A model generated the notes under the pieces. The model did not search any database and had not been told where the DNA came from. It saw nothing but the letters and a program-made list of their open reading frames with translations. DNA of 64,000 nucleotides, from the IMG/VR virus record IMGVR_UViG_3300006226_001703, positions 22,583 to 86,582 of that record; one strand, given 5' to 3'. Below are positions 1 to 64,000 of the stretch, piece after piece. Positions within the stretch are counted from its first letter, which is position 1; the number at the start of each line of letters is the position of its first letter. Both the position numbers and the translations under genes were made by a program. This DNA comes from a virus (lineage: Duplodnaviria > Caudoviricetes).

Positions 1-3000
1 CCTTTAAGAAAAGATTTTGAATCTGAACTTCGTGGAAATATAGCACAAGGTTATGAACCAGTTAGACACTGGAAAGAAGGCAAGGCCGGGGATTTCTATT
101 TTGTTAAAGAATTAGATATTAGATATCCTGGTTTCAAAGGAATAATGTGGTGGAATCCAAATGGTGGTGGTGATGGAGATGGAGATTGGGAAACTGAAAT
201 GGACCAGTCACTTATCCCAGATGGTGTTACACTTTTAGTTGGTGATGACGAAAAAATAAAAATAAATCCAAACTCACAGATATTTATTGATATTAAAAAT
301 TATAATGATACAACTAATACAACAACACTTACTCAAGCAAAAGCATATGTAGATAATTTATTATTACAAAATCTTAAATTACCTGGATTTGTAAATTTTG
401 AATCTGATTTAATAGGTATGGGTTGGGACCATGAGGGCACACCAAAAGGTGGTGTAGCTTTTGAAGAAGGAAATCCTGGCGATAATTATTATATTAGAGA
501 GCTTGATTATACTGATAGAGAAATTAAAGATTTAACTAAAAGAAGACAAGGTAGAGCTTGGTGGAATCCTAAAAAACCAAGAACAGATACGATTGATGGT
601 AATTGGGAAATTGTTCCTGATAAACAACTTTTTCCAGATAGTATTACAACTAAATTAGACGGTAATGGACAAATTGCTGTTATTGAAGATGCTGAATATC
701 TTGAAACAATAAGAGGAAGTATAACTAGCGTAGATAGTAAATTTGTTACTATAACAACAAACTTAAATACTAAAATTGATACAAGAGAAGCAGCTATTCG
801 TTCAGATGCAGCTTTAATGAAAACTAATCTTGAAAATCGAATGGACGGTCTTGATTTAGCAACAAATGAAAAATTTGAAGGGGAAATTGATAGAGTTGAA
901 ACTGAAAGTAAGACTCGTGATGGAAATCTAAATACAAAAATTGAAAATGTAGATATTGCACTTAGAACTTTTGCAACACAACATATAACTAGAATCAATG
1001 GAGAAATTGCAGAATCAAATGGTAGAATAGATGATGCTGAAGATGAAATAGACAGAGTTGAAACTGAAAGCAAAGAACGCGACACTGCTCTTGATAATAA
1101 AATATTAGCATTAAGTGGCGAAAATATTCCTGGCTGTTTAGATGAAGATACTATACAAGATGCTAAGGATATGACAATCAATGAATATACTAGAAGTTTA
1201 TTCGAAGAAGCAAAAGAACATGCTGATGAAATTGTTCTAAATAACTTAAGAATTCCTGGAAAAATAGATAGAGAATCTAGATTAAGAAATAAAGATGCAA
1301 TTACAGGTATCTATTATAATATGCATCAACAAACAGGTTACACAGGAGAACCACCAAAACATGGTGAAAATTATATTGTTGAAGATTTAGACATTACATA
1401 TCCTGTTCATGGAGATGAAAGAAAACATCAAGGTAAAATGTGGTGGAACCCAGATAAAAAATATACTGGTAGTGATATTGAAGGTAAATGGGAACTCGTA
1501 AGGGACGAAAAAATATTTGCAGACGATGACACAATAATAACAAATGACACAACTGGTCTCATTGAAGTCAACATAGAGGCTGAATATCTAGGGAATATTA
1601 GAAGTTCTATAAGTGACACAAACACAAGAATAGACGAACTTCATGGTAGTAACTTAAATATTGATGATGAAGATGAAACTAAAACTATTAAAGAATATGT
1701 TGATGATTCTATAGAAAATTTTGATATTGATTTAACAGAAAGATTTTTATCATTCACTAAAGTTCTAAAACGAACTGATTTAGAATCTAATTTCAGAGGT
1801 GATGGGGGAACTAAACCTTTTAAAGATGGGGAAATTGGTGATATTTATATTGTTAAAAACTTAGATGTATCTCATCCAGGATTTAAAGGAATAATGTGGT
1901 GGAGATCTGGTACTGATTTAGGACCAAACGGAAAAGGCCTTTGGGAAATTGAAAAAGATGAAACTTTATTACCTGATGAAGATGAGCTTATTTATAAAGC
2001 TGATGGCACAATTACTTTAAATCCAGATTCTGAATTATTACAAGCAATATATGCACAAATTACTACAGAAGTTGGAGAATTAAAAACTGAAATAGAAGAA
2101 GAAATAATTGAACCTATTACTACAGATATTACAACATTAGAAGGACGAGCTAATGATTTAGATGAAGCTATTGAAAGAATAGACGAAACTATTGAAGAAT
2201 TAGATGGTAATAAAATAAAAGCAACATTTGAGCTTGATGAAGATAGAGAAGATGCTTATGGTAAAACTATAAATGAATATATTGAATCATTGTATCAGGC
2301 AGCTCTTGATCATACTAATGGCATAATTTTGCAGAATCTTAAAATTCCAAAGTTTATTGATAGAGAATCTCTATTAAGAAGAATTGATGATAATACTGAA
2401 GAATATTATGACCTTCATACAACTCCAACATTTGATGGAGATATGCCAGAACCTGGCGATAATTATATCGTTGGCCACCTTGATATAACTTATACAGATA
2501 ATCCTTATAAAGGACTCATGTGGTGGAACCCAGATGATTCTTATCCAAAAACACCAAATATAAAGGGAAGATGGGAAGCAGTAAAAGATGAAAGATTATT
2601 TCCAGATGGATTTACAACTAAGTTAGACAATGGAAGAATAGCAGTTGATTTTAGTCATACTTATTTTACTGAATTGGAATCAGAACTTGAAGGATTACAT
2701 GAAGATGTAGAAAGAATTGATGAAAAATTAAATGATATAGATGAAGATATAGGTGAAATCAACGGAAGAATTGATGGTGTCGAGGAAGATATAGAGACAC
2801 GTGAAAGTACACTACGCGGAGAAATAACAGAGCATGTTAGTACTCTTGACGGAAGAATTACTACTGAAGTTTCTACTATCAACGGAAGAATTGATGGTGT
2901 CGAGGAAGATATAGAGACACGTGAAAGTACACTACGCGGAGAAATAACAGAGCATGTTAGTACTCTTGAAGGGGAAATTAGTAGACTTGATGGAGATATA

Positions 3001-4101
3001 GATCGAATTGATAATGATATTGACGGAATAAATCAACGAATAACTTCAGAAGTTACAAATGGTGTTAACAGAAATAATACTACTAACACAAAGTTTGATA
3101 CAATAACAGATACAATTATTTCAAATGCTAATCTTGATAAACAAAATAGATTCCGCATTGTAGAAGATAATACTGAATTAAATGCAGCTACACCAAAACA
3201 AAACAAAGACTTGTTTTATAAGAGAGATACATCAAGATTATTTGTACAAGATGATGACAAATTAGTTGAATTATATCATCCAATAAAAGCATTCGATGAT
3301 GTTAGTGAAATAACTACTGACACATTACATCGAAAAGAATTGGGCTATAATAAAGATAACAGAAGACTTTATTTACATGATAGAGACAAAATTGAAGAAT
3401 TATATACTCCAAGAATTCCAAATAGAGCTTCACATGTTATTAGCTATGGTTTTAGTCACACATTTACTGGTAGAAATCAATTATTTGGCGGACAAAATCA
3501 ACCAATAAACTTAAGTGAAGGTCATGTCCAAGCAAGATTTGAAGGACCAGAGGCTGGTTCATTCTTTACTTTAAACTTTCCGCAAGATCATTTTTGGATT
3601 AGATTCATTTGGTCTAACTTAGTAACTGAAACTGAATACACACCTTTTAGAATGGCTTTAGCTTGTAAAAACTTTGATCAAGGAGAACATGCTGAAGTTA
3701 TAATTAACACAGTTACTTACAACTGGAATACTCAAACATCTAATCCTCCTGGATATTTAGAGCAGGGGATTGATGGTGGTATCGGTAACTTTATGACAAC
3801 TTATTTGAGAAGAATTCAAGCTACACCAACTACTGATAGTGCATGGCAGTCAATTAAAGCTAATAATATTTTCTCAGTACTTTATGATATGATTGATATT
3901 AAGATTAGATTTATTAGATCAAATATGTTCTATTATTTCAGATGTTTCCCAGATGTAATAAGTTATAAACCTGATGCTGTGTTACCTGATGAAGTTAGAG
4001 TGCCAAGGTTAAACTTCTATGTAGATTGTTACAAACCAAATGCATTGCCACAGGCTGACCCATTTATTGATATCGTTTATAACGTTCAAGATTTTAATTA
4101 A
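1..4101 (+). CDS. Large repeat-module virion fibre/structural protein, 5'-truncated (frame open from base 1; ORF track starts at 145)
   Basis: Frame reads PLRKDFESELRG...GDFYFVKELDIRYPGFKGIMWWNP from base 1. Five copies of a GD/ENYxVxxLD...GxxWW(NP)...GxW module alternate with acidic coiled-coil segments; distinct C-terminal domain. Confidence 0.65.
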   Translation, partial: PLRKDFESELRGNIAQGYEPVRHWKEGKAGDFYFVKELDIRYPGFKGIMWWNPNGGGDGDGDWETEMDQSLIPDGVTLLVGDDEKIKINPNSQIFIDIKNYNDTTNTTTLTQAKAYVDNLLLQNLKLPGFVNFESDLIGMGWDHEGTPKGGVAFEEGNPGDNYYIRELDYTDREIKDLTKRRQGRAWWNPKKPRTDTIDGNWEIVPDKQLFPDSITTKLDGNGQIAVIEDAEYLETIRGSITSVDSKFVTITTNLNTKIDTREAAIRSDAALMKTNLENRMDGLDLATNEKFEGEIDRVETESKTRDGNLNTKIENVDIALRTFATQHITRINGEIAESNGRIDDAEDEIDRVETESKERDTALDNKILALSGENIPGCLDEDTIQDAKDMTINEYTRSLFEEAKEHADEIVLNNLRIPGKIDRESRLRNKDAITGIYYNMHQQTGYTGEPPKHGENYIVEDLDITYPVHGDERKHQGKMWWNPDKKYTGSDIEGKWELVRDEKIFADDDTIITNDTTGLIEVNIEAEYLGNIRSSISDTNTRIDELHGSNLNIDDEDETKTIKEYVDDSIENFDIDLTERFLSFTKVLKRTDLESNFRGDGGTKPFKDGEIGDIYIVKNLDVSHPGFKGIMWWRSGTDLGPNGKGLWEIEKDETLLPDEDELIYKADGTITLNPDSELLQAIYAQITTEVGELKTEIEEEIIEPITTDITTLEGRANDLDEAIERIDETIEELDGNKIKATFELDEDREDAYGKTINEYIESLYQAALDHTNGIILQNLKIPKFIDRESLLRRIDDNTEEYYDLHTTPTFDGDMPEPGDNYIVGHLDITYTDNPYKGLMWWNPDDSYPKTPNIKGRWEAVKDERLFPDGFTTKLDNGRIAVDFSHTYFTELESELEGLHEDVERIDEKLNDIDEDIGEINGRIDGVEEDIETRESTLRGEITEHVSTLDGRITTEVSTINGRIDGVEEDIETRESTLRGEITEHVSTLEGEISRLDGDIDRIDNDIDGINQRITSEVTNGVNRNNTTNTKFDTITDTIISNANLDKQNRFRIVEDNTELNAATPKQNKDLFYKRDTSRLFVQDDDKLVELYHPIKAFDDVSEITTDTLHRKELGYNKDNRRLYLHDRDKIEELYTPRIPNRASHVISYGFSHTFTGRNQLFGGQNQPINLSEGHVQARFEGPEAGSFFTLNFPQDHFWIRFIWSNLVTETEYTPFRMALACKNFDQGEHAEVIINTVTYNWNTQTSNPPGYLEQGIDGGIGNFMTTYLRRIQATPTTDSAWQSIKANNIFSVLYDMIDIKIRFIRSNMFYYFRCFPDVISYKPDAVLPDEVRVPRLNFYVDCYKPNALPQADPFIDIVYNVQDFN
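2758..2969 (+). repeat. Perfect 92-bp intragenic direct repeat (2758-2849 and 2878-2969), period 120 bp = 40 aa
   Basis: Identical atcaacggaagaattgatgg...tactcttga copies read directly; encodes INGRIDGVEEDIETRESTLRGEITEHVSTL twice. Confidence 0.97.
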
Positions 4102-4793
4102 GATTTTTTGGGGTCTAGTAATAGACCCCATTTTTTTGTTTCAGTATCTAATTCAATTATTTTATCGTGCTTTCCAGTATCAATAAAAATCAAACTATCT
4201 TTATTGTCACTTAATCTTTCACGAGGATTATCATCACTTTCAGTATGCCCAACAACTTGATTATAACCTTTAATAGCAGTACGAATTAAAGCACCAGGTC
4301 TAATCCAAAGAGGGCCTTCATTTAAGTTGTTGCCATACCCGTCTGGTCCAACCCATCTGAAGAAGTTGGGCCTTTCCTTAAAGAGTTGATTGATTTCTTG
4401 AGGCTCTTTAATGCCTGCTGAACGCATCCACTTATATGAGACACCACCGTGGCTAAAAATATAGCTATCAAAAATAAAGCAAACATCAAATACATTTTTA
4501 TTTTCATCAAAAAATTCCTTAATATCTATAGCATGAGTAGGTTGATATCCACTGCATCTTTCATCGAGATAATATGATGTGTCATGATTAGCCCAACATA
4601 AACAAACTTTTTCTGGATTTGATCTCTTGAACTTAATTATCTCTTTTGCATTGCCCATTTGTTTTGGCCATTGATTTGTCCAAGTGTCAAAAATATCTCC
4701 GAGGAAAACTATCTTGTCATAAGAGTTAATGAGTTTAATTGTTTTTTTCCAGTGTTCAGATTGATGAATATCTGGGATTGCTATTATTTTCAA
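4098..4793 (-). CDS. Calcineurin-like metallophosphoesterase
   Basis: Motifs IPDIH, FLGDIFD, WANHD, FSHGG, VVGHT. Confidence 0.88.
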   Translation of the reverse strand: MKIIAIPDIHQSEHWKKTIKLINSYDKIVFLGDIFDTWTNQWPKQMGNAKEIIKFKRSNPEKVCLCWANHDTSYYLDERCSGYQPTHAIDIKEFFDENKNVFDVCFIFDSYIFSHGGVSYKWMRSAGIKEPQEINQLFKERPNFFRWVGPDGYGNNLNEGPLWIRPGALIRTAIKGYNQVVGHTESDDNPRERLSDNKDSLIFIDTGKHDKIIELDTETKKWGLLLDPKKS

Positions 4794-5155
4794 AGTGTCT
4801 CCAATAATTTTAATTGTTCTCTTAATCTATTAGTTAATTCTCTCTCATGAGCAATTTCTTGTTCATATTCATTAATCATTTTACTCATAGCATCTTCTAA
4901 AGCTTTGTACTTTAAAGTTATCATTGTCATTTCAACTCTCATTCTAGAAGCATCTTGTGAAGCCTCACCACCATTAGTAAACACAGCGAATCTGTCTGGT
5001 CCACCACCAGTAAAGCCTCCGCTTTCATGTTCTTTAAATGCTCTAATATGTGCAATTTCTTGTAAGTCTTCAACTGGGATATCTATAATCTTATCTAATC
5101 TATCATCAATGAGCGAGTTATCTTTTAATGCAATTGACAACGCATATTTAGCCAC
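4790..5155 (-). CDS. Hypothetical protein (C-terminal coiled coil)
   Basis: 121-aa ORF, GTG start, tightly packed in minus-strand operon. Confidence 0.6.
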   Translation of the reverse strand: MAKYALSIALKDNSLIDDRLDKIIDIPVEDLQEIAHIRAFKEHESGGFTGGGPDRFAVFTNGGEASQDASRMRVEMTMITLKYKALEDAMSKMINEYEQEIAHERELTNRLREQLKLLETL

Positions 5156-5309
5156 TTAATTTTTCCAATATGAAAACAAAGGCAACAATTACAGCAAATA
5201 CTAAAACTATATGATACAACATAATACTGCCCAAATTAAGCATGTCTCTTAAAGTCCACTTAATTTTTCCGCTCCAAGTTACTTTGTAATTTCCTTTGTC
5301 AATAGTCAT
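5148..5309 (-). CDS. Small membrane protein (53 aa, not in ORF track)
   Basis: MTIDKGNYKVTWSGKIKWTLRDMLNLGSIMLYHIVLVFAVIVAFVFILEKLSG; ATGA overlap with upstream gene; hydrophobic C-terminal helix. Confidence 0.5.
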   Translation of the reverse strand: MTIDKGNYKVTWSGKIKWTLRDMLNLGSIMLYHIVLVFAVIVAFVFILEKLSG

Positions 5310-5533
5310 TTCTTTTCTCCCACAATTAGTCTATCGCTTTTTCTTTTATTTCCATATTTGTCAGCATCTTCTTCATATGCTTTTAATCTGTTCTCTATCT
5401 CTTTTTGAATTGCCAAAGTTAGTGTGTCTTGTCTAGACTCTTCTAATGTTTGGCTAGCTATTTTTATCGTGTACCATTCTACTAAAGTGCGGACGCTATA
5501 TCTGTGTAAATACTTGATATCCGTTATGTCCAT
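5306..5533 (-). CDS. Hypothetical protein
   Basis: 75-aa ORF in packed operon. Confidence 0.55.
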   Translation of the reverse strand: MDITDIKYLHRYSVRTLVEWYTIKIASQTLEESRQDTLTLAIQKEIENRLKAYEEDADKYGNKRKSDRLIVGEKK

Positions 5534-5537
5534 AATC

Positions 5538-5828
5538 TTAATAAGAAACTCTTAACCAAAGGTCTTTGTCTTCTGACTCCTCTTCATCTACTTTGTAATT
5601 AGCTTTTTCTAATTCATCTTTTACAATATCAAATGCCAAATCTGTTATTTTGTTGACTGTAATTCTAACAACTAATTCATTATTTGATCTGGCCAATTTA
5701 AGTTTTTCATTTAGTAAGCAAATTATGTCACTTGCTTCCTTAATAGCTCGCTTATCATAATTGTCAGTTGGAAGTTGTAAAAGTTCATCTCTACTTACAA
5801 GTTTTGGCCCACCATATTTTAGCGTCAT
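5538..5828 (-). CDS. Hypothetical protein
   Basis: 96-aa ORF; general style similar to the small proteins at 8341-8757 and 8735-9007. Confidence 0.55.
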   Translation of the reverse strand: MTLKYGGPKLVSRDELLQLPTDNYDKRAIKEASDIICLLNEKLKLARSNNELVVRITVNKITDLAFDIVKDELEKANYKVDEEESEDKDLWLRVSY

Positions 5829-6136
5829 TTTATTCTCCTTACTTGACTTATTGGAATCGGTGTAAAGACTTTAAATTCTTGAATTACATCATTAGGCCCA
5901 GCTTCTTTTTGCTCTTTTAAGAAATTAACATCAAACTGGTCAAATGGTCTACCTTTAAATTCGTAATCAACTTCTAAAAGCACATCAGTTTTCCAACCAT
6001 TGAAAGAAAAGTTTTCTCCCCAATCAACTTCGGATAACGAAATAAACCCATAATTCCCGCCAAGCCACCCATCTAGACAACCTGACATTTGAATTTTTCT
6101 CCAATTTTCTTCTGTAGTTCTATGTAATAATTTCAT
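5825..6136 (-). CDS. Hypothetical protein (weak ADP-ribosyltransferase-like pattern)
   Basis: N-terminal LLHRT, central ISLS and late QEF resemble the H/R-S-E strand order of ART folds; weak. Confidence 0.35.
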   Translation of the reverse strand: MKLLHRTTEENWRKIQMSGCLDGWLGGNYGFISLSEVDWGENFSFNGWKTDVLLEVDYEFKGRPFDQFDVNFLKEQKEAGPNDVIQEFKVFTPIPISQVRRIK

Positions 6137-6537
6137 CTTATCTCAAATTGTAAATCATTATAATGGTTGTCATACTTCAGAATATTATGAAGTTGGTCTA
6201 ACCATTTTTTATCGCCAATCATTAATGGAGTTATTTCCCAAGCATTTTTATTTTGAACTAAATCTTTAGCTTCTTTTAAGCCAAATTCTTTTACTTCTAA
6301 ATTGCTATATTTTTCTCCAAACTCTTTGTGTAAGTTTCTAATAGTTTTAATAACAGATATTGTGTACTCTTCATTAAATGATTTTAAGAATAAAGCTGCT
6401 TTTTGAGATTTAGTTTTTTCAAGTTTTCTGTTAACTTTTAATTCGTAACCTCTGTCAACTAATTGTTGAGATAATTCGTAAAATTCATCACTGTCTAATT
6501 CATCAAATAATTCTAATATATGTAGAACGTCTTTCAT
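6133..6537 (-). CDS. Protein with ribosomal protein L7/L12 C-terminal-domain-like motif
   Basis: ISVIKTIRNL...FGLKEAKDLVQ matches the L7/L12 CTD signature VIKxVRxxTGLGLKEAKDLVE, with an insertion. Confidence 0.6.
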   Translation of the reverse strand: MKDVLHILELFDELDSDEFYELSQQLVDRGYELKVNRKLEKTKSQKAALFLKSFNEEYTISVIKTIRNLHKEFGEKYSNLEVKEFGLKEAKDLVQNKNAWEITPLMIGDKKWLDQLHNILKYDNHYNDLQFEIR

Positions 6538-6540
6538 ATT

Positions 6541-6888
6541 TTAATCCAATAAATGTAAAAAATTAGCTCGTAAGTCTTGCCATTCCTTTTTATTTAATAA
6601 GCTTCCCAATATATGTAAAGTCATTCTTGGGTTATTTCCTTTTTGAATTGATAGCACTGCTTCCTTTTTAATTTCGTCAAGCTCACTGTTTATCAAAGGT
6701 TTTAATATCTTCTTAACATCTTTACTATCAGTTCCATCAATAACAAATCTCAAACCATACCAAAAAATATCTCTATTGTTTACTTCTTCAACATGTTCGT
6801 TAGTTTCATCCTCCAAAGCCAAGAGCCCCTCTCGTCTTGCCTTTTCCGATAGACTTAAAGCCTTAATAATAAAATTTATCTTTTCCAT
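6541..6888 (-). CDS. Soluble MotA-cytoplasmic-domain-like protein (no TM helices)
   Basis: SEKARREGLLALEDE, GLRFVIDGTD and KEAVLSIQKGNNPR match the MotA cytoplasmic loop and C-terminal motifs. Confidence 0.75.
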   Translation of the reverse strand: MEKINFIIKALSLSEKARREGLLALEDETNEHVEEVNNRDIFWYGLRFVIDGTDSKDVKKILKPLINSELDEIKKEAVLSIQKGNNPRMTLHILGSLLNKKEWQDLRANFLHLLD

Positions 6889-6893
6889 AGTAA

Positions 6894-7487
6894 TTAGTCC
6901 CTTGATTTGAATGAGATTCCAGCATAGTGTTTTTCAATCGCATGAATTGAAATTGGCTTATAATCTATCTGCTCAACTGAAACGTTATAATAAAGATTCT
7001 TATCAGAATCATGTTTGAATATCCTGTGTTCTCCAATATGAAGATGTCCATGAATATTGACTCTGCAACTATTTGCTTCGAGGAAAACTGGCTCATGTGA
7101 AAGAATCATGTAGTTATTCCAAATAATTGGATGTCTGCTTGCCCATTCAAAGCCAAGTTGCATGTAATCTGTTGCTCTATAAGCATCATGATTTCCACAT
7201 ATCAACATTTTTCTTCCATTTAATTGATAAGCCATATTGGAAACTTTTTCTTTATTGCCCAAACAAAAATCGCCAAGCATGTAAACGATATCATCATGTC
7301 CCACTGTGTTATTCCAGTTTTGAATCAACTTGTAATTCATTTCTTCCACATCTTTAAATGGACGATGACAATACTCGATTATCTTAGCGTGATGAAAATG
7401 AGTGTCGGCTATAAAGAAAACTTTATTGGCCACAATTTCCTCCATAAGCTCCATCGTGACAATCACCAGCTTCGCAACAATCATCAC
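6894..7487 (-). CDS. Calcineurin-like metallophosphoesterase
   Basis: IADTHFHH, MLGDF, GNHD, LSHEP, HGHLH. Confidence 0.9.
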   Translation of the reverse strand: MMIVAKLVIVTMELMEEIVANKVFFIADTHFHHAKIIEYCHRPFKDVEEMNYKLIQNWNNTVGHDDIVYMLGDFCLGNKEKVSNMAYQLNGRKMLICGNHDAYRATDYMQLGFEWASRHPIIWNNYMILSHEPVFLEANSCRVNIHGHLHIGEHRIFKHDSDKNLYYNVSVEQIDYKPISIHAIEKHYAGISFKSRD

Positions 7488-7650
7488 AAGGATAACTTTT
7501 ATCTAATTCTTTTTCACCCTCAGAAAATTTTTGCATTAAATCTGTGTGAAAATCATTTAATTGCATTCCAGTTCTCATATTGATTATAATCCATTCAAGA
7601 TAAATTATATGTAATAACTTGAATTCATCTTCAGTTAAATCTAAAGTCAT
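7423..7650 (-). CDS. Hypothetical protein, Cys-rich C-terminus
   Basis: 75 aa; ends YPCDDCCEAGDCHDGAYGGNCGQ. Confidence 0.5.
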   Translation of the reverse strand: MTLDLTEDEFKLLHIIYLEWIIINMRTGMQLNDFHTDLMQKFSEGEKELDKSYPCDDCCEAGDCHDGAYGGNCGQ

Positions 7651-7916
7651 GCTTTATAATCTCCACATTTATGGCAATGAGGACAATCAAATTCACAACA
7701 ACAATCTGGGCAAGCAGGCCTATGAACTTTTGGAGTTGGGGCTCGTGGTGGTTCTGGTGGCCTTGGTGCACGAGGGTCATGTGAAAATCTTAAAATTCTT
7801 TCTTCCATCTCTTTTTCTTTTTGGAGCTTATTAAACAATTCTTTGAAATAACCTTCTTGCTCTAATTCTTTAAAAGCTTGTTTGAAAATAGATTTTATTT
7901 CAGCTTCACTTTTCAT
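7647..7916 (-). CDS. Hypothetical protein, Pro-rich linker and Cys-rich C-terminus
   Basis: PRPPEPPRAPTP followed by CPDCCCEFDCPHCHKC. Confidence 0.55.
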   Translation of the reverse strand: MKSEAEIKSIFKQAFKELEQEGYFKELFNKLQKEKEMEERILRFSHDPRAPRPPEPPRAPTPKVHRPACPDCCCEFDCPHCHKCGDYKA

Positions 7917-8331
7917 TATTATTTTTCGTTTCCTTTGGTTGTGGCTTCTTTTCTTTCTTAAACTCTCTACAAGGCTTTTCTACCATAGTTTTATTTGGCG
8001 CTTTTTTATCTTCCTGCATTATCTCTCTGAGCATTGTTTTCACTTCCTCACGAGGGAGTTGAATCTTTGTAGAAGACCATTGATGGAAACCATGGGGATT
8101 AGAGTTTTGTCTCGTTTCAATTTCAAATTGTCTTTCAGCCTCAGCCCAAACTATGTCTGCCACTTCTTGAATAGCATTCATACTTAATTTAATAAGCTTT
8201 TTTCTGTCAACAATATCTGAGTCAACTCCATCTAAACATAAAGTGTCCGCTGCAAAAATGCTCACTTGTTGTTCTAACAAGCGAATTACATTTTTTGAAA
8301 ATGGACCTTTAATGTGATTTTTTCCAAACAT
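7906..8331 (-). CDS. Hypothetical protein
   Basis: 141-aa ORF with SD-like ggag upstream. Confidence 0.55.
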   Translation of the reverse strand: MFGKNHIKGPFSKNVIRLLEQQVSIFAADTLCLDGVDSDIVDRKKLIKLSMNAIQEVADIVWAEAERQFEIETRQNSNPHGFHQWSSTKIQLPREEVKTMLREIMQEDKKAPNKTMVEKPCREFKKEKKPQPKETKNNNEK

Positions 8332-8340
8332 TTTAATCTC

Positions 8341-8757
8341 CTATTTAAAAAATGATATTATCCAATCTTTTCCTTCTAGAGGACCAGTCTTACTAAATGA
8401 TTTAGCTGAACTTATTTCATAACCTGCACTTGATAATACGTCAGCAACTTTAAGCAATTGTTGTTCATCAATACTTAAATGTTTTCTAATATCATCAACA
8501 CAAATTTGCCACCTACCAGCCTTCCTAGCTTCTATTAGTTTTTCATTTACAAAGTTAACAAAATCATTAAACTGTTTAACCCATAATTCTTTACAATTAT
8601 ATTTTTCTTTTAATTCTTCCTTAGTAATAAATCTTGGTATATCACCACCAAACATTTCTTCATGATATTTTTCTTTAGCTAAACCCATTAAAACTTCTGA
8701 TGCGAAATTATAGATTTCATTATCATCATGATTGTCACTCATTGTCTTCTTCCTCAA
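8341..8757 (-). CDS. Hypothetical protein
   Basis: 138-aa ORF; true start may be the internal ATG (MSDNHDD). Confidence 0.55.
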   Translation of the reverse strand: MRKKTMSDNHDDNEIYNFASEVLMGLAKEKYHEEMFGGDIPRFITKEELKEKYNCKELWVKQFNDFVNFVNEKLIEARKAGRWQICVDDIRKHLSIDEQQLLKVADVLSSAGYEISSAKSFSKTGPLEGKDWIISFFK

Positions 8758-9007
8758 ACTTTATATGAATATGCATTCCCAACGGAACTATTTTGTAACC
8801 CAAATTATATAAGTCATCTAATAGACGCTTTTTATTTTCTTCATAATGAATCATTTGGTCAATACAAAACATATAAGCATCTTTACCTTCATCACGAGCT
8901 TCTTTTAATTCCTTATTCAAATAGATTTTAATTTTGCTATACTCTGATGCTATTTTTCTTTTTGGAACTCTCTTTAACAATTCATCTTTTGATATTAAAT
9001 TAAACAT
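8735..9007 (-). CDS. Hypothetical protein
   Basis: 90-aa ORF; shares LISKxEL N-terminal style with 5538-5828. Confidence 0.55.
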   Translation of the reverse strand: MFNLISKDELLKRVPKRKIASEYSKIKIYLNKELKEARDEGKDAYMFCIDQMIHYEENKKRLLDDLYNLGYKIVPLGMHIHIKFEEEDNE

Positions 9008-9711
9008 TATTCATCCCCATGTTCGTATGGATTTTTACTTGACACACCTGATGCTTGAGCTTCTGCTCTAGTGTTTGCACTTAATGTGTTTAGCACAAAT
9101 GAAAAACGTTCCCATCCAGTCATTAAGTGGTTAATTGTGTTGTACTTGTTTTCAGCAATAATAACATTAGCTTTTAATCTCGCTAAATCTGCCATCCATT
9201 GTTTTCTAACATACATCTCAATCTCACGAGCAGCTGTAAAGTTGGCACTCTTACCCAATGAAACTTGTTGCTGTTTAACTTCAACATATTTCTGTGCATA
9301 AAAGTTTTCATACTTTTCTTCTGCTATAGATTTTTGAATTCTACATTCTTGATGCAAAGTTATTAAGCCAAATAATACGCTTTCATATTGCATTAGTGAC
9401 TGATTCAATGCATAAAAAGTTGGCTCAGAACTTCCACCAAAGAGTAAGTTTTGATTCATCAACTCAATCTGTTTTTGAACAAACTTAACAAGCTCTTCCT
9501 CTGCCTCTTGATAAGTCAATTCAGTTGCAATTTCTGGCGTTGTGTAAGTGCCATCTTTTGTCATAATAAAATTGACTTCACCTCGTTCAGTGTTGTCTTC
9601 AATTTGTTTGCCCAATTCATTAAGCCCGCGCTCATATTGATTATGCTCTTCAACCGATGCAGGCGGATGCTCGTTTTCAACTGGTTTTCTTCTAACTACT
9701 TTTTCAGACAT
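9007..9711 (-). CDS. Coiled-coil protein, possible UvsY-like recombination mediator
   Basis: All-helical C-terminal half (YAQKY...EIEMYVR...YNTINHLMTGWERFSFVLNT) resembles the UvsY-family layout. Confidence 0.35.
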   Translation of the reverse strand: MSEKVVRRKPVENEHPPASVEEHNQYERGLNELGKQIEDNTERGEVNFIMTKDGTYTTPEIATELTYQEAEEELVKFVQKQIELMNQNLLFGGSSEPTFYALNQSLMQYESVLFGLITLHQECRIQKSIAEEKYENFYAQKYVEVKQQQVSLGKSANFTAAREIEMYVRKQWMADLARLKANVIIAENKYNTINHLMTGWERFSFVLNTLSANTRAEAQASGVSSKNPYEHGDE

Positions 9712-10081
9712 CAGCTAATTCTTTTTCCTTTGCTTTTTCTTCTTTCGTCATCTGCTTTTCAAGTTCACGCTCTCGTTTCTCATCAACTTTAATAGCAGCA
9801 TTCATATATGCTTCCATTTGTTTAGCAGATCTTTCCTCTTTGAAATAAAGCCGACATTTACAGAAGCCCTCACTGTCTCGATTTTTGAACTGCTCACACA
9901 TACAGCGGTTAACTTCTAAATTACCTTCACGAGAGGGACAATAACCATTGTTGTCTTTCACTCGCTGATAGAGTTCGGCCCGCTTTTCTTGGTCGGAGTT
10001 CATAAAAATCTTGTACTTTGCTTCGATTTCTGTAGTTTCATACTTGTAAAAATTGTCAGCATTAATCTTTTTCTTTGGCAT
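9704..10081 (-). CDS. Ferredoxin-thioredoxin reductase catalytic-subunit-like Fe-S protein
   Basis: NGYCPSR...RCMC.QF...GFCKCRLY matches the CPC/CxC/CHC pattern, with the first CPC changed to CPS. Confidence 0.75.
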   Translation of the reverse strand: MPKKKINADNFYKYETTEIEAKYKIFMNSDQEKRAELYQRVKDNNGYCPSREGNLEVNRCMCEQFKNRDSEGFCKCRLYFKEERSAKQMEAYMNAAIKVDEKRERELEKQMTKEEKAKEKELADV

Positions 10082-10091
10082 ATTATCTCTC

Positions 10092-10475
10092 CTACCTTGT
10101 TATTAGATTAACTATTGGCTCATACAAGCCACCAGTGAATTGTAACGCAAATATGATTCCACCAAACATTGTAGTAGCCACAACATTATAGTTTGAGACT
10201 TGAACTTTATGTGGATTATTTCCAGCATAGACATGATAACAGAGACTGATAAAAGTTAGAATATGCAGAATGTTCATCTGCCAGCAGAATGCGTTGAAGT
10301 CAGAATCAACTGACATCACGATCATCGCAACAATCCAAATAATCGTTGACAATGATGTCCAATACGGAGAACCTCCGGGCTTCATTTGCCGTCCATGTTT
10401 TGCTGCTGAAACTAATATGCCCTTCAAAAGCATAAAACCAAAATAGATACTAAAAATGAGCTGAAGCGTAGTCAT
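10092..10475 (-). CDS. Membrane protein (about 4 TM helices)
   Basis: Four hydrophobic segments; strong SD aggagg. Confidence 0.7.
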   Translation of the reverse strand: MTTLQLIFSIYFGFMLLKGILVSAAKHGRQMKPGGSPYWTSLSTIIWIVAMIVMSVDSDFNAFCWQMNILHILTFISLCYHVYAGNNPHKVQVSNYNVVATTMFGGIIFALQFTGGLYEPIVNLITR

Positions 10476-10490
10476 TTATTTCCTCCTATT

Positions 10491-10500
10491 TAAATTAACT
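10491..10500 (-). promoter_or_regulatory. Class II motif AGTTAATTTA
   Basis: Recurrent AGTTAAT[ATC]TA upstream of minus-strand starts. Confidence 0.55.
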
Positions 10501-10502
10501 TT

Positions 10503-10520
10503 GGGCTGCCGAAGCAGCCC
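10503..10520 (-). terminator. Hairpin GGGCTGC-TTCG-GCAGCCC (cUUCGg tetraloop on minus strand)
   Basis: Perfect 7-bp stem downstream of ORF 10545; weak U-tract. Confidence 0.55.
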
Positions 10521-10544
10521 TAATTATTTCCGTTTAATTCTCAA

Positions 10545-10808
10545 TTATGCAAGAAGGTCCCTTTCCTTGCCATTAGTCTTCTCAATGGCAGCCTGGATGG
10601 TACCGGGGAACGCCGTCATAAAATGAGTTGCGGCGTTAAAAGCGTTTTCTCTCCGCTTTCCCTTGATTACGACATCAAGAATCTGGTCATTATCTGACCG
10701 GAGAATTGATGCCTCAGTAGCGAGGCCAAAAGGCAAAGTGCGAATTGCGTTATGCATATCCGTGAAGCCATTCTGTGGCCTGTCAATCTTAATAGTTACT
10801 GTAGTCAT
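10545..10808 (-). CDS. Hypothetical early protein (start revised to 10808)
   Basis: The ORF-track N-terminus overlaps a conserved promoter; SD agggag precedes ATG at 10808 (MTTVTIKID); GC-richer codons. Confidence 0.6.
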   Translation of the reverse strand: MTTVTIKIDRPQNGFTDMHNAIRTLPFGLATEASILRSDNDQILDVVIKGKRRENAFNAATHFMTAFPGTIQAAIEKTNGKERDLLA

Positions 10809-10833
10809 ATCTTGTCTCCCTTTAACTTGATAA

Positions 10834-10867
10834 TAATATATAAGATGGGCAGAAATAGTGTTCAAAA
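10834..10867 (-). promoter_or_regulatory. Class I (sigma70-like, early) promoter TTTTGAACA-N14-CTTATATATTA
   Basis: Same bipartite motif and spacing at 22731-22764 and 44393-44426. Confidence 0.75.
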
Positions 10868-10878
10868 TCTAAGTTTGT

Positions 10879-10886
10879 ACTAAATA
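10879..10886 (+). promoter_or_regulatory. Class III (late-type) motif ACTAAATA
   Basis: Upstream of the plus-strand operon starting at 10922. Confidence 0.45.
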
Positions 10887-10921
10887 ATAAGAAACAGCAA
10901 TATGTTAAAGGAGATGCAAAT

Positions 10922-11530
10922 ATGCTTGCTACCAGTTTTTCAGCGAAGTTCTGGAAAGACAAATTTCAATCAAAATTCGTAAACTTTTGTAAGAAGTCAC
11001 CCGTACTACTCTCTATGATTATGAAAATTCAAGGGGGAGAAGAAGGTGTTCTAATTACACATGTCAACTCAAACTCTAAATACTTTTTTCCATTTAACTA
11101 TGACCAAGACCCGAAAGACTTCATAGCTGATATTAAGAAATTATTGGTGGAAAAACACTACCCAAGAATAATGGAAGAGATTTTAGATAAACATCAATTC
11201 TCTACTGATGAATTAGCCCTCAAAGTTGAAAAGGGAGAATCATTAGACAACCTTGCTAAATATGAAATGAGAGTTGTGGGAACTAGAATGTATCGAATTG
11301 ATAAGATTCTAGCTTGGAAAAATATCGCCATTTTAACTTTGGAAGAAAGTTCTTTTGATGAGGATAAACTTAACTCAAATTATAGATATAAATATAATGG
11401 CGGAAGTTTAGTGATATTTTTGAAGAATTATAGAAGTGGAAAGTTTAAGTCACTTGAAAGTGCGTCTGAACATTTCTTGTCAAATAGTTTATTGATAGAT
11501 GAAATTGTTAAAAAAGGAGAAGACGATTAA
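10922..11530 (+). CDS. Hypothetical protein
   Basis: 202-aa ORF, SD aggag. Confidence 0.65.
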   Translation: MLATSFSAKFWKDKFQSKFVNFCKKSPVLLSMIMKIQGGEEGVLITHVNSNSKYFFPFNYDQDPKDFIADIKKLLVEKHYPRIMEEILDKHQFSTDELALKVEKGESLDNLAKYEMRVVGTRMYRIDKILAWKNIAILTLEESSFDEDKLNSNYRYKYNGGSLVIFLKNYRSGKFKSLESASEHFLSNSLLIDEIVKKGEDD

Positions 11531-11814
11531 TGCCAGTTCTTAAAGTTAAAGACCCATACTTAATTGTTCTTGATGAACATACTGATGATAATTGGGTTTT
11601 TCAAACTAAAACAGATACACAAGGTGGATGTTGTTGGCATGCTTATATGCATAAAGATGAAGACAAATTTTCAGGCTGGTCAAGAAGAGTTGACTGTAAT
11701 ATGAGACCTGGCTACATTAGAATTATTGCAACAAAAGAAAATTATGAAGATAGCAACCAAATAATTTATACATTATTTGAAAATACGATTAAAAAAGGAT
11801 ATCATAAATTATGA
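11530..11814 (+). CDS. Hypothetical protein
   Basis: 94-aa ORF, translationally coupled. Confidence 0.55.
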   Translation: MPVLKVKDPYLIVLDEHTDDNWVFQTKTDTQGGCCWHAYMHKDEDKFSGWSRRVDCNMRPGYIRIIATKENYEDSNQIIYTLFENTIKKGYHKL

Positions 11815-12140
11815 AAATCTTTATATCACAGGGGATGAAAGATAAGACCCCAGAAGAAATTAAAACAGAAATAAATAAAGGAATTGACTACATTAAAAGT
11901 CTCTTTCCAGAAGATAATGTCGAAATACTTAGTACTTACTTTGAAGATTTTGAACCAGAAGCAGCAAAAGGAAGTCCACAATATCGAATTGCTTTCTTAG
12001 GTAAATCAGTTATTGAAGGACTTGCTAAATGTCACATTGCTTTATTCTTAGGTGAATGGGAACAATTTATTGGTTGTCAATGTGAACATTTTATTGCTCA
12101 AAGATATGGAATCCCAATATTCTTTTTTAAGGATTTGTAG
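11811..12140 (+). CDS. DUF4406-like / nucleoside deoxyribosyltransferase-fold protein
   Basis: MKIFISQGMKDKT.EEI...LGKS...GEWEQFIGCQCEHFIAQRYGIP matches the IFISxPM...WxxSxGCxxE family pattern. Confidence 0.7.
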   Translation: MKIFISQGMKDKTPEEIKTEINKGIDYIKSLFPEDNVEILSTYFEDFEPEAAKGSPQYRIAFLGKSVIEGLAKCHIALFLGEWEQFIGCQCEHFIAQRYGIPIFFFKDL

Positions 12141-13533
12141 GAGCTTGTTCTTCAGGTAAAGCTGACACATCAAAATAAGCACCATTAAATAGTCCCTTGG
12201 CAGTTTTACCAATTCTTCCATTACTTATTTTAACAGCTTGAACTTCAATGATATCTAACAGTGTATCATATTGGTCAGGCTGTAAATAAAGTTCAGCATA
12301 CATTTTTTCTCTAAAAGTCGTTAACACATATCTTGATCTTTCAACCCAAGCAGATGCATTTTTGATCTGTGCTCTATTTGGACGAAATCGTTGCAAATCT
12401 TTTACATCATGACATTTAACATCTGATTCAGTTGTTCTATTTAATTGTAATACACCAATTATATGTACACCAAGTTCTTTTGCTATTGCAGATAATTTGT
12501 TCATTCCCAATTCGACACTTTGAGCGAAATTAGTACCACCAGAAACTTTAGTGAAGTCAGAAACCATCGATAACAAGTCAAGAACAACTATACAGTAACG
12601 TTGTCCCATTTCAGACTGGAATTTCTTGATATATTTTCTTAATTCATTTAAAGTCATGCTTGCATCTTCTGAGAATCTAAAAGTCTTATTTTTAGATAAA
12701 TGTAATTTTTCTTTTTCAAGCATATCACATATATCTTCAAATTGCCCTTGCTCTCTTGGGTTTATAATATCAGAATAAAGAATCTCTAATCTCTTGGACA
12801 TTAATCTATCCATTGTTGCAATTGATGACATCTCTAAACTGAAATACATGCTTGGAATTTGAGCTTCAATTAATGAGTTGATTAAGTTTAATGAGAGTGT
12901 GCTTTTACCAGAACCGGATGATGAAGCAATTATTCCAATTTCTCCAGGTCGAGGTCCATCAGGAATAAGCTCGTCAAATATGAAATTATAGAAATAGAAT
13001 TGTTTTCCTTTTTTACGAAGGTTTAATTCCTTATTATATTGTTCTGCCCATTCTTCAAAGTCCATAACTTTTTTAATTGAATGGTCTTCCAAAAATAATT
13101 CTTCTTCACCAGCTCCAATTAAATCTTTAATATCAATTATGTTATGTTCATTTAAGTGAGTTTGTTCTTCTATTTTTAGTGCTGCTGCTTTTAAGTTGGC
13201 TGCTGCTTTTCTTCTCTTTTTAGCATCCTGTAATTGTTTTACGATATCTTTTATTGATGTTAGAGGTTGATTTTGTTTTGCTGTAATTATATCAATAACA
13301 TTAGGTGAGCCATCTATATCTATTTTCGCATATTCTTGTAATAATGCATCTCTTGTGAAAGGAATTGAATGCTCTTTTAGATATTGAACTGCTTTATAAA
13401 CGTTACGAGTTGCTGATGAAGAAAAAATCCCATCATCAATACTTGGGTCCTCTAAAAACTCAGGCTGATAAAATAACGTCTGTAAAAGCCTTCTCTCTGT
13501 AAAATTATCTACATCTGATTTCTTTTCTGCCAT
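12127..13533 (-). CDS. dnaB: Replicative DNA helicase, DnaB family
   Basis: GEIGIIASSSGSGKST Walker A, YFSLEMS, VVLDLLSMV, LQLNR, IKNASAW. Confidence 0.92.
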   Translation of the reverse strand: MAEKKSDVDNFTERRLLQTLFYQPEFLEDPSIDDGIFSSSATRNVYKAVQYLKEHSIPFTRDALLQEYAKIDIDGSPNVIDIITAKQNQPLTSIKDIVKQLQDAKKRRKAAANLKAAALKIEEQTHLNEHNIIDIKDLIGAGEEELFLEDHSIKKVMDFEEWAEQYNKELNLRKKGKQFYFYNFIFDELIPDGPRPGEIGIIASSSGSGKSTLSLNLINSLIEAQIPSMYFSLEMSSIATMDRLMSKRLEILYSDIINPREQGQFEDICDMLEKEKLHLSKNKTFRFSEDASMTLNELRKYIKKFQSEMGQRYCIVVLDLLSMVSDFTKVSGGTNFAQSVELGMNKLSAIAKELGVHIIGVLQLNRTTESDVKCHDVKDLQRFRPNRAQIKNASAWVERSRYVLTTFREKMYAELYLQPDQYDTLLDIIEVQAVKISNGRIGKTAKGLFNGAYFDVSALPEEQAPTNP

Positions 13534-14306
13534 TAAAATAATTCCTCTGGGATATCATTAACTATATCTGTAAATACAAATTCGGTGTTTCTCTTTTTGA
13601 TTTTATCACTAATCAAATCTTTTAAGTTGTTTGGCAATGTTGTATATGAATTTAATGAACAAAAAATGATTCCCTTATTATTTAATATTCTTTCTTTTAG
13701 AAATCTTTCAAATAATCCCAACTGTTTATCAGAATAAAGTGTGTACTTTCCATTTGTGTTTATATTAAAATTTCCAATTATCAATAAGTCACAATTACTA
13801 TATTTATCAATAATATAGTTTATCTCTGGGTCAGCATTTTTTGAGCCATCTGGATTCCATAAACTATGAATGAACTTATCAAATAATGTAGAAAAATCTA
13901 CAAAATGTACTTCATATTTTCTAATAAGTTTATTACCAATCCAATTTACTGTCTCTTTTATTTGTGTGTCAGGCGGGCCATAAAAGAATAATAATGATGC
14001 TCTAACTTTTTCATCTTCAAAAAAGTTATCAATATATTTACTTAATCTTGTTATGTTTCCAATTGATTTAACACCAACATAATCTCCATTAGAAAGATTT
14101 ATATCAAACATATCTGGGTCAAAACCATTTCTAACAAAATTATTTATTGCTTCAGTTTCTAATCTCCAATTTTTATGACAAAGACATTCTTTCACAATGG
14201 GATATTCGACGCCATTTCTTACTTCTATTGATTTGTAAAATCCAGGAGGAGAAGTCTTACTCTGTTTAGATTTACATCTATTACATTGCTTATATTCTTT
14301 TTTCAT
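13533..14306 (-). CDS. DnaC/IstB-like helicase loader with degenerate Walker A
   Basis: N-terminal CxxC...CxC; LFFYGPPDTQIKE in place of GxxGxGKT; CDLLII strand; adjacent to dnaB. Confidence 0.55.
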   Translation of the reverse strand: MKKEYKQCNRCKSKQSKTSPPGFYKSIEVRNGVEYPIVKECLCHKNWRLETEAINNFVRNGFDPDMFDINLSNGDYVGVKSIGNITRLSKYIDNFFEDEKVRASLLFFYGPPDTQIKETVNWIGNKLIRKYEVHFVDFSTLFDKFIHSLWNPDGSKNADPEINYIIDKYSNCDLLIIGNFNINTNGKYTLYSDKQLGLFERFLKERILNNKGIIFCSLNSYTTLPNNLKDLISDKIKKRNTEFVFTDIVNDIPEELF

Positions 14307-14311
14307 AAGTT

Positions 14312-14321
14312 TAAATTAACT
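14312..14321 (-). promoter_or_regulatory. Class II motif AGTTAATTTA, 5 nt before ATG
   Basis: agttaattta-aactt-ATG, no SD. Confidence 0.6.
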
Positions 14322-14493
14322 ATTCAGCTTCTTTAGTTTTTGGCCAAGGACCATCTAGTTTGAAAGGTGGCGTTATAGTATGTTCTCCAATTTTAATAGA
14401 CGCATTTCCAGTGTCATGATCATAAATGAATGAAATACCTTCATCCATAATATGAAACATTAACTTTTTAGCATCCTCAGCTGTAAACTTCAT
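14320..14493 (-). CDS. Small hypothetical protein (57 aa, not in ORF track)
   Basis: MKFTAEDAKKLMFHIMDEGISFIYDHDTGNASIKIGEHTITPPFKLDGPWPKTKEAE fills the gap. Confidence 0.5.
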   Translation of the reverse strand: MKFTAEDAKKLMFHIMDEGISFIYDHDTGNASIKIGEHTITPPFKLDGPWPKTKEAE

Positions 14494-14683
14494 CTTGTCT
14501 TTCTTCCTTTTTAGTTTTCTTTTCTAAAAGGCGCCAATTTATTTTACGAGATATGTTTTCAGCCATTCTCATGTAATACTCTTGTTCAATTTTGGGCGCA
14601 TCAGCTCGTGTACCATATTTAACATGCCTATCATATTCTTTCTTTAGGCCCAATGCTTCTCTTGTGTCCTTGTCAATTTTCAT
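14477..14683 (-). CDS. Hypothetical protein
   Basis: 68 aa, SD gaggag, class II-like motif at 14699-14707. Confidence 0.55.
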   Translation of the reverse strand: MKIDKDTREALGLKKEYDRHVKYGTRADAPKIEQEYYMRMAENISRKINWRLLEKKTKKEERQDEVYS

Positions 14684-14702
14684 ATTATCTCCTCTTGATA
14701 TA

Positions 14703-16451
14703 TTAACGAGTTCCGAAGCCGATAGTTATCTGCTTTTCTAAAGAATTCTCGTCTTCACAATACTTTCTGATAGTTTCCATATCATAATTATTACCATATA
14801 GAATCTCATTTACTTCTTTCTTTCTAAAGATGTTTTCTATTTGAGCACCAGTAAACTCATCATATTTTTTAGCCAGTTCTCTTGCATCATCTTCTTCAAG
14901 TTTAAGCATGTGCTGCCAAATCTTAGTTCTGTTTTCCAAGTTTGGTTTTTCAAATTCAATTTTATATAGGAATCTACGTTCAAATGCAGAATCCATATTT
15001 TCAGTTAAGTTTGTTGTTGCAATTAAGATGCCTTCAAATGTTTCTAATTCATCTAATATAATATTTTGTGTCGCATTGATGGAGGTAATAATAGCTCCGT
15101 TATTACCAGTAACATCCAATCTTTTACCAATGATAGCATCAGCTTCGTTGAGTAAAAGAATAGGCTCAATCTTTGCCTCTTGGAGAGCTGATTTGTAATT
15201 GCTAAATACTGCTTTAATGTTCTTCTCATCTTCACCCCACCACTTACTTCTAATTGAAGACATATCAACTTTAATGATATCTCTTCCAGTTTTCTTTGCT
15301 ATTTGATATACAGTTTCAGTTTTACCAGTTCCAGCATATCCGCTAAATAGACAAGCAAATCCTCTTCTAGTTCCAGATGATTTTAGTCTATCATTTATTT
15401 CGTTAAACTTTTCTCGCTCTAATAATGTTGATAATTCATTAATGCTAGCTTCATTATCTTCATTAAAGAATAGTGTTTTTTCTACAATTTTATCAGTTTC
15501 AATTAAGTCTTCTTTTTTCTTTTCTCTAATAACATCTTGTAGATATTTTCGTTTAAATTCTGAGTTTATTTCAACAACATTTTTGTCAGCCTTTCCTGAC
15601 TCATCAATTGCTCTATCAAAAATCTTGTTAGTAAAAAATGGATTATTATCATCATTAAAAAGAAAGTTTATAACATTTTCTCTTTTCTTATCAGCAGCAA
15701 TCCACATGTCAATATATTCTGAATCTCTATGAAAGTGTGGTCTACCTGAAAGAATTAAATGTCCCATTATATAATATGGGAGTTGATATAAATAATCGAA
15801 CCTTTCATTTTCACTAAGTTCATACATAAACTTACAAAACTCATAATGAGAATTTTCATGAAAGATTTTAATTATCTGTAAATTGGCAAGATTTGAAATT
15901 TGGTCAAAGTTATTATAAAGATTAGCAATTTTATCAACTTCAGCAATTACTTGTTTTAACGTTTTTTCTCTTGGCTTTTCTAAATCAGTATCAAATAAAA
16001 TGAATCCTCTTAATCTAGCTGATAATGAAAAACAAATATCACCTTCAGCACTATTTACTTGCAAATAATCCTTATCATATAATTTGAAAAAACTTCTATA
16101 TAAGTCCAACAATATTGAACTATCACCATTAGCTATTTTCTTTGCATAAAAGCCTGGGTTCATTGACTGTTGATATTTACAAATAAAAGGAGTTAACATT
16201 AGATATTCAATATCACTTAATTGTAATACGCTTCTTAATTCAACATTTAAGTGTTGTGTTAACTTTTGAGTCTTTTTTGAAAAACCATTTTTTGCTAAAA
16301 TTTCAAATGTTTTTGCTGCTTCTTTTTGATAATTCTTTTTGTTAGCTTCAGGTCTGATGAGTTCATTATTATGAAACTTAAATGATGTTCTATATTCATC
16401 AGCATCTTCACTCTTACCAAAAATTTCTGCAATTGATCTAGGTCTTGCCAT
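14703..16451 (-). CDS. AAA+ ATPase (classic AAA clade, C-terminal ATPase domain)
   Basis: GYAGTGKT, LLLNEADAIIGKR, IATTNL, DSAFERRF. Confidence 0.9.
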   Translation of the reverse strand: MARPRSIAEIFGKSEDADEYRTSFKFHNNELIRPEANKKNYQKEAAKTFEILAKNGFSKKTQKLTQHLNVELRSVLQLSDIEYLMLTPFICKYQQSMNPGFYAKKIANGDSSILLDLYRSFFKLYDKDYLQVNSAEGDICFSLSARLRGFILFDTDLEKPREKTLKQVIAEVDKIANLYNNFDQISNLANLQIIKIFHENSHYEFCKFMYELSENERFDYLYQLPYYIMGHLILSGRPHFHRDSEYIDMWIAADKKRENVINFLFNDDNNPFFTNKIFDRAIDESGKADKNVVEINSEFKRKYLQDVIREKKKEDLIETDKIVEKTLFFNEDNEASINELSTLLEREKFNEINDRLKSSGTRRGFACLFSGYAGTGKTETVYQIAKKTGRDIIKVDMSSIRSKWWGEDEKNIKAVFSNYKSALQEAKIEPILLLNEADAIIGKRLDVTGNNGAIITSINATQNIILDELETFEGILIATTNLTENMDSAFERRFLYKIEFEKPNLENRTKIWQHMLKLEEDDARELAKKYDEFTGAQIENIFRKKEVNEILYGNNYDMETIRKYCEDENSLEKQITIGFGTR

Positions 16452-16466
16452 ATTATGTTTCCTAAA

Positions 16467-16474
16467 TAATTAGT
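16467..16474 (-). promoter_or_regulatory. Class III motif ACTAATTA
   Basis: Upstream of the AAA ATPase start. Confidence 0.4.
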
Positions 16475-16492
16475 CCCGCATTTCTGCGGGAC
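16473..16492 (-). terminator. Hairpin GTCCCGCA-GAAA-TGCGGGAC after the SSB gene
   Basis: Perfect 8-bp GC-rich stem immediately after the stop codon. Confidence 0.65.
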
Positions 16493-16500
16493 GAAAGTCA

Positions 16501-17850
16501 TTAAATAAAACTTGCTCCACAAACTGGGCAGGATTCCAATGCCTCTGGAGAAGCAATACCACAATCACAAGCTAAAAGATTTGCTGTTTCATCTCCTTCA
16601 GCCCAAATTATGTCTTTCACTTTGTCACCATCGACTTTGATATCTTTAATCAATGCTCTATGAGCTTCAGGTAATTTAGCCCAACCTTTTAATAATGCAA
16701 TTTTCTCATCTGAAAGATGTTGCACTGGACCAACTGCAGTTCTTTTTCTTGGTGCTGCTGTTTCAGTTGCAACTGCTTCATTTATTGCTGTGTTTTCAGC
16801 AGCTGCTTGTGTTTGTTCAGCTTCGGCATTTCCATCACCATAAATGCGTGCCCATTCTTCTTTTTCTTTTGCTGAAAGGCCTTCTAATTCCTCATAAAAC
16901 TTCGTACCAAGATAGGCATCACAAAGTTTGAAAATAGATGGGATTCTTTTTAGAAGCTTAGTGAATGATGTTGGCTGATATAATTTGTCAAGGTCATACT
17001 TTTCATATGCTCTTTCCTCATCAGTGAGTCTACCAATTATGATAAACTTTTCATCTGGAATTGTGCCATCAGCATTTTTAAGTTCAACCATCATATCTTT
17101 ATCTTTGAGGATAGATGCATTCTTAATTTCAAATGGATTTTCCTTATCACCAGTTCTCTTTAATGCGATGTCGAAGTTTTGCAAATCACCATATTTACCA
17201 ACTAGGTCAGCAATTCGTTTCACATAACCAAAAGACTTTAATCCAATTTTTGGCCACACTGTTCCCTTACTATCCACATTGACTTCCCGGCAAAGAATCT
17301 TAGTGTGAGCATTATCTACACACCATGGGTCTTCTCTGTCAATTACGTTTTGTACTGTGAATGTAGTTGATTTGTAACCACCAGCGTAAGAAAATTGCTG
17401 GCCGTCTTCAGGTTTGAAACCGCCCTTAGTTAAGAGCAACCAAAGTTCAGGATGCTTTGATTCGTTGATGTTAACTTTCTTTTTGTTAATCCAAGTTACT
17501 TCAGCAACCTTATCGTAAAGACGATGTAAAATGTGGTTATGTGCTGGAATGTCTTCTCTTAATGGAAGACGAATGGTGAATTTCTTTCCTTCATCATCCT
17601 TAACTTCGCACATCATGATTTGTTTTGGGTCAAAGTTCTTTCTAACATAACCCTGTGTTTCAGCTCCAGGCGGAGCTCCGATAAGCCTCAAAATCTTGTT
17701 TGTTCCAGATTCTAACCCAACATAAGCTATTTCTTCAAATTCTCTTGGGGCAAAATTAGTGTTTGTTGATTTTTTAGAATCCGCTGCTACTTTGTTTGCA
17801 TAGGCTTGGAAGTCAAAAGACTCCAAGTCATTTCCGACTTGTTCACTCAT
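16501..17850 (-). CDS. Single-stranded DNA-binding protein (T4 gp32-like) with C-terminal Zn ribbon
   Basis: N-terminal FAPREFEEIAYVGLE..LRLIG, FDIALKRTG pattern typical of phage SSBs; C-terminal CDC...CPVCG; located near dnaB. Confidence 0.55.
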   Translation of the reverse strand: MSEQVGNDLESFDFQAYANKVAADSKKSTNTNFAPREFEEIAYVGLESGTNKILRLIGAPPGAETQGYVRKNFDPKQIMMCEVKDDEGKKFTIRLPLREDIPAHNHILHRLYDKVAEVTWINKKKVNINESKHPELWLLLTKGGFKPEDGQQFSYAGGYKSTTFTVQNVIDREDPWCVDNAHTKILCREVNVDSKGTVWPKIGLKSFGYVKRIADLVGKYGDLQNFDIALKRTGDKENPFEIKNASILKDKDMMVELKNADGTIPDEKFIIIGRLTDEERAYEKYDLDKLYQPTSFTKLLKRIPSIFKLCDAYLGTKFYEELEGLSAKEKEEWARIYGDGNAEAEQTQAAAENTAINEAVATETAAPRKRTAVGPVQHLSDEKIALLKGWAKLPEAHRALIKDIKVDGDKVKDIIWAEGDETANLLACDCGIASPEALESCPVCGASFI

Positions 17851-17925
17851 AATTTCTCCTTAACACACTCGTGTTTTCTTTTTTATTTGGCTACTATCCT
17901 TCGCCTTAGATATACTAATATCTAT

Positions 17926-17943
17926 TATTTAGTTATATTAACT
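17926..17943 (-). promoter_or_regulatory. Tandem class II (AGTTAATATA) and class III (ACTAAATA) motifs upstream of SSB
   Basis: Minus strand reads agttaatata-actaaata. Confidence 0.55.
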
Positions 17944-18192
17944 GTACTCTTTAGTCTTAATTAAAGCTTCTAAATATCCTAAAAATTGTTCGTCATATTT
18001 TTCTTTAGTTTCATCATTAAATGGATAATCTAAAATGAAAAGAGCTTCTTTATTTAGTCCACTTAAAGTTGCGCCGTTAATCATCGCATCGTAAGATTTT
18101 TGTACATCCTCTCGTTTGCCAATATGATGTACCATTGAATAAGGTGGGGCTTTCTTTTTGTCATGCACGCCCATTATGCTAATATCTTTCAT
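17938..18192 (-). CDS. Hypothetical protein
   Basis: 84 aa; class II motif AGTTAATCTA (18198-18207) 5 nt before ATG. Confidence 0.6.
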   Translation of the reverse strand: MKDISIMGVHDKKKAPPYSMVHHIGKREDVQKSYDAMINGATLSGLNKEALFILDYPFNDETKEKYDEQFLGYLEALIKTKEYS

Positions 18193-18362
18193 ATTTTTAG
18201 ATTAACTTTCAACCTAATATGATCAATAATAATGAAACCTAATAATCCAACTGTAAAAAATACTTGAAATAATGGGAAAATAGATAAATAGAGAAACAAT
18301 GGAACTCCAATACAAATTCCAAAAACGATAGCAGTCATTTTAATAAACTCATTCCAACTCAT
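18189..18362 (-). CDS. Small two-TM membrane protein (57 aa, not in ORF track)
   Basis: MSWNEFIKMTAIVFGICIGVPLFLYLSIFPLFQVFFTVGLLGFIIIDHIRLKVNLKI; ATGA overlap with the next gene. Confidence 0.5.
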   Translation of the reverse strand: MSWNEFIKMTAIVFGICIGVPLFLYLSIFPLFQVFFTVGLLGFIIIDHIRLKVNLKI

Positions 18363-18371
18363 GGATTTATA

Positions 18372-18878
18372 TTAACCACTTACTAACTGAGAATTTCCAA
18401 TTGGTGATGCATTATGACCAGCACCACAACAAGAATGCGGGGAAGTTCCACTTAATAATTCATTACAGATTGGACAACATGGAGGAGGTGGTGGTTCCGG
18501 TTCTGGTGGTAGAGGTAATGGAGGCATTGGGACAATTTCATCTAAAATGAGATAAACTTTATAGTCAAAATCTTCGTCTCTTCTTAAAAGATAAACTTTC
18601 AAAAAGTCAGTAACGAGTCCTTCTATTCTTAAAAATTTCTGATTATTAAAACGAGATATGTAATATCTACTAGCATTCTCATAATCGTCTAACCATCTTT
18701 GAAAAAGAGGTTTAAAGTCAGACTTTTGTCGAATCATTAGTTCGTGCCATCTGTCTACTTTTGCTAATAATTTAGCTCTATCGTAAACATATTCACAAAA
18801 CCCAACGTCGAGATTGCATGTATGTTGATATGGTGTTAAATGCACAGTTCTTGCCATATTATTTAGTAAATATGGCAA
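18372..18878 (-). CDS. Hypothetical protein with poly-Pro and Cys-rich tail
   Basis: PPLPLPPEPEPPPPPCCPIC...SCC. Confidence 0.55.
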   Translation of the reverse strand: MPYLLNNMARTVHLTPYQHTCNLDVGFCEYVYDRAKLLAKVDRWHELMIRQKSDFKPLFQRWLDDYENASRYYISRFNNQKFLRIEGLVTDFLKVYLLRRDEDFDYKVYLILDEIVPMPPLPLPPEPEPPPPPCCPICNELLSGTSPHSCCGAGHNASPIGNSQLVSG

Positions 18879-18885
18879 GTTTTCT

Positions 18886-20736
18886 TTAGTCTCTGATTCT
18901 CTCAGTTATGAACACTGTTTTGAATGTGTTATTCCATTTCACATTGAACTCATTATCATCTCTGCGGCTGCCTCTGGACATTGTTCTCTCACAATCTTCT
19001 TTTGAATGAACATTATAACCAATTGCATATTTTATCCCAGGCATTCCTTCAGCTGCTCTAATCCAATGTTGCAAATCGTCCTCAAAGTCAGATATAATGA
19101 ATAGTTTATCAGTTGCTTTTCTAAGATAGCCCTTTTCTTTGACATATTTAATGCCCTCAGCAATTTCAGTACCCCCACCTGCATAAACTGATTTAGTTCT
19201 GGCACTCATTATCTCATCACTAACTACTCTTGTATCACAGAAGATTATATGACTGTTCTTTAAGTCAATCCCCGAGTTCGTATCGACAATAGAGTTGATA
19301 ACACGCTCGACATAATTAGTAGGAACGGAACCGCTAACATCAACGATAATGTGACACTCGGTGGGCATCCACTTTTCAATGAAGTGACGCCGGGGTACCA
19401 CAACCCGAGATGCAAACTTGCCACGATTACTATTGTAAAGTACGTCACTATTTAACTTCCTATTCTTTTTTCCCAAACAATTCTTTCTGAGGAACTTCGT
19501 AAAGTTATCAAAAGTCTCACAAGTTTCAAATTCAAGTTGGACATCAGAATGACCAGTGCGACTTCTTCCATCACTACCAGCCGACCTTCCAAAAGATGGT
19601 CCATCCTCTTCATCACCACTGTCATCAAGCTCTTCACTCTCTGATTCTTCAGCTTTTTCTTGACTTTCCATTTGGTCAGCATATTTGTCGAGCACATCTT
19701 GACTCACAGTTTTACCTTGACCGCTATCACATGGAGAACCATTTTGGCCACAAGCTGCTGCAATCTGTTTCATGACTTGTTCCATAGTTTCATCAATATC
19801 TTTCACTAATAAAACCATATAAGTCATCCAATCAAGTTTCTCAGGCCATCCTCTATTTGCAGGATAACAGAATTGGAAGTCCCCTTCCTCACCGTTTATT
19901 CTGTCAATTAAGCTCTTCAATATGAAGTGGAACTTTCCAACTAAAGTCATGTATTCTTTTGATTCAGTTTTTCTTGCCTTAACATTCTTAATTAAACCAG
20001 ACAAGTCATCAAATTGGTTTTGAAGATCAATAAACGATATTAAAATGGCAGACCTTGACAAAGTTTTCTTAGCCTTAAACCATTCGCCATTATCAAATAA
20101 TTTGCTATTTATTTCCATATCTTGTGCAATATTACTGAACTCATGAAATAGCATTTTAACTATTTTATCTTTTGAGTTCTTCATTGTAGTTGCATCAAAG
20201 TATTTTGCTAATTTAGTGTCCCAAATTGGGTCAAGAAGTTTCTTAAATTGGTCAATGTAGATTTTATAGCCCTGAGTGTGATTAAAAATTATATGTCCCT
20301 TCTCATGAAGGTCAGCACTATCATAAGCCTCATCTTCTACCAATTCATTTATAAAGATTTTGTAAGTATTTCTCCACTCGCGAATTACACAAGCCATTGT
20401 GTGAAGCTCTTTGAATTTTTTCATATCGCGAGGAAGATATTTCACTATAGTCCCCAACCCAATTAAGTCGTCGTCAGTTTCCTGTAATTGGGTGGGAGTA
20501 TAGTTTGATCTTTTGTAAACAGAGTCAATTATTTTTTCAATATAGTCGACATCAGCTTTTGTGAGCAATCTTCCATCAGAAACATTCTCACAGAATAAAG
20601 CCTTATCATTAAACTTTACGGGTGATTTTGCATCGTACCAAGGAGCTTGTTCGTAAACTTGTTGGGCTGCCTGCCTATCTTTTGGAGTCAAAACATTGAG
20701 TGATTTATTTGCAGTTTTTGTAGTTACCTTCGCCAT
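18886..20736 (-). CDS. vWA-domain protein (partner of MoxR ATPase)
   Basis: C-terminal HIIVDVSGSV (MIDAS DxSxS), IIFCDT, GGGT, LFIISD; acidic linker. Confidence 0.8.
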   Translation of the reverse strand: MAKVTTKTANKSLNVLTPKDRQAAQQVYEQAPWYDAKSPVKFNDKALFCENVSDGRLLTKADVDYIEKIIDSVYKRSNYTPTQLQETDDDLIGLGTIVKYLPRDMKKFKELHTMACVIREWRNTYKIFINELVEDEAYDSADLHEKGHIIFNHTQGYKIYIDQFKKLLDPIWDTKLAKYFDATTMKNSKDKIVKMLFHEFSNIAQDMEINSKLFDNGEWFKAKKTLSRSAILISFIDLQNQFDDLSGLIKNVKARKTESKEYMTLVGKFHFILKSLIDRINGEEGDFQFCYPANRGWPEKLDWMTYMVLLVKDIDETMEQVMKQIAAACGQNGSPCDSGQGKTVSQDVLDKYADQMESQEKAEESESEELDDSGDEEDGPSFGRSAGSDGRSRTGHSDVQLEFETCETFDNFTKFLRKNCLGKKNRKLNSDVLYNSNRGKFASRVVVPRRHFIEKWMPTECHIIVDVSGSVPTNYVERVINSIVDTNSGIDLKNSHIIFCDTRVVSDEIMSARTKSVYAGGGTEIAEGIKYVKEKGYLRKATDKLFIISDFEDDLQHWIRAAEGMPGIKYAIGYNVHSKEDCERTMSRGSRRDDNEFNVKWNNTFKTVFITERIRD

Positions 20737-20765
20737 TATTTATCCTCCAATAAGATATAAGACAT

Positions 20766-20987
20766 TTAAGCCGTCAAGTTCCAATAGTTATTTTCATCTG
20801 CCATCGTTAGCCATTCTTTTACTGGAATGTTTTTGATTCCTTCCTTGTCAGGCCAATAAACAGAATCAATTGTTGAAGTCGTCAAGTTTGTCGTTTTCTT
20901 ATTGAGGTTGTTAGCCTCGTGAAAAATGTCGTTCCTGACAAAAGCTTTTTTGTTTTCTCCGCTTTTCATTTTAACTAAAACTATCAT
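20766..20987 (-). CDS. Hypothetical protein
   Basis: 73 aa, SD ggagg. Confidence 0.55.
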   Translation of the reverse strand: MIVLVKMKSGENKKAFVRNDIFHEANNLNKKTTNLTTSTIDSVYWPDKEGIKNIPVKEWLTMADENNYWNLTA

Positions 20988-20998
20988 TCTGTTCCTCC

Positions 20999-22360
20999 TT
21001 AAAGGCTATTCAAGATAGCAGTTTTATAAGCCTCGTATGTGTTGCAGATTAACTCTATTTTGTTAAGCACAGGCTTGAGTTCGAACAATTCCATGTTCTT
21101 TAAGTAATTCCGCATTGTGTCGATTTTGTTCAAGTCCATCAAAATAGTGTTATTGTCCCACTTATTTATGACGGCCTCCATACCTTGGACTGTTGGCGGA
21201 TAAGTTTTCTCGATGATTTCAGTTAACCGCTGAATGTTTATGTCGTTCACATTTCCGTTGGACTCATGATAGCGCATCCATTCAGAGATACATTTTTCAA
21301 CTGATTTCTTCTTGTAGTTTAATTCCACCGCATTTATTTCGTTTATGTTTTCTTCAACTGCTTTTCTTAAAACTGTCTGGAAACCACGAATGATATAAGT
21401 GTGGTAGTCATCTTTTTCTTGCGGTGTTTTGAAGTTATTAGTTCCAAGCCCAACGAGTCCCAAACAAAATGCGATAATATGGCGCTTGAACTTCTTGCGG
21501 ATAATTCCAAAGTGAACACAAGCAAGAGCAATCTGATACAAGTAGTGAATTGTTCGTCCAGTTATGAATCCATAAATTGGTCCAGGTTGGTCGAAAATAT
21601 CTGAGAAGTCGGTGTTCTGAATGTTTATGTAACCATCATTTGGGTTGTATTGCTCAAATAATTTACACATAATCGTCTTGAGGATTTTCCTAACGGAATC
21701 TTCAATTGCAGGTGTAACATTCACATAAGCGAAAACTGGGATATTGGCTTCCCTTTCCTCTTTAGTCTGAAGGAACTCTTCAACCAATCCAACACCATCA
21801 AAAGGACGAACATTGATGATACAGAATCTGTTTAATGTCGGAGCTTGAATTCCACACTGAGGCGGGATATTTCCCTTGTAGTTAGCGGCTGATACAACTA
21901 GACAATCTTCTGGAAGAAAGTTTTCCTTGCCTCCAACTTTTCTGTCAAAAATGAGCTGCAACATGGCACCCTGAACATTGTCAGCTGCCTGTGAAAGCTC
22001 ATCAATAAAGAGCAAAGTCTTAAACCCTTGCCGTTTATTTTCCATGATTTCGTCAAACCAGTCGGGTGTGTAAGTTATAAGTCTGCGCTCTGATGTGTCA
22101 TTTACCATGTAACCGAGAATTTCCTCCGCCACTCTCTGTGTACCGATAAGCGTTGTGACTTTGTAACCATACTGTTCCGCCCACATTCTGACGCCAGTAG
22201 TTTTTGCAATCCCAGGATTACCCAAAAAGAGAAACGGAATCTTTGAGTACTCTGCAACTGAAAGCGAGATATAGATTAAGTCCCTAATCTCGTTAACATT
22301 ACGTTCCTCATCATCGTCATCTTTTGTTGGTCCAGTGGGATCGATTTGATTTTTGGCCAT
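20999..22360 (-). CDS. MoxR-like AAA+ ATPase
   Basis: FLGNPGIAKT, LLFIDELSQA, VVSAANY, PTLNRF. Confidence 0.88.
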   Translation of the reverse strand: MAKNQIDPTGPTKDDDDEERNVNEIRDLIYISLSVAEYSKIPFLFLGNPGIAKTTGVRMWAEQYGYKVTTLIGTQRVAEEILGYMVNDTSERRLITYTPDWFDEIMENKRQGFKTLLFIDELSQAADNVQGAMLQLIFDRKVGGKENFLPEDCLVVSAANYKGNIPPQCGIQAPTLNRFCIINVRPFDGVGLVEEFLQTKEEREANIPVFAYVNVTPAIEDSVRKILKTIMCKLFEQYNPNDGYINIQNTDFSDIFDQPGPIYGFITGRTIHYLYQIALACVHFGIIRKKFKRHIIAFCLGLVGLGTNNFKTPQEKDDYHTYIIRGFQTVLRKAVEENINEINAVELNYKKKSVEKCISEWMRYHESNGNVNDINIQRLTEIIEKTYPPTVQGMEAVINKWDNNTILMDLNKIDTMRNYLKNMELFELKPVLNKIELICNTYEAYKTAILNSL

Positions 22361-22375
22361 TTATATGCCTCCTAA

Positions 22376-22406
22376 TAATATATAAGAATCACTGATTTTA
22401 TCTAAC
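22376..22406 (-). promoter_or_regulatory. Class I-like early promoter (CTTATATATTA box)
   Basis: Identical -10-like box upstream of moxR; -35 less conserved. Confidence 0.5.
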
Positions 22407-22727
22407 GACAATGTCGGAATTCTTCCTAGAGAATCTGTTGCGGAAATATGCAAGTGCTTCTTCAAATGAGACATGACGGATATGTTTACAACCGTTCTCA
22501 TTATTCCAAAGAATTGGCGTGCATGATGTTATGTTGAAATTTCGACCGTAAGGGTCAGGCCTTTTAGTTAAACAGCGGACTACGCCATTTTTGTAAAAGA
22601 CATAAGTTTTGTGTTTTACGCCAAAGTCAAAAGCGAAAGTGCCATTATTAAGTTGTCTCTGAGTTGAGATAAACTTACCGTTACATTCATTGGCCAATTC
22701 ATTGGCGAGTTTTATTTGGTTTTCCAT
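22398..22727 (-). CDS. Hypothetical early protein (probably leaderless)
   Basis: 109 aa; ATG follows the promoter box by 3 nt with no SD. Confidence 0.65.
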   Translation of the reverse strand: MENQIKLANELANECNGKFISTQRQLNNGTFAFDFGVKHKTYVFYKNGVVRCLTKRPDPYGRNFNITSCTPILWNNENGCKHIRHVSFEEALAYFRNRFSRKNSDIVVR

Positions 22728-22730
22728 GTA

Positions 22731-22764
22731 TAATATATAAGTTTTTGGACTTATATGTTCAAAA
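22731..22764 (-). promoter_or_regulatory. Class I early promoter TTTTGAACA-N14-CTTATATATTA
   Basis: Second copy of the bipartite motif with identical spacing. Confidence 0.75.
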
Positions 22765-22769
22765 TCTAA

Positions 22770-23306
22770 TTACCACCAATTAAACACATAATGGCCAATT
22801 AAGTAAACTGCTCCAGTTATTGCAATGGTTCCAACTCCATAAGAAGTCATTCTAACATCTTGATTAGCAATTCCAGTTCCAAGCATGTAACCACCAGCAG
22901 CCATACCGGCTCCAGTTATCCCAAAAACTACAGGTTGAAATTTCTCTTTTCTAATTAGACGAGCTGTTTCTCTTGCCCATGCATCTGAAATTGCTCTCTG
23001 TTGGTCAAGTAAGCCTTCCATGTACCACCAATTTTCAAGTGCATCAATTACACCTTCTTCAGCAGAGGCTAATCTCACTCGTAAGGCTTCAATCATTTGT
23101 CTTGATTCATTGAGAAGAGCTTGCATCTCTTCATTGTTTTCAGTTAAAAGTTGGACTCTTTCATTAACTCTTTCCCATGCTTCTTCTATTTCGTCAATTT
23201 GAAACATTACTCCATCAATAAAACTCTGTAACATTTCTTCATCTTCAAAAGCATATAAGCCAGATGCTAATAATCCAATAAAAACGATAAGTACGATTTT
23301 TTTCAT
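22770..23306 (-). CDS. Exported coiled-coil protein with C-terminal hydrophobic hairpin; spanin-like candidate
   Basis: Signal peptide MKKIVLIVFIGLLASGLYA, central coiled coil, two Gly-rich hydrophobic C-terminal helices. Confidence 0.5.
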   Translation of the reverse strand: MKKIVLIVFIGLLASGLYAFEDEEMLQSFIDGVMFQIDEIEEAWERVNERVQLLTENNEEMQALLNESRQMIEALRVRLASAEEGVIDALENWWYMEGLLDQQRAISDAWARETARLIRKEKFQPVVFGITGAGMAAGGYMLGTGIANQDVRMTSYGVGTIAITGAVYLIGHYVFNWW

Positions 23307-23307
23307 C

Positions 23308-23709
23308 TTAATTCTCCAATAATTCTAAAGTGCGTTGGTTGATTCTAAATTGGTGTAATGCGAATTCTCCTAATCTTTGAACTGACACTCTCAAATTATT
23401 GATGTTTATTCCACCTAAAATCTCACTAATCTCACCTAATATCTCATTAGAACTAATAGTCAATAAAATGATTTCTTCATTATTATTATCAACAATGAGA
23501 GCATACTCTTGTGATGCTCTTAAATCTTCTAAAGCTGATTCTAATTGAGATTCCAAAATTTCGCCTTGGGCTTTCAATTCAGCATTTATGGCGTTCATCT
23601 CCTGGGCATAAGCGACGGAACCTGACCTTCCGTAGTAAATAGCAAACCCAGTACTGACAGCGGCTATAACAGCTACGATGATAAATGCTATTTTCCAATT
23701 CTTTGTCAA
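23308..23709 (-). CDS. N-terminal TM plus coiled-coil protein; i-spanin-like candidate
   Basis: TM at residues ~7-26 then coiled coil; TTG start with SD aggag; class III motif at 23724-23731. Confidence 0.5.
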   Translation of the reverse strand: MTKNWKIAFIIVAVIAAVSTGFAIYYGRSGSVAYAQEMNAINAELKAQGEILESQLESALEDLRASQEYALIVDNNNEEIILLTISSNEILGEISEILGGININNLRVSVQRLGEFALHQFRINQRTLELLEN

Positions 23710-23726
23710 TTTATTACTCCTAATAA

Positions 23727-24035
23727 TTAGTTGGCCAACTCCTGTGTCTCAACTATTACATCTTCTCCATAAGTGTTTACAAGCGTATTCATAATGTCAG
23801 AAGGCGGGTAGAAAAGTTTGACATTTTTGTACTCATCAATTTTTCGAAAGTCCTTCTTTTCTGTGCATTGTGTACAGTAGATATTCCAAATGTTATCCTT
23901 TTCAGATTTAAGATACATAAACATATCACCATTTAGTTCACAATCACATTGTCCGAGTGGTAGCATATTTTCTACTATTTCCATAGTATTGTTATGTGCT
24001 GCAGCTGCTTCTTTCTTCTTTAGTCTATTACTCAT
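23727..24035 (-). CDS. Hypothetical protein with CxC/CxxC
   Basis: CDC...CTQC; class II motif (24042-24051) 6 nt before ATG. Confidence 0.6.
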   Translation of the reverse strand: MSNRLKKKEAAAAHNNTMEIVENMLPLGQCDCELNGDMFMYLKSEKDNIWNIYCTQCTEKKDFRKIDEYKNVKLFYPPSDIMNTLVNTYGEDVIVETQELAN

Positions 24036-24070
24036 AATGATTATATTAACTATGTTAGATATAAAAAATT

Positions 24071-24137
24071 CTTGACTGGTGAAAACTCTTTCATCTTTAA
24101 AGATAAATTTAGCTATGAAAGAAAACTCGAGGTCAAG
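24071..24137. other. Nested inverted-repeat structure 3' of the HNH gene
   Basis: CTTGAC/GTCAAG outer stem, TCTTTCAT/ATGAAAGA inner stem, direct repeat GAAAACTC. Confidence 0.45.
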
Positions 24138-24845
24138 CTAAACTAAATAGTCCCATCTATATCCATTCATAGTTTTCTTATATTTGATACTTCTTCTAAT
24201 AGAAGAAATTGATATGTCTAAATCATTAGCAGCATCTTCAGCACAGAGATAAATCTTTCCAGTAGTTTCGTTTATTATAGATTTACGTTTGGCCTTAGCA
24301 ATAGACTCATTATGTGATTTTGGCCTTTGAGATGCATAAATAGAAATCTTTTCATTTCGTTTCTTAATAGTCAATGGGTCAAGGTTAGACATTGCAAGTG
24401 ATATTTTCTTCTTAATTATAGCCGCTTTTCTTTTTCCAAATTGGGCTTCATAAGTTTCAGGCTTAAAGTACTTCTGATAACATTCTTCTGACTCTTTGTA
24501 TTCTCTACTAAAAGCATGTCTAATTTGTGGAAACTTCTTTAATATGCAATATGCTTCAGTAAAATTTCCAATCGCATATTGTTCTTTGTTGGGTGTAAAT
24601 AGCCATTCTCTTGCTCTTAGATAGTGGGCTTTAAAATGAATTGAAACTGGTAATTCAATTGTTTCAATCTCATCTAAATCTTTACATTCAAATGCTGGAA
24701 TTATGTGATGAGTTTGAGTGAATATGTTATGGTCTTCATAAAACTTTTTATTGAATTGTTTCATGAATGTAATTAGCTCACTATATTCATCTATCTTTTC
24801 TGCGTGATAAAATTCTCCAAAAAAACATACATCAACAATCATCAA
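24138..24845 (-). CDS. Free-standing HNH homing endonuclease with NUMOD1/IENR1 C-terminus
   Basis: THHIIP...IELPVSIHFKAH; C-terminal IINETTGKIY...AANDLDISISSI....GYRWDY. Confidence 0.8.
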   Translation of the reverse strand: MMIVDVCFFGEFYHAEKIDEYSELITFMKQFNKKFYEDHNIFTQTHHIIPAFECKDLDEIETIELPVSIHFKAHYLRAREWLFTPNKEQYAIGNFTEAYCILKKFPQIRHAFSREYKESEECYQKYFKPETYEAQFGKRKAAIIKKKISLAMSNLDPLTIKKRNEKISIYASQRPKSHNESIAKAKRKSIINETTGKIYLCAEDAANDLDISISSIRRSIKYKKTMNGYRWDYLV

Positions 24846-24876
24846 AACACCTCTGAACTTATTAGTTAGTCAAGTT

Positions 24877-25410
24877 TTATTTTGATGAAACTTTTAACAT
24901 TCCCAATTTCTTTGCTATTCTTCTATTATTTCTTAATTTAATGATATTTTCTATTTCTTCTCTTTTTCTTTCTTTTCTAACATTATTTATAATTTCTTTT
25001 ATTATTTTTAATCTTTTATTGTCTTCAACTTTTTTTCTATAATCTTCTATTCTTTTTTGATCTTCTAATAATTTCTTTTTATTCTTATATTTTCTTTTTC
25101 TAACATTATAAAAATTATTATGCCCGCCTTTCATTATGTTTAAGTATAAAGGATCTTTCAATATTTTGTCAATAAATTCTTCCTCTAATTTATTTAATTC
25201 ATCAAAAGAATCAGCCCAAGCTAAAACTTCTATTTTGAAATTCTTTGTGCCATATTTTCTTATTATATCTCTTATATATCTTCCTGACCCAAAATAATGA
25301 ATATCTAAAATAGGACTTGAATGTTGACCAATATAAAATCTTTCGTATGGATGATTTTCCGTAGGAGGGACGGTTGTTTTATAAACATAACCAAAATATT
25401 CTTTTTCCAT
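24877..25410 (-). CDS. Free-standing GIY-YIG (Seg-like) homing endonuclease
   Basis: GYVYKTT...FYIGQH...YFGSG, F.IEVL, LEEEFI, YLN. Confidence 0.85.
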   Translation of the reverse strand: MEKEYFGYVYKTTVPPTENHPYERFYIGQHSSPILDIHYFGSGRYIRDIIRKYGTKNFKIEVLAWADSFDELNKLEEEFIDKILKDPLYLNIMKGGHNNFYNVRKRKYKNKKKLLEDQKRIEDYRKKVEDNKRLKIIKEIINNVRKERKREEIENIIKLRNNRRIAKKLGMLKVSSK

Positions 25411-25431
25411 TTGTTTAATTCCTTTTAAGTG

Positions 25432-25507
25432 GTTACCACGCCACTATAATAATTAGTAAAAAAGTTAGGCGGAACCAAATGTAATTCCGCCAAATAAAGG
25501 TGGTAAC
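25432..25507 (-). promoter_or_regulatory. Structured 5' leader of the GIY-YIG gene
   Basis: GTTACCAC/GTGGTAAC inverted pair enclosing hairpin GGCGGAA/TTCCGCC (25468-25491); class III motif at 25450-25457. Confidence 0.45.
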
Positions 25508-25617
25508 TTTATCTGTCCTTTTATATTTAGTTTAAATATGAACTTATTAGTTAGCCTTAAATTTAGCAATATTTTGTGAAAATTTTAAACTCACTATATA
25601 ATCAAGGAGAATAAAGA

Positions 25618-26370
25618 ATGTCTTATAACAGAGGAAGAACAACCTCTCCAATTAGAGGTTTAGTAAATGCAGGTGCTGACTTATTAACGCACATGTATGA
25701 TGTACGTATATTTTTTCCATCAACAAGTGGGCAACCAGAAGAATCATCTTTTAGTGCTTATCCAATAACAGTTAGAGCAGATGGCTTCAAAATTCCTGAC
25801 GTAAAAATTGAAACTTATGAGATCAAGTACCATGGCGTACATATTGATCGACCTAAGGCAACTTTAACAATGGATAGAAAGTTTGATATGCAATTCAGAG
25901 AAGATGCTGCATTTGACTTAAGAAGAAGATTCACAGCTTGGTTAATGGCTATTGTTGATCCAGTAACTGGCGGTGTTTCAAATGCAACCCAGTTCTTTGG
26001 AAGAATAGAAGTAGCAACAATTGCTGGTGCATATTTTGCAACAACAATTAACAGTCCAGTCGGTGACGGCGGAAAAACAGCAAGTAGAGGACCAACTGAC
26101 GTCGAAGATACATTTGGTCATATCACATCTAGAAATGATGTTAACCCATTAGCAATGTGGAAATTCTACAATGTTTGGGTATCAGGTGTTTCTGGTATTG
26201 ATTTCAAAACTGAATCAGGGGACCCAAATAAGTTCACTGTTAACTTTCACTTTATGGATTGTGATTATCCACAATATGGTGGTAACACATTATCACTTAG
26301 CAAATCAACAATCGATGACTGGAAAGAAGTCGTTGGTAGTCCTGGTTGGACATCTGTATTGGATAGATAA
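25618..26370 (+). CDS. Tail tube-like protein (T4 gp19/gp54 fold)
   Basis: ADGFKIPDVKIETYEIKYHG...KFDMQFREDAAF..RRRFTAWL...WKFYNVWVSGVSGIDF..E...KFTVNFHF follows the gp19 pattern. Confidence 0.75.
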   Translation: MSYNRGRTTSPIRGLVNAGADLLTHMYDVRIFFPSTSGQPEESSFSAYPITVRADGFKIPDVKIETYEIKYHGVHIDRPKATLTMDRKFDMQFREDAAFDLRRRFTAWLMAIVDPVTGGVSNATQFFGRIEVATIAGAYFATTINSPVGDGGKTASRGPTDVEDTFGHITSRNDVNPLAMWKFYNVWVSGVSGIDFKTESGDPNKFTVNFHFMDCDYPQYGGNTLSLSKSTIDDWKEVVGSPGWTSVLDR

Positions 26371-26372
26371 TT

Positions 26373-26555
26373 ATGAAAGATGAAGATGTAATCGAGAGAT
26401 TAGAAGAAATAATCGACACAATTAGAGCCGGTAACAGAGAACAAGCTGAAACTGATCTTGCTGACTTATATGATGAAATATCAGAAGAGTATGAAGATTG
26501 GGATGATGTTGATGAAGATGAATATGACGAAGAAGAGGAAGAAGAAAACGAATGA
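26373..26555 (+). CDS. Small very acidic protein
   Basis: 60 aa, D/E-rich tail. Confidence 0.55.
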   Translation: MKDEDVIERLEEIIDTIRAGNREQAETDLADLYDEISEEYEDWDDVDEDEYDEEEEEENE

Positions 26556-26818
26556 AAGTGAGTCAACTTAAACGCATTTTAGAGTATGCACTTGAAAGAT
26601 TAGAAGATTATGAAGGTGATGAAAAAATTGAAATGCAGTCAAACACTTATTTCGTTAAAAATGCAAAAATGTTTGTTGGTTGTAACGAAGGCTATTTTGA
26701 TTTAGAAAACATCGAAGTTGAATTTGATGATGATAGATGTGAATCATGTAAGGGACAAATTGAGTGGAACGAAGATGGAACTGCAGGTATTTGTTCAAGA
26801 TGTGGTGAAGAATATTAA
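26552..26818 (+). CDS. Hypothetical protein with C-terminal Zn ribbon
   Basis: CESC...CSRCG. Confidence 0.55.
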   Translation: MKVSQLKRILEYALERLEDYEGDEKIEMQSNTYFVKNAKMFVGCNEGYFDLENIEVEFDDDRCESCKGQIEWNEDGTAGICSRCGEEY

Positions 26819-26829
26819 GGAGGTTAGCT

Positions 26830-26919
26830 ATGGGAAATAAGAATAAAGCTAAGGCAAAAGGTAACCCCCAGCCAGTTGCAAAAAACAAGCCAAAACAGAA
26901 AACTAAAAAGAAAAAGTAA
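26830..26919 (+). CDS. Small Lys-rich peptide (29 aa, not in ORF track)
   Basis: MGNKNKAKAKGNPQPVAKNKPKQKTKKKK with SD ggagg, followed by a terminator. Confidence 0.55.
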   Translation: MGNKNKAKAKGNPQPVAKNKPKQKTKKKK

Positions 26920-26925
26920 TAAAAT

Positions 26926-26955
26926 AGGGCACTATTTTAAGTGCCCTTTTTATTT
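26926..26955 (+). terminator. Rho-independent terminator
   Basis: AGGGCAC-N8-GTGCCCT followed by TTTTATTT. Confidence 0.8.
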
Positions 26956-26970
26956 ATATTGTTCAATTAA

Positions 26971-26978
26971 ACTAAATA
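26971..26978 (+). promoter_or_regulatory. Class III late-type motif ACTAAATA, 3 nt before ATG
   Basis: actaaata-att-ATG, no SD. Confidence 0.6.
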
Positions 26979-26981
26979 ATT

Positions 26982-28121
26982 ATGAAAGAGAAAGCAATTT
27001 TAAATCAAATATATGAAGAAGTGTATGACACTAAAATTCCAGAAAAAGAGAAATTTCTTGAAAATTACGATAGAAATGAAGACCAACTTTCAGAAATGCA
27101 ATGTGCAGGAGATGGTGGACCATCATCAATAACACAATGCGCACCAGAAGGCGGCACTCCAAAAAGATTAGATGAAGCTAATAGAGCTGAATACACTAAA
27201 GATTGGGATGAAGAAAGATTCAATGATGAAATGATGCCAGGTTTTACTGGTTTCTGCCCAGATTGTGGTGATGAAATGTATCATGGAAAATGTGATGCAT
27301 GTGAGTCAATGAATGGTGTTGAGTGTGATAGTTGTGGCGCGTGGATTCATGGTGATGGTGAAATCTGGGGACCAGGTGAAAATGGTGAAGGACCAGCCTA
27401 CTGTGAAGATTGTTGGAAACAACAAGAAGTTTGGAAAGACGCAGGTTTAGATGATGACTCATTAGATGAAATGGGTAACATCGTTGGTAAACCTGACCAC
27501 AAAAGAAGCCCATCAAAAACTGGTAGAAGGTCATTAACTGATTTAACTTTAGACGAAGTTGAAATGTATAATGATGATGAAACGGATTCATTGGATGATT
27601 TAGAAGATGATTATGTTGATGAAGACGATTGGGAAACTCAAGAAATGATGGGCTTTGATCCTGGTGATGAATATTTTGATGTTGATGATGACTGGGATGA
27701 AGAAGATGATGATGACTTATTAGAAGAGCACATTAAACAACGATTAGCCCATCGTAAAACTCAATTAAACAATAAACTAACTGAGGCCGTTAAAGACGGA
27801 ACCTTAGATGAAAAGAATGACTTATATGTTAGGTATCAGTTGCAAGATTGGGACATACCAAACCCAAAAGGTACCCCTGAAGAATATGCCAGTTACAATT
27901 ACCATAGAGAATATCAGAACAAACGAATTAAAGCAAGAGAAAAAAGACATAGACAAGAAAAAGAAGAAAGATTTAGCTCATTTGCCTCACCTCGACATAC
28001 GACAAGTTCTGGTAATCTATTAGATGGACAAAATGACGAATTCTTAGAGCAATGGATGTCAGACAAAAAACAAGCAATGACTTTGAATGAACGCATTGAT
28101 TCGTTTTTGAAGGGAATTTAA
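26982..28121 (+). CDS. Acidic Zn-finger-containing protein, probable internal head protein
   Basis: Four CxxC pairs, long D/E tracts, many LxE sites, QIYE near the N-terminus. Confidence 0.55.
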   Translation: MKEKAILNQIYEEVYDTKIPEKEKFLENYDRNEDQLSEMQCAGDGGPSSITQCAPEGGTPKRLDEANRAEYTKDWDEERFNDEMMPGFTGFCPDCGDEMYHGKCDACESMNGVECDSCGAWIHGDGEIWGPGENGEGPAYCEDCWKQQEVWKDAGLDDDSLDEMGNIVGKPDHKRSPSKTGRRSLTDLTLDEVEMYNDDETDSLDDLEDDYVDEDDWETQEMMGFDPGDEYFDVDDDWDEEDDDDLLEEHIKQRLAHRKTQLNNKLTEAVKDGTLDEKNDLYVRYQLQDWDIPNPKGTPEEYASYNYHREYQNKRIKAREKRHRQEKEERFSSFASPRHTTSSGNLLDGQNDEFLEQWMSDKKQAMTLNERIDSFLKGI

Positions 28122-28834
28122 TGCTCAAGATATTGTGGGAAAAGTTCATTAATTGGATTTTGGGTATTTCCAAAACTCCAGTAGAGGACCCTTATGTGCC
28201 AGAAGTAAAAGAAGAATTACCAGTTACAGAAAATGTTGAAAAACCAACTATGGAGGAAAAAGAAGTGAGTTTACAAATTACTGAGAATTTGTTAGTAAAA
28301 GGATCCACTAACAGACGTGGAGACGCAATGCGTGACTTACGCGGTATTGTGTTACATTGGGTTGGAGCAGTCAATCAGACATCCCTTCAGACCCGCAATT
28401 TTATTGCAAACAGAACCGACTTTGGAAGTTACAATTATCTAATCAATCATGATGGAGAGATTATGAGATTGATTCCAGAAAATGAAGTCGCTTGGCATGT
28501 TGGTACATCTCAACCAGACCCAGTGTCAAAGTTGATTTACACACCACGAGCTAGGGAGATTATTGGTGACCAAGTTGCTAATGCAAAAACAGCAAATTGG
28601 CATACTATTGGAATTGGTATGAACCATAAAACATGGAATGAGTTTACACCTGAAACTTTGAACTCATGTATTTCGCTTTGTGCAGATATATGTAGAAGAA
28701 CAGGTTTAGATCCTTCAAGAATAAGCAACCATTGGGAAATGGTGGGATGGAAAAGGTGCCCAGAATTTTGGGCTAAAGATCCAGCTCAGTTTGAGTTCTT
28801 CAAAGATCAAGTTAGAAAAGCAATAGGAGTATAA
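28121..28834 (+). CDS. N-acetylmuramoyl-L-alanine amidase (Amidase_2), probable endolysin
   Basis: IVLHW, YNYLI, AWHVG, NHW...KRCP give the H-H-C Zn ligands of T7-lysozyme-type amidases. Confidence 0.88.
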   Translation: MLKILWEKFINWILGISKTPVEDPYVPEVKEELPVTENVEKPTMEEKEVSLQITENLLVKGSTNRRGDAMRDLRGIVLHWVGAVNQTSLQTRNFIANRTDFGSYNYLINHDGEIMRLIPENEVAWHVGTSQPDPVSKLIYTPRAREIIGDQVANAKTANWHTIGIGMNHKTWNEFTPETLNSCISLCADICRRTGLDPSRISNHWEMVGWKRCPEFWAKDPAQFEFFKDQVRKAIGV

Positions 28835-28836
28835 AT

Positions 28837-28995
28837 ATGAGTGATGTATATGAAACAGCAACACAATGTGAATGTGAAGGCGAATGTGAAATCAAGTGCA
28901 CAAAAGGTTGCACACCTGAAAAACCAGAAGATGAAGTAAATGTCGACAACGACTTACAGAATGACCCTGCATTAGCTTACGGGGAAGATGCATAG
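28837..28995 (+). CDS. Small Cys/acidic peptide (52 aa, not in ORF track)
   Basis: MSDVYETATQCECEGECEIKCTKGCTPEKPEDE...; TATAAATA immediately upstream. Confidence 0.55.
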   Translation: MSDVYETATQCECEGECEIKCTKGCTPEKPEDEVNVDNDLQNDPALAYGEDA

Positions 28996-29002
28996 GAAAT
29001 AA

Positions 29003-30397
29003 ATGAAGACTTTTCAACAGATTTATGAAAATTCGTTAGTCCCAAATGGCCAGGGTGGAGCATTAAGACCGCAAGGATTAATGATCCACCATTCTGGAGG
29101 AAGAGGAACTGTTCAAGGTGTTATCAACGTTTTGAAACAGAGAGGATTAGCTTATCACTACATAATTGATAGAGAAGGAAAAGTCAACAGAATTGGAGAT
29201 ATAAACAGACAAGCATGGCATGCGGGTGTAGTTGAAAAGCTACCCCGCTTTAATAACCAAACTACTATTGGTATTTCATTAATTGCAAATGATGAAAATG
29301 ATGTTTTACCAGAACAGAGACAAGCTTGTCAACAATTAGCTCAGCAGTTGGGGCAGCAATATGGTTTTGACCCAACTAAAACTACAGTTGGACATGGAGA
29401 AGCAACTTCCAGAAAACAACCAACTGAAGGTGCAACAGCTAAAATGATTAGAGGTGAAGCAACACCTGAAATGCTAAATGCGCAATCAGCTCAAGGACAA
29501 CAAAGTGGAAGAAGTGGTGGAGGTAACATAATTACTAGAGCCATAGACAGAGTAAAAGGTGCATTCAAAAAGAAAAACATACCAGACTTAGTCAAAGATG
29601 TTATTGCTGGCAAATATGGTAATGGAAATCAAAGAAAACAAAAGCTAGACTCAGAATTTGGGCCTGGCACTTATCAAGAGGTACAAGCAGCTGTGAATAA
29701 GGAATTACAAGAGAACTTAAATAGTTTTATAGAGTATTCTAATAACTATAAACAAGTAACAGAACAAATGAGAGAAGAGCAACAAAATGCTCGTTTCGTT
29801 AAACATATTAGAGAAGGTAAATGGACCCCAACTGAAAAATTTACAGAAGCTTATGTTGAGTTAATTCCCCATATTAGTAAAGATGAATGGCCACTATTAA
29901 GAGAAACTCTAATGTTGCTTGCTTATCAAGAATCAAGAATCTTTAACCCATCATTTGCCTTAAGAGAAAATAAGTCAAACTTATTAGAAGACTATTTCTT
30001 AACAGCTGCATTTTCTAATCCATTAATTGAAAAGTTCTCATTAGATGAACGATTTGATGACACTAGAGAAAAACTTAATGAATTTCTTGGTGGATTAGTT
30101 GGTGGACTTGCCAAAAAAGCAGGTGGTGCTCTTTTGGGCAAAGTTGCTGGAGGCGGAGGAGGTGGTGGTCTTCTCGGTGGACTTAAATCAAAAATCGGCG
30201 GTCTCCTTGGAGGAGGAGGCGGACAAGGCGGGGGAGGTCTTGGCGGAATTATTAAGAATATGCTTGCAGGCGGGAAAATTGACAAAGGTCAAATTACTAA
30301 TATTGCCAAAGGTGTCTCAAAACAATTAGGAGACGGTATTAAACAGAATGTATTGCAAACGTTAGTTCAATCATTCGCAGGTGGTGGAGCAGCATAA
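29003..30397 (+). CDS. Putative head-packaged protein P1: amidase-like + Cpl-7 repeat + shared domain + Gly zipper
   Basis: MKTFQQIYE N-terminus; IHHS/YHYII/AWHAG; VIAGKYGNG..RK repeat; GKWTP...WPLLRET...RIFNPSF domain; poly-Gly tail. Confidence 0.7.
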   Translation: MKTFQQIYENSLVPNGQGGALRPQGLMIHHSGGRGTVQGVINVLKQRGLAYHYIIDREGKVNRIGDINRQAWHAGVVEKLPRFNNQTTIGISLIANDENDVLPEQRQACQQLAQQLGQQYGFDPTKTTVGHGEATSRKQPTEGATAKMIRGEATPEMLNAQSAQGQQSGRSGGGNIITRAIDRVKGAFKKKNIPDLVKDVIAGKYGNGNQRKQKLDSEFGPGTYQEVQAAVNKELQENLNSFIEYSNNYKQVTEQMREEQQNARFVKHIREGKWTPTEKFTEAYVELIPHISKDEWPLLRETLMLLAYQESRIFNPSFALRENKSNLLEDYFLTAAFSNPLIEKFSLDERFDDTREKLNEFLGGLVGGLAKKAGGALLGKVAGGGGGGGLLGGLKSKIGGLLGGGGGQGGGGLGGIIKNMLAGGKIDKGQITNIAKGVSKQLGDGIKQNVLQTLVQSFAGGGAA

Positions 30398-31326
30398 TGG
30401 AATTGGATTCCTTCATTGAATATGCAGATAATTACTCATCAATAAAAGAGCGAAATAAAAGATTTCGTTTTTTTGAATCAGTTCAAAAAGGTGAATGGAT
30501 TCCAGAAGAAAAAATATCAGAAGCATACATACCATTGGCTAAATATATGCTTCCAGATGAGTGGCCAATTTTAAGAGAAACTATCATTGAGTTGGAAAAA
30601 ATGGAGGAAAGAATCTTCAATCCAACTTTTAATGTATTAAAAGAGAATAAAATAATTGAAAGTTACTATTTAACTTCAATTTTTAAGAATAGACATATAA
30701 GAGAAAGTGCAGATGATCGTTATAGTGAAAGATCATTTGAACTTGACCAAATGAGAGAAGAACAGTTAGAAGAATTCCTCAAAAAAGCATTTAACAAAGT
30801 TAAGGGTGCAATTGGCGGATTAGCTGGTGCAGCAGGTAGTATGGGCGGAGCCAAAATTGGCGGTATGTTAGGCGGCGCCATTGGCAGTATCATACCTGGA
30901 GCAGGAACTGCTATTGGTGCCGGATTAGGTTCAGCATTAGGCGGTGCCATCGGTGGTAAAATTGGAAATAAAGCCGGTAGTGCTATTGGTGGAGATAAGA
31001 AAACTTCTGGCATATTTGGTAAGATTGGAAATGTAGCAAGTATGGCAGTGGGTGGAGGCGGAGCCGCTGGTGGTGGAATTGGAAAGGCTTTAGGATCCGT
31101 TTTTGGCGGAGGACAAAGTGGTGGAATGGTTGGAACATTCATGGGCGTAGCTGATAAGCTTGCTCAAGGAAATATTCAACCAAATCAAATTTTACAGCAG
31201 TTTGGCGGCAACGCTGGAAATGCTATAACTCAACTTGGTAGTCAATTAGGTGTTAACTTAAATGATATGGTTCAGAATGCAATAAATCAAGGAGTTACAC
31301 AAGCAATGCATGGATCGGCGGCATAA
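30397..31326 (+). CDS. Putative head-packaged protein P2: shared domain + glycine zipper
   Basis: GEWIP...WPILRET...RIFNPTF; GGMLGGAIGSIIPGAGTAIGAGLGSALGGAIGG. Confidence 0.7.
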   Translation: MELDSFIEYADNYSSIKERNKRFRFFESVQKGEWIPEEKISEAYIPLAKYMLPDEWPILRETIIELEKMEERIFNPTFNVLKENKIIESYYLTSIFKNRHIRESADDRYSERSFELDQMREEQLEEFLKKAFNKVKGAIGGLAGAAGSMGGAKIGGMLGGAIGSIIPGAGTAIGAGLGSALGGAIGGKIGNKAGSAIGGDKKTSGIFGKIGNVASMAVGGGGAAGGGIGKALGSVFGGGQSGGMVGTFMGVADKLAQGNIQPNQILQQFGGNAGNAITQLGSQLGVNLNDMVQNAINQGVTQAMHGSAA

Positions 31327-31541
31327 TGGCAGACTTAAAAGCAGCATGTGCTGCAGTAGTAGAATATTTTGATGAAATGTTAAATAAAACTTATTCAGGT
31401 CCTGCAACAGCAATGTTACAGGCTGAATTAAATAATCCGCAAACTAGTGAAATGACTAAGAATGCGATAGATATAGTAGAAGACACTTTAAAAGACGAAA
31501 TGGTAGATGACGTTGTAGGTGTACCAGAGGAGCAACAATAA
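31326..31541 (+). CDS. Small hypothetical protein within the array
   Basis: 71 aa, coupled to neighbours by TAATG overlaps. Confidence 0.55.
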   Translation: MADLKAACAAVVEYFDEMLNKTYSGPATAMLQAELNNPQTSEMTKNAIDIVEDTLKDEMVDDVVGVPEEQQ

Positions 31542-33289
31542 TGAATGATTTTGAAAAAATATTTAATGAAAGTAACAAAGAGTTTGTAAAAACTTATTCA
31601 CAAATATATGAACACATAAGAGAAGAGCAAGAAGCTTTAAGTGAAAATCAAATAATTATTGAAGCTGCAGCTGGTGGCTATTGGATTCCTGAGTTTAAAT
31701 TATCAGAATTCTATAAAGAAACAATGCACACTTTTCATGATAATGATTGGTCTATTTTAAGAGAAGCTATCCCAGAAATGGAAAGATTAGAACAAAAAAT
31801 ATTCCATAAATCATTTGAACATAAGAGTGATAATTATAAAAATAAATTATTAGAAAGTTATGCTAGAACTTCTTTATTTACTAACACACAACAATTAAGA
31901 GAAAGTAATAGCACATATAAAAATAGATTAGATAATAATAGAAAACGCTTAATTGAAAACACATCTTTTATTGTATTAAGAGAAGATGAAAGATTCAAAG
32001 ATCGTTTAGCTCAATTTTTAATAGACCATATTGAAGCAGGTAATCTTGATGTTGATACTGCTAAAACAGTACAGTCACTATATATGACAAATCCACAACA
32101 AGCTGCTGCACAATATAGTAATATTATAACAGCATTTAAAAATGGTTTAGCTCCAACTGAACAAGCAACTTTTGAAGCAACACTAGGCGGCCCCGCAAGA
32201 GATCAACATGAGGGTGGTTTAAGAAGATTTGGTGGTGGATTAGCAAAATTAGCAAGCGGTGTTTTAGGTGCTGTAATGATGATTCCACAAGCATTAAAAT
32301 TTACAGCAATTTTTACTCCAATTTGTGTTTTCGCTGGGCCGGCAGCTCCTGTAGTTGCATTTATTTTAGCTATTATTACTGTAATGTTATTAAATGCAGT
32401 TGCAAAATATGCAGCAGAAAAATTAACGGCATGGCTTGTACCAAAAATTATGGCTGCATGTAAAAAAGCCCCATTTAAGTTTATTAGAAATATTGCAAAT
32501 AATGCCCCTAATGCATTAGAAAGATTTTTAACTATAGTTATTTCAGCTTTAGTAACAATAGTTGTAATGATAGCAGGGGGGAAAATGGTAGCAGGTGGGG
32601 CTGGTAGATTAGCAGCTGGAATAGATGCAGCTAAAAGTTCAGGTGGTGGAATTGTTAATCAAGGAAGATCATTTACACAGGGATTATTTAGTAGAGATGC
32701 TGGAAGAACTGGAAGAGATATCTTTAAAACAGCAATGAAACCTGGTGAAGTTTCTATTAATCCAAATACAGGAAATCCGCTATCACTTACAGATCTTCCA
32801 GGTGTAAGTAGGTTAACCAATATTCCAGGAGCAAATAATGTAATTGGTGGATTAAATCAAATGGCAACAGCAGGCGGACGTTCATTGGCTGCCGGCATGG
32901 GTGCAGCAAATGGAATGAGTAATCTTGCAACCCAAGATATGAATTATCGTCCAAATGATAATCCAATGATGAATAGATATTATAGTCAATTACAAAACTC
33001 TTCATTATATGATTTCAGTGATATTTATATGAGATCAAAATTAAATGAAGGAGAAAAATTAGATGAAGGTCTAATTCAAAAAATTAAACAAATAGTTGAA
33101 GCTTTAAAAGCTAAAATTGGAGAAATAAAACAAGCTTGGCAACAATTACTAGCAGCAGCTAAGGGTGAATCACCTGAAGCAGCAGCTGAAGTAGAGAACT
33201 CTGGTGCTGATGAACAAAGCTCATCTGAAACAAATGAATCAGCAACATCAGAACAATCAGAGGAAAATGAAACTGAGGAACTAACATGA
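31541..33289 (+). CDS. Putative head-packaged protein P3: shared domain + TM helices
   Basis: MNDFEKIFNE..KTYSQIYE; GYWIP...WSILRE...KIF; hydrophobic AAPVVAFILAIITVMLL and FLTIVISALVTIVVMIAGG. Confidence 0.7.
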   Translation: MNDFEKIFNESNKEFVKTYSQIYEHIREEQEALSENQIIIEAAAGGYWIPEFKLSEFYKETMHTFHDNDWSILREAIPEMERLEQKIFHKSFEHKSDNYKNKLLESYARTSLFTNTQQLRESNSTYKNRLDNNRKRLIENTSFIVLREDERFKDRLAQFLIDHIEAGNLDVDTAKTVQSLYMTNPQQAAAQYSNIITAFKNGLAPTEQATFEATLGGPARDQHEGGLRRFGGGLAKLASGVLGAVMMIPQALKFTAIFTPICVFAGPAAPVVAFILAIITVMLLNAVAKYAAEKLTAWLVPKIMAACKKAPFKFIRNIANNAPNALERFLTIVISALVTIVVMIAGGKMVAGGAGRLAAGIDAAKSSGGGIVNQGRSFTQGLFSRDAGRTGRDIFKTAMKPGEVSINPNTGNPLSLTDLPGVSRLTNIPGANNVIGGLNQMATAGGRSLAAGMGAANGMSNLATQDMNYRPNDNPMMNRYYSQLQNSSLYDFSDIYMRSKLNEGEKLDEGLIQKIKQIVEALKAKIGEIKQAWQQLLAAAKGESPEAAAEVENSGADEQSSSETNESATSEQSEENETEELT

Positions 33290-34968
33290 AATTAGAAGAA
33301 AAAGTAAATGACATAATATCATTTGTAAACAATTATGTGCCTCTTAAAGAGAGAGAATTACAAGAAAGAAGTGACAGACTTTTTAACAGAAAATTAAGAG
33401 AAGGAAGATGGATTCCAAAAGAAAAATTATCCGTTATTTTTAAGTCAAGAATGCCAAAAACAGATGATAACTTTTTCAATTTAGTTTTAGAAGAAAGCTT
33501 AGATACTTTAATTAGATTAGAAGAAAAGATATTTAGTCCTGCTTTTTATAAAAATAAAAATAAAATACAACTATTAGAAACTTATTATAAAACGGCTATT
33601 TTAGAAAATGAAGATATAATTTTCCCATTAGCAGCATTAAGAGAAGCTGATCAACAGCAACAACCAATGGGAAGACATCAACAAAGAGGCATGCAAAGAG
33701 ATATGCGTGCACAACAACGACAACAGAACCGTCAAAATGCTTGGAATAAAGTTAAAAACTTTGGTAAGGGAATTATTGGTGGAATAAAAGGAGCTGTTCA
33801 AGGAGCTAGACAAGGTTTTCAACAACAACAGCAACCTCAGAATGACGGAAATCAACAACAAGATGACCAACAGAATCAAGACCAACAACAGCAGGACCAA
33901 AGTCAAGATCAAAATCAAGACCAACAGCAAGATCAGCAACAACCTCAAATGAGTAGAGAAGAAGCAATTCAAGCCGTTATTGATGGTAAGTTTGGAAATG
34001 GAGCTGCTAGACAGCAAGCATTACAAGATGCTGGCTTTGACCCAAAAGATATTCAACAAGGTGTTAACCAACAATTACAGGGACAGAATAACAATCAACA
34101 GCAACAACAAACTCAACAGCAACCACAAGAACAGAATAATAATCAACAAGCGCCTGAACAAAATAATCAGCAGCAACAAAATCAAGATAGTGGAAATAAT
34201 CAACAATCTAATAATGACCAACAGCAACAAGATCAGGGAAATAACAACCAACAACAATCAAATGATGATGGCGGAGATAATCAACAACAATCTGATGGTA
34301 ATAATGAACAACAGTCAAATGACCAACAACAACAAGATTCAGGCGGGAATGACCAGCAGCAACAAGATGACCAGTCAGGTGGTGACCAACAACAAGATAA
34401 TGGTGGACAACAAAACCAGGGAAATGACCAACAATCTCAAGATGGCGAAGAATTACAAGGAGAAGAACCGCAAGATACAACAGGTCAAAATAATGATGAA
34501 GATTTGAATGCTATTACTCCAGAAGGTTCACCCCCAGCTCCACAAAATGAACAAGCACCACCACCCCAACAACAGGGTAATGTAGTTGCAACATTAAAAG
34601 ATTCTGGAAGAGAAGTAACCGATAGAACACCTGTTGGTATGGCAATGCAAGCAGGTAAGAGTGGTATTTATCCTCCAGGCGGAAATAATATGATTGTTTT
34701 AGATGATGATTCATATGATGGTTTTTATACAGCAGCCAGATATAATATAAGTGAATTTAAAGATTATCAAATGGTAGATAAAAATCAAAATCCAATACAA
34801 AATAGTAATAATTATTTTGTAAGAGCTCCTCATATAATTGATGAACAAATAAATAAATATCGTTTTACAGCAATGAATGGTGGAGCAGGTAATAGAAAAA
34901 TTATAGTTGATATAGATACTGGTGGTGGAAATAATAGTTCTTCTAATAATAATAGAAATAGAAGATAA
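33286..34968 (+). CDS. Putative head-packaged protein P4: shared domain + Gln/Asn-rich region + Cpl-7 repeat
   Basis: GRWIP...EEKIFSPAF...LLETYYKT; AVIDGKFGNGAARQQAL; ~250-aa Q/N/D tract. Confidence 0.7.
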   Translation: MKLEEKVNDIISFVNNYVPLKERELQERSDRLFNRKLREGRWIPKEKLSVIFKSRMPKTDDNFFNLVLEESLDTLIRLEEKIFSPAFYKNKNKIQLLETYYKTAILENEDIIFPLAALREADQQQQPMGRHQQRGMQRDMRAQQRQQNRQNAWNKVKNFGKGIIGGIKGAVQGARQGFQQQQQPQNDGNQQQDDQQNQDQQQQDQSQDQNQDQQQDQQQPQMSREEAIQAVIDGKFGNGAARQQALQDAGFDPKDIQQGVNQQLQGQNNNQQQQQTQQQPQEQNNNQQAPEQNNQQQQNQDSGNNQQSNNDQQQQDQGNNNQQQSNDDGGDNQQQSDGNNEQQSNDQQQQDSGGNDQQQQDDQSGGDQQQDNGGQQNQGNDQQSQDGEELQGEEPQDTTGQNNDEDLNAITPEGSPPAPQNEQAPPPQQQGNVVATLKDSGREVTDRTPVGMAMQAGKSGIYPPGGNNMIVLDDDSYDGFYTAARYNISEFKDYQMVDKNQNPIQNSNNYFVRAPHIIDEQINKYRFTAMNGGAGNRKIIVDIDTGGGNNSSSNNNRNRR

Positions 34969-34976
34969 ACTAAATA
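34969..34976 (+). promoter_or_regulatory. Class III late-type motif ACTAAATA
   Basis: Between P4 and P5, followed by SD gagg. Confidence 0.5.
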
Positions 34977-34993
34977 TAAAGAGGAAATAATAG

Positions 34994-37015
34994 ATGAATT
35001 TTGAAAAATTGTACCGACAATCTAATCCAAAAGATGCTAAATTAGCGGCTATAAGAGAAGCTAATAATGAAGTTAAGGAAAGATTACAAGAATATGAAAA
35101 TAAAAATTTCTTAAAAGAATTAAGAAATGGTAGATGGTTTCCTCACTGTAGATTTTCAGAAGCTTATCTTGGTTTAATTCCTTTTACTAATAAAAAAGAC
35201 TGGCCAACTTTAAGAGAAACTATAATTAGATTAGAAAAAATAGAAGAAAAGATATTTAATCCAACTTTTAAAAGAAAAAATTTTAGAAGTAAAATTATCT
35301 TATTAGAACAATATTATAAAACTGGCACATTTGAAAGAATGAATACTATTAGAGAATCATTTAATAATGATAATTTAATAAAGAGAAGATTACAATTAAA
35401 TGAACAAGCTAAAATTATTAAAGAAAACTTTGAAGAATTAAATGAAGCCTTTTTCTTACCAGCATTAGGTTTAGGAGCCGGCGCACTTTGGGCTGGAAAT
35501 AAAATCAGAAATTGGTGGCAAAATAGAAGAAATAGAAATCAACCTCAGAACCAACAATCTCCAGCTGATGCAGCATTTAATCCACAAGGAAATGCAACAC
35601 CTCAAGAAGAGGCAGCAGCAGCAGCGGGAGCACCACCTGATCAAGCACAAGCAGCAGCAGTAGCAGCACAAACATCAACTGGTAATCAAGTTGAAAATAC
35701 AATGGCAGCTCAAGCAGCAGCACAACCTGGTGACTATATGATTAGATCAGATGGTACTAGAGTTGTTCTAAATCAGGGCGATATAACTTGGGCACAACAG
35801 AGAATCCAACAAGGTGCAAGTAGTGGTGGAGGAAGCTCTGGTGGTTCATCACAACAAGTACAACAACAGATAACTAGACTAGAAGCAAGAGCTGAAGAAG
35901 CAAGGGAAAGTGATAGCCCACGAGCTGAAGCAGAAGTTGAGAAGATAGAAAACGAAATTGAAGAGTTACAGGATGAAGCTGAAGAAGGTGGTGAAGCAAG
36001 CCCAGGAGAAGCAGCAGCAATAAGTGAAATGCCACCTGAACAAGTAGCAGCTGAAGATCCACAAGCACCAGAACCACAAGTAGCACCTCCAGCCGGAGCT
36101 GAACAACAAGGTCATGCTTATCAGATTCCAGCAGGCCCTTATGCTGGAACAACAGTTTACATTCCATATCGACAACCATTAAGCAACACAGGTACACCAG
36201 CATTTAAAGATGCAACTATGCAAGAACAAATTGGACACATAATGAAAACTGGTAACCAAATTACATTCTCGCCAACTCAAGGCGCAATGGCAGATCTTCA
36301 TGGACAGCAAGCGATGTCTCAAGCAACTCAACAAGCTGAAGCTCAAAGAGATCAAGCAATGTTAGATGCTTTCAAACAATCACCAAATTACACACAACTT
36401 GTTAGAATGTTTGGTGATGAACAAGCTGCATTACAACAATGGTTACAAACTCCGGAAGGACAGCAAGTTGCACAACAGGCAGAAGCTCAAGCTGAACAAT
36501 CAGTAGCAGCGGCACAACAAACGGTTCAAAGAGATACAAACAACTTTAATGCAGCTCAAGCAATTACAACTCAACAAGTTAACATTGGTGGTGTAAATGT
36601 TCCTGTAACTCCAATTCCAGGAGCAAGTGGTCAACAGGGAACTTTTGGTCAAGACTCTGGTGTAATTGGTCAAACACCTTCAGGAATCCCATTCTTTATG
36701 GTTCCAGAGCAACATAATATTCCACCTGAGCCAGCAGGCATTCAGGACTTACAAAGAGCAAAACAGAATGGTATGGTAAATGATGAAATGTTAAGAAGAT
36801 GGACTGCACAAGGTTCACAAGCTGTTCAATCAATAATTATTAAGACAATACAAAATGGACAGAATTTTAGACAAGAACAAATGACTGACCCACAAATTAG
36901 AAACTTTATAAATCAATTACACCCACAAGCTAGAATAACATCTGACAGACAATTAAGAAATTGGACAGGTTTAACTGACCAAGAATTTGCATCAAAATTA
37001 GGTAGTAGATATTAA
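34994..37015 (+). CDS. Putative head-packaged protein P5: shared domain + Ala/Gln/Pro-rich payload
   Basis: MNFEKLY; GRWFP...DWPTLRET...KIFNPTF...LLEQYYKT; LNE-AFFLPALG junction. Confidence 0.7.
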   Translation: MNFEKLYRQSNPKDAKLAAIREANNEVKERLQEYENKNFLKELRNGRWFPHCRFSEAYLGLIPFTNKKDWPTLRETIIRLEKIEEKIFNPTFKRKNFRSKIILLEQYYKTGTFERMNTIRESFNNDNLIKRRLQLNEQAKIIKENFEELNEAFFLPALGLGAGALWAGNKIRNWWQNRRNRNQPQNQQSPADAAFNPQGNATPQEEAAAAAGAPPDQAQAAAVAAQTSTGNQVENTMAAQAAAQPGDYMIRSDGTRVVLNQGDITWAQQRIQQGASSGGGSSGGSSQQVQQQITRLEARAEEARESDSPRAEAEVEKIENEIEELQDEAEEGGEASPGEAAAISEMPPEQVAAEDPQAPEPQVAPPAGAEQQGHAYQIPAGPYAGTTVYIPYRQPLSNTGTPAFKDATMQEQIGHIMKTGNQITFSPTQGAMADLHGQQAMSQATQQAEAQRDQAMLDAFKQSPNYTQLVRMFGDEQAALQQWLQTPEGQQVAQQAEAQAEQSVAAAQQTVQRDTNNFNAAQAITTQQVNIGGVNVPVTPIPGASGQQGTFGQDSGVIGQTPSGIPFFMVPEQHNIPPEPAGIQDLQRAKQNGMVNDEMLRRWTAQGSQAVQSIIIKTIQNGQNFRQEQMTDPQIRNFINQLHPQARITSDRQLRNWTGLTDQEFASKLGSRY

Positions 37016-37027
37016 GAGGAGAAATAA

Positions 37028-37753
37028 ATGAAATCATTTGAGCATATATTTGTAAAAGCAAATTATCCACAACACTTACAGGAGTATATCCAGCTTTTTG
37101 AAGCTGACCAAGCATATGCTAATTATCAACAAGCAAATCAGCCAAATGATTTATATGCTAGATCACAAAACTTAGCACAACAGGGCGCACAGAACTTTAC
37201 ACAAGGTCAAGGAATTGGCGGTGTAATGCAAGGTGCTGGACAAATGATGTTGGGTAATGCTGGAAAGAAACTTGGTTTTTTAAGTAGATTAGGAAAAGGA
37301 CTTGCGGGGTTAACACCCATTGGTGCCTTAATGAATCAGAAAAAAGCTAAACAAGAAAAAGAAGCTGCATTCAAAGCTGGTTATGAGCAGGGTCAAACTG
37401 ATGCTGCACAGGGACAGAATAATGCAGATCAGGCTGCTGCACAAGCTGGTGGTGAACAAGCTGCACAAGGCGAAAAAACAGATGCTGATTATCAGCAAGC
37501 TGCAAGAGATGTTTGGGCTGGCAGATATGGTAATGGCCAAGAGAGAGTTCAAGCTCTTCAAGCTGCTGGGTTTGACCCACAAAGAGTACAACAATTAGTA
37601 CAACAAAGTCAAGGTGGCGGTGGAAACAGCGGTGGCGGTAATAGTGGAGGCGGACAACAACAGCAAGCTGCTCCAGCACAACCTGAACAAACACAAGAAC
37701 CAGAACCAGTTCAAGAATCTTTTATGAGGATCTATCGAGCTTCAAGGAGATAA
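37028..37753 (+). CDS. Putative head-packaged protein P6: Gly/Gln-rich with Cpl-7 repeat
   Basis: MKSFEHIF; ARDVWAGRYGNGQERVQALQAAGFD. Confidence 0.65.
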   Translation: MKSFEHIFVKANYPQHLQEYIQLFEADQAYANYQQANQPNDLYARSQNLAQQGAQNFTQGQGIGGVMQGAGQMMLGNAGKKLGFLSRLGKGLAGLTPIGALMNQKKAKQEKEAAFKAGYEQGQTDAAQGQNNADQAAAQAGGEQAAQGEKTDADYQQAARDVWAGRYGNGQERVQALQAAGFDPQRVQQLVQQSQGGGGNSGGGNSGGGQQQQAAPAQPEQTQEPEPVQESFMRIYRASRR

Positions 37754-37755
37754 CT

Positions 37756-38487
37756 TTGAAGACATTTGCACAAATTCATGAAGACTGTCAACAACCACAA
37801 ATAAAAAGCTTCTCACAAATTCATGAAAGTTGTCGTATCAAATCTTTCGAAGAAATCTATCAACTAAATGAAGCAGCATCTCTTGAAAGTATCAGCGCAA
37901 TTAGCGACGCAATCTCAAATGGTCGAGCTTCAATGGCCAACAGTATCACAAATGCAACATCTGGCAAAGGACAAGCTGCTTCCAACATTGGTCAAATAGC
38001 AGCAGGCGCAGTTACTGGTGGTAGAGCCGGGGCTTTAGGAGCTGCTGCTGGCATCGCACAAAACGCTCTTAGCAATGTACAAACTTCATCAACATTTGGG
38101 GCAACAGCCAAAGGCGCATTGAGTGGTGCTTTAGATGGTTTTGCTTCTGGTGCAGGAAAAGGTGGAGGAATCGGTGGAGCAATTGGTGCTGTAGTTGGTG
38201 GTATTCAAGGAGCCATAGCCGCATTCCAAGATGCAAAAGCAGATGCGAAGGCAGCAGCAGAACAGGAAGACGCAGAAGATGCTGAAGCCGAAGATGCAGA
38301 CGCAGAAGCTGATGCTGAAAGTGATGCCGACTCTGATGCAGATGCTGGAGACAGTGATGCTGGAAGTGATAGCGATAGCGGTGGAGATTCTGGCGGAGAT
38401 AGTGGAGGCAGTGATTCAGGTGGCGGTGGAGACTCTGGAGGAGGCGACTCAGGCGGGGGCGGCGATTCCGGTGGAGGAGGAGAGTAG
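37756..38487 (+). CDS. Putative head-packaged protein P7: triple targeting-like motif, Gly zipper, D/S/G tail
   Basis: TTG start; KTFAQIHE, KSFSQIHE, KSFEEIYQLNE; GGIGGAIGAVVGG; acidic DSGG repeats. Confidence 0.65.
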   Translation: MKTFAQIHEDCQQPQIKSFSQIHESCRIKSFEEIYQLNEAASLESISAISDAISNGRASMANSITNATSGKGQAASNIGQIAAGAVTGGRAGALGAAAGIAQNALSNVQTSSTFGATAKGALSGALDGFASGAGKGGGIGGAIGAVVGGIQGAIAAFQDAKADAKAAAEQEDAEDAEAEDADAEADAESDADSDADAGDSDAGSDSDSGGDSGGDSGGSDSGGGGDSGGGDSGGGGDSGGGGE

Positions 38488-39036
38488 ATTCACAGGTGTC
38501 TTTTTCCAATTGACGCCTTCGAGATTTCTTTCCATTGCTTTTAATAAGTCAGGTGTATGAAGTTCCGTTACGACAGTGTTAACTATTAAGCGATCTTTTG
38601 GGACTATTCCAATTGATTCTAACGTTCTATTATCAACCGTATGTCCATCAGTCATAACTTTGTCAAGTTTATAGTCAATATGAAATGAATCAACATAATC
38701 TAAAAGCTTTTCTATTTTGTTGGGTAAGCAACCAGTCGTATAAATTGTCGTTTTTAATCCACAACTTTTTGCTGTTGAAAATATCATTTTAAGTTCATCA
38801 ATATCTTTGAACAGAGGTTCTCCACCCGATACAGTTAGCCAGTCAATATTTTTTGGATTTATTGCATAGATTCTCGTAACGATATCATCAACAGTTAAGT
38901 CCTCTTCTTCTGGCTCGAAAGTTTTGAGACTTGGGTTGTGGCAATAGAAACATGAAAAGTAACACCCCTTTGCAAATGCAACTGCTGCAATTCCATTGGG
39001 GCTATCAACTAGCGAAAATGGTATCCATCGGTACAC
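38449..39036 (-). CDS. nrdG: Anaerobic ribonucleotide reductase activating enzyme (radical SAM)
   Basis: SLVDSPN...GCYFSCFYCHNP (CxxxCxxC), TVSGGEPL. Confidence 0.85.
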   Translation of the reverse strand: MYRWIPFSLVDSPNGIAAVAFAKGCYFSCFYCHNPSLKTFEPEEEDLTVDDIVTRIYAINPKNIDWLTVSGGEPLFKDIDELKMIFSTAKSCGLKTTIYTTGCLPNKIEKLLDYVDSFHIDYKLDKVMTDGHTVDNRTLESIGIVPKDRLIVNTVVTELHTPDLLKAMERNLEGVNWKKTPVNLLSSSTGIAAPA

Positions 39037-39847
39037 CTAATTCCTCCAACTTTCTCGAAAAACTTTCTATCATTGTTATCTTGTCAGTGAATGATTTGAT
39101 TCTCTCGAGGCCATAATGTTTACCCAAGAAAGATTCAAGCTCATCAGTAATCTCTCTGTTAACTACCAAATCATGAAGTTCAATTAAACTGTCTGATATT
39201 CCAACGTATGTTCCTTTTAAGAATGGCTTAACTTTATGAAGTCCACCCATTATAGTTCCAATAACATGATATTCACTGTAACAAATATTGTCATCATCAT
39301 CTCTAAAAAGATATTTTGGCTCGATAACTATATAGTTGTACAATGCATAATCATCATTTTGTAATCTTCTATTTCTAATATAATGTCCTGGAACTTCAGT
39401 TTTACTTTCACCACTTTTGACAGTTACAATGTTACCATCAGATGTGAATGAAAAGCCCTGCTCAAATAATGAGGACAATAAATAGTTAAATGGAATTCTA
39501 GCATCAAGAAGTTTTTTGATAAACTTAACACCATATTCAATTCTAAATCCATCATCCATTTCGAGAAGAGTTTTAATCTCTAATGCTAATCTATTATCCA
39601 ATGTGAAGTATTTTCCATTGTAGAAGACTTCAATTTCATCAGAGCCTTTTTCTTGTGTAAATGATATCTCATCATCTTCATAATTAAATGATCGATTTAT
39701 AATTATCATTATTTCACTTAATGTAGTTTTTTCTCTGTGTAAAATTTCAGCAATTCTGTTGAATCTTTTATCCCCTCTCGAGACTTGTAATATCTCTTTG
39801 CCAGTTGGGATAACTATTGCTTCATCAGTCAAAATATAGTTTAACAT
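39005..39847 (-). CDS. rIIB: rIIB-like protein
   Basis: Downstream of rIIA; F.KKLL...FSFTSDGNIVTVK resembles the rIIB ITxDGxxxAYK motif. Confidence 0.6.
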   Translation of the reverse strand: MLNYILTDEAIVIPTGKEILQVSRGDKRFNRIAEILHREKTTLSEIMIIINRSFNYEDDEISFTQEKGSDEIEVFYNGKYFTLDNRLALEIKTLLEMDDGFRIEYGVKFIKKLLDARIPFNYLLSSLFEQGFSFTSDGNIVTVKSGESKTEVPGHYIRNRRLQNDDYALYNYIVIEPKYLFRDDDDNICYSEYHVIGTIMGGLHKVKPFLKGTYVGISDSLIELHDLVVNREITDELESFLGKHYGLERIKSFTDKITMIESFSRKLEELGVPMDTIFAS

Positions 39848-42321
39848 AATTTCTCCACATTTGCTACATAATCCACCACTATTTGGAAAGCTTCCTTAGT
39901 TTCAAAAGCTCTTCCAGAAAAGTTTTGAGTCACTTTTAACATTGGGTACTTGTTGAACATATCAGTTATGTAATCTGTTCTTGCTGAGTTGTCAAAATTC
40001 TTAATTATGATATCAAGTCCAACAAGTTTTTTCATTATGTCCTTGTGGACTTTTGTATCATAAAAAGTTCTGTAGGTGTTATTCAGCATTTTAGTTAAAG
40101 TATTCCACACAGATAATTGTCTGGCTGAACCAGTTTCCTGAGTTTTGATTTCCTCTAATCTTCTAATTGCTTCCTTTCCAAAAGCTGTGTCATTAAAACC
40201 AACATATTTGCTACCAAGTTCAAGAACATATTCTGCTGACTTAGTGTAATCAAATATTGAATAACCATACAAGATATGGGTAGTCATATAAGTGACTATC
40301 TTATCAATATTTGCGCTCACTTGCTTAATGAAGTAATCATCAATGTAAGTCCAGTTTTTGTTTTTCATTATGTTCGCATTCTTGAAATAGTTGTAACTGA
40401 TCATTAAGTGATGAGCTGGTTGCTGAATAAAGTCACGAATATAAGTATTCTTCAACATTGAGTGCTTGTTGTACTCGGAGTTTATCATCACACCTTTTTG
40501 CTCGATTGTGAATGCCTTATTTCTGGGCAGTTTTGGATTGGCTTTCAGATCCTTAAAGTTTGGGTTTATCCAATATCCTCTCTGGTCAACCTTTCCCTCG
40601 AATAACTCGTACGTAGTATTAGTCAGCTTGAGGGCGTCTACTGGGTCAATATATTTACCGGATATTGCATCATAGACTGTGTAGCTGTCCTTGTCATCCG
40701 CCAGAGTGGCTGATTTAGGCACCCTGGGCTTCGGAACTTTAATTGGGACGAATGATGAAGTTTTCTTTGAGACAAACTCTGGGAACATTTTAGTTATGAT
40801 TTCAGAAGTCTTTTCATCTACGAAAATTGATTCCCTAATGTTTATGTCGTTCATTAATTGGAACTTATTCTCTAAAATAGCGGGAATTAAAGTCCAGTAC
40901 TTCTTTTTTGCTGCTGCCTTACCAAAAAATGCGTCGAGCCTTTCCTTAACTAATGGTTCATCAATAATAAGTAAAGTGTTATATTCACCCTTCATTATTG
41001 CTTTGCCCAAGTCATAAACATAATCTTCGCCTTTTGTGTTGCTTGCACAGTAAACTGGAATGTTAGTAACTTCAAAGCGATTATTACGACGGGCTCTGGG
41101 CTTATACATATAAGTACCAGTTATGAGTTTATTAGTTATATGCTGCTCAAATTGCTTGTTTATTTGCTTGAACTCTTCAATTTCGTCAAACTCACCAACT
41201 AATATTCTGGGAAGGTGGGGAATGTTATTTCTGTTCTTGATGAAATTATTTGGAGTTGAAGCCTTCTTAACAAAGTCAGCCTTAAACTCATTGAAGTCCT
41301 TGTGGAAAATATCCTTCAGATATTCAATTGTAGTTTTGCTATAATTTAAGCTTTCTCTTGAAGGCTGGATTGAAACTGCTCCAATTGGAATGTGAATGAG
41401 CTTCTTAAACTCTGTGTCATACCTTCCATGAACGGCTGGAAAGTTGATGCTAATTTTACAAGCATTCTCTGTCTCAGTGTTTATGAGTTGAGTTACATTT
41501 ACATCATAATACACTTGGCCCATTACTACACCGTGAGTGCTTCCATAACTCTTCAATATTTTGGATAAGAAGTTCCAAGTGTCAGAAGTCTTATTTAACT
41601 CGTTGTAATTCTTAACGAAATTACGAGTTGCTTCATAAATAGCGGGGCCATCCTCAGCTGTTTTCTTTGTCATGTAGTCAAAGAAAAGAGATGCCATGAC
41701 GTTGTAAAAGTCCTCTTCTCCACGAACTATCAAAGGCATTTTATCAAAGAAGAGAAAAGTTTTCAAAGCTGCTTTGTGAAAGTTTTGAGTGTCCTCAGGT
41801 TTAACAAGCACTTCAACACTTGTTCCAGTTTCATTAAAAGCCTCGGAAGTGTTTACTCGATTGACATTAGGAATTCCATTTGAGTCTTTATAGATTATGT
41901 ACTGATTTCTTTCACCATCTTTTGCAGTAGTCAAAGTAAATTGCTGAGTGTATGCGAGCGGAGTTTTTCCACCGAGTCCAAGAGCTCCAATAACTTTGTC
42001 GCTGTGTGATTTAGTTGACTTGCCGTATGACTTATAAACTGTCATAACATCATCATGAGTCATACCAATACCATTGTCTTCAATTATGAGCGAGTTAAAC
42101 TGATGGTTTGGAAGATAAACTTTAATTGGTTCAATATTACCCGCTTCAATGTTTGCATCTATCGCATTACAAGAAAGTTCCCTCACGATTGCTCTGATTG
42201 GGTCTTCATAAATCTTGCTTGACAGAATATCAAACATTTTGCTATTAGCGGCAATAGTAAACTCGCTGCTTTCATTTTCAAGGCAGTTAGTTACATCATA
42301 AACTTTGTCATTTAACTTCAT
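39841..42321 (-). CDS. rIIA: rIIA-like protein (GHKL/Hsp90-like ATPase N-terminus)
   Basis: MFDILSSKIYEDPIRAIVRELSCNAIDA, IEDNGIGM, STKSHSDKVIGALGLGGKTPLAYT. Confidence 0.88.
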   Translation of the reverse strand: MKLNDKVYDVTNCLENESSEFTIAANSKMFDILSSKIYEDPIRAIVRELSCNAIDANIEAGNIEPIKVYLPNHQFNSLIIEDNGIGMTHDDVMTVYKSYGKSTKSHSDKVIGALGLGGKTPLAYTQQFTLTTAKDGERNQYIIYKDSNGIPNVNRVNTSEAFNETGTSVEVLVKPEDTQNFHKAALKTFLFFDKMPLIVRGEEDFYNVMASLFFDYMTKKTAEDGPAIYEATRNFVKNYNELNKTSDTWNFLSKILKSYGSTHGVVMGQVYYDVNVTQLINTETENACKISINFPAVHGRYDTEFKKLIHIPIGAVSIQPSRESLNYSKTTIEYLKDIFHKDFNEFKADFVKKASTPNNFIKNRNNIPHLPRILVGEFDEIEEFKQINKQFEQHITNKLITGTYMYKPRARRNNRFEVTNIPVYCASNTKGEDYVYDLGKAIMKGEYNTLLIIDEPLVKERLDAFFGKAAAKKKYWTLIPAILENKFQLMNDINIRESIFVDEKTSEIITKMFPEFVSKKTSSFVPIKVPKPRVPKSATLADDKDSYTVYDAISGKYIDPVDALKLTNTTYELFEGKVDQRGYWINPNFKDLKANPKLPRNKAFTIEQKGVMINSEYNKHSMLKNTYIRDFIQQPAHHLMISYNYFKNANIMKNKNWTYIDDYFIKQVSANIDKIVTYMTTHILYGYSIFDYTKSAEYVLELGSKYVGFNDTAFGKEAIRRLEEIKTQETGSARQLSVWNTLTKMLNNTYRTFYDTKVHKDIMKKLVGLDIIIKNFDNSARTDYITDMFNKYPMLKVTQNFSGRAFETKEAFQIVVDYVANVEKLC

Positions 42322-42336
42322 TTGTTTTCCTCTTAT

Positions 42337-42370
42337 TAAGATATAAGATCATTTATCATAAAGGACAATA
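42337..42370 (-). promoter_or_regulatory. Class I-like early promoter (TTGTCC ... CTTATATCTTA)
   Basis: TTG falls at the same offset as in the three canonical copies. Confidence 0.55.
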
Positions 42371-42777
42371 TTACCAAATTCTTCCTGGATGTTTCTAATT
42401 CTATCTGAAGAATTCATACCTTCAAAATCAAATATTTCGTGGATTCGCTCATGCGTTCGATAATTACATAGTAATATGTAGCAAGATTCATAGGAGTCTA
42501 GTATCGACTGTTCTGAGTTTTTTTCCCACTGCCATCTTTCAAAAATTTCGCCAATTTCATAAATATGATGTTCAGTTAAATTTGTGCTTCTCTTTTCTTT
42601 TTCTAAAACTAAAAAACCGCGACTCTTTGCTAATCTTCTAGTTACATCTCGTAGTTTATTCTTGATTAGACTGTGAGGGGTTCCACCTGCAACATGTCTT
42701 TCATAACAGTTGCAGATGTGGTTCCGATAATCCTCATAGTTCATGAGGGATAAGTTCTCCAATAGTTGGGTGGGCAA
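42349..42777 (-). CDS. HNH-like nuclease
   Basis: NLTEHHIY...YILLCNYRTHERIH. Confidence 0.5.
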   Translation of the reverse strand: MPTQLLENLSLMNYEDYRNHICNCYERHVAGGTPHSLIKNKLRDVTRRLAKSRGFLVLEKEKRSTNLTEHHIYEIGEIFERWQWEKNSEQSILDSYESCYILLCNYRTHERIHEIFDFEGMNSSDRIRNIQEEFGNIVLYDK

Positions 42778-44390
42778 TTTTCCACTTGTTTTTCAACTAC
42801 TGTCATTTGAGCTTTGGAAAATATCCTTTCAATTGGCAAGTCAATTTCGTCACAGTAGGACTTGATGATTTTGAAGTCCACATAGTTGGCGAGGCTTGTA
42901 CCAAGTGAAATATCCTTTGTCAGTTTTTTCTTGTCAAGAGCAAGTTCAACCTTCTCGATATTTGCTTTGGCTTTTTCCATTTGAGTTACTAACTTTGCTT
43001 TTGCTGTTTTGATTTCGTCCAGTTTCTCTTTGAGAAGTTTAGGTGTACCAGCATACAAAGTTTTGAACTTATTTGCTTTTTCATCAAGTTTGGTAACCTT
43101 TCCAGCATGAGCGGCTTTAATAGTTTTCACCCGCTCTTTTGCTCTCTTCACTCTCTCAGCAATTTTCTGCTCGCCTTCCTTCTGGTTTTTGCCAACATTT
43201 TTCTGATGATTCAAAGTTTTTGCAATTTCCAAATTGGCTTCAAATATTGCTCTAAGTTTTTCAGCATCAGTATTTGCCTTAGTAACTTTTTTAGTTTTCA
43301 GGCTGTTGACGAGCACCTCGTTACAAACGACAGTGCGGAGGTTCTTAACGGTCGCTCCTGGCTGGATTCTCTTGAGGTAACTATTTACATTGACATTGGG
43401 GCGGAAGATCCGCTCACCAGCCTTGAGTGCCTTGAGACGCTTTGATAGGAAGGCATGGACAGTAGGCTGAACGGAAATAATCCGCTGGTCAGGTACTGAA
43501 TCCTTTCCAAGAAAATCAAACTGAATCTCGTTATTTGGTAGAACACTGAGATGCTGAAACTCTAAAGTCTGCATCCCATAAGTTAGGGCTTGCTTGTTTT
43601 CGTCTCTCTCATTACCGATACGAATGCCAGTCTGCATAATCAAGTAAATGATAATTGCTTCATCAGTACCAGCAGCGCATCCCTTGTCAATGGCTGTGTT
43701 TATGTTTGCCCAATTTTTGAGAATATCAGAAGTTTTGTCAAACTTGCCAGTTATGTTTTCCTGTCTCAGTGAAACTTTGCCATGGAAAGTAACTGTCTTA
43801 TTCAGAGCGGGAAAACCCATTTCCGGCCTTCCACATTTGATTTTGTAACTGTAAACCCAAATGGCTTTGTTGTCAGTGTTGTAGACGATATCGCCGGGCT
43901 GGACACGATATTTCCAAGAGAATTTTCTGGGGTCCTTTCCGCGAGTCATAATCCAGTTAGGGGCTTCAACCATGTAAGTAACGAGCGGCTGGCGAACTCC
44001 ATCGAGAAGCGCATATCCGAACTTCTCTTTGAGTCCTTCCTTCAACTCTTTTACACGGACTTTGTCGATTTTTGAGGATTCTTTCGTAATCTGCTTAATT
44101 GCCTCTGCTGCCCTCTTCATGTTTTCCATGAGTGGAATGAAGTCATTGGGGAACGACAGTTTCTGCTGATTGACTGTGAGTTCCGGTTTTAGACATTTCC
44201 ACATATTCTTGTTTGAAGAGTGAAAGGCTTCTTTTTCGTAATCGCTGCCCAAGAAACGAGCCGCCATCCAAAGCATCTCTTCTGCGAGAGGAGGGAGCTT
44301 TTCGCCAGCAAGATCGTACCCCTTAGTTCGGTACTCTTCTGGAAATAGCGGTCCATCATATTGTAGCGTTTTGAAACGTTCTGTTTTCAT
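42741..44390 (-). CDS. top1: DNA topoisomerase IB, eukaryote-type (core I-III, coiled-coil linker, C-terminal Tyr domain)
   Basis: LQYDGPLF, GIRIGNE, FDFLGKDS, KNLRT, LNHQK, linker, ISLGTSLANYVD..PIERIFSK; the R-K-R-H-Y pentad is present. Confidence 0.93.
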   Translation of the reverse strand: MKTERFKTLQYDGPLFPEEYRTKGYDLAGEKLPPLAEEMLWMAARFLGSDYEKEAFHSSNKNMWKCLKPELTVNQQKLSFPNDFIPLMENMKRAAEAIKQITKESSKIDKVRVKELKEGLKEKFGYALLDGVRQPLVTYMVEAPNWIMTRGKDPRKFSWKYRVQPGDIVYNTDNKAIWVYSYKIKCGRPEMGFPALNKTVTFHGKVSLRQENITGKFDKTSDILKNWANINTAIDKGCAAGTDEAIIIYLIMQTGIRIGNERDENKQALTYGMQTLEFQHLSVLPNNEIQFDFLGKDSVPDQRIISVQPTVHAFLSKRLKALKAGERIFRPNVNVNSYLKRIQPGATVKNLRTVVCNEVLVNSLKTKKVTKANTDAEKLRAIFEANLEIAKTLNHQKNVGKNQKEGEQKIAERVKRAKERVKTIKAAHAGKVTKLDEKANKFKTLYAGTPKLLKEKLDEIKTAKAKLVTQMEKAKANIEKVELALDKKKLTKDISLGTSLANYVDFKIIKSYCDEIDLPIERIFSKAQMTVVEKQVENCPPNYWRTYPS

Positions 44391-44392
44391 AA

Positions 44393-44426
44393 TAATATAT
44401 AAGATTAACTAAAATTATGTTCAAAA
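44393..44426 (-). promoter_or_regulatory. Class I early promoter TTTTGAACA-N14-CTTATATATTA, leaderless to top1
   Basis: Third copy; ATG 2 nt after the box. Confidence 0.75.
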
Positions 44427-44445
44427 TTATAGATATCTTCTACTA

Positions 44446-44453
44446 ACTAATAA
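44446..44453 (+). promoter_or_regulatory. Class III late-type motif ACTAATAA
   Basis: Upstream of structural gene 44469. Confidence 0.45.
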
Positions 44454-44468
44454 TTATAGGAGATTTTA

Positions 44469-46931
44469 ATGGCAGGCCCAGTAAATTTATATAAAGAATG
44501 GAAAGTACCTCTTTCAAAAAGTAATTATAGACCAGTTGCTGTTCAAGCTTCAATGTTTGATTTAATGTTTTATTATGATAGTGAAAATGTAATTCGACCA
44601 AGATACACTCCAGTTCAGTCTATAACTAACTTTAGAAATGTTGGATTGACTTTACAACATAACATAATTGCATTTGATGAGAAAGCTTATAGAGTTCCAG
44701 ACAGTTCAAGAGGGGAATTGCCAAGAGGCTATAGGGTGCTATCTCCTGAAGTCAATGTTCAAGAAGAATATGAAGATATGGAATCAACTCAAGTCTCATT
44801 TGAAAGATGGTCTAAAATTGGGTTCGATATTGCATTGCCAAAATTTGATTCTAGACATAAACCATCATTAATAACTGTTAACAATTATGAAAAAGCTATA
44901 GCAAAAGATTTACAACATTATATCGATTATGAAACTTTTTTAATGAGAGGTGTTGATGAAAATATAGTTTTCCCATTTGATGCAGAAGTGACTTATGAAG
45001 AAATTATTGATTTCTTAAATTTAATGCCATTTGCTACTAATGATTTCTTTTATAATCCAGCGCTTAATAAAGAAACATCTATAACTATAAATACAGCATT
45101 TAAAGTTTTCAATAAAAATGCTGCTATTAAATTTACTAATACCCATGAAGTTTACACTAATTCAATTCTATTTACATCTGATATAAACCAAGATAATTAT
45201 AACACTTGGACAGATTATAGCGATCCTTACACTGTGGCATCTGAAAATGATTTATTAGACGCAATAAATGCTGATATTATTCTTTGTGGAAAAGACTTAA
45301 ACTTTGAAGAGAGATTTTTAGAAGAAGATTCTGGATTTTCTGCATATAATGCATTATGCTTAAACATGCGTTCACCAAGAGTTTGGAGAAACTTTTTTAG
45401 ATATTACAATTCTAGATTTAATTTTGATGAAAGAATTTCATTAAATGATTTTCTAACTGGACCATTAGTTCACTTAGAAGCTGGCAATGTAAACAGAATG
45501 AATCCAATTCTTGCTTTCATGTTAAAAAATTGTTATGTATGGGTTAAGTGTTCATTCTTTGCTGATTATATTGATTATCAAGATTTCGATCAATATCTAA
45601 ATAAAGAAGCTGATGTAATTCATAAGAATATGATTTTAACAAATTATGGTGATTTTAGAAAATATTCTGGTAGATTTTCTGATAGAAACGCAACAGTTTT
45701 AGAGGATTCATTTAAAGATAGTAGAGCATATATTCCGGTAACTACACCATCAGTAGATATTTTAGCAGACAATTTATTGCCTTTTAATCCAAGATTAAAA
45801 ACAATGCCATTAGAAGAAAAAATAGATCTCATTATTGATGATTCACATAAAACTGAAAGTAAAATTGGCTCTCTTCCAATTGAGCCGTTTGTTATTGGCT
45901 CAGGTGAACATAACATAACAGCTCAAGTAACAAATGGATATCCACCAGTTTGGTTTGACCCTGATGGAAGAACTCCAGCTGAGGATTATAATGATGAACC
46001 AACTTTAATGGGAAAGTCTGGTAACATAATCACTAGCGGAAGAGTTATATCACCAACTATAGACGAATTGTGGATAATGATTAAGAGGCTAGTTGAAGGT
46101 AGAAAACCAAGTGACTATCAAATAACTGAAACTAATGAAGATGAAACGGAAGAATTAGAAATTGGAATCCTCGGTTACCCAAGAGGGAAAAATGAATTTG
46201 ATACATCTATTAAGCTTAAGAAACATCGATTTGAAGTTGATAATAAAGAAGTAATTGGCGACCCAATTGATATAGCTTACACATTTGATAATGACTTTAG
46301 AAGAGGCGAATTTGAAGTTAAATCTTGGGTTGATACTCCAACTGATATTGAATACGTTTTAATGAAGGAACTAATTGAAGTTAACACTGATATTTGTGCT
46401 GGTATAATGAACCCAGAATTATTGAACAGAATTAGAAATATGCCATCTCCTGAGTTCTACAAGCCATTCGTGGACCCACTTTCATTAAGAGAATTAGAAT
46501 CACTCATTAAGGGCTTGAGATGGAATTTAGCATATTACATGACTTATGTTAAGAATGTTAAAGTGTTTAATGGTTCAATTAAAAGAAGAAATAGTGATAC
46601 ACAATTAGATGAATATAATAGACCAATTCCAGTTCCTTATAATCTTGCAGCTGGCGGCTTATATCAATTACATAAAGATTATGAAACAGATGATAGCAAA
46701 AAACCTGGTAATTGTTTCTATAATCCAAATACAATATATGATGAACGATATAATCGAAATGAAGCTCCATCTGATGCTTGGGGCACTGGTGTTGCTAAAA
46801 TTGGAGTGGATGAATTCTCATCAAACAAAGAAGTTATTCCAGCATGGAGTGTTTATATGGCAGCAGATGGAACTTGGCATTCAAGTAGACAGGCATTATT
46901 AGTACCACTTAGAAACGATGAGAAATGGTAG
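44469..46931 (+). CDS. Large virion structural protein (baseplate/tail-associated candidate)
   Basis: 820 aa, SD aggag, plus-strand late block, aromatic and acidic composition. Confidence 0.55.
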   Translation: MAGPVNLYKEWKVPLSKSNYRPVAVQASMFDLMFYYDSENVIRPRYTPVQSITNFRNVGLTLQHNIIAFDEKAYRVPDSSRGELPRGYRVLSPEVNVQEEYEDMESTQVSFERWSKIGFDIALPKFDSRHKPSLITVNNYEKAIAKDLQHYIDYETFLMRGVDENIVFPFDAEVTYEEIIDFLNLMPFATNDFFYNPALNKETSITINTAFKVFNKNAAIKFTNTHEVYTNSILFTSDINQDNYNTWTDYSDPYTVASENDLLDAINADIILCGKDLNFEERFLEEDSGFSAYNALCLNMRSPRVWRNFFRYYNSRFNFDERISLNDFLTGPLVHLEAGNVNRMNPILAFMLKNCYVWVKCSFFADYIDYQDFDQYLNKEADVIHKNMILTNYGDFRKYSGRFSDRNATVLEDSFKDSRAYIPVTTPSVDILADNLLPFNPRLKTMPLEEKIDLIIDDSHKTESKIGSLPIEPFVIGSGEHNITAQVTNGYPPVWFDPDGRTPAEDYNDEPTLMGKSGNIITSGRVISPTIDELWIMIKRLVEGRKPSDYQITETNEDETEELEIGILGYPRGKNEFDTSIKLKKHRFEVDNKEVIGDPIDIAYTFDNDFRRGEFEVKSWVDTPTDIEYVLMKELIEVNTDICAGIMNPELLNRIRNMPSPEFYKPFVDPLSLRELESLIKGLRWNLAYYMTYVKNVKVFNGSIKRRNSDTQLDEYNRPIPVPYNLAAGGLYQLHKDYETDDSKKPGNCFYNPNTIYDERYNRNEAPSDAWGTGVAKIGVDEFSSNKEVIPAWSVYMAADGTWHSSRQALLVPLRNDEKW

Positions 46932-46935
46932 AAGG

Positions 46936-46943
46936 ACTAAATA
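46936..46943 (+). promoter_or_regulatory. Class III late-type motif ACTAAATA, 3 nt before ATG
   Basis: actaaata-aat-ATG. Confidence 0.6.
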
Positions 46944-46946
46944 AAT

Positions 46947-49900
46947 ATGGATGAAAACGTAAAAGGATTACATACTCCTGGAAATTTATGGATAGATGAA
47001 AAATCTAATCAAATTAGATACCACACAGATGAATCTCAGTGGATTCAACCAATGTCAACTTATGATGTTGGCAATTCTTCAAATGACCAACATATTGCTT
47101 ATATTAAAAGAGGGCAACCTGTTTCAATTGGTGCATTAGAAGACTTAATTCCAGATGAAAAAATAACAGAAGACCCATGCGTTGTGTTAACTACTCCAGG
47201 TAAGCATAAAGTGTGTATTGGAATTGCACTAGAACCAGGAGATAGTAAAGCTAAAGAAAATTCATTTGAAAAAATTCATGTCCTTTCAAAGGGTAAAATT
47301 GAATATAAATTAAATGATGATAGAAAAAACGTTTATCAGCCACCATTTACCGGAGAAGATGAAGATAGAAGATATGTTTGGACTTATGATGATGTTGGAA
47401 AAATAGTTTATGTTTCAAATAAAAATCCAGGAGCTTTAACTTTAAACTTAGATGAAGCTTATTATGATGGCGGAAATATCATATCAGTTGGTACAATTGC
47501 AGATGCGCCATTAAAAATAGATGGCTTTAATGGCCAACGAATTATTATTGAAGTGCAAACTGCAGGTGATGTTAGAGGAATAACTGACTCTACCGAATTT
47601 GCTGTTAAATTAGAAAGAATAAATAATGATAGTAGAGTAATAACAACTAATAAAGACTTATTACTTTTTGTTAAGATATATAAAGATTTAAGTGGAAAAG
47701 ATGTCGGTAGAATTATATATGAAGAAAATGATTTAGATAATGAGCATTCTCCAGTTGGTGCATTTTATTATAAAAATGAAAGTAGTCACGTTAATTTAGC
47801 ACAATTTTCAGGTCAAACGGTAAAATGTAATAGATTAGGTTTGATAACTGGTAATTTCCAATTCAAAGAAGATGAAATTGGAAAAGAGTTATACTTACTT
47901 AATGATGGAAGCAACACAGTTTCAACATCTGCCCCAATTAGAACTTTTGAATATAAAATTGGTATTGTGTTTGCAAAAAACAAAGTCTTATTAGACTGTA
48001 GATTTCCAAAGTTCTTAAAAAAGTTTGCGCCAATTGGAACAATTAAACCTGCCTATAAAGATTCTGTAACGGGTGAAGTTTACGCTGATCCAGGTTATAT
48101 TGTAATTGATACGAAAAGTGTTAGAAAAATTAAGAAGCCTTTAGAAGGAGATATTTTACCTACACCTATTAACAAAAATGGAGACATATCTCCATTAATT
48201 GATACACATATAGACTTTACTAATTTAGTTAAATACACTAGATATTATGACTTATTTGAGTTCACTGTTGGGCAAAGTTCTAATTGGACTTGGGGTGAAT
48301 ATAATCAAGAATACAGTTTCCAAGAAAGATTAGATAATGATTATTTTACTTTTAAAAATAATTTATGTTACACTCTTGGTAATGGCGAAGAAATTCCAAC
48401 ACAGATTAAATATGAATTTGAAGGCACAGCAGAAGATAGTGAGTTTTTGTGGCCCGAATTTACTATAAATGGTAGAATATCTAAAACAGCTATTCAAATA
48501 GAAAAATTTGTTGATAGTAGATCTTATTGGGACCAACAATTTACTGGCTCTAAAATATTACCTAACATTGAATTAGATTTTGATCTTTGGTTAAAATCTC
48601 CTGATAGTAATAATCTTAATCATAGATATGAATTAAATATTGAATTTAAAGCTAAGGGTGACACTCCGCGACTATTAAGAAGTGAAGGTATATTAAATCC
48701 AGAAACTGATGTAGAACATATTACTACAACATTAAATGATGCATTATTTAGAATTATATGTCAATCAAAAGATGTAGAAGAAGGCGCATCATATATAAGA
48801 CCAACAGTGATTTTAAGTGAAACTCCACAACCTGCTGAATATGAAAGGGGTTGGGTATGGGAAGGCGACCCTGCTAAAAATCCTGCAAATCCTGTAAATA
48901 ATGATATTCCTGAATATCCAGGATATCCTGACTATGGCGATAAAGACTTCACACTTGATTATGATGAAGAACACACTTTTACTTTTATGAATGATGAGAT
49001 ATTAGTAAGAGGAAGAGAATCTTTTTGGGAATGGCTGCCGCCAACACGAACTTCTTGGCTTTGGTATAATGAGGAAGAACAACAAGTTGGATTTCCAACT
49101 CAAAGTACTAGCACTGATGGAGATACACAAACTAGAACAAGATATGAGCCAATAACATTAGAAGATGATTATAACTTGGGGGTAATACGACCAGCTTATT
49201 TTAATGAACAAACACAAACTAGAACTTATTATGGTGAAGATGATGACGGTAATCCTTCTTGGAGTAGTTGGTCACAATGGTCATCTGGTGAAGAAATAGA
49301 ATGGGGAACTTGGAGACGTAATATAGATCCTCCTAAATGGGAATGGAATGGAAAAAATTTAGAAGGTGGAGGGAAAGAAGAAGAACCTACATCACACGAC
49401 AAAAAGCCACTTGAAAATTATTATACAGTACTAGTTGAAGGTGATTATCCGCCACCACCTGATGGCTTAATACGTAAAACAGAAGAATGGTTCCAAGATA
49501 GTGACAAATTTGTTTGGGGACAAAGATCTGATAAAGACATGCTTGTTCCTCCTCATAAAAGATTTGAATTTTATTTTATTGATTCATTAATGACAACTGT
49601 TGAAATTATTCCTGAATTTTATTTACAAGCTACTGATTTTATAAATGAATGGCCTAGTGATAAAATATATTATTATAATGAAACTTGGAGAAAAACTAGA
49701 GATTTTATTGATATAAAACTAGAAGGCACAACTCCTCCACCATTTAATCTTAGAATTGATACTAGAAAATTAAGTGTAGATACATTTAATTCAATTAATG
49801 ATAATTTGTTTTTTACATCAGTTTCTCCTTGGTATGCAACAAACATTTTCTGTGAAGGAATACAAATACAAGATGCTGATATAGAATTAAAAGAAGTCGA

Positions 49901-52313
49901 ACCACCTTATACATTTGAAAAACCATTAAGATTTTGGATTAGCAATTTAGTTGGTATGGATTATATTGATGCAAATGGAATGAATGCTGAAAATTATGAC
50001 TTCTCATTATGCATGTTAATGAATAATCAAAATCATTATATATCACCAGGTTTCTTTCCAGTACCACAGGAGCTTTTAAATGTTAACTTAAAAGAAGATG
50101 ACGTACCAGAAACTGAAGCCTTTTATGGATATGGTTGGACTATTGGTAGAGCAGAAAATAAATCTTGGTATATTTCAATTTATGAAGTTCCACCTGGTAC
50201 TGATGTATCTAATTATAGTAAATATAGAGGATTAAATTGGCCTCTTGGAACAAAAAGAACAGAACACACTTTAGAAATTCCATTTAGAATTACGCTAAGA
50301 AAACGCCCAGTTCAACATCAACACTTTATGATTAACCAGCTACTCAATGAATTAGCTTGGCATCCATTTTCTGATGAGCAAAAAAATCTCATAACGAGAA
50401 ATAAACTTTATTTCGTTGGTGATGAAGACATTAAACATTGCAAAACAGATGAGCAAATACATAACATAACTCAAAATGCAACTTATTTTGATGTCAAACC
50501 TGGAGAACATCGTAATCCAAAAGATTCAATTGATTTTATAACACATGTTGGACCAGTTTATGTTAATGGATATAAAGATACTCAAGCCGTACAATTTTTT
50601 AAGGAAACAAAATATCCAGTAAACAATAATGCAAATGATGAAAATGCAAAAATGTACAAACCAATATCTTGGGTATATGACTTTTTATCTAATACAGTTC
50701 GTTCAACTGGTAAAGTATCAATGGAAGCTGGTTTAGAGTCAACTGCTGGATCAAAAAAAGAAGATGATTGGGAATTTAATGCATTAGAAGTTTTTGCATT
50801 TATGCCAACACCTGAGTTGCTTAAAGTAACTAGAGATGATCCTGTTCTTGGTATTAAACATGATAGATTTATAAATTTAACTTCAAATGTAAATAATTTT
50901 AATTCTAGTGGTTTGCCATCATTTACTGCATCATATGACATTACTGATAATTATAAACTTCTTTTTGGTGAAGCTTATACAAACTTAGAATTACAAAGTT
51001 ACATGACTATGGTTGGTCAAGCTTTAAAAGAAACTTTTAATAACTTTTATTATGTTAATCATTATTTATTTGATGATAATAATTTTGATAAAAATATATC
51101 AGTTGAATTTAATGAATTAAGTAATAAAGGCGGGCTAATTAAAGCTACTGTTAAATTATTAAATGATTTTGAAAATATAGATAAAAGAATAGATGAAATA
51201 ACTTCTTTTGAAGAGACAAGACATAGAGATAAAAGTTATATACAAAATTTTATTGGAAGAAGTGTCACCGGAACTAATATTCCTTTGACATCAAACCGTG
51301 GTGTTTATTCTGCCTTTGGCTTTCAAAATGGAAAAATATCAACTGCTTTTAGTTTAGCGGTGGCAAATCAACCAAATGTAACACAAATAAATACATCAGG
51401 TGCATCTGCAAATACATTTAAACCAATTGCAGTACAGGGGTGGCCCGGCAACATAGAATTTACCCCGCCTCAAGAGGAATATCCTAACATTGTTACTTTA
51501 ATTAACCGAGCAATTGATACAGCATTTCCAACAATAACCACCTCCCTGGAGACACAAGCGCAGATTGTTAATTTAGGCACCTTAACTAATTTAAAAAATG
51601 TATTATCAAATATGTTTATTCGTTTAGAAAATCACTTACATGAATTAAATAGTCATACACATCCAATAACATCAACAGATATAGCAAGTGCACTTAGATT
51701 AAATCTAGTAGAAGGACCAAGTTGGCATCAAGGATATAATAATATAAATATAAATATAAATTTTTCTACAAATCCCTATAGCTTAAGAGAAAGATATTCA
51801 TTTGATTATAATGGTTATAAGTGTTATTTGTATATTTGGCCACATGAAAAATCTTTCTATAGAGTTAGATATATTAGAAATATATGGACTTGGATTCATG
51901 GGAATGTTTCTCCACCCGGCATAGAAACTCTTGGTGATTGGTCATCCAGTTCTCCTTCTTCTACTTATAGAGATGTTTATACTGATAGAAATATGATAAT
52001 GATTATACATAAGCCTATCACAATAAATTCTAATGTAATTTGGACAGAGCCTAACAATTATAATTCTATTACACAGAAACCTGCTATAGGTCAAGAATAT
52101 GATACTCAACCTTATGGCCCGCTGGTTCTTACATGGGTTGGTTTAGTTGGTCATAATGTTGATAATAACACTCACTTCCCTAGATGGGAAATTAGTGGTG
52201 GTGAAACAAGATATGAACATAATATAATGCCTCGTATAGCTTCATCATTAATTAAGATATTATATGATGAAGCTATTGTTGACAGATACCCGAATAATAC
52301 TACAATTATATAA
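46947..52313 (+). CDS. Very large virion protein (fibre/baseplate/receptor-binding candidate)
   Basis: 1788 aa; two N-terminal (V/I)GKxxY(V/L)...(VG/IG) beta modules; Trp/Tyr-rich middle; compositionally distinct C-terminus. Confidence 0.55.
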   Translation: MDENVKGLHTPGNLWIDEKSNQIRYHTDESQWIQPMSTYDVGNSSNDQHIAYIKRGQPVSIGALEDLIPDEKITEDPCVVLTTPGKHKVCIGIALEPGDSKAKENSFEKIHVLSKGKIEYKLNDDRKNVYQPPFTGEDEDRRYVWTYDDVGKIVYVSNKNPGALTLNLDEAYYDGGNIISVGTIADAPLKIDGFNGQRIIIEVQTAGDVRGITDSTEFAVKLERINNDSRVITTNKDLLLFVKIYKDLSGKDVGRIIYEENDLDNEHSPVGAFYYKNESSHVNLAQFSGQTVKCNRLGLITGNFQFKEDEIGKELYLLNDGSNTVSTSAPIRTFEYKIGIVFAKNKVLLDCRFPKFLKKFAPIGTIKPAYKDSVTGEVYADPGYIVIDTKSVRKIKKPLEGDILPTPINKNGDISPLIDTHIDFTNLVKYTRYYDLFEFTVGQSSNWTWGEYNQEYSFQERLDNDYFTFKNNLCYTLGNGEEIPTQIKYEFEGTAEDSEFLWPEFTINGRISKTAIQIEKFVDSRSYWDQQFTGSKILPNIELDFDLWLKSPDSNNLNHRYELNIEFKAKGDTPRLLRSEGILNPETDVEHITTTLNDALFRIICQSKDVEEGASYIRPTVILSETPQPAEYERGWVWEGDPAKNPANPVNNDIPEYPGYPDYGDKDFTLDYDEEHTFTFMNDEILVRGRESFWEWLPPTRTSWLWYNEEEQQVGFPTQSTSTDGDTQTRTRYEPITLEDDYNLGVIRPAYFNEQTQTRTYYGEDDDGNPSWSSWSQWSSGEEIEWGTWRRNIDPPKWEWNGKNLEGGGKEEEPTSHDKKPLENYYTVLVEGDYPPPPDGLIRKTEEWFQDSDKFVWGQRSDKDMLVPPHKRFEFYFIDSLMTTVEIIPEFYLQATDFINEWPSDKIYYYNETWRKTRDFIDIKLEGTTPPPFNLRIDTRKLSVDTFNSINDNLFFTSVSPWYATNIFCEGIQIQDADIELKEVEPPYTFEKPLRFWISNLVGMDYIDANGMNAENYDFSLCMLMNNQNHYISPGFFPVPQELLNVNLKEDDVPETEAFYGYGWTIGRAENKSWYISIYEVPPGTDVSNYSKYRGLNWPLGTKRTEHTLEIPFRITLRKRPVQHQHFMINQLLNELAWHPFSDEQKNLITRNKLYFVGDEDIKHCKTDEQIHNITQNATYFDVKPGEHRNPKDSIDFITHVGPVYVNGYKDTQAVQFFKETKYPVNNNANDENAKMYKPISWVYDFLSNTVRSTGKVSMEAGLESTAGSKKEDDWEFNALEVFAFMPTPELLKVTRDDPVLGIKHDRFINLTSNVNNFNSSGLPSFTASYDITDNYKLLFGEAYTNLELQSYMTMVGQALKETFNNFYYVNHYLFDDNNFDKNISVEFNELSNKGGLIKATVKLLNDFENIDKRIDEITSFEETRHRDKSYIQNFIGRSVTGTNIPLTSNRGVYSAFGFQNGKISTAFSLAVANQPNVTQINTSGASANTFKPIAVQGWPGNIEFTPPQEEYPNIVTLINRAIDTAFPTITTSLETQAQIVNLGTLTNLKNVLSNMFIRLENHLHELNSHTHPITSTDIASALRLNLVEGPSWHQGYNNINININFSTNPYSLRERYSFDYNGYKCYLYIWPHEKSFYRVRYIRNIWTWIHGNVSPPGIETLGDWSSSSPSSTYRDVYTDRNMIMIIHKPITINSNVIWTEPNNYNSITQKPAIGQEYDTQPYGPLVLTWVGLVGHNVDNNTHFPRWEISGGETRYEHNIMPRIASSLIKILYDEAIVDRYPNNTTII

Positions 52314-52792
52314 TGAACTTAGATTTTTGGAAAAAAACTGGCACAATTAAACCCTTCACACTAGAGGAGTGGGACCAATTCACAGAAGACATAGTTAAGC
52401 TGCCAAAGTTAGATTCATTTATCAATACACCAATGAGAAAATCAAAAGTCAAAAAGGGAGTTAACGTTCAATCTGAAAAGTTTGATAGTTTTACTGAGTT
52501 CGCATTCGTACAATATCAACGCCTAATTCAATTTGCTATTGTTGAACGAAACGTTAAGTCGTTATTCTTTCACTACACTGATACTAATGGAAAGATGTGT
52601 AAGTTTTTTCCAGATTTTCTTGTCAATGGAGTCCCAGTCGAGATAAAAGGCCGACTATCTGAAAAGGATAGATGCAAGTTAGAACAATGTACTAATGTCG
52701 TATGGTATTTTCAAGCTGATGTGAATAGAATGATGGGAGAATTGGATGCTAAAATCCCAAATTGGCGGTCTGACTTTTTGCAAACAAATTAG
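52313..52792 (+). CDS. PD-(D/E)XK endonuclease, TnsA-N-like (free-standing homing-type)
   Basis: FHYTDTNG...FFPDFLVNGVPVEIKG. Confidence 0.7.
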   Translation: MNLDFWKKTGTIKPFTLEEWDQFTEDIVKLPKLDSFINTPMRKSKVKKGVNVQSEKFDSFTEFAFVQYQRLIQFAIVERNVKSLFFHYTDTNGKMCKFFPDFLVNGVPVEIKGRLSEKDRCKLEQCTNVVWYFQADVNRMMGELDAKIPNWRSDFLQTN

Positions 52793-52983
52793 AAGAATCT
52801 TCTCATATTGTGTTTTTCATATAATCTCATAGCGTCTATATACTTATTGATAGCATCAGTTATTTCAAAAAATTGCTCATTAGTGCTAACGGCTTCTTGA
52901 ATTAGTTTAAGATAATTATCTCTTAATCCATTAACTTCAAGCAATCTTTCATCTAATAATTCATAATCAACTCCCATTAACAT
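52789..52983 (-). CDS. Hypothetical protein
   Basis: Small helical ORF ending the minus-strand operon. Confidence 0.5.
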   Translation of the reverse strand: MLMGVDYELLDERLLEVNGLRDNYLKLIQEAVSTNEQFFEITDAINKYIDAMRLYEKHNMRRFF

Positions 52984-53365
52984 ACTCCACTATTTTAAGA
53001 GGCACGCCTTTTTTAGTACAATAATCTATACAATGTTTAGTGCCTCGAGATTTTCCGTCCCAAAAAAAGAGCGCAAAGCGGGACCTCTTTTCTTCAATAA
53101 AATCAACCATTTCCATGTTGCGGAGAATTCCAGCCTGCTTTCCATGCTTCTTCCAATCTGCTGGAAACTCTAATACAGCTCCGCAATTTTCTTTTCCCCA
53201 CTTTGCGCCCAGAGAATCGGCACCTCTCGCCATACCACTAATGATAACAATTTCATCTTTTTTCAATTCCTCTGTTTCTTTAATAGTTCTTTCTAATAAT
53301 CCGTAATCGTCGAAATCACGACCACCCGCAATTAGTAGATATAACGAGGTGCCACTTACTTTCAA
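52967..53365 (-). CDS. SLOG-family (DUF2493/YspA-like) protein
   Basis: IAGGRDF, ISGMARGADSLG, PADW..HGKQAG..RN..MV, FWDGKSRGT. Confidence 0.88.
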   Translation of the reverse strand: MKVSGTSLYLLIAGGRDFDDYGLLERTIKETEELKKDEIVIISGMARGADSLGAKWGKENCGAVLEFPADWKKHGKQAGILRNMEMVDFIEEKRSRFALFFWDGKSRGTKHCIDYCTKKGVPLKIVEYVNGS

Positions 53366-54567
53366 ATTTTTCTCCGTTTAACTTTTGGCTGTTCGTCTCC
53401 TTTTACTACAAATGTATCATCTTTCATAACACCCGCAGGCACCCAAACTTTGTCGTTGACTGTGACTCCTGCGTAGTTATCTCCTAAAACATATCTAAAA
53501 AATCTCGTTAGTGCAATTTGATATTCACCTCTTTTTAGATATGCATTTTTAGATAATTCAATAAACACTGTTTCTAATTCGCTAAAATATTTGCCATCAG
53601 CAATTTGTGCTGGATATTTCCATTTCCATTTTTCTGAATCTTCAATAAACTGAAGTCCAAAAGTTCGATAAGTTGAAGCATCACCAATAACTTTCAATAA
53701 TAAGCCAAACTTATCTTGATAATCAGTTCCCATTATAGTTTTGAAAACATTTTCCGTTTTATTTCCATGAGATAAATCTGCCAAAACTGCTGCTGCATCA
53801 TCATAAGAGACAATGTCAAAAGTTTCCTTAATCATATTGATATCAAATATTTTACTTTCATAACATTGCTCAAGCATTTGAATTGCTTCTCTAAATGATG
53901 ATTTGCTATTTTCAGCAATAAATTTTAATCCTTCAGTTAAGAACTCTTTTGGACAGTCTACTAATTTCTTTTTCTGACAAATACCACCAAGATACATATA
54001 GATTTCATCATTAGTTGGAACTTTCATTTTCCAGTTTTTACATCTTGATTGTAATGCACCTGGATTTTTCCCAGCCAACTTACTCATTGCTGTAAATATA
54101 AAAAAGAACCCAGATTTTGGAGACTGAGTTTCTATTAAGAACTTATCAATTGCTGATGCATGAAAACCTTGAGTTTCATCACATATTAGAACTTTAGCTC
54201 TATCTCTAATTGCCGGAGTTAAAAAGAATGTATCAAGAATCTTTTTAACGTCATCAGTTGACATCATTGTGCCATTTAGATAAGCAATATCTCTATCATA
54301 AGTTTCGTTATTTACAGCTAAACAAGTTGGACAAGTTTCACAAGGTTCCCCATCTTTGTTTATGTTTTTACAAGCAATTGATTTTGCTAATATCTTAGCA
54401 AGAACAGTTTTACCACTTCCCCATTGGCCCAAGAAAAAAGTTGACTTATCAAACTTTTGAGTTTTCCTTTTTGATTTAATATGATTAACGATGATATCTT
54501 GGCCATAGACATCCTCTAAAGTTTTGGGCGCGTCCACTATGTACCAATCTGAAAATCCAACTGACAT
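53362..54567 (-). CDS. dnaX: DNA polymerase III gamma/tau-like clamp loader
   Basis: PKTLEDVYGQ, GQWGSGKT, CETCPTC, ICDE, LQSRC. Confidence 0.88.
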   Translation of the reverse strand: MSVGFSDWYIVDAPKTLEDVYGQDIIVNHIKSKRKTQKFDKSTFFLGQWGSGKTVLAKILAKSIACKNINKDGEPCETCPTCLAVNNETYDRDIAYLNGTMMSTDDVKKILDTFFLTPAIRDRAKVLICDETQGFHASAIDKFLIETQSPKSGFFFIFTAMSKLAGKNPGALQSRCKNWKMKVPTNDEIYMYLGGICQKKKLVDCPKEFLTEGLKFIAENSKSSFREAIQMLEQCYESKIFDINMIKETFDIVSYDDAAAVLADLSHGNKTENVFKTIMGTDYQDKFGLLLKVIGDASTYRTFGLQFIEDSEKWKWKYPAQIADGKYFSELETVFIELSKNAYLKRGEYQIALTRFFRYVLGDNYAGVTVNDKVWVPAGVMKDDTFVVKGDEQPKVKRRKI

Positions 54568-54591
54568 ATTTACCTCTCGATTATTTTTATT

Positions 54592-54601
54592 TATATTAAC
54601 T
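54592..54601 (-). promoter_or_regulatory. Class II motif AGTTAATATA upstream of dnaX
   Basis: Recurrent motif. Confidence 0.55.
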
Positions 54602-54889
54602 AAAATAGTCTATCATATCTAACTGTTTCATTGCCTTTTCTACTCTTGACTCAAAAGTTTTGATTCTGTTGTCACAATATTGATTTTGACTCTTAATCAC
54701 TTTTCTTTCTAATTCATGAGTTGTTTTTTCTAGCTGTCTTTTAATTCCTTCGACAATATCAATGCAGTTATCTTTCAATATCTTTTCTAATATTTTGACA
54801 TAATTTTCATTTGCTTCAATTCTTCTTTCTAATCTTTCAATATGGGGTGCAATTAATTCATTGAATTCTTGTGTATCTTTTAATGTCAT
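54596..54889 (-). CDS. Hypothetical coiled-coil protein
   Basis: 97 aa. Confidence 0.55.
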   Translation of the reverse strand: MTLKDTQEFNELIAPHIERLERRIEANENYVKILEKILKDNCIDIVEGIKRQLEKTTHELERKVIKSQNQYCDNRIKTFESRVEKAMKQLDMIDYFS

Positions 54890-55284
54890 TAGTCAAATAG
54901 AAGTTCAACCCTTCCCATCTCCTCTTGTACTGCTTTCTTTGCCATTCCCTTAATGATATTATCTACATTTTTAATTGACTCATCTAATAGTTTTGCTAAT
55001 TCTGACTGATGTATATTACGAAACTCATCCATCATCCACTTCAATGATGCAACACCTGGTCCGCCCATCGACTGTACAATTATTTCGAGCTGTCTAACTT
55101 TTTCTTCTAATTCATGAAATCTATCAACAACACCAAATGTTGTATCTCCAGTTGATATTATTACATCAGTATGTCGAGGAGTGTAATTTGACATTGTGAT
55201 ATTACTATCAGATATCGCATAATTAGAGGCATCAATTGGGACGCTTACATCAGGTTTATTTGCAAACTTATCTAGTGCTGGCAT
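54889..55284 (-). CDS. Hypothetical protein
   Basis: 131 aa; class II motif (55290-55299) 5 nt before ATG. Confidence 0.55.
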   Translation of the reverse strand: MPALDKFANKPDVSVPIDASNYAISDSNITMSNYTPRHTDVIISTGDTTFGVVDRFHELEEKVRQLEIIVQSMGGPGVASLKWMMDEFRNIHQSELAKLLDESIKNVDNIIKGMAKKAVQEEMGRVELLFD

Positions 55285-55288
55285 GTTA

Positions 55289-55837
55289 TTATATTAACTG
55301 ACTAAACTTTGATTCATAACCAGTAATAAATGCATCTATTAGTTCTTTGTGAATTCTTCTTAATTTTCTATTTTTCTTAACATATTTGATGTTATTATAC
55401 ATTCTAGAAACTTGGTCTACTTTTGGTTTATCTAACAAGTTATACAAACAGTCACCAAGTTTCACAGTTAAAGCATCATCTGATAGTCTAACCATTTTTC
55501 TGGACATGTAATTTTCTTTGTCTTCTTTTTTGATATTTGGAAGGTTAGTCAATTCATCAACTAAAATGGCGACTTCTTCATCAAACATGTCTTCGAGATT
55601 AGCAAATGAAACTTTACAATCCTCTAAAGTGTCATGCAACTCTGCAGCACAGAGAATGTTTTCATCTTTGATTCCATAGCCTTCTAATGTGTCAGCAATT
55701 CCTTGTGGATGAACCCAATATCTATCACCAGAACCTTTACGAACTTGTCCTTCATTATCATGGGCGATGCGAGCATATTCTCTTGCTAATGCTTGTTTAC
55801 GAGAGACTATTTCATAAAGTTGTTGGAACGTTTTCAT
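55289..55837 (-). CDS. Small alarmone hydrolase-like HD protein (RelA/SpoT HD, Mesh1-like) with capsid-targeting-like N-terminus
   Basis: AH..GQVRKGSGDRYWVHP, AAELHDTLED, F..EVA.LVDELT, VKLGDCLYN; starts MKTFQQLYE. Confidence 0.88.
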   Translation of the reverse strand: MKTFQQLYEIVSRKQALAREYARIAHDNEGQVRKGSGDRYWVHPQGIADTLEGYGIKDENILCAAELHDTLEDCKVSFANLEDMFDEEVAILVDELTNLPNIKKEDKENYMSRKMVRLSDDALTVKLGDCLYNLLDKPKVDQVSRMYNNIKYVKKNRKLRRIHKELIDAFITGYESKFSQLI

Positions 55838-56186
55838 ATTTAATTAGTTGGGATAACTCTTCCCCTTCTAACCATCTGGAAGTTATTGGCTCAATTATGT
55901 ACTTTCTCTTATTGTCCAATAGAGTTGTAGTAACTGGAACCTCTGCGAACACAAGTTCCAGTACTCTAAAAGTCATAGTATCATTTTCAGATATCTTAAT
56001 AGCAGCTCTTTTAATTGCAATTTTCTTAGCTTTTTGAATATCAGCAATAGGTGTAACATTTGACGTTACATGTCTCTTTTCATCTTTGATAATCTCGATT
56101 ATAACGAGATATCTTTTTTCACTAAAGAGCCGTTTCTCTTCAATCTCAATGCCAAGTTCTTTTGCAACTAAAGTTTCTAATTCCAT
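55812..56186 (-). CDS. Hypothetical protein
   Basis: 124 aa. Confidence 0.5.
   Translation of the reverse strand: MELETLVAKELGIEIEEKRLFSEKRYLVIIEIIKDEKRHVTSNVTPIADIQKAKKIAIKRAAIKISENDTMTFRVLELVFAEVPVTTTLLDNKRKYIIEPITSRWLEGEELSQLIKYENVPTTL
55841..55848 (-). promoter_or_regulatory. Class III late-type motif ACTAATTA, 3 nt before the HD hydrolase ATG
   Basis: actaatta-aat-ATG, same geometry as at 26971 and 46936. Confidence 0.55.
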
Positions 56187-58537
56187 GCTAATTTTTCGTA
56201 CAAGTCTTTTGTCTTTCCAATTAGTTTATCAATAGTGTAGTCTTGATATCTTGTGGCTGATTTCTCACTCATTTCTTTTCTCAAGTTTGCGTCATCCATT
56301 ATCTTTAACATCGCATCTTTATACTGTTCAGCATTTATTGTGCCATCAGTTTTGATATCAATCAATGTTCCAACACCTTCAACTATTTCTCTAACACCAG
56401 GAGCGTTAGTTGCTATAATTGGTAACTCAGCAGATAATGCTTCAATTGCTGCATAACTGCAAGTTTCACAAGCTGATGCGATTAATGATGCGCCTGCTAT
56501 TTGATACATTTCGTTTAGTGTTGAAGGAGGAATAACACCCAATGGTCGAATTGGTATCTGTTTTTCTTTTATCAAGTTTACCAAGTAATCTGAAGTGCTT
56601 CCAGCCCACCAAACTTCAAAGTTTTTGTTCACTTTATAGACTTCTTCAACTATTGGAATAAGTTGGTCCATTCCTTTTAATGGAGAACCATGCCCAACAA
56701 ATGTAAAGATAAACTTATCATAAGGACTTTCTTTTCTTCCCAACTTTTCAACACCGTTGCTTATTACTGAATAAGGTGTGTGATGCCCAACTCTATGATA
56801 ATATGCTTCTGAATCTTTGTTGTTTAATATGACATGGTCGGCCAATGTGAATGGAAGAATATGTCGAGGCTCTTCAATAAAATCTAGACTATCATCTTCA
56901 TATTTGAGCGTTAATTCTTCATACTTCTTTTTATCAAAGCGAGCTGTTTCTCTAAAAGGTACACAATGCATTGCACAAATATGTTTACAATTTACTTTTT
57001 GTCGAATGTAAGTGATGAGACTATAAAGATTCAAACAGTTAGCTTGAACAATTAAGTTTGGCTTATTAGAAAATAAATCTCCAAAGTTGTCCCAGAATAA
57101 GTCATAAATATGTTCCAAAACAGTTGACTTTGGATTATAATAGATTATACTATCATCATAAGATTTTTTCAATTCAAATTTAGTACCTGCTACAAATGTT
57201 ATAGTAGTTGTTCTAATATGAGGTGGCAAATGTGTCTTCAAAGTTTTGAGATATCTATCAACACCTGAAAAGTTTCCTTCTGATGTGATGTTTAATTGAA
57301 CAACATTAATCAATTTCAAGTCTTCTTTTGCAGCTTGCTTACGAGCTGTTAAGCCCTTTGGCTCTTTATAATCATATTTATCTGTCTTAACGAGTGTCTT
57401 TGGAATGTTAGTCAATCTTCCCCAATTTGCAATTGAACAAAATAACTTGAAGAAGTCATCAAGCACATCAATCTCGAAATTGTTATAGAACATGAAAGTC
57501 CCAGGTTCAATTGGCATGTGTCCCTTAAACAATTCTGATTCAACAATATGCGGTTCAACTGGATAAAAATAACTTCCATTATTTTGTTGTATATAACTTC
57601 CACAACCAATTAAACGCTTATCATTTTCTAAAAAGCGATATTGTTGCTGTAATCTGTCTTGATTATTTATGAACTTACTAAATGCAATGTATTTACCTCT
57701 TGCATCTTTTACTTCTTTAACTATTTCATAATTCAAGAAATTGCCATTTTCCAATGATTGAAGTGATTCCTTTTTGAGGCCCTTGTCTCCAATGTAAATT
57801 ACGGAAACGAGCGGAGTTAAATCATGCTCTTTAATTAGAGCTTTATTTTTCGTATTTTGCTCTTCATGTTTTTGAGCTGATATTCTATTTGGCCCAACTC
57901 TGTACTTAATCAACTTACCCGGAAGACGAGCATATGATGGTGTTGGAGTTTTGACATATCTTAACCACAAGTCATAATCTTCAACATACTCATATTCCTG
58001 CCTATAAACGAGATTATGTTCATAAAAATAGCTTTTTCTCCACATTACAGTTGGATGAATTATACAGCACTGTTCATTCAAGTTTGCCAAATTATCAGTA
58101 GACATTAATGAATGGGGAAGAGCAACACCTTCTTCATTTATGATAGATGCATTTGTTGCACATAAGTTCAAGTCAGGATAGATCTTAAACAAGTTAACTT
58201 GTTGTTCTAATCTTTCTGGCTCCATTATATCATCGGAATCCATTCTAGCAATAAAATCACCAGTTGCTTTATTGATACCATAATTTAATGCTGCTACTAA
58301 TCCTTTTTGGTCAATATCTTTTGTGTTTAACCAAACGATATTCATTGACTGTAATGGCATATTATTTACAATTTGTTTAAATGGTTCTAACGCTTTTAAT
58401 GTATCTTCATTATCTGACTGGTCATCGATGATAATCAATTCCCAATCCTTGTAAGTCTGAGCTAAACAAGAATCTATTGCTGTCGTTAATTGGCTTGGTT
58501 CCGTATTATAAACGGGTAAAATAATTGAAACTTTCAT
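56177..58537 (-). CDS. Multidomain glycosyltransferase: GT2 + degenerate GT2 + GT4 (GT-B)
   Basis: SIILPVYN, IIIDDQSD, ARMDSDD, EDYDLW; second LVSVIYI unit; C-terminal FVGH.SPLKG..ETCSYAAIEALS..PIIATNAPG. Confidence 0.9.
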   Translation of the reverse strand: MKVSIILPVYNTEPSQLTTAIDSCLAQTYKDWELIIIDDQSDNEDTLKALEPFKQIVNNMPLQSMNIVWLNTKDIDQKGLVAALNYGINKATGDFIARMDSDDIMEPERLEQQVNLFKIYPDLNLCATNASIINEEGVALPHSLMSTDNLANLNEQCCIIHPTVMWRKSYFYEHNLVYRQEYEYVEDYDLWLRYVKTPTPSYARLPGKLIKYRVGPNRISAQKHEEQNTKNKALIKEHDLTPLVSVIYIGDKGLKKESLQSLENGNFLNYEIVKEVKDARGKYIAFSKFINNQDRLQQQYRFLENDKRLIGCGSYIQQNNGSYFYPVEPHIVESELFKGHMPIEPGTFMFYNNFEIDVLDDFFKLFCSIANWGRLTNIPKTLVKTDKYDYKEPKGLTARKQAAKEDLKLINVVQLNITSEGNFSGVDRYLKTLKTHLPPHIRTTTITFVAGTKFELKKSYDDSIIYYNPKSTVLEHIYDLFWDNFGDLFSNKPNLIVQANCLNLYSLITYIRQKVNCKHICAMHCVPFRETARFDKKKYEELTLKYEDDSLDFIEEPRHILPFTLADHVILNNKDSEAYYHRVGHHTPYSVISNGVEKLGRKESPYDKFIFTFVGHGSPLKGMDQLIPIVEEVYKVNKNFEVWWAGSTSDYLVNLIKEKQIPIRPLGVIPPSTLNEMYQIAGASLIASACETCSYAAIEALSAELPIIATNAPGVREIVEGVGTLIDIKTDGTINAEQYKDAMLKIMDDANLRKEMSEKSATRYQDYTIDKLIGKTKDLYEKLAWN

Positions 58538-58539
58538 AT

Positions 58540-58959
58540 TTATTTAGTGTTCTCTCCTGTTTCTGAAATTTTCCATTCAATTCTTCCGTCATCAAAGAAG
58601 AGACGTTCAAATTTAATGTTGCTATCCTCATCTGTTTTTAATGGAGGACGGGCTAATGGTATAGAAGGAATTTCCATACCATGATAATCTATTTCATTAA
58701 TCTCGCATATCATCAAAAGCTTTTCTTTAAACTCAACAAACATTCCATTTTGGAGTTCACTTCCTTTGAGATCATATACTTGATTATTGATATTTACTTT
58801 GAATATCCAATGAGGAAAATTAGTAACTCTAACTTCCTGTAATTTTAATTTACCATTTGGCTGCATCACTTCAACATCTGGAAAACGAATTGATAATGCT
58901 TTACCAGTAAATATTGGTGGTCCTAATGGCTCTAACGGTGTATCAACTTCTAGTCCCAT
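58540..58959 (-). CDS. Hypothetical protein
   Basis: 139 aa. Confidence 0.55.
   Translation of the reverse strand: MGLEVDTPLEPLGPPIFTGKALSIRFPDVEVMQPNGKLKLQEVRVTNFPHWIFKVNINNQVYDLKGSELQNGMFVEFKEKLLMICEINEIDYHGMEIPSIPLARPPLKTDEDSNIKFERLFFDDGRIEWKISETGENTK
58541..58548 (-). promoter_or_regulatory. Class III late-type motif ACTAAATA, 3 nt before the glycosyltransferase ATG
   Basis: actaaata-aat-ATG. Confidence 0.55.
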
Positions 58960-59473
58960 AATTCTCCATTACTTTTTCAACGATTTTATTGTAACCTTCT
59001 TCATTACCAGTTACTTCAATCATTCCCTTTTCAAATTTTTCATATAACTTTAAAATCTCTTTGTCAATGTTTTTAGCACCTTCTTCATCTTGAAAGCGGC
59101 CCTTGGGATTATAAGGTTTAACTCTCTTAACAAAAAAGTTCATGTTGTCATATTCATTATGAACACCAACTAAAACTTCAGTAAAATCTTTCGCATAAGG
59201 AAGTGACTGACAATAAAAGGCACCCATTAAAATTGGGCTATCAGTTATAACGATATCAACTTCATTTCGTAATCTTGATAAACGATAAGACTGTTTTCCA
59301 AGAACGTACAATTGATTTTCAAATGGTTTTTGTCTTCGTTCCCAAACTTGTTCTTTAGCCCATTCTGGAACTATTTCACAATTTATTCCCTTCATTTTAA
59401 GTTGGGCAAAAACATATGCAGCACCTGTAGATTTTCCACTACCAGGCCCGCCAATTAGATTTACTACAATCAT
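58943..59473 (-). CDS. P-loop nucleotide kinase-like protein (AAA_28/NadR-type)
   Basis: NLIGGPGSGKST, VPEWAK, VITDSP, PYNPKGRFQ. Confidence 0.85.
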   Translation of the reverse strand: MIVVNLIGGPGSGKSTGAAYVFAQLKMKGINCEIVPEWAKEQVWERRQKPFENQLYVLGKQSYRLSRLRNEVDIVITDSPILMGAFYCQSLPYAKDFTEVLVGVHNEYDNMNFFVKRVKPYNPKGRFQDEEGAKNIDKEILKLYEKFEKGMIEVTGNEEGYNKIVEKVMENYGTRS

Positions 59474-59787
59474 TTATACTCCTTATTACATATTAACTCA
59501 AATTCTTTTTCAGTGAAAAGCTCATCAGTTTGTGGTGTTGGTGGAACAGCAGGCATCGCTGGAACTATAATCTTCTCATTTCCAGTTACTACTTCAATGA
59601 ATCGTTTTTTATCGTTTTCATCAACATAAATGTAGATTCTTTGATCATCATTATTAAAGAAAAGATCGCTTGTTGAAAATTGGGAAAGATCTTTCATGTC
59701 TTCCTCTGTCCCAGTTCTCATTGTAGTTGTTCCAGCCCAATTAATGCTGTTTATATATCTCGTTTTATCAACCGTAGAGAAACTCAT
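59470..59787 (-). CDS. Hypothetical protein
   Basis: 105 aa; DLFFNNDDQRIYI resembles the short DLFYKRDTSRLFV units near the C-terminal part of the first ORF. Confidence 0.5.
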   Translation of the reverse strand: MSFSTVDKTRYINSINWAGTTTMRTGTEEDMKDLSQFSTSDLFFNNDDQRIYIYVDENDKKRFIEVVTGNEKIIVPAMPAVPPTPQTDELFTEKEFELICNKEYK

Positions 59788-61099
59788 AACTTTCTTCGTT
59801 AACTTTTATATCTGATTCTTGTAATGGTCGTGATAATCCCAAACCTTCTAAAGTCTTTAACCTCGACAAGCCAACGTAAGTTATTCCTTGTGGTACCCAA
59901 TTTTGTAATGACACATAACCTGCATCGAATTGTTTTCCCTGCACTTTGTGAATAGTTGCAGCTCTACATATTTTACAATCGATCTGTTTATACCAATGTT
60001 TTGGGATGTAACGAATTGTTCCAGTGTGATCTAGTTCAATTTCATAAAGATAAGTTGTCGTTTTTCCAATGTGTCTAGTTTGTCCATTTGCTATTTTAAT
60101 AGTGACTTCATCTTTATTCAAGTCAATCACTTCACCAATCATTCCGTTACTATATTTATGATCATCTCTTTCATCATAACTATTCATGAGACACATAACT
60201 TGTGCTCCCTCTCTAATCATGACTTCTTGTGCATTCAAAGTTTTGTCAATTGGATAACCCTTAGACATACTTGCTTTATAAGTTTCAGATTTTCCAGTTA
60301 AGCTCAACATATATCTATTGTTTATTTGATCTACAATTTTATTCGTTGGAGTCATATAAACATATTGTCCATGTTCTTGCTCAAACTCTTGTAATGAAAT
60401 AACTCGTTGATTAAAATATTCTAAAGTTTCAGCAGTATGGTCTCTTGATCCTATTTCAAATAGTTTATCAGCAAACTCCATGTCAGGTTGTCGATATGAT
60501 TTTCTCAAATGAACTACTTTAAAGTTTAAGCTCTTATAGAACTTGCTATTAAAGAACATCATTTTTCCGCCATATTCAGCTTGGTAAAAATCATTGACAA
60601 TTTTATCACCATTAATTACAGGTGGAAGTTGTAGCACATCACCAAATAAAATGAACCTTGGAATTGAACCATCATCACGATGCATTTCTATTTTCTTACA
60701 AATTGAATCAAATAAATGGTTTGACATCATTGAAACTTCATCTATAATAATGACTTCAGCTCTATTCAAAACTTTTTTGTTTTTATAACTCATGTTTAAT
60801 AAATCATCATGTCTAATTATTGGGTATGGCGGAATGCTTAAAAATGAATGAATAGTTTTTGCTGCTATTTTCTCAGAACATAATTCAACTGCTGTTATTC
60901 CAGTTGTAGAAAGAACTACAACATTTTTCAACATTGATGACAAGATTTTTATCAATAAACTTTTTCCAGAACCTGCTCTTCCTTGGAAAAATAAGTCACG
61001 AGATGAATTTAACCCCATGCTTAATGCTGTTTCAAATTGTTGATTAGTGAGATCTACCCAACTAAACTCTTTCGGAAGTGTTATATTACTCATAGTCAC
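59768..61099 (-). CDS. PIF1/RecD-like SF1B helicase
   Basis: GRAGSGKS, TTGITA, TIHSF, IIDEVSM, FGDVLQLPP, YRQ, TIHKVQG, YVGLSR. Confidence 0.92.
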   Translation of the reverse strand: MTMSNITLPKEFSWVDLTNQQFETALSMGLNSSRDLFFQGRAGSGKSLLIKILSSMLKNVVVLSTTGITAVELCSEKIAAKTIHSFLSIPPYPIIRHDDLLNMSYKNKKVLNRAEVIIIDEVSMMSNHLFDSICKKIEMHRDDGSIPRFILFGDVLQLPPVINGDKIVNDFYQAEYGGKMMFFNSKFYKSLNFKVVHLRKSYRQPDMEFADKLFEIGSRDHTAETLEYFNQRVISLQEFEQEHGQYVYMTPTNKIVDQINNRYMLSLTGKSETYKASMSKGYPIDKTLNAQEVMIREGAQVMCLMNSYDERDDHKYSNGMIGEVIDLNKDEVTIKIANGQTRHIGKTTTYLYEIELDHTGTIRYIPKHWYKQIDCKICRAATIHKVQGKQFDAGYVSLQNWVPQGITYVGLSRLKTLEGLGLSRPLQESDIKVNEESYEFLYG

Positions 61100-61680
61100 A
61101 AATTAACTTCAATTTCATAATTCAACAAAGAATAAAACTCTTTGAAGGAATTGATTAAACTTACGAGCGCCAATTCTTGTATGCGCTCATCTTCATTTAG
61201 AACTTCAGGTAATGTGTTTATTGTATCTATAAATGGCTCAAATAGTCCAGCTTGAATTGGAATTCCAGAACCAAGAAACCATCTCATTCCAGAAGTGTTT
61301 GCCCTCACTAGTTCTAAACTAGTTGGTGTTACAGCAATTACTTCTAATCTCACATCACTAAAGTCAAGATTAATGACATTATCAATTAGTGTAACACGAG
61401 GATGTTGCTTGGTGCCAATCAAAACTATGGCCTCATAATCAAAACGAACTGAATAACCACCAGTTGGAATGTTCAGGAAAATTGTATCTGTTCCATTTTT
61501 ATAGATTCTTCCAAAATAATTTATCTGATAAGAAGCCATTCTAAAAATTGGAACTTCCTTTTCTATCGTGTGAACGATTATCGTTTCATTATTATTTTGA
61601 TTGCCGAGATAAAGTATTACCCCGCAAACGACTGCCAAAATAAAAGTAACCATTAAAATATAAAAGACCCAATTTTTCAT
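61096..61680 (-). CDS. Single-pass membrane protein (DUF4230-like)
   Basis: N-terminal TM; class I-like box at 61695-61705. Confidence 0.55.
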   Translation of the reverse strand: MKNWVFYILMVTFILAVVCGVILYLGNQNNNETIIVHTIEKEVPIFRMASYQINYFGRIYKNGTDTIFLNIPTGGYSVRFDYEAIVLIGTKQHPRVTLIDNVINLDFSDVRLEVIAVTPTSLELVRANTSGMRWFLGSGIPIQAGLFEPFIDTINTLPEVLNEDERIQELALVSLINSFKEFYSLLNYEIEVNL

Positions 61681-61710
61681 ATCTATCTCCTTATAATTAT
61701 ATAAGAAATA

Positions 61711-62217
61711 TCAACTCTTCTTTTCAACTATATGTATCTCGAAATTAGAATCCTTAAAGATAGCAACAATCATCGCTTTAACTATTTCCCAATCGCCACC
61801 AGCTAATCCACAACCCAAGTTTTTTGGAAAACCAATCACATGAGAATAATTCCCATTAGCATAATCACCACATAAGTTTCTAAACTTTTCTAAACAGATA
61901 TAAAGAGCTTCATAATTAAGATATCTTTTTCCATCTTTGCCAAACTTATTTTGAGCAAACATATTACAGATAATTTTAGCTTGCCGATTTGGTTGATTTT
62001 TAATCATTTGAATTTGCCCCAACAAATCTTCTGGCTCTTTAAATGATTTTTCGTTTCTTTTACAACCTTCTATATAAGCTTCATAAACTTCTGGATAAGT
62101 TGCTCTAATTTGTCCAGCTATTCCAGAACCCATTGCTCCTTGACAATTAACGACATGAGCAATGATTATTGCATGTTCATCAGTAACTAAATCGCCTTCT
62201 CTTTCAATCAATTTCAT
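61711..62217 (-). CDS. Macrodomain (Poa1/TARG1-like ADP-ribose hydrolase)
   Basis: EGDL, AHVVNCQGAMGSGIAGQI..YPEVY, NMFAQ, FPKNLGCGLAGGDW. Confidence 0.9.
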   Translation of the reverse strand: MKLIEREGDLVTDEHAIIIAHVVNCQGAMGSGIAGQIRATYPEVYEAYIEGCKRNEKSFKEPEDLLGQIQMIKNQPNRQAKIICNMFAQNKFGKDGKRYLNYEALYICLEKFRNLCGDYANGNYSHVIGFPKNLGCGLAGGDWEIVKAMIVAIFKDSNFEIHIVEKKS

Positions 62218-62561
62218 ATCAGTTTTCCAGTTGGCTCTTTCATGTTCAATATTGTGACTTCTTCTCTTGCTGTTTTCATTGCAGCAATTGGCATATTAAA
62301 TAAGCAATTAAGTTCATCAAGGTGTTGTTCAATTCTCCATTTTAATTCTTCTGAAAACTTATTTGCAGCATCAATTGGATTAGTTGCGTATTCATTATTT
62401 AAATTTTCTTGGCTGGCAATTCTCATTTTTCCAGTATCTAAGTTTTTCATATCATAACGAAAACCTGTAGAATAAGCATCAATTTTGTATTTATGAAGAT
62501 GTGGTGACAACCAGAAATTATCATCATCATGCTCAAATTTGTAATAAATAATATCGTCCAT
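62214..62561 (-). CDS. Hypothetical protein
   Basis: 115 aa. Confidence 0.55.
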   Translation of the reverse strand: MDDIIYYKFEHDDDNFWLSPHLHKYKIDAYSTGFRYDMKNLDTGKMRIASQENLNNEYATNPIDAANKFSEELKWRIEQHLDELNCLFNMPIAAMKTAREEVTILNMKEPTGKLI

Positions 62562-64000
62562 TAATCTAAACTCTCCGTTATTGTGAACTGTCCTTGTTGT
62601 GCTGTGTACATTATACAGTTTGAAGAAATATCAGATATGAGTCTACATATTGCTCGCTTATGTGATATTAAGAATATCTGATCAAACATACTGTTAGTAA
62701 CAAGCATTTCAAATAATTTTTCAGATGATTCATCATCTGCAGCACCATCTATTTCATCACCAATAATAATGTTTATACCATAAAGTTGTGCTAGTGAAAC
62801 TTTAAATGCTATCGTCAATAGAGCTTTTTCAAAACCTGATGACATTTTAGAGTTTATCCAAGCATTATTTCGTTTTCTTTCCTGTTCAACAACAGTTTTA
62901 TCTTTTGTGTAAAAAAATTCACAACCCTTTTTAGAATTGATAAGTTGTACCTCATATAATGGAAATATTGACTGAATAAAATTATTCATTTCATTTTGTA
63001 ATGAAGCACAAGTTTTAACTACCATATAGTTTGGAAGATTTTTATCTAATATTCCAAGCGCTTCTTCATAGATATTTTGCTGCGTTATTATCTCAGTGTT
63101 TTCTTCTGATAATTGTTTAATCTCTTTTTTATATTTAGAAACATTATCAGCTCTGGCTTTATTTCTAACAGTTATTTCTTTATTAGTTTTAATATCAGTA
63201 AAATGAGCATTTATTTTATTCGTTTCACTGACTATCTCTTTAGATAAAAGTGTGATGTCTTCCTGTTTAGATAATTGCTCAACATTTTTTCTATATTTTT
63301 CTATATCAATATTTATTGAACTAACTTCACTTTTTAATTCTTTTAATTCAGAAGTATAAGTCAACATATTATCAAAATTGTCTTCAATAGTCAACATATT
63401 TTTTTCAAGAGTTTCTTTTTCCTCTTTTAACATTCTTTCTTTTGATTCATCAATTATTTTATCACCAGCTAATTTTCTTAACATCTCAGTTGCTAAAGTC
63501 ATTTCAAGTTCATCATTCATGTTATTAACACCAGTCTCTGTAATTCTTTCTTTTATTTTATCACAGATACTAGCAAATGTGTCCCCCGCTTCTTTTTTAA
63601 TCTGTAACACATCAAACTCATGGTGGCCTTTTGCGTCAGTTCCATCATACTCAGCATTTAACATTTTACCAAGTTGCTCTTTTAAGAAATCAGTAGTTTC
63701 TCTTTCACATAATGGACATTTATCTTTTTCTTCTAATGAGGCAAACCTTTCATAATTAGCTAATATCTTTTTGAAATATTCTATTCTCTGAGTTACAATT
63801 CCAATTTCACCTCTTAAGACATTTTTTCTTGCTTCTAATTTATCAGTTTCTTCTTTATTATCTTTTAATCGTTTACTTATTTCAGTTAAGCTACAATCTA
63901 TTTCTAATAATTTCTGTTCCGTTTTATCAAACTTAATTTTTTGTTCTTCAATTAAGTTTATTTTATTATTCAAATCATTCTCTTTTAGATTTAAGCTCAA
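62561..64000 (-). CDS. sbcC: SbcC/Rad50 (T4 gp46-like) ATPase, C-terminal part; N-terminus lies beyond the window
   Basis: Long coiled coil with Zn hook CPLC, signature MSSGFE, Walker B IIGDEIDG, LISH. Confidence 0.88.
   Translation of the reverse strand: MSLNLKENDLNNKINLIEEQKIKFDKTEQKLLEIDCSLTEISKRLKDNKEETDKLEARKNVLRGEIGIVTQRIEYFKKILANYERFASLEEKDKCPLCERETTDFLKEQLGKMLNAEYDGTDAKGHHEFDVLQIKKEAGDTFASICDKIKERITETGVNNMNDELEMTLATEMLRKLAGDKIIDESKERMLKEEKETLEKNMLTIEDNFDNMLTYTSELKELKSEVSSINIDIEKYRKNVEQLSKQEDITLLSKEIVSETNKINAHFTDIKTNKEITVRNKARADNVSKYKKEIKQLSEENTEIITQQNIYEEALGILDKNLPNYMVVKTCASLQNEMNNFIQSIFPLYEVQLINSKKGCEFFYTKDKTVVEQERKRNNAWINSKMSSGFEKALLTIAFKVSLAQLYGINIIIGDEIDGAADDESSEKLFEMLVTNSMFDQIFLISHKRAICRLISDISSNCIMYTAQQGQFTITESLD

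Follow-up and report, generated by a model that had tools for sequence, protein, structure and literature searches.

A tightly packed run of phage genes with a shared six-helix domain and T4-like N-terminal tags, which may encode internal head proteins

The window analysed here is a stretch of 64,000 nucleotides (positions 22,583 to 86,582) of IMG/VR virus record IMGVR_UViG_3300006226_001703. This phage is known from an 86.6-kb fragment that CheckV rates as 26% complete; a relative, G001, is collinear with the contig (70 of 107 genes in common, mean identity 48%) and has a 329,018-bp genome with terminal repeats and a completeness rating of 100%. Eleven genes of the window, P0a to P7 (Table 1), are tightly packed, with start and stop codons that overlap or nearly touch up to position 38487. 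The tail-tube-like gene has a hairpin terminator on its 3' side and stands in front of the array in each of the three related phages; its orthologue is the one gene of G001 that matches Phage_T4_gp19, and it does so weakly (E 0.02). P0a has IYE in its N-terminus, is rich in the tripeptide [LI]xE (11 observed, 4.5 expected), and has an acidic 73-aa module in common with a tagged G001 protein that adjoins the probable portal (47% identity, E 1e-10). The amidase P0b, kept as an orthologue in all three phages, also matches the phrog_9611 endolysin (E 2e-27); its N-terminal helix is amphipathic and its linker acidic, and K-R-C-P stands at the expected place of its third zinc ligand. The 71-aa ORF has no family match in Pfam or PHROG. 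We found no signal peptide and no N-terminal membrane anchor in the proteins of the run.

Table 1. The array and neighbouring features, in window coordinates
Feature	Position	Strand	Description
Tail-tube-like gene	25618..26370	+	250 aa; phrog_45 tail tube, E 4e-14
P0a	26982..28121	+	379 aa, very acidic, weak Zn-ribbon; opens the tightly packed run
P0b	28121..28834	+	Amidase_2 peptidoglycan amidase (Pfam E 1e-23)
Small acidic Cys-rich ORF	28837..28995	+	52 aa
P1	29003..30397	+	464 aa; tag res 1-9, Amidase_2 res 22-138, CW_7 res 195-234, shared domain res 238-343 (nt 29714-30031; E 5e-38), Gly-zipper tail res 361-464
P2	30397..31326	+	309 aa; untagged, shared domain res 1-103 (nt 30397-30705; E 5e-34), linker helix, Gly-zipper tail
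Small acidic ORF between P2 and P3	31326..31541	+	71 aa
P3	31541..33289	+	582 aa; tag and second tag-like copy, shared domain to res 121 (E 5e-40), three hydrophobic helices res 254-342 (nt 32300-32566), acidic C-terminal tail
P4	33286..34968	+	560 aa; untagged, shared domain res 1-120 (E 2e-30), CW_7 res 228-264 (nt 33967-34077), long Q/N/D-rich tracts
P5	34994..37015	+	673 aa; tag, shared domain to res 121, Q/A-rich tail with conserved ~50-aa motif res 223-270 (nt 35660-35803)
P6	37028..37753	+	241 aa; tag, Gly/Q-rich region, CW_7 res 157-193; without the shared domain
P7	37756..38487	+	243 aa, TTG start with good upstream ribosome-binding site; three tandem tag copies res 1-39, each with terminal [LI]xE; Gly/Ala-rich region, then Asp/Ser/Gly acidic tail
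Radical-SAM gene	38449-39036	-	
HD_4 (alarmone-hydrolase-type) gene	55289..55837	-	Pfam HD_4 E 9e-14, profile from res 18

An earlier note on this DNA had proposed that five adjacent plus-strand genes, P1 to P5 (29003-37015), share a domain, and this was borne out, as were the open reading frames and coordinates it gave; the domain measures ~105-125 aa. An alignment of the copies spans ~110-125 residues and has 14 invariant columns, with identities to P1 of 30-44%; their G-x-W-x-P motifs begin at nt 29816, 30490, 31676, 33403 and 35129, each inside the range named in the note. P4 (F for W, LEE for LRE) and P3 (K for P) deviate in part from its longer consensus, and the [LI]xE sites that it placed on either side of the domain are seen in all five proteins. 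Searched locally, the family HMM that it called for gives the five copies E values between 2e-30 and 5e-40; of 1.84 billion cluster representatives it picks out no more than 21 proteins, so the copies are homologous and their likeness is not due to chance. The family is rare, and its 16 representatives outside this phage are all long proteins of uncultured ~330-kb phages; lengths among the relatives run from 329 to 1155 aa. GenBank phages gave no homologue, and the domain has no match in Pfam, PHROG, PDB or BFVD, nor does any characterised non-virion family match it. AlphaFold modelled it confidently as six helices (pLDDT 88.8 for P2 res 1-135, AF2), and this folded common domain is the new element of the finding.

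The sequences joined to the domain are largely those that had been described. The amidase-like part of P1 matches Pfam Amidase_2 (E 1e-18; the nearest solved relatives of P1 are AmpDh2 and AmpDh3), the Cpl-7 module is CW_7 in P1, P4 and P6 (E 3e-10, 4e-12 and 4e-10, all past the Pfam cut-offs), and both the transmembrane helices, in P3, and the Q/N tracts, in P4, are present; the glycine zipper is discernible by eye but falls below the Pfam cut-off (E 0.02). A general carrier of diverse cargo, as the note had it, is not what the family at large presents, since most members keep one architecture, in which the domain is followed by a hydrophobic hairpin and an Ala-rich tail. Most relatives have one or two copies (G001 has two), and five with differing tails occur only here; the variety of tails is local to this phage, in which the copies have expanded from one or two to five. 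P3 is the orthologue of the main long form, and it clusters with G001 P0007 and P0006 in the tree. The expansion seems to include a recombinant, P5, which gives two separate matches to P0007, one in the domain (42% identity) and one in the tail motif (52% identity, E 5e-12), a motif that is C-terminal in the long form.

The N-termini quoted for P1, P3, P5, P6 and P7 are correct, but P2 and P4 start directly with the domain. The tag has the form M-K/N-(T)-F-x-x-I/L-Y/F/H, often followed by E, and recurs on the unrelated HD hydrolase, whose tag is identical to that of P1 at 8 of 9 residues; the G001 orthologue of this gene has no tag, and the gene is tied to the array by the tag only. Six ORFs of this contig (1.3 expected) and 14 of G001 (3.2 expected) have the core motif within their first 9 residues, and the tag is mostly N-terminal in this phage lineage. 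Tagged genes are spread across the G001 genome and include five consecutive ones at 214.8-219 kb and those flanking the probable portal (so called from two weak matches, E 5e-5 and 5e-4); a longer form with an L-x-E end has six occurrences in G001 and one in P7. Nine of the 21 domain-family members are tagged, even at ~30% identity, and among the 12 untagged ones are some truncated gene calls. In T4 the capsid-targeting sequence reads MKTYQEFIAE, and gp21 cuts it a single time (PMC8442874). As a signal that recurs in the phage lineage, the N-terminal tag indirectly supports loading of the tagged proteins into the head.

T4 gp21 cuts after L/I-X-E, and core proteins are cut to several fragments (PMC9026906). 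In the shared domain [LI]xE is enriched ~2.8-fold, with 40 occurrences in this phage where 13.6 are expected (z 8.6) and 129 in the outside homologues where 47.8 are expected (z 13.6), z-scores that overstate the evidence because related sequences are not independent. Seven control patterns of other spacing or residues and one of two reversed patterns are near expectation, the phiKZ-type [AGS]xE is depleted in the domain, and the genome-wide background of [LI]xE is mildly enriched (1.2-1.3-fold). Three positions of the alignment keep the motif, in 20, 21 and all 22 of 22 sequences; the last of these falls in a predicted loop (res 95-106) that closes the domain, and the other two are within predicted helices 4 and 5. 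When genes are ranked by their excess of [LI]xE, P4 (the highest z-score in the contig), P3, P0a, P2, P1 and P5 are in the top 12 of 97 genes, and the top ranks in G001 go to a tagged 451-aa repeat protein, a protease-coiled-coil protein, the probable portal and P0007. In the tails [LI]xE is not depleted beyond composition-based expectation. The enrichment and the conserved positions lend indirect support to the idea of head loading.

No gp21-type protease was found in the 86.6-kb fragment, and one was found in G001. Residues 60-260 of its protein P0022 (AF2 model, pLDDT 77.6) have T4 gp21 as best Foldseek match (5JBL; E 8e-5, probability 1.00), with a moderate superposition over 144 columns (rmsd 3.3 Å, 23% identity, TM 0.50/0.59), and the next matches are herpesvirus proteases. 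His122, Ser178/180 and Glu200 are invariant across 23 homologues, one of which is labelled 'Prohead core protein serine protease' in nr, and nearly all the homologues have an L-x-E-A site close to the C-terminus. P0022 joins the protease to a coiled coil of ~450 aa that is rich in [LI]xE. As modelled, G001 encodes a protease of T4 gp21-like fold, a fold match that is silent on specificity.

The most likely reading, to which we give about even chances, is that the run 26982-38487 encodes internal head proteins, both prohead-core and ejection proteins, of a ~330-kb phage. The packaging pro-domain of the earlier note survives in part: the tag, the [LI]xE sites and the protease of the relative fit it indirectly, but not as a cargo carrier throughout the family. 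The cargo argument is that three CW_7 proteins and an amidase-like module without export signal lie in one run with hydrophobic-hairpin and Gly-zipper tails. The proteins would be made in the cytoplasm without signal peptides and, by way of the T4-like tag, the six-helix domain or both, would dock to the scaffolding core of the head as it assembles. A head protease of T4 gp21 type would cut after [LI]xE and remove the tag, and the same cutting would hit the three conserved sites of the domain or, at the least, free it at the end-loop site. The tails (an amidase-like plus CW_7 module, Gly-zipper peptides, a hydrophobic-hairpin protein and Q/N-rich CW_7 proteins) would remain in the head, exit with the DNA at infection, and act on peptidoglycan and the cytoplasmic membrane. 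We infer all of these steps, from docking and cutting to domain removal, ejection and the functions of the tails; a trans-envelope conduit, suggested by the domain content, would be speculation.

Like T4 IPI, IPII, IPIII and Alt, the array proteins have a short N-terminal tag of similar composition with an I/L-x-E end on otherwise unrelated proteins, are encoded by clustered genes, belong to a lineage with a modelled gp21-like protease fold, and have cargo presumed to be delivered with the DNA (PMC8442874, PMC3012670, PMC9026906). Unlike them, they place a folded ~105-aa helical domain after or instead of the 10-residue tag, their predicted cargoes are cell-wall-binding or membrane-inserting and not small basic anti-restriction proteins, the protease (in G001) carries its coiled coil, and there is no sequence homology between the two sets. 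Ejection-protein paralogue family A (gp53, gp54) and the inner-body proteins of SPN3US, phiKZ and 201phi2-1 are also adjacent paralogous giant-phage head proteins, with N-terminal propeptides of 111-254 aa that have redundant sites and are cut to fragments (PMC10052503, PMC9026906); those of the SPN3US ejection proteins gp53 and gp54 are 125-137 aa long with several cut sites (PMC10052503). Their motif is A/S-x-E, however, whereas [AGS]xE is depleted and [LI]xE enriched here, no sequence or fold similarity to the array was detected, and they belong to a different lineage from the present phages, which have T4-like replication genes, rIIA and GroEL. MuF polymorphic toxins and polyvalent proteins likewise join a conserved N-terminal virion-associated domain to interchangeable C-terminal effectors (PMC5576092, PMC5512222), but the shared domain has no MuF or other Pfam match, the tails are not recognisable toxins, and their variety is limited to one phage.

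A serious rival to head loading, if an unlikely one, is a tail-lumen or tape-measure-like set that sits in or under the tail tube and leaves first, its domain anchoring it to tube, baseplate or chaperone with no head proteolysis. A hydrophobic segment, a Gly-rich stretch and a wall hydrolase are a common tape-measure make-up, which the array resembles; in all three phages it comes right behind the tail-tube-like gene, the only one detectable, the intervening small acidic ORFs could be chaperones, and no other tape-measure gene was identified in G001. In T4, however, the tube gene itself is followed by the portal and prohead-core genes, so the position of the array is ambiguous, and weak PHROG matches to a tape measure (phrog_794, 1e-4, on the P1 tail) and a tail-associated lysin (phrog_1047, 4e-4, on P2) are confined to low-complexity Gly-rich stretches. 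The presence of five paralogues in one phage and the very variable lengths suit a length ruler poorly, and such a set leaves unexplained both the T4-like tag, which is also on small unrelated proteins and portal-adjoining genes, and the specific, clustered [LI]xE enrichment in common with the portal and the protease-coiled-coil protein. That the proteins are internal to the head but keep the domain permanently, the paralogues co-assembling into an internal body or core stack with only tags or linker cut, we consider quite improbable. The high-confidence predicted fold of the domain and its ~105 conserved residues go beyond the needs of a signal and could suit a lasting structural part equally well, untagged P2, P4 and P0007 could enter by co-assembly with tagged paralogues, and phiKZ-like phages have internal bodies of paralogue families (PMC9026906); yet the sites in helices 4 and 5 and the 2.8-fold excess resemble redundant propeptide sites (PMC9026906, PMC10052503), and one or two copies in most relatives fits poorly with a many-paralogue hetero-oligomer.

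The proteins might instead stay out of the virion as a late lysis or envelope-remodelling cassette acting inside the infected cell, with the tag serving regulation or turnover; the conserved P0b matches endolysin families, and in G001 a 96-aa single-pass membrane protein is encoded directly upstream of the amidase. Holin-like proteins, too, can contain hydrophobic hairpins and Gly zippers, and the Pfam family description gives CW_7 as typical of endolysins. We nevertheless regard such a cassette as very improbable: at least seven large proteins, three with CW_7, are far beyond the need, none has a signal peptide or N-terminal membrane anchor, the tag is also on the HD hydrolase and portal-adjoining genes, and the [LI]xE pattern goes unexplained. 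It is harder still to credit that the tag is not a capsid address but a recognition leader for a modifying enzyme, for example the product of the adjoining radical-SAM gene. That gene does abut the array in all three phages, but the best matches of its enzyme are to models of anaerobic ribonucleotide-reductase activase (NrdG2 E 6e-21, 7e-22, both below cut-off), the enzyme has no SPASM-type extension, the gene lies on the opposite strand within the rIIA block, and the tagged genes of G001 are scattered far from it.

P1 to P5, five adjacent genes of the window, share a helical domain of about 105 residues, the copies of which align over ~110–125 residues with 14 invariant columns and 30–44% identity, and match the family HMM at E-values of 2e-30 to 5e-40. 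The earlier note had described an array of head-packaged, protease-matured ejection proteins with a common carrier domain; these figures bear out the domain itself, and the motif positions it gave agree with the coordinates we found. When the HMM was searched against 1.84 billion cluster representatives, 21 proteins were recovered, 16 of them from outside this phage. Pfam has no match to the domain in P1–P5 or in 17 homologues, and no Pfam domain was found in the outside family members recovered by the profile search; PHROGs contains nothing on the shared domain, tblastn searches of GenBank phages with P2, P3 and P0007 (a domain protein of the relative G001 described below) gave no relative, and IMG/VR yielded no hit either to the first alignment of the domain or to the P0012–14 subgroup. 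The domain is N-terminal in nearly all family members, and most have one architecture, in which the domain is followed by a charged linker, a hydrophobic hairpin that is conserved and rich in Gly and Pro, and an Ala-rich tail that holds a conserved motif of ~50 residues.

AlphaFold2, given a 22-sequence alignment, predicts six helices for P2 residues 1–135 (pLDDT 88.8, pTM 0.75). Foldseek comparison of this model with the PDB and BFVD returned nothing below E 1, the ESM Atlas gave no usable match for the domain, and the best match in an exhaustive VIA-align wide search (the Cdc37 middle domain, Z 6.2) lies below the level that is meaningful for helical bundles. Empty fold searches with a predicted model are not proof of a new fold; whichever role holds, this protein family is undescribed, and its domain is modelled with confidence and matches no known fold. 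A 212-aa protein of a related phage carries an N-terminal tag (below) and, of the shared domain, the first helix alone, ahead of a Gly-zipper tail; this helix may be a separate module.

The 86.6-kb IMG/VR contig that contains the window (bases 22583–86582) is rated 26% complete by CheckV and represents part of a phage genome of roughly 330 kb; among its genes are T4-like ones for replication and accessory functions (DnaB-like and Dda-like helicases, clamp loader, rIIA, RNA ligase and GroEL). Three related loci were recovered. One belongs to G001 (IMGVR_UViG_3300010167_000010; 329,018 bp, with terminal repeats and rated 100% complete), which is collinear with this contig and has 70 of 107 genes in common with it at a mean identity of 48%. 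A tail-tube-like gene, small acidic ORFs, a P0a-like gene, an amidase and the domain proteins follow one another in this order in this phage, G001 and a third phage, and all three have genes for an NrdG-like activase, rIIA and topoisomerase IB on the opposite strand after the domain proteins. Since G001 has two copies of the domain gene and the third phage one, the five copies in this phage represent a local expansion. In a weakly supported tree P3 groups with the long hairpin form, and P1, P2, P4 and P5 group with the short G001 paralogue. The tail of P5 carries the long-form tail motif (52% identity, E 5e-12), so that P5, judged by sequence, looks like a recombinant, with the domain of one kind and part of the tail of the other.

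Features of the window, its source contig and related phages (positions are those of the window unless a genome or locus is named)
Feature	Position	Strand	Composition
Tail-tube-like gene	25618-26370
Eleven-ORF run	26982-38487	+
P0a, 1st in run	26982-28121	+	379 aa, acidic
P0b, 2nd in run	28121-28834	+	Amidase_2
ORF, 3rd in run		+	52 aa
P1, 4th in run		+	tag, Amidase_2, CW_7, shared domain, Gly-zipper tail
P1 residues ~131-140	29393-29420	+	third-ligand site
P2, 5th in run		+	shared domain, Gly-zipper tail
ORF, 6th in run		+	71 aa
P3, 7th in run		+	tag, shared domain, three hydrophobic helices
P4, 8th in run		+	shared domain, CW_7, Q/N-rich tracts
P5, 9th in run		+	tag, shared domain, Q/A-rich tail
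P6, 10th in run		+	tag, CW_7
P7, 11th in run		+	three tandem tags, Gly-rich region, acidic tail
Coiled-coil-rich ORF	1-4101	+	~1600 aa
Tail-fibre-like gene	L002:1541-2902
Topoisomerase IB	42741-44390	-	Topoisom_I_N, Topoisom_I, Topo_C_assoc
Two very large ORFs	44469-52313	+	820 and 1788 aa
HD_4 protein	55289-55837	-	tag, HD_4 (alarmone-hydrolase-type)
Repeat protein, upstream of window	L001:9299-10573	-	424 aa
Next gene	L001:8741-9298	-	185 aa
Orthologues of the 424-aa and 185-aa genes	G001 318877-320232, 320244-320828
P0022	G001 52741-54912 (L008:14741-16912)	-	723 aa
Tagged protein with P0a-type module	G001 172903-174042		379 aa
Tagged gene set	G001 214812-219028	-	five consecutive genes
One-helix protein of third phage	L005:9361-9999	+	212 aa

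The domain genes lie within a run of eleven ORFs whose start and stop codons overlap or almost touch, behind a hairpin terminator that follows the tail-tube-like gene. Several of their products begin with a tag, a short motif that we judged against the T4 capsid-targeting sequence (PMC8442874). Very close forms of it start P1, P3, P5, P6, P7 and an unrelated HD_4 hydrolase; P2 and P4 have no tag. In this contig 6 ORFs have the core motif among their first nine residues (1.3 expected), and in G001 there are 14 such ORFs (3.2 expected), an enrichment of 4–5-fold at N-termini; a longer form, with L-x-E at its end, is found six times in G001. In the run the tags are followed by IYE, IHE or LNE. 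The tag is kept in 9 of the 21 members of the domain family. In G001, tagged genes lie on both sides of the probable portal gene, a call that rests on weak hits (Portal_T4, E 5e-5; phrog_213, E 5e-4). One of them, adjoining the probable portal gene, encodes a 379-aa protein that has an acidic 73-residue module in common with P0a (47% identity, E 1e-10). Elsewhere in G001, five consecutive genes each start with a tag; they contain no Pfam domains and recall the variable internal-protein locus of T-even phages. The HD_4 tag matches that of P1 in 8 of 9 residues. The G001 orthologue of this protein (42% identity) begins differently, so that either this lineage acquired the tag or that of G001 lost it.

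T4 gp21, the prohead protease, cuts core proteins into several fragments after L/I-X-E (PMC9026906), and this motif, [LI]xE, is concentrated in the shared domain, where it exceeds composition-matched shuffles 2.9-fold (z 8.6) in the copies of this phage and 2.7-fold (z 13.6) in those of the outside homologues, z-scores that are inflated by the shared ancestry of the sequences. Controls that keep the order of L/I and acid with another spacing or residue class all give ratios of ~1; the reversed motifs E-x-[LI] and E-x-x-[LI] show a slight excess (1.3–1.4-fold; for the outside homologues, z 3.3 and 2.3), and reversed E-[LI] is depleted. The P1–P5 domain regions (120–151 aa, including the tag where present) contain 8–12 sites each, and in the family alignment three positions carry [LI]xE in 20, 21 and 22 of 22 sequences, the invariant one falling, in the model, within the loop at the end of the domain. 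In P2 the conserved sites end at E61, E88 and E103. The tails show no depletion of [LI]xE beyond that predicted by composition. When genes were ranked by [LI]xE excess, the run's proteins fell near the top of their contig. The second-highest excess of the contig belongs to a 424-aa protein with a tag-like N-terminus and ~30-residue repeats, each ending L-[RK]-E, and the next gene, encoding 185 aa, is enriched as well; neither product matches any family, phmmer against the PDB with the repeat protein found nothing, and both are candidates for scaffold or core proteins.

The top ranks in G001 are held by a tagged repeat protein, the 723-aa protein P0022, the probable portal and P0007. P0022 was modelled as a candidate from this ranking (residues 60–260, pLDDT 77.6), and the structure in the PDB that matches the model best is T4 gp21 (5JBL; E 8e-5, probability 1.00, rmsd 3.3 Å and 23% identity over 144 columns), followed by herpesvirus proteases. 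His122, Ser178/180 and Glu200 are invariant in 23 homologues, with a spacing that we take to resemble that of the T4 enzyme's catalytic residues. The C-terminal ~450 residues form a coiled coil, which holds most of the protein's 28 [LI]xE motifs (12.5 expected), and an L-x-E-A site close to the end is nearly invariant; on the model, P0022 looks like a protease–scaffold fusion. More than 100 proteins belong to its family, encoded on contigs that reach 389 kb, and nr names one of these proteins 'Prohead core protein serine protease'. Pfam found no Peptidase_S77 in G001, P0022 included, and no Gp23 or Phage_sheath_1; phmmer against the PDB with P0022 found nothing, PHROG and Pfam gave almost no hits for 20 candidates, head-region and tagged proteins, and the 86.6-kb fragment has no P0022-type gene.

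Most economically, the run is read as coding for prohead-core and ejection proteins, and from sequence and modelled structure we put the chances of this account at about even; packaging, cutting and ejection are all steps that we infer. The P-proteins would be loaded into the head by way of the tag and/or the shared domain, and a gp21-type protease would process them after [LI]xE. Removal of the domain, as the earlier note proposed, has overall chances of clearly less than even, and within this account the domain may instead be kept as an assembly module. A serious alternative for the array as a whole is a tape-measure-like role in the tail lumen. The array comes after the only detectable tail-tube gene and is like tape-measure proteins in make-up, but this reading leaves the tag, the motif pattern and the five paralogues unexplained, and the position of the array is ambiguous, since in T4 the tube gene itself precedes the portal and prohead-core genes. 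A tape-measure protein would be expected as one long protein, helical for the most part, whose gene comes after those of the tube and chaperones; here the position fits, but there are five paralogues. Family proteins in the relatives are 329–1155 aa long, and PHROG tape-measure-type matches on the array cover Gly-rich stretches only. On the tail-lumen reading, the family would instead be related to tape-measure proteins and unusual among them in having several copies.

Amidase_2 (PF01510) scores 84.5 bits in P0b and 68.2 bits in P1 (curated cut-off 26), and CW_7 (PF08230) scores 40, 46 and 39.9 bits in P1, P4 and P6 (cut-off 25). The printed amidase alignment ends before the site of the third zinc ligand (Asp or Cys), which we place on the assumption that P0b and P1 follow T7 lysozyme and AmpD; at this place P0b keeps K-R-C-P and P1 has R-K-Q-P after the second His. 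Judging from these residues, the P1 amidase module may bind peptidoglycan without cutting it. A lysis cassette is a less likely reading of the run. Recognition of the tag by the neighbouring radical-SAM modifying enzyme is also less likely, and we rejected it, as that enzyme looks like an NrdG-type activase.

As a system of prohead-core and ejection proteins, the run would work like the T4 internal proteins with no homology to them: no PHROG or Pfam internal-protein family (IPI, IPII, IPIII, Alt) matched any of ten proteins, and the leader in T4 is a ten-residue peptide whereas here it is a folded domain. The long-propeptide ejection proteins of SPN3US and phiKZ are likewise similar in working and not homologous (PMC10052503, PMC9026906); those phages also have ejection paralogues, with long N-terminal regions holding several motifs, as here there are five adjacent paralogues, but their motif is A/S/G-x-E, and here it is the T4-type [LI]xE, with [AGS]xE depleted in the domain (ratios of 0.10 for this phage and 0.58 for homologues). 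MuF polymorphic toxins have an N-terminal MuF (SPP1 gp7-like) domain, which Pfam does not find in P1–P5 or the 17 homologues. What is new is the folded domain that the proteins share, together with its five-fold expansion in this phage and the protease–coiled-coil fusion. More tentatively, and with the chances against it, the six-helix domain could represent a further and larger class of signal for capsid loading: as a folded adaptor it would dock any protein fused to it onto the scaffolding core of a giant phage; a gp21-type protease would cut the three conserved [LI]xE sites and free the cargo in the head, and a five-member set of wall-binding and membrane-inserting proteins, made by duplication and recombination, would be injected with the DNA. 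If the head-loading reading holds, the T4 scheme of 'tag, load, cut, inject' would reach a distant clade of uncultured ~330-kb phages, and a folded modular leader could allow the proteins that a phage injects to be predicted from sequence. Leaders of this kind lend themselves to practical use in bringing foreign proteins into phage heads. The set of cargoes (wall binders, hydrophobic hairpin and Gly zippers) would bear on how the DNA of giant contractile phages passes across the envelope.

Three other features of the region deserve mention. The topoisomerase IB is full-length and of eukaryote type, with all three of its Pfam domains above cut-off, and is kept in G001 and the third phage. The coiled-coil-rich ORF at the start of the window and the tail-fibre-like gene upstream of it have no G001 counterpart, the syntenic place there being only ~640 bp, and by this comparison they look like an insertion specific to this phage. 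The 820-aa and 1788-aa ORFs, which have no match in Pfam, PHROG or the ESM Atlas, correspond to proteins of 751 and 2239 aa in G001 and may be structural proteins.

Follow-up and report, generated by a model that had tools for sequence, protein, structure and literature searches.

The window, by which we mean the whole stretch of 64,000 nucleotides analysed here (positions 22,583 to 86,582 of the IMG/VR record IMGVR_UViG_3300006226_001703), harbours an intact open reading frame (ORF) that starts with ATG and encodes a 549-aa type IB topoisomerase (TopIB) of the long form (Table 1). An earlier examination of this DNA without database searches (hereafter, the sequence-only reading) had assigned positions 42741-44426 to this gene; the 549-aa ORF stands, but it covers 42741-44390 on the minus strand, and the remainder is an upstream promoter-like region. 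The gene lies between a homologue of rIIA and the divergently transcribed gene of an 820-aa protein, for which no Pfam or PHROG match was found. A 142-aa ORF, also devoid of Pfam and PHROG matches, overlaps the 3' end of the TopIB gene by 37 nt; it is missing at that position in the relatives, where the gap between TopIB and rIIA is about 30 nt.

Table 1. Position of the features of the TopIB locus in the window, and the evidence on which they rest.
Feature	Coordinates	Strand	Basis
rIIA homologue, 826 aa, conserved downstream neighbour	39841..42321	-	phrog_612, 7.5e-87
142-aa ORF between TopIB and rIIA	42349..42777	-	ORF call
TopIB, long form	42741..44390	-	ORF, three Pfam domains, PDB sequence matches, AF2, Foldseek
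C-terminal domain, aa 476-529, active-site Tyr503 in LGTSLANY	42804..42965	-	Pfam Topo_C_assoc
Lys-rich antiparallel coiled-coil linker, aa 403-490	42921..43184	-	AF2 helices, Lys count
Catalytic core, aa 207-426, with R257, K296, R352, H395	43113..43772	-	Pfam Topoisom_I
N-terminal DNA-binding 'cap', core subdomains I/II, aa 5-176	43863..44378	-	Pfam Topoisom_I_N, 1ois alignment
Promoter-like element	44391..44426	-	consensus scan
820-aa protein, divergently transcribed, conserved upstream neighbour	44469..46931	+	no family match

The protein matches the Pfam profiles Topoisom_I_N (PF02919; E-value 3.6e-22; 79.4 bits for a cut-off of 25), Topoisom_I (PF01028; 1.3e-34) and Topo_C_assoc (PF14370; 2.6e-14), the first and the last of which the sequence-only reading had proposed as a check. 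The cap aligns to 1ois, the N-terminal fragment of yeast Top1. Among PDB sequences the best match is the archaeal long TopIB 6z01 (1e-38); human Top1 is matched at 5e-34 and the poxvirus TopIB at only 6e-5. The residues R257, K296, R352 and H395 align to R488, K532, R590 and H632 of the human enzyme, and Y503 (codon 42882-42884) to the human Y723, all five being invariant in an alignment of 78 long TopIBs from the phage, archaeal and eukaryotic clades. The matches to human Top1 previously spotted by eye (LQYDGPLF/LEHKGPVF, KEKFGYALLDG/LKEYGFCIMDN, GIRIGNE/ALRAGNE, the shared FDFLGKDS, LNHQK/CNHQR and LGTSLANYVD..PIERIFSK/LGTSKLNYLD..PIEKIYNK) were all reproduced in the HMMER alignment. The protein does not qualify as a short bacterial or poxviral TopIB: it possesses a cap and a linker in its 549 aa and gives only weak, partial matches to the short forms.

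The AlphaFold (AF2) model of TopIB has a pLDDT of 95.6 and a pTM of 0.87. The linker, in which 23 of the 88 residues are lysines, is predicted as two long antiparallel helices (403-445 and 450-490; pLDDT >90), in keeping with the Lys-rich coiled coil of the sequence-only reading. In Foldseek comparisons, which relied on this predicted model and not on a solved structure, the protein superimposed on the closed human Topo70-DNA complexes with TMq values of 0.83-0.84 over about 580 columns (E-values of 1e-27 to 1e-31), the linker being covered on 1a36 and 1k4t, whereas the short bacterial and poxviral TopIBs reached only 0.26-0.34. A TM of 0.86 to a chordate Top1 was found in the ESM Atlas. The lower TM to 6z01 (0.49) is explained by the open form of that crystal, the model being closed. 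Tyrosine recombinases, with which the fold is in common, also gave weak Foldseek matches to the model. Judging from this conservation and the predicted structure, and in the absence of biochemical evidence, TopIB is apparently enzymatically active.

The contig is a fragment of a tailed jumbo bacteriophage genome of roughly 330 kb. Its genes include rIIA, a clamp loader and endolysins, along with RnlA, GroEL, baseplate/tail proteins, DnaB, Dda and an SbcC-like protein; DnaB, the clamp loader and the amidase/endolysins, from which a bacterial host had been deduced by eye, are indeed present. Only about 26% of the window's genome is at hand, and a relative of the same subclade (G002; 329,018 bp with direct terminal repeats) is 100% complete. 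Since the Pfam profiles for capsid (Gp23) and for terminase (Terminase_6N) have no match in the closest complete relatives, G002 included, the virion type rests on the baseplate/tail matches and the T4-like accessory genes. As a lead to the host, the phage GroEL resembles the named bacterial GroELs at no more than 31-34% identity, and no tRNA gene turned up. A GroEL identical in sequence is carried by a 183-kb contig.

That a cellular or giant-virus TopIB was misjoined into a phage contig could be feared from the metagenomic origin of the assembly, its 'provirus' flag in IMG/VR and its incompleteness. We regard such a chimera as practically ruled out. The gene order (820-aa protein)-(TopIB)-(rIIA) recurs, with orthologous neighbours, in independent assemblies, namely the contig L003 and a 328-kb ENA contig, the TopIB of which is identical to that of the 261-kb genome G003. 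At the equivalent positions in L003, the rIIA homologue and the 820-aa protein are 43% and 41% identical to those of the window; TopIB is 61-64% identical to its relatives in independent assemblies, as compared with 41-43% for the flanking genes. Furthermore, an orthologue is carried by the complete 329-kb genome G002 (its flanks were outside the synteny comparison), and TopIB has its promoter motif in common with rIIA and further genes of the contig. The conserved synteny therefore refutes the chimerism at 42.7-44.4 kb against which the sequence-only reading had cautioned, and its principal claim, a full eukaryote-type TopIB in a bacteriophage, is upheld by the sequence, the domains, the catalytic residues, the predicted fold and the jumbo-phage context.

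The promoter-like element upstream of TopIB consists of TGAACA (44423-44418), an 18-nt spacer and TATATT (44399-44394), the latter being enclosed in a conserved 12-mer, TCTTATATATTA (44404-44393), and the ATG follows the element by 3 nt with no Shine-Dalgarno sequence before it. The 12-mer occurs five times in the window, for 0.19 copies expected, and one copy precedes the rIIA homologue (42337-42348). The layout TTGAAC..N17..TATATA..ATG is kept upstream of TopIB in three related contigs (L003, L017 and L020). The early promoter announced by the sequence-only reading is thus real, in the sense of a conserved sigma-70-like element placed right before the ATG, but its timing has not been shown. 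As the element abuts the start codon, it suggests that the host RNA polymerase may produce a leaderless TopIB mRNA early in infection, both the leaderless start and the timing being inferred from the sequence.

The G+C content of the TopIB ORF is 42.1%, as compared with 33.7% for the window, and its GC3 is 0.438 for a mean of 0.26 (sd 0.075; 97 ORFs). The count of 30 G+C in the 60 nt of positions 43321-43380, given in the sequence-only reading, is accurate. We considered this enrichment as a possible sign of foreign origin and rejected it: the rise is common to the seven genes located behind the same promoter motif (mean GC3 of 0.418 versus 0.247; Mann-Whitney p 1.3e-5), hence a property of this promoter class, and the same offset is seen in the relatives.

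By inference from human Top1, the enzyme would clamp around duplex DNA and nick one strand via Tyr503 to form a 3'-phosphotyrosyl intermediate, with the assistance of R257, K296, R352 and H395. The DNA would then swivel by controlled rotation before being religated, such that both positive and negative supercoils could be relaxed without ATP or Mg2+. In this lineage of about 330 kb, TopIB could thereby act as the phage's own swivel for replication and transcription. We consider this inferred role the most likely one, since complete relatives have no other recognisable topoisomerase that could provide the swivel: the PF00521, PF00204 and PF01131 profiles found no match in G000, G002, G003 and G011, although they responded in control genomes, and no type IA or IIA enzyme is recognisable in the two complete genomes, G002 and G011 (the latter with a split form of TopIB). 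It should be kept in mind that divergent topoisomerases could escape Pfam profiles, and that the window's genome is so incomplete that a second topoisomerase could lie in its missing part.

An active TopIB might also serve mainly in the takeover of the host, whose transcription would be shut down by the relaxation or nicking of its chromosome, in the maturation of the DNA ends or concatemers of the phage itself, or in counter-defence. Such roles would agree with the proximity of rIIA, which is related to exclusion and defence in T4, with a promoter-like element suited to the host RNA polymerase and with the fold that TopIB has in common with tyrosine recombinases. Furthermore, the relative G006 has kept its split TopIB along with a type IIA topoisomerase; TopIB thus need not be the only topoisomerase of these phages. 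We nevertheless judge these roles rather unlikely: the cap, the linker and the clamp architecture are those of non-specific relaxing enzymes, no recombinase-type accessory domain was found in TopIB among its Pfam domains or with Foldseek, and the complete relatives without another recognisable topoisomerase would still need a swivel.

The phage long TopIBs form a large clade (designated V), distinct from the thaumarchaeal clade and from the clade of eukaryotes and giant viruses (Nucleocytoviricota; NCLDV). The window's TopIB is nested within this phage-context clade at 100/100, 99/89, 100/97 and 99/90; the clade itself makes up one side of a branch with moderate support (89/93; 88% of the bootstrap trees). 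Thaumarchaeota (100/99) and eukaryotes (100/100) both exclude the window's enzyme and group with each other (99/98), away from the phages. The giant-virus sequences all cluster together (99*) as a part of the eukaryote supergroup (99*), the phage clade being devoid of them; the sequence-only reading, which named eukaryotes and Thaumarchaeota as the typical carriers of the long form, is to be corrected by the addition of the NCLDV, on the eukaryotic side. Intermediate ('I') sequences, some of which are on viral contigs with a terminase, sit between the phage and the cellular clades.

The phage clade is very diverse, with 71 of 153 representatives below 70% identity, and it occurs on phage contigs of several size classes. 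Its members are mostly unlabelled metagenome proteins, the genomic context of which was checked for about a dozen; two basal sequences (P0123 and P0194) were counted without such a check. The contexts comprise UvsX with a homing endonuclease (L006), an exonuclease with a helicase (L007), a DnaG-type primase (L011), and ThyX and Clp (L012); one split-form relative (L002) comes from a virus-particle metavirome of the termite gut (PMC5759034). The sole context for the basal lineage P0017/P0034 is a 10,964-bp contig (L013) binned in a Patescibacteria MAG. In the GTDB genomes, a scan with a narrow alignment led to no more than three MAG contigs, all small, 25-31% identical and with no host signal. 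Across the TopIB contigs, the divergence of GroEL runs parallel to that of TopIB.

The sequence-only reading had left the choice between cross-domain transfer and a deep relic lineage, and the data favour a deep phage lineage. For a recent acquisition with a thaumarchaeon, eukaryote or giant virus as the donor, one could invoke the elevated G+C of TopIB (GC3 z-score of about +2.4) and the archaeal enzyme as top PDB sequence match; we give this possibility almost no credit. An eukaryote-type TopIB (P0165) scores 329 bits against the archaeal 6z01, whereas the phage TopIB scores 121-137 bits against the archaeal or the eukaryotic enzyme. The identity to the archaeal and eukaryotic enzymes is merely about 25-31%, the orthologues, which at least four independent assemblies carry, are better conserved than their neighbours, and the GC3 excess, besides being common to all genes with the motif, recurs in the relatives, where it follows the composition of each genome. 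Moreover, the AU tests (run under LG+G4) rejected the grouping of the window's subclade with archaea (p 7e-6) and with eukaryotes (p 3e-65), and a recent cross-domain transfer is therefore excluded.

An ancient capture is harder to dismiss. If phages had received a long TopIB in a single old transfer from archaea or proto-eukaryotes and this gene had then evolved fast, its depth in the tree could be spurious, all the more so as phage genes evolve rapidly and clade V has long terminal branches, reaching 1.6-1.7; the intermediate sequences are also compatible with it. With Motura-type sequences as outgroup, the phage clade is monophyletic and outside the archaeal and eukaryotic (A+E) sequences (SH-aLRT of 78 with LG+G4 and 91 with PMSF). 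The non-V side of that root has no support, and so we treat the root as unresolved. In view of this rooting and of the diversity of the phage clade across contigs of differing size, we regard the ancient capture as possible but doubtful. The best explanation is that these phages have had the TopIB gene for a long time and transmit it vertically. More speculatively, and with the odds clearly against it at present, long TopIB could have a third major lineage, harboured by large bacteriophages and at least as old as the divergence of the archaeal from the eukaryote/NCLDV enzymes, such that a virus-borne enzyme could be the ancestor of the cellular long TopIBs and, ultimately, of eukaryotic Top1. 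If true, this would fit an origin of topoisomerases 'out of viruses', as has been proposed, and not a vertical archaeal-eukaryotic descent.

Altogether, we estimate at about 80% the probability that the gene specifies a functional TopIB of the long (eukaryote/archaeal) architecture, which belongs to a deep phage lineage and likely operates as a swivel; the activity, the role, the timing and the leaderless start are inferred. To our knowledge, bacteria and their viruses have hitherto been credited only with short TopIBs. Homologues of the window's enzyme are numerous in metagenomes, and yet we found none described or present in deposited phage genomes; our literature search returned no description of a long TopIB in phages, and the one passage of Kazlauskas et al. 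(2016) that matches type-IB terms does not mention phages. A large, diverse and vertically inherited phage clade with the full Top1 architecture alters the known distribution of long TopIB, and it is a third lineage for any tree addressing the origin of eukaryotic Top1. It also suggests that some phages of about 300-390 kb manage their replication topology with a eukaryote-style swivelase and not with a T4-type topoisomerase II. Being small, N-terminally unextended and probably easy to express, these enzymes and their natural two-subunit versions could be used in studies of clamp and linker dynamics and of camptothecin-type poisoning.

Regarding the known systems, the short TopIBs of vaccinia/variola (1A41, 2H7F, 3IGC) and Deinococcus (2F4Q, 3M4A) share the catalytic fold and chemistry of the phage enzyme, but they are about 310-350 aa long, with a small N-terminal domain and neither cap subdomains I/II nor linker; about 250 columns align, with sequence E-values of 6e-5 to 4.5e-4. 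The 541-aa TopIB of Achromobacter phage Motura (QDH83578.1; phrog_23460), the sole match to our query among 50,697 deposited phage records, is also a jumbo-phage protein with a PF01028 core. Unlike the window's enzyme, it has an unrelated 290-aa N-terminus and lacks both Topoisom_I_N and Topo_C_assoc; its similarity to the query is confined to aa 211-395, with 30% identity.

Long TopIB is known in eukaryotic giant viruses. Like the phage TopIB, the giant-virus enzymes (IMG/VR records and GVMAG bins) are virus-encoded and full-length (about 540-600 aa), but they are 24-30% identical to it and their hosts are eukaryotes; two of the IMG/VR records concerned, of 617,453 bp and 1,259,197 bp, have the genome sizes of Cafeteria roenbergensis virus and Megavirus chilensis, respectively. 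Among cellular organisms, the long form is documented for both eukaryotes and Thaumarchaeota (Brochier-Armanet et al. 2008, PMC2621148). The archaeal enzyme of Caldiarchaeum subterraneum (PDB 6Z01/6Z03) resembles the phage TopIB in its length (about 540-560 aa), its three Pfam domains and the lack of the eukaryotic N-terminal extension, for an identity of about 25-31%.

Human Topo70 (PDB 1A36, 1K4T, 1RRJ) has the domain order of the phage enzyme (cap, core III, linker, Tyr domain) and an identical catalytic R-K-R-H-Y set, with an rmsd of 3.0-3.7 A, yet no more than 19-23% of the residues are identical in the structural alignment. Its camptothecin-contact residues R364, D533 and N722 have equivalents in the phage TopIB (R150, which lies in the cap, D297 and N502); as regards camptothecin sensitivity, only this conservation of residues is shown. 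Eukaryotic Top1 carries a long, charged domain at its N-terminus; the phage protein begins at the cap (aa 5 is the PF02919 start) and has none. Moreover, the two enzymes belong to separate clades, that of the window being encoded by a bacteriophage. Lastly, in related phages TopIB is split into two genes (309+270 aa in L002; 306+263 aa in L026), reminiscent of the heterodimeric TopIB of the kinetoplastid Leishmania donovani (PDB 2B9S), whereas the window's enzyme is single-chain. The two chains of the kinetoplastid enzyme part where the core gives way to the Tyr-bearing C-terminal domain; those of the phage split forms part within the catalytic core itself, after the first Arg and before the Lys (Pfam profile position ~83-85).

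Using a combination of methods (Pfam profiles, AlphaFold2 modelling, Foldseek superposition and IQ-TREE phylogenies), we found that the window gene is a real, intact TopIB (topoisomerase IB) of eukaryote/archaeal architecture in a jumbo bacteriophage. All three eukaryotic Top1 domains, Topoisom_I_N (residues 5-176; 3.6e-22), Topoisom_I (207-426; 1.3e-34) and Topo_C_assoc (476-529; 2.6e-14), exceed the curated Pfam cut-offs by a wide margin, the first and last of them being those that the sequence-only reading had proposed as a check; its by-eye motif matches to human Top1 were all recovered in the printed alignments to solved structures. By sequence, the archaeal long TopIB 6z01 comes closest among these at 1e-38, followed by human Top1 at about 5e-34; the poxvirus TopIB matches only at 6e-5. 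The catalytic set R257/K296/R352/H395/Y503, which aligns with human R488/K532/R590/H632/Y723, is invariant in an alignment of 78 phage, archaeal and eukaryotic proteins. The AlphaFold2 model built from this alignment (mean pLDDT 95.6, pTM 0.87) has a linker of two long helices (403-445 and 450-490; 23 lysines in 88 residues), and superposes in its entirety on the closed human Topo70-DNA complex (1a36, TMq 0.84, rmsd 3.0 A; 1k4t, 0.83), whereas only about 250 columns of the short bacterial/poxviral enzymes align to it (TMq 0.26-0.34). The query satisfies every testable sequence and structure criterion of a long-form TopIB, and falls outside the eukaryotic, thaumarchaeal and short bacterial/poxviral subgroups by their membership criteria. 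The enzyme is probably active, as inferred without an assay.

Coordinates of the TopIB genes, neighbouring genes and promoter-like motifs (L004 and G000 are apparently the sequence of the window's own record; the other L-handles are contigs with TopIB relatives)
Feature	Sequence	Position	Strand	Remarks
TopIB ORF	window	42741..44390	-	549 aa, ATG start; sole ORF in the interval flagged by the sequence-only reading
142-aa ORF	window	42349-42777	-	between TopIB and rIIA; 37-nt overlap with TopIB 3' end; no match in Pfam or PHROG
12-mer copies	window	10834-10845, 20751-20762, 22376-22387, 42337-42348, 44393-44404	-	
Further TCTTATAT(N)TTA sites	G000	13908 and 45324		
Gene behind TCTTATATATTATTATCAAGTTAAAGGG	window	10545-10865	-	matches no family
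Gene behind TCTTATATATTATTATCAAGTTAAAGGG	L004	13031-13870	-	matches no family
Phage GroEL	L004	14769-16418	-	phrog_5725, 4e-104
Motura TopIB	L010	598-2223	+	second, separate phage TopIB family, with P0280-P0388
Split TopIB	L002	6001-7799	+	309+270 aa; second gene with its own Shine-Dalgarno sequence
Split TopIB	L026	2995-4744	+	306+263 aa
TopIB C-half	L025	2986-3777	+	no N-half directly upstream

The source record (86,582 bp) has an estimated completeness of 26% (IMG/VR), so the full genome should measure about 330 kb. Besides TopIB, it encodes rIIA (phrog_612, 7.5e-87), a clamp loader, amidase/endolysins, DnaB, a Dda-like helicase, an SbcC-like nuclease, an RnlA-type RNA ligase, GroEL and baseplate/tail proteins, and Shine-Dalgarno sequences precede many of its genes. 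The peptidoglycan hydrolases, one with a CW_7 repeat, indicate a bacterial host, in agreement with the sequence-only reading. No tRNA genes were found in the phage sequence searched, and no close TopIB relative in GTDB genomes. The GroEL is at best 31-34% identical to named bacterial GroELs; its phage-specific lineage co-occurs with TopIB on contigs of 174, 299, 328 and 329 kb, and an identical copy on a 183-kb contig means that a longer assembly of the window's phage exists.

The evidence speaks against an assembly chimera at 42.7-44.4 kb, and against a recent arrival of the gene. TopIB homologues at 54-64% identity lie on contigs of 174, 328 and 329 kb and on IMG/VR contigs, including G002 (329,018 bp, direct terminal repeats, 100% complete), and the gene order divergent about 800-aa protein - TopIB - rIIA is kept wherever flanks are readable. 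The flanking proteins are orthologous to those of the relatives at 41% and 43% identity, hence less conserved than TopIB; the same order with orthologous flanks rules out the chimera. GroEL diverges in parallel with TopIB across these contigs (identities of 63, 59 and 58%, the 299-kb one being at 43%), which fits vertical inheritance rather than a recent arrival. The high G+C content of the ORF was correctly noticed from the sequence (42.1% versus 33.7% in the window, with 30 G+C in the line 43321-43380), and its GC3 is 0.438 versus 0.26 ± 0.075. We rejected this offset as a transfer signal, for it is common to the relatives, whose TopIBs yet track their own genome's composition, and to all seven genes directly behind TCTTATAT(N)TTA (mean GC3 0.418 versus 0.247 in the other 90 ORFs; post hoc Mann-Whitney p 1.3e-5). 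At the position of the 142-aa ORF, the relatives have a gap of only about 30 nt.

The sequence-only reading had left a choice between cross-domain transfer and a deep phage lineage. Scanning 1.84 billion representatives gave 1639 matches (106 at <1e-30), and a FastTree overview of 153 long TopIBs (<70% identity) showed three large groups. In the more careful IQ-TREE analysis (75 rows, 549 columns, LG+C20+F+G4 PMSF), the presumed eukaryotes form a clade at 100/100 (P0165 reaches 532 bits with human Top1), which is joined at 99/98 to the Thaumarchaeota, themselves at 100/99 and identified by their NCBI-named Nitrosopumilus members. The candidate phage group is one side of a branch at 89/93, recovered in 88% of bootstrap trees, and the query is nested in it at 100/100, 99/89, 100/97 and 99/90. 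Forcing the query's subclade with archaea costs 256 log-likelihood units (p-AU 7e-6), and with eukaryotes 279 (p-AU 3e-65; both under LG+G4). All giant-virus bins and the isolate records of 617,453 and 1,259,197 bp form one clade (99*) within the eukaryote supergroup, and the phage clade (47 rows, 98*) holds no giant-virus sequence after addition of the IMG/VR TopIBs. When rooted with twelve Motura-type proteins, the phage clade is monophyletic (SH-aLRT 78 under LG+G4, 91 under PMSF) and outside archaea and eukaryotes; the side of the root opposite to it is unsupported. Of the two alternatives, the deep phage lineage is favoured, recent cross-domain transfer being excluded by the AU tests and the conserved synteny.

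The window contains five copies of the 12-mer TCTTATAT(N)TTA (0.19 expected), all of them just upstream of genes, rIIA and TopIB among them. Before TopIB it lies within TGAACA-18 nt-TATATT, and the layout TTGAAC..N17..TATATA followed by ATG within 3-6 nt is kept at three relatives' loci (L003, L017, L020); no Shine-Dalgarno sequence precedes the TopIB start. From these sequence features we infer that TopIB would be transcribed by a host sigma-70-type polymerase into a leaderless or near-leaderless mRNA. Of the 'early promoter' proposed previously, the conserved promoter-like element remains, which is compatible with early expression, whereas the timing is not shown. The seven genes behind TCTTATAT(N)TTA are the richest in third-position G+C, which suggests that the motif defines a class of promoters tied to a codon usage of its own. 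The 28-nt sequence TCTTATATATTATTATCAAGTTAAAGGG is identical upstream of two genes, and is followed by AGA before the bases diverge; both genes stand out in GC3 (0.43, and 0.557 as the record's highest), and may be a duplicated cassette.

Contexts checked across the phage clade were each phage-like, with an exonuclease and a helicase near TopIB in L007, and in further contexts a DnaG-type primase, or ThyX and Clp amid small ORFans. The 647-aa TopIB of L006, a 940,564-bp scaffold (ENA ERZ28612970), belongs to the phage clade; besides mainly ORFans, its surroundings include genes for a UvsX-like recombinase and for a homing endonuclease. This scaffold may represent a phage of very large size, concatenated contigs or something of another nature. 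Another viral record, L077/G010 (IMG/VR 3300044799_000154; 121,517 bp, 92% complete, Terminase_6N match), has a TopIB that, unlike the deep phage clade, nests within Thaumarchaeota; a possible explanation is a tailed virus of archaea that took its TopIB from the host. Long TopIBs also occur on non-giant-virus viral contigs of 62-178 kb in IMG/VR (the 'I' group: L023, L029, L052). They branch between the phage clade and the archaeal and eukaryotic clades, reach 315-334 bits with human Top1, where the phage clade stays far lower, and include a genome (G009) with a terminase match.

The foundational paper (PMC2621148) places TopIB in eukaryotes and Thaumarchaeota, with short forms in viruses and bacteria. 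Our full-text literature search found no account of long TopIB in bacteriophages, and the single passage of Kazlauskas et al. 2016 matching type-IB terms does not mention phages. The widespread known phage homologues that would have refuted the sequence-only reading did not appear there, nor in 50,697 deposited phage genomes, where tblastn matched only Achromobacter phage Motura. ESM Atlas groups such TopIBs under 'Uroviricota' labels; long phage TopIBs are present in databases, and we found no discussion of them in the literature searched. The kind of enzyme is known, and its large phage-borne lineage is apparently undescribed, a finding of high relevance to topoisomerase evolution, tempered by the conventional mechanism and the unrooted tree.

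In G000, G002, G003 and G011 (of which G002 and G011 are complete), PF00521 (GyrA/ParC), PF00204 (GyrB) and PF01131 (type IA) had no match; these profiles do respond in 12-14 control genomes. A 386-kb genome (G006) has a type IIA enzyme alongside a split TopIB. Most economically, TopIB would serve the lineage as its own swivel for replication and transcription, an inference as neither role nor activity was assayed.

Related phages of ~300-386 kb encode their long TopIB as two adjacent genes, one pair being on L002, a 299,025-bp contig that exceeds all others in a termite-gut virus-particle metavirome (PMC5759034); in the tree, this pair groups as the sister of P0012, near the subclade of the window's protein (98/92). 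The split falls inside the catalytic core (Pfam profile position about 83-85), so that the first Arg and the other four catalytic residues (Lys, Arg, His, Tyr) belong to different chains, and many ~300-aa N-halves and ~265-aa C-halves occur among the scan matches.

The break of the kinetoplastid split TopIB differs from that of the phages. The Motura-type proteins (about 540-560 aa, 541 in Motura itself, on ~200-240-kb contigs) differ from the query in having only the PF01028 core behind an uncharacterised 290-aa N-terminus, without Topo_C_assoc. Human Top1 acts by controlled rotation of DNA, and the phage TopIB would do likewise as a swivel; R150, D297 and N502 of the query occupy the positions at which human Top1 contacts camptothecin (R364, D533 and N722).

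Follow-up and report, generated by a model that had tools for sequence, protein, structure and literature searches.

The 64,000-nucleotide stretch of DNA analysed here (the window) belongs to an 86.6-kb contig with a G+C content of 34 %, which is rated about 26 % complete. The genes carried on this contig include rIIA, an RnlA-like ligase, GroEL, Dda-like and DnaB-like helicases, a clamp loader and a tail tube protein, and head genes are absent from the quarter or so of the genome that it represents. A gene coding for a small alarmone hydrolase is located among a glycosyltransferase gene, the clamp loader gene and genes for small proteins without assigned function, with the small neighbours having no match in a PHROG search. 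No near-identical DNA to the window was found in the phage collection searched, tblastn comparison of the amidase and tail tube proteins against cultured phages yielded nothing, and a peptide-pattern search of IMG/VR for relatives of the hydrolase and the amidase was likewise negative. A search with the clamp loader, by contrast, identified a 329,018-bp IMG/VR contig with terminal repeats that is rated complete (G001), and the contig under study is collinear with its 232-329 kb region. The gene order glycosyltransferase, small ORF, hydrolase and clamp loader is found in this relative, where the orthologue of the 124-aa ORF upstream of the hydrolase (40 % identity) does not overlap the hydrolase gene. 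The features discussed below are listed in Table 1.

Table 1. Features of the hydrolase locus, the tagged proteins and the upstream motifs; positions are those of the window, except where the complete relative G001 is named
Feature	Position	Strand	Details
Small alarmone hydrolase gene	55289..55837	-	182 aa; stand-alone RelA/SpoT-type HD hydrolase
Leader codons of the hydrolase	55811..55837	-	MKTFQQLYE, ending in the L-x-E site; motif N-terminal only, 0 in shuffles
Class III promoter-like motif ACTAATTA	55841..55848	-	3 nt (aat) before the hydrolase ATG
124-aa ORF upstream of the hydrolase	55812..56186	-	Last 26 nt overlap the hydrolase start; contains the class III motif
Class III motif ACTAAATA	58541..58548	-	3 nt before the ATG of a 786-aa GT2+GT4 glycosyltransferase, two genes upstream of the hydrolase
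Class III motif ACTAAATA	26971..26978	+	Separated by 3 nt from the ATG of the gene that opens the tagged-protein operon
464-aa Amidase_2 + CW_7 protein (P1 of the initial annotation)	29003..30397	+	Starts MKTFQQIYE
582-aa protein	31541..33289	+	Starts MNDFEKIFNE; second tag copy KTYSQIYE at residues 17-24
243-aa protein	37756..38487	+	Three tandem tags in the first 36 residues: KTFAQIHE, KSFSQIHE, KSFEEIYQ
Class III motif ACTAAATA	46936..46943	+	3 nt before the ATG of a 1788-aa protein
Predicted gp21-type protease domain protein, 723 aa	G001 52741-54912		hhalign match and motif conservation

The hydrolase incorporates a single Pfam family, HD_4 (PF13328; E 8.8e-14, 52 bits against a cut-off of 27.2 bits), with no synthetase or regulatory domain, and matches PHROG 990 ('metal-dependent phosphohydrolase'; E 2.8e-26). 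Comparison against the PDB using phmmer retrieved the hydrolase domains of Rel and SpoT, Mesh1 and Lmo0812 (E 2e-11 to 1e-9). The catalytic stretches HP (H43), LHDTLED (67-73) and KLGDCLYN (126-133) are all found in the protein, and the RelA/SpoT-type HD domain described in the initial annotation is thus intact. Among 66 aligned homologues, Y40, H43, H68, D69, D129 and N133 are invariant and R33, E72 and D73 are conserved in at least 90 %, with H43, H68-D69, D129, E72-D73, R33 and N133 aligning with the metal and catalytic positions of the family in Rel and Mesh1. An AlphaFold2 model (pLDDT 94.2; pTM 0.89) was most similar in a Foldseek search to human and fly Mesh1 (TM 0.77-0.79; 5vxa 0.77/0.79), followed by RelH and the Pseudomonas aeruginosa small alarmone hydrolase (SAH; 7qod and 6yvc, TM about 0.75), while the (p)ppApp hydrolase Aph1 was a poorer structural match (TMq 0.59). 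The single HD_4 domain, its residues and its fold are shared with PbcSpo of Salmonella phage PVP-SE1, PaSpo of SSU5, Mesh1, RelH and the P. aeruginosa SAH. By its residues and modelled fold, the protein is an intact stand-alone SAH, with activity on alarmones predicted and dependence on Mn2+ likely to be shared with such enzymes. A RelA_SpoT synthetase domain (PF04607) could be found neither in the 86.6-kb contig nor in G001.

The translated hydrolase ORF begins with MKTFQQLYE. An in-frame stop lies two codons 5' of its ATG and no alternative start occurs ahead of helix alpha-1 and the catalytic core, so that this leader is necessarily translated. In the model, residues 1-10 form a short helix of their own with lower confidence (pLDDT 57), separated from core helix alpha-1 by a break at residues 11-12. 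By comparison, four cultured phage SAHs begin merely 3-5 residues ahead of this helix, and the 10-12 additional residues of the hydrolase can thus be considered an add-on. The leader differs by one residue from that of the 464-aa amidase, as the initial annotation had noted, and five of the 27 underlying bases differ, four of them synonymously, which points to conservation of the peptide rather than a recent copying of the DNA. Directly after Met1, the pattern K[TS][FY]x[QE][IL][YFLH] is present in 3/111 predicted proteins of this contig and 5/431 of G001 (seven when two starts called too early are corrected), whereas 200 composition-preserving shuffles gave 0 and 0.01 proteins, respectively, with the N-terminal tag. 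The six remaining copies of the pattern all fall inside the first 30 residues of their proteins. Looser variants also occur (MNDFEKIFNE, MKSFEHIF and MKDFNQIYE), and nearly every tag terminates in (I/L/F)-x-E at residues 7-12, this site being LYE in the hydrolase and IYE, IHE, IFE, ILE, LKE or LNE in the other tagged proteins. Judged by its position and recurrence, MKTFQQLYE is a real position-specific tag common to proteins of predicted virion type.

The closest known counterpart of this tag is found in T4. Translation of the T4 record shows that the N-termini of ipII and ipIII read MKTYQEFIAE and that of ipI MKTFKEFTSTTTPVSTITE (MKTFKEF...), and at the level of residues the hydrolase leader is very close to this capsid-targeting leader. 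The 10-residue T4 leader brings even foreign proteins into the scaffolding core and is then cleaved off by the gp21 protease (PMC3012670, PMC10229621, PMC5694885), and the internal protein IPI* is an injected counter-defence protein (PMC3012670). As with IPI, IPII, IPIII and Alt of T4, a short leader of the form MKT[FY]x[EQ][FIL]...(I/L)xE is carried on otherwise unrelated proteins, a predicted gp21-type protease is encoded in the lineage (by profile-profile comparison in G001) and the cargo varies between related phages. The differences from T4 lie in the cargo, which here is an alarmone hydrolase, in the lineage of roughly 330 kb, which has no sequence-level match to gp20-gp24 and whose protease carries a long coiled coil as its fusion partner, and in the occurrence of tandem tags in some proteins and of an internal tag in one homologue. 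The residue after the predicted cut site is Ile in the hydrolase, whereas a small residue occupies this position in ipII and ipIII of T4. The ejection proteins of phiKZ and SPN3US offer a second comparison, these being giant phages with a gp21-related protease that cuts after Glu and paralogous head proteins with conserved N-termini (PMC5694885). Their propeptides are mostly longer than 100 residues with an (A/S/G)xE site (PMC5694885), whereas the leader described here is T4-like in length and has an (I/L)xE site.

The head region could be inspected in the complete relative. A profile of gp21 homologues matched the 723-aa protein of G001 weakly in hmmsearch (E 0.074), with NGNKRIYP, CDHP and GTSSSGFG aligned, while hhalign comparison of a profile built from 54 homologues of this protein with gp21 gave a probability of 87 % (E 3.8e-6; 118 columns, 29 % identity) and conservation of NxNKRxYP, xHP and GxSSxGxG. 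One homologue is named 'Prohead core protein serine protease' in one source. The assignment to the gp21 type, which applies to the relatives, is drawn from this one profile-profile comparison together with the motif conservation. A Pfam S77 profile search of G001, a phmmer search of its proteins with T4 gp18-gp24 and a phmmer search of the PDB with the protease domain returned no matches. The remainder of the 723-aa protein, about 450 residues, is coiled coil, and the protein as a whole has the appearance of a protease-scaffold fusion. Immediately 5' of its gene lies a tagged 175-aa gene with the start MKTFDEIYKLNE, and tagged genes are also found on either side of the putative portal gene (PHROG 213; E 5e-4). 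In a further relative (L037), the genes just after the protease start with MKKLFEQIY and MKLFEQIY. PHROG and Pfam searches with about 30 candidate G001 head proteins gave only the weak portal match and a histidine-kinase-like protein. A 226-aa gene beside a 1229-aa DUF6267 gene in G001 was also considered as the protease and rejected, as it codes for an HD-domain protein.

Three classes of intergenic motif can be distinguished on the contig. CTTATAT stands before rIIA and the ligase, GTTAATNT before the clamp loader and the helicases, and ACTAA[ATC]T[AT] (class III) before large plus-strand genes. The initial annotation had equated the motif upstream of the hydrolase with that at the genes starting at 26982 and 46947; the geometry is indeed the same, with att or aat separating the motif from the ATG at these two genes, although the sequences differ by one base. 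Placed within 45 nt 5' of a start on the coding strand, the class III motif occurs 17 times in this contig (1.3 expected) and 86 times in G001 (5.7 expected). The number of exact octamers was rejected as evidence (6 found, 5.25 expected), with only the placement being informative. Distances to the ATG cluster sharply at 2-3 nt, with a second group at 13-21 nt in which a Shine-Dalgarno sequence follows the motif. Only 2-3 nt away, a T4-type late promoter would be too close for that ATG to be part of its transcript. The class III element may give rise to leaderless mRNAs through a different polymerase geometry, or may act otherwise. A gp55-like late sigma factor was dropped as a candidate, having a phmmer hint only (E 0.018) and no support from PHROG.

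In G001 the portal candidate, the protease operon and giant genes are each preceded by a class III motif, as are homing endonucleases, NrdD and a glycosyltransferase. On the present contig, the motif likewise precedes non-structural genes, among them a homing endonuclease, the 786-aa glycosyltransferase (58537) and a 582-aa ATPase. The motif is not a label for structural genes, contrary to what had been proposed for it. Its placement is consistent with co-expression of the hydrolase with morphogenesis genes. The motif is kept in all three hydrolase orthologues, being followed by the ATG as ACTAAATA-tac-ATG in G001 and as ACTAATTT-aa-ATG in the metagenome orthologue L003.

The tag itself has a more uneven distribution among the relatives of the hydrolase. 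The syntenic G001 orthologue (42 % identity; MRLQELHPQG) and the L003 orthologue (56 % identity; MKLKEMSNEQ) have no tag, and reading these starts as degenerate tags was dropped, since L-x-E at residues 3-5 is too little alone. The expectation that orthologues would keep MKTFxxLYE thus fails for the two closest. The tag is present in several more distant homologues. Homologue P0083, encoded on a T4-like contig of 167 kb that also has UvsW, UvsY and a gp47-like gene, starts with MKTFKDFIQE, and the gene that follows it with MKTFKEFLLE. P0066 and P0074 have leaders similar to that of P0083, while P0010, P0017, P0020 and P0046 are longer HD proteins with N-termini of the form ...FESILNE or ...FENILNE. 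The 647-aa homologue P0011, which comes from the sample series that also yielded this phage, has an internal tag (...RLQE-KTFGKILQE-IVTQDYARELAKKAHDD), with the tag and the E-IV(T/S) junction the same as in the hydrolase of the window and placed behind a 467-residue N-terminal part. Three homologues have the HD domain fused to a part related to the 161-aa gene that adjoins the portal candidate of G001. Among the head proteins of giant phages, processing may be present or absent between orthologues (PMC5694885).

A sequence of events can be proposed from these features. The hydrolase would be expressed alongside the morphogenesis genes from the class III ACTAA[A/T]TA element and recruited by MKTFQQLYE into the assembling prohead core, as by the T4 capsid-targeting sequence. 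A gp21-type prohead protease would probably cut off the tag after L-Y-E, and the mature enzyme, from about residue 10, would remain in the head and enter the next cell with the DNA. There it would remove the 3'-pyrophosphate from (p)ppGpp or (p)ppApp, or from tRNAs to which toxic alarmone synthetases have attached it, ahead of any phage gene expression. We infer from the sequence the late timing, packaging and cleavage of the protein, its injection and its substrate. In particular, the presence of a leader that cultured phage SAHs do not have suggests delivery of the hydrolase in the virion rather than synthesis after infection. Taken as a whole, the proposal that the enzyme is synthesised alongside the head proteins, packaged into the prohead by its tag, cut after LYE and injected into the next cell, where it would at once erase alarmones or the products of toxSAS enzymes, is one to which about even confidence can be given.

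The main alternative, held to be somewhat unlikely, is that the hydrolase is never packaged and functions in the producing cell only, where it would be made with the capsid proteins and either lower late alarmone levels or undo the work of CapRel-type synthetases, with the leader serving another role such as stability, turnover or contact with another partner. Late-type expression does not require packaging, given that the orthologues without a tag also have a class III motif, equally spaced from the ATG. Stand-alone phage SAHs, which in cultured phages have no leader, act from the cytoplasm to neutralise every toxic synthetase tested (PMC7229694), and CapRel is activated by the major capsid protein, a late product (PMC9712102). 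A purely intracellular function would nevertheless leave unexplained why the same N-terminal peptide occurs on unrelated virion-type proteins, why genes next to the relatives' protease and putative portal are tagged, why the tag recurs on the SAHs of other phages and why the leader resembles the head-targeting leader of T4.

The tag could instead address the tail lumen or baseplate, in which case the enzyme, accompanying tape-measure-like ejection proteins, would still be delivered at infection. This possibility arises from the arrangement of the tagged array (26982-38487), which comes straight after the tail-tube gene and whose proteins bear peptidoglycan amidase and CW_7 modules and weak matches to tape-measure and tail-lysin PHROGs. 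In G001, however, tagged genes adjoin the putative portal as well as the gp21-like protease-scaffold gene, and the closest known analogue of the peptide is a head leader, such that a tail address is improbable.

A further alternative is that the hydrolase, instead of being directed against host signalling, serves as the antidote to an alarmone synthetase toxin carried by the phage itself. Phage clusters are known in which a (p)ppApp synthetase toxin is accompanied by an SAH-like immunity enzyme (PMC10083569, PMC12226406). Aph1 of the MuF-Apk2 clusters is, like the present enzyme, a phage HD-type alarmone hydrolase, is encoded near head-associated proteins (PMC10083569) and has been proposed as an immunity protein, with packaging not known for it. 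Here there is neither a partner synthetase nor a Tis1-like gene, the synthetase domain being absent from the contig and from the complete G001 alike, the neighbours are the glycosyltransferase, small proteins and clamp loader, and the fold is nearer to that of Mesh1 and the SAHs than to Aph1, all of which makes an antidote function very improbable. Least credible of all is a common N-terminus due to chance or favoured codons after the start, with no function of the peptide, for although MK- and MKT- starts are frequent in bacteria and phages, the shuffles, the synonymous differences between leaders, the tandem copies within one N-terminus and the internal tag of P0011 at the same domain junction speak against it.

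The initial annotation regarded a virion-delivered counter-defence of this kind as undescribed. The counter-defence role of phage hydrolases has in fact been published, with phage SAHs proposed to bypass alarmone-based or toxSAS-based defence (PMC7229694, PMC7824862). Delivery in the virion does appear to be new, as no description of an alarmone hydrolase with a capsid targeting sequence was found in a literature search. What is new at the sequence level is the combination of the tag with an SAH in a very distant giant phage lineage, together with the predicted protease-scaffold fusion.

Phage alarmone hydrolases have so far been thought to counter immunity only as products made after infection. 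If the proposal for the tagged hydrolase is correct, a ready-made enzyme would arrive with the DNA and could act before host sensing begins, and erasers of nucleotide signals would join the T4 IPI* class of injected anti-defence proteins. A broader and more tentative reading, held at a little below even confidence, is that alarmone hydrolases are a recurrent virion-delivered cargo, with T4-like phages and the ~330-kb lineage sharing an ancient MKTF...(I/L)xE head-targeting leader and the stringent response and toxSAS (CapRel-type) abortive infection being disarmed prior to any phage transcription. The leaders and the predicted protease suggest that the head-targeting grammar of T4 (MKT[FY]... 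followed by (I/L)xE, with a gp21-type protease) extends to very distant giant phages. Should this grammar be so widespread, the N-terminal tag would provide a simple marker with which the injected proteins encoded in uncultured phage genomes may be listed.

Three distinct intergenic motif classes were found to sort the genes of the whole contig. The CTTATAT class lies upstream of rIIA, the RNA ligase and ATPases, the GTTAATNT class upstream of the clamp loader, helicases and small genes, and the third class, ACTAA[ATC]T[AT], upstream of large structural-type genes. Only 2-3 nt separate the third motif from the ATG in approximately half of its occurrences, which suggests that this class may give rise to leaderless mRNAs or be read by an unusual polymerase. 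The copy of this motif belonging to the RelA/SpoT-type HD hydrolase is situated within the coding sequence of the 124-aa upstream ORF, whose end shares 26 nt with the start of the hydrolase gene. The counterparts of these two genes in the relative, the complete 329-kb contig G001, do not overlap.

Coordinates of the features discussed (L011, L016 and L029 are stretches of G001; L006 and L007 are other IMG/VR contigs)
Feature	Position	Match or sequence
Motif class examples	window 39841-42321, 53362-54567, 46947	
Overlap of 124-aa ORF and hydrolase	window 55812-55837	
Four proteins with modules	window 28121-37753	Amidase_2 or CW_7
243-aa protein	window 37756-38487	KTFAQIHE, KSFSQIHE, KSFEEIYQ
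168-aa protein	window 61711-62217	weak Macro-domain record; strong PHROG 335 'phosphatase' match
723-aa protein	L011:14741-16912 = G001 52741-54912	hhalign 87%
226-aa second HD-superfamily protein of relative	L016:3690-4370 = G001 136690-137370	PF01966
705-aa histidine-kinase-like protein	L029:4185-6302 = G001 164185-166302	PHROG 10912 'kinase', E 1.5e-44
Small ORFs	L006:7863-8087 and L007:7825-8075	MKTFQQFYE or MKTFKQFQE start

The relative encodes a 723-aa protein that combines a T4 gp21-like prohead protease domain with a coiled coil of approximately 450 residues and resembles a fusion of protease and scaffold. Its metagenomic homologues number more than 100 and are 600-840 aa long. The histidine-kinase-like protein of G001 is encoded inside a putative head module, with a portal candidate on one side and tagged genes on the other. 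Amidase_2 or CW_7 modules are carried by four proteins in the window, and CW_7 is typical of the lysins of phages with Gram-positive hosts.

The 168-aa protein of the window may represent another enzyme acting against nucleotide or ADP-ribose signals. On a 3078 bp contig (ENA ERZ27257344), the gene for a 647-aa homologue of the hydrolase with a carrier-tag-HD layout (P0011) precedes a 188-aa gene that weakly matches ART-PolyVal, an ADP-ribosyltransferase domain of injected polyvalent proteins.

The capsid-targeting-like tag, or a start resembling it, is found in additional proteins. Three tandem copies of the tag occur within the first 36 residues of the 243-aa protein, which has a TTG start codon and a strong Shine-Dalgarno sequence, and the 226-aa protein of G001, encoded directly after a 1229-aa DUF6267 protein, begins with the tag-like MIKLFEEIYQQ. 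MKTF-type starts are likewise present in small ORFs on unrelated IMG/VR contigs, and one of these ORFs adjoins a terminase; judged from these sequences, the leader grammar is thus widespread among uncultured phages.
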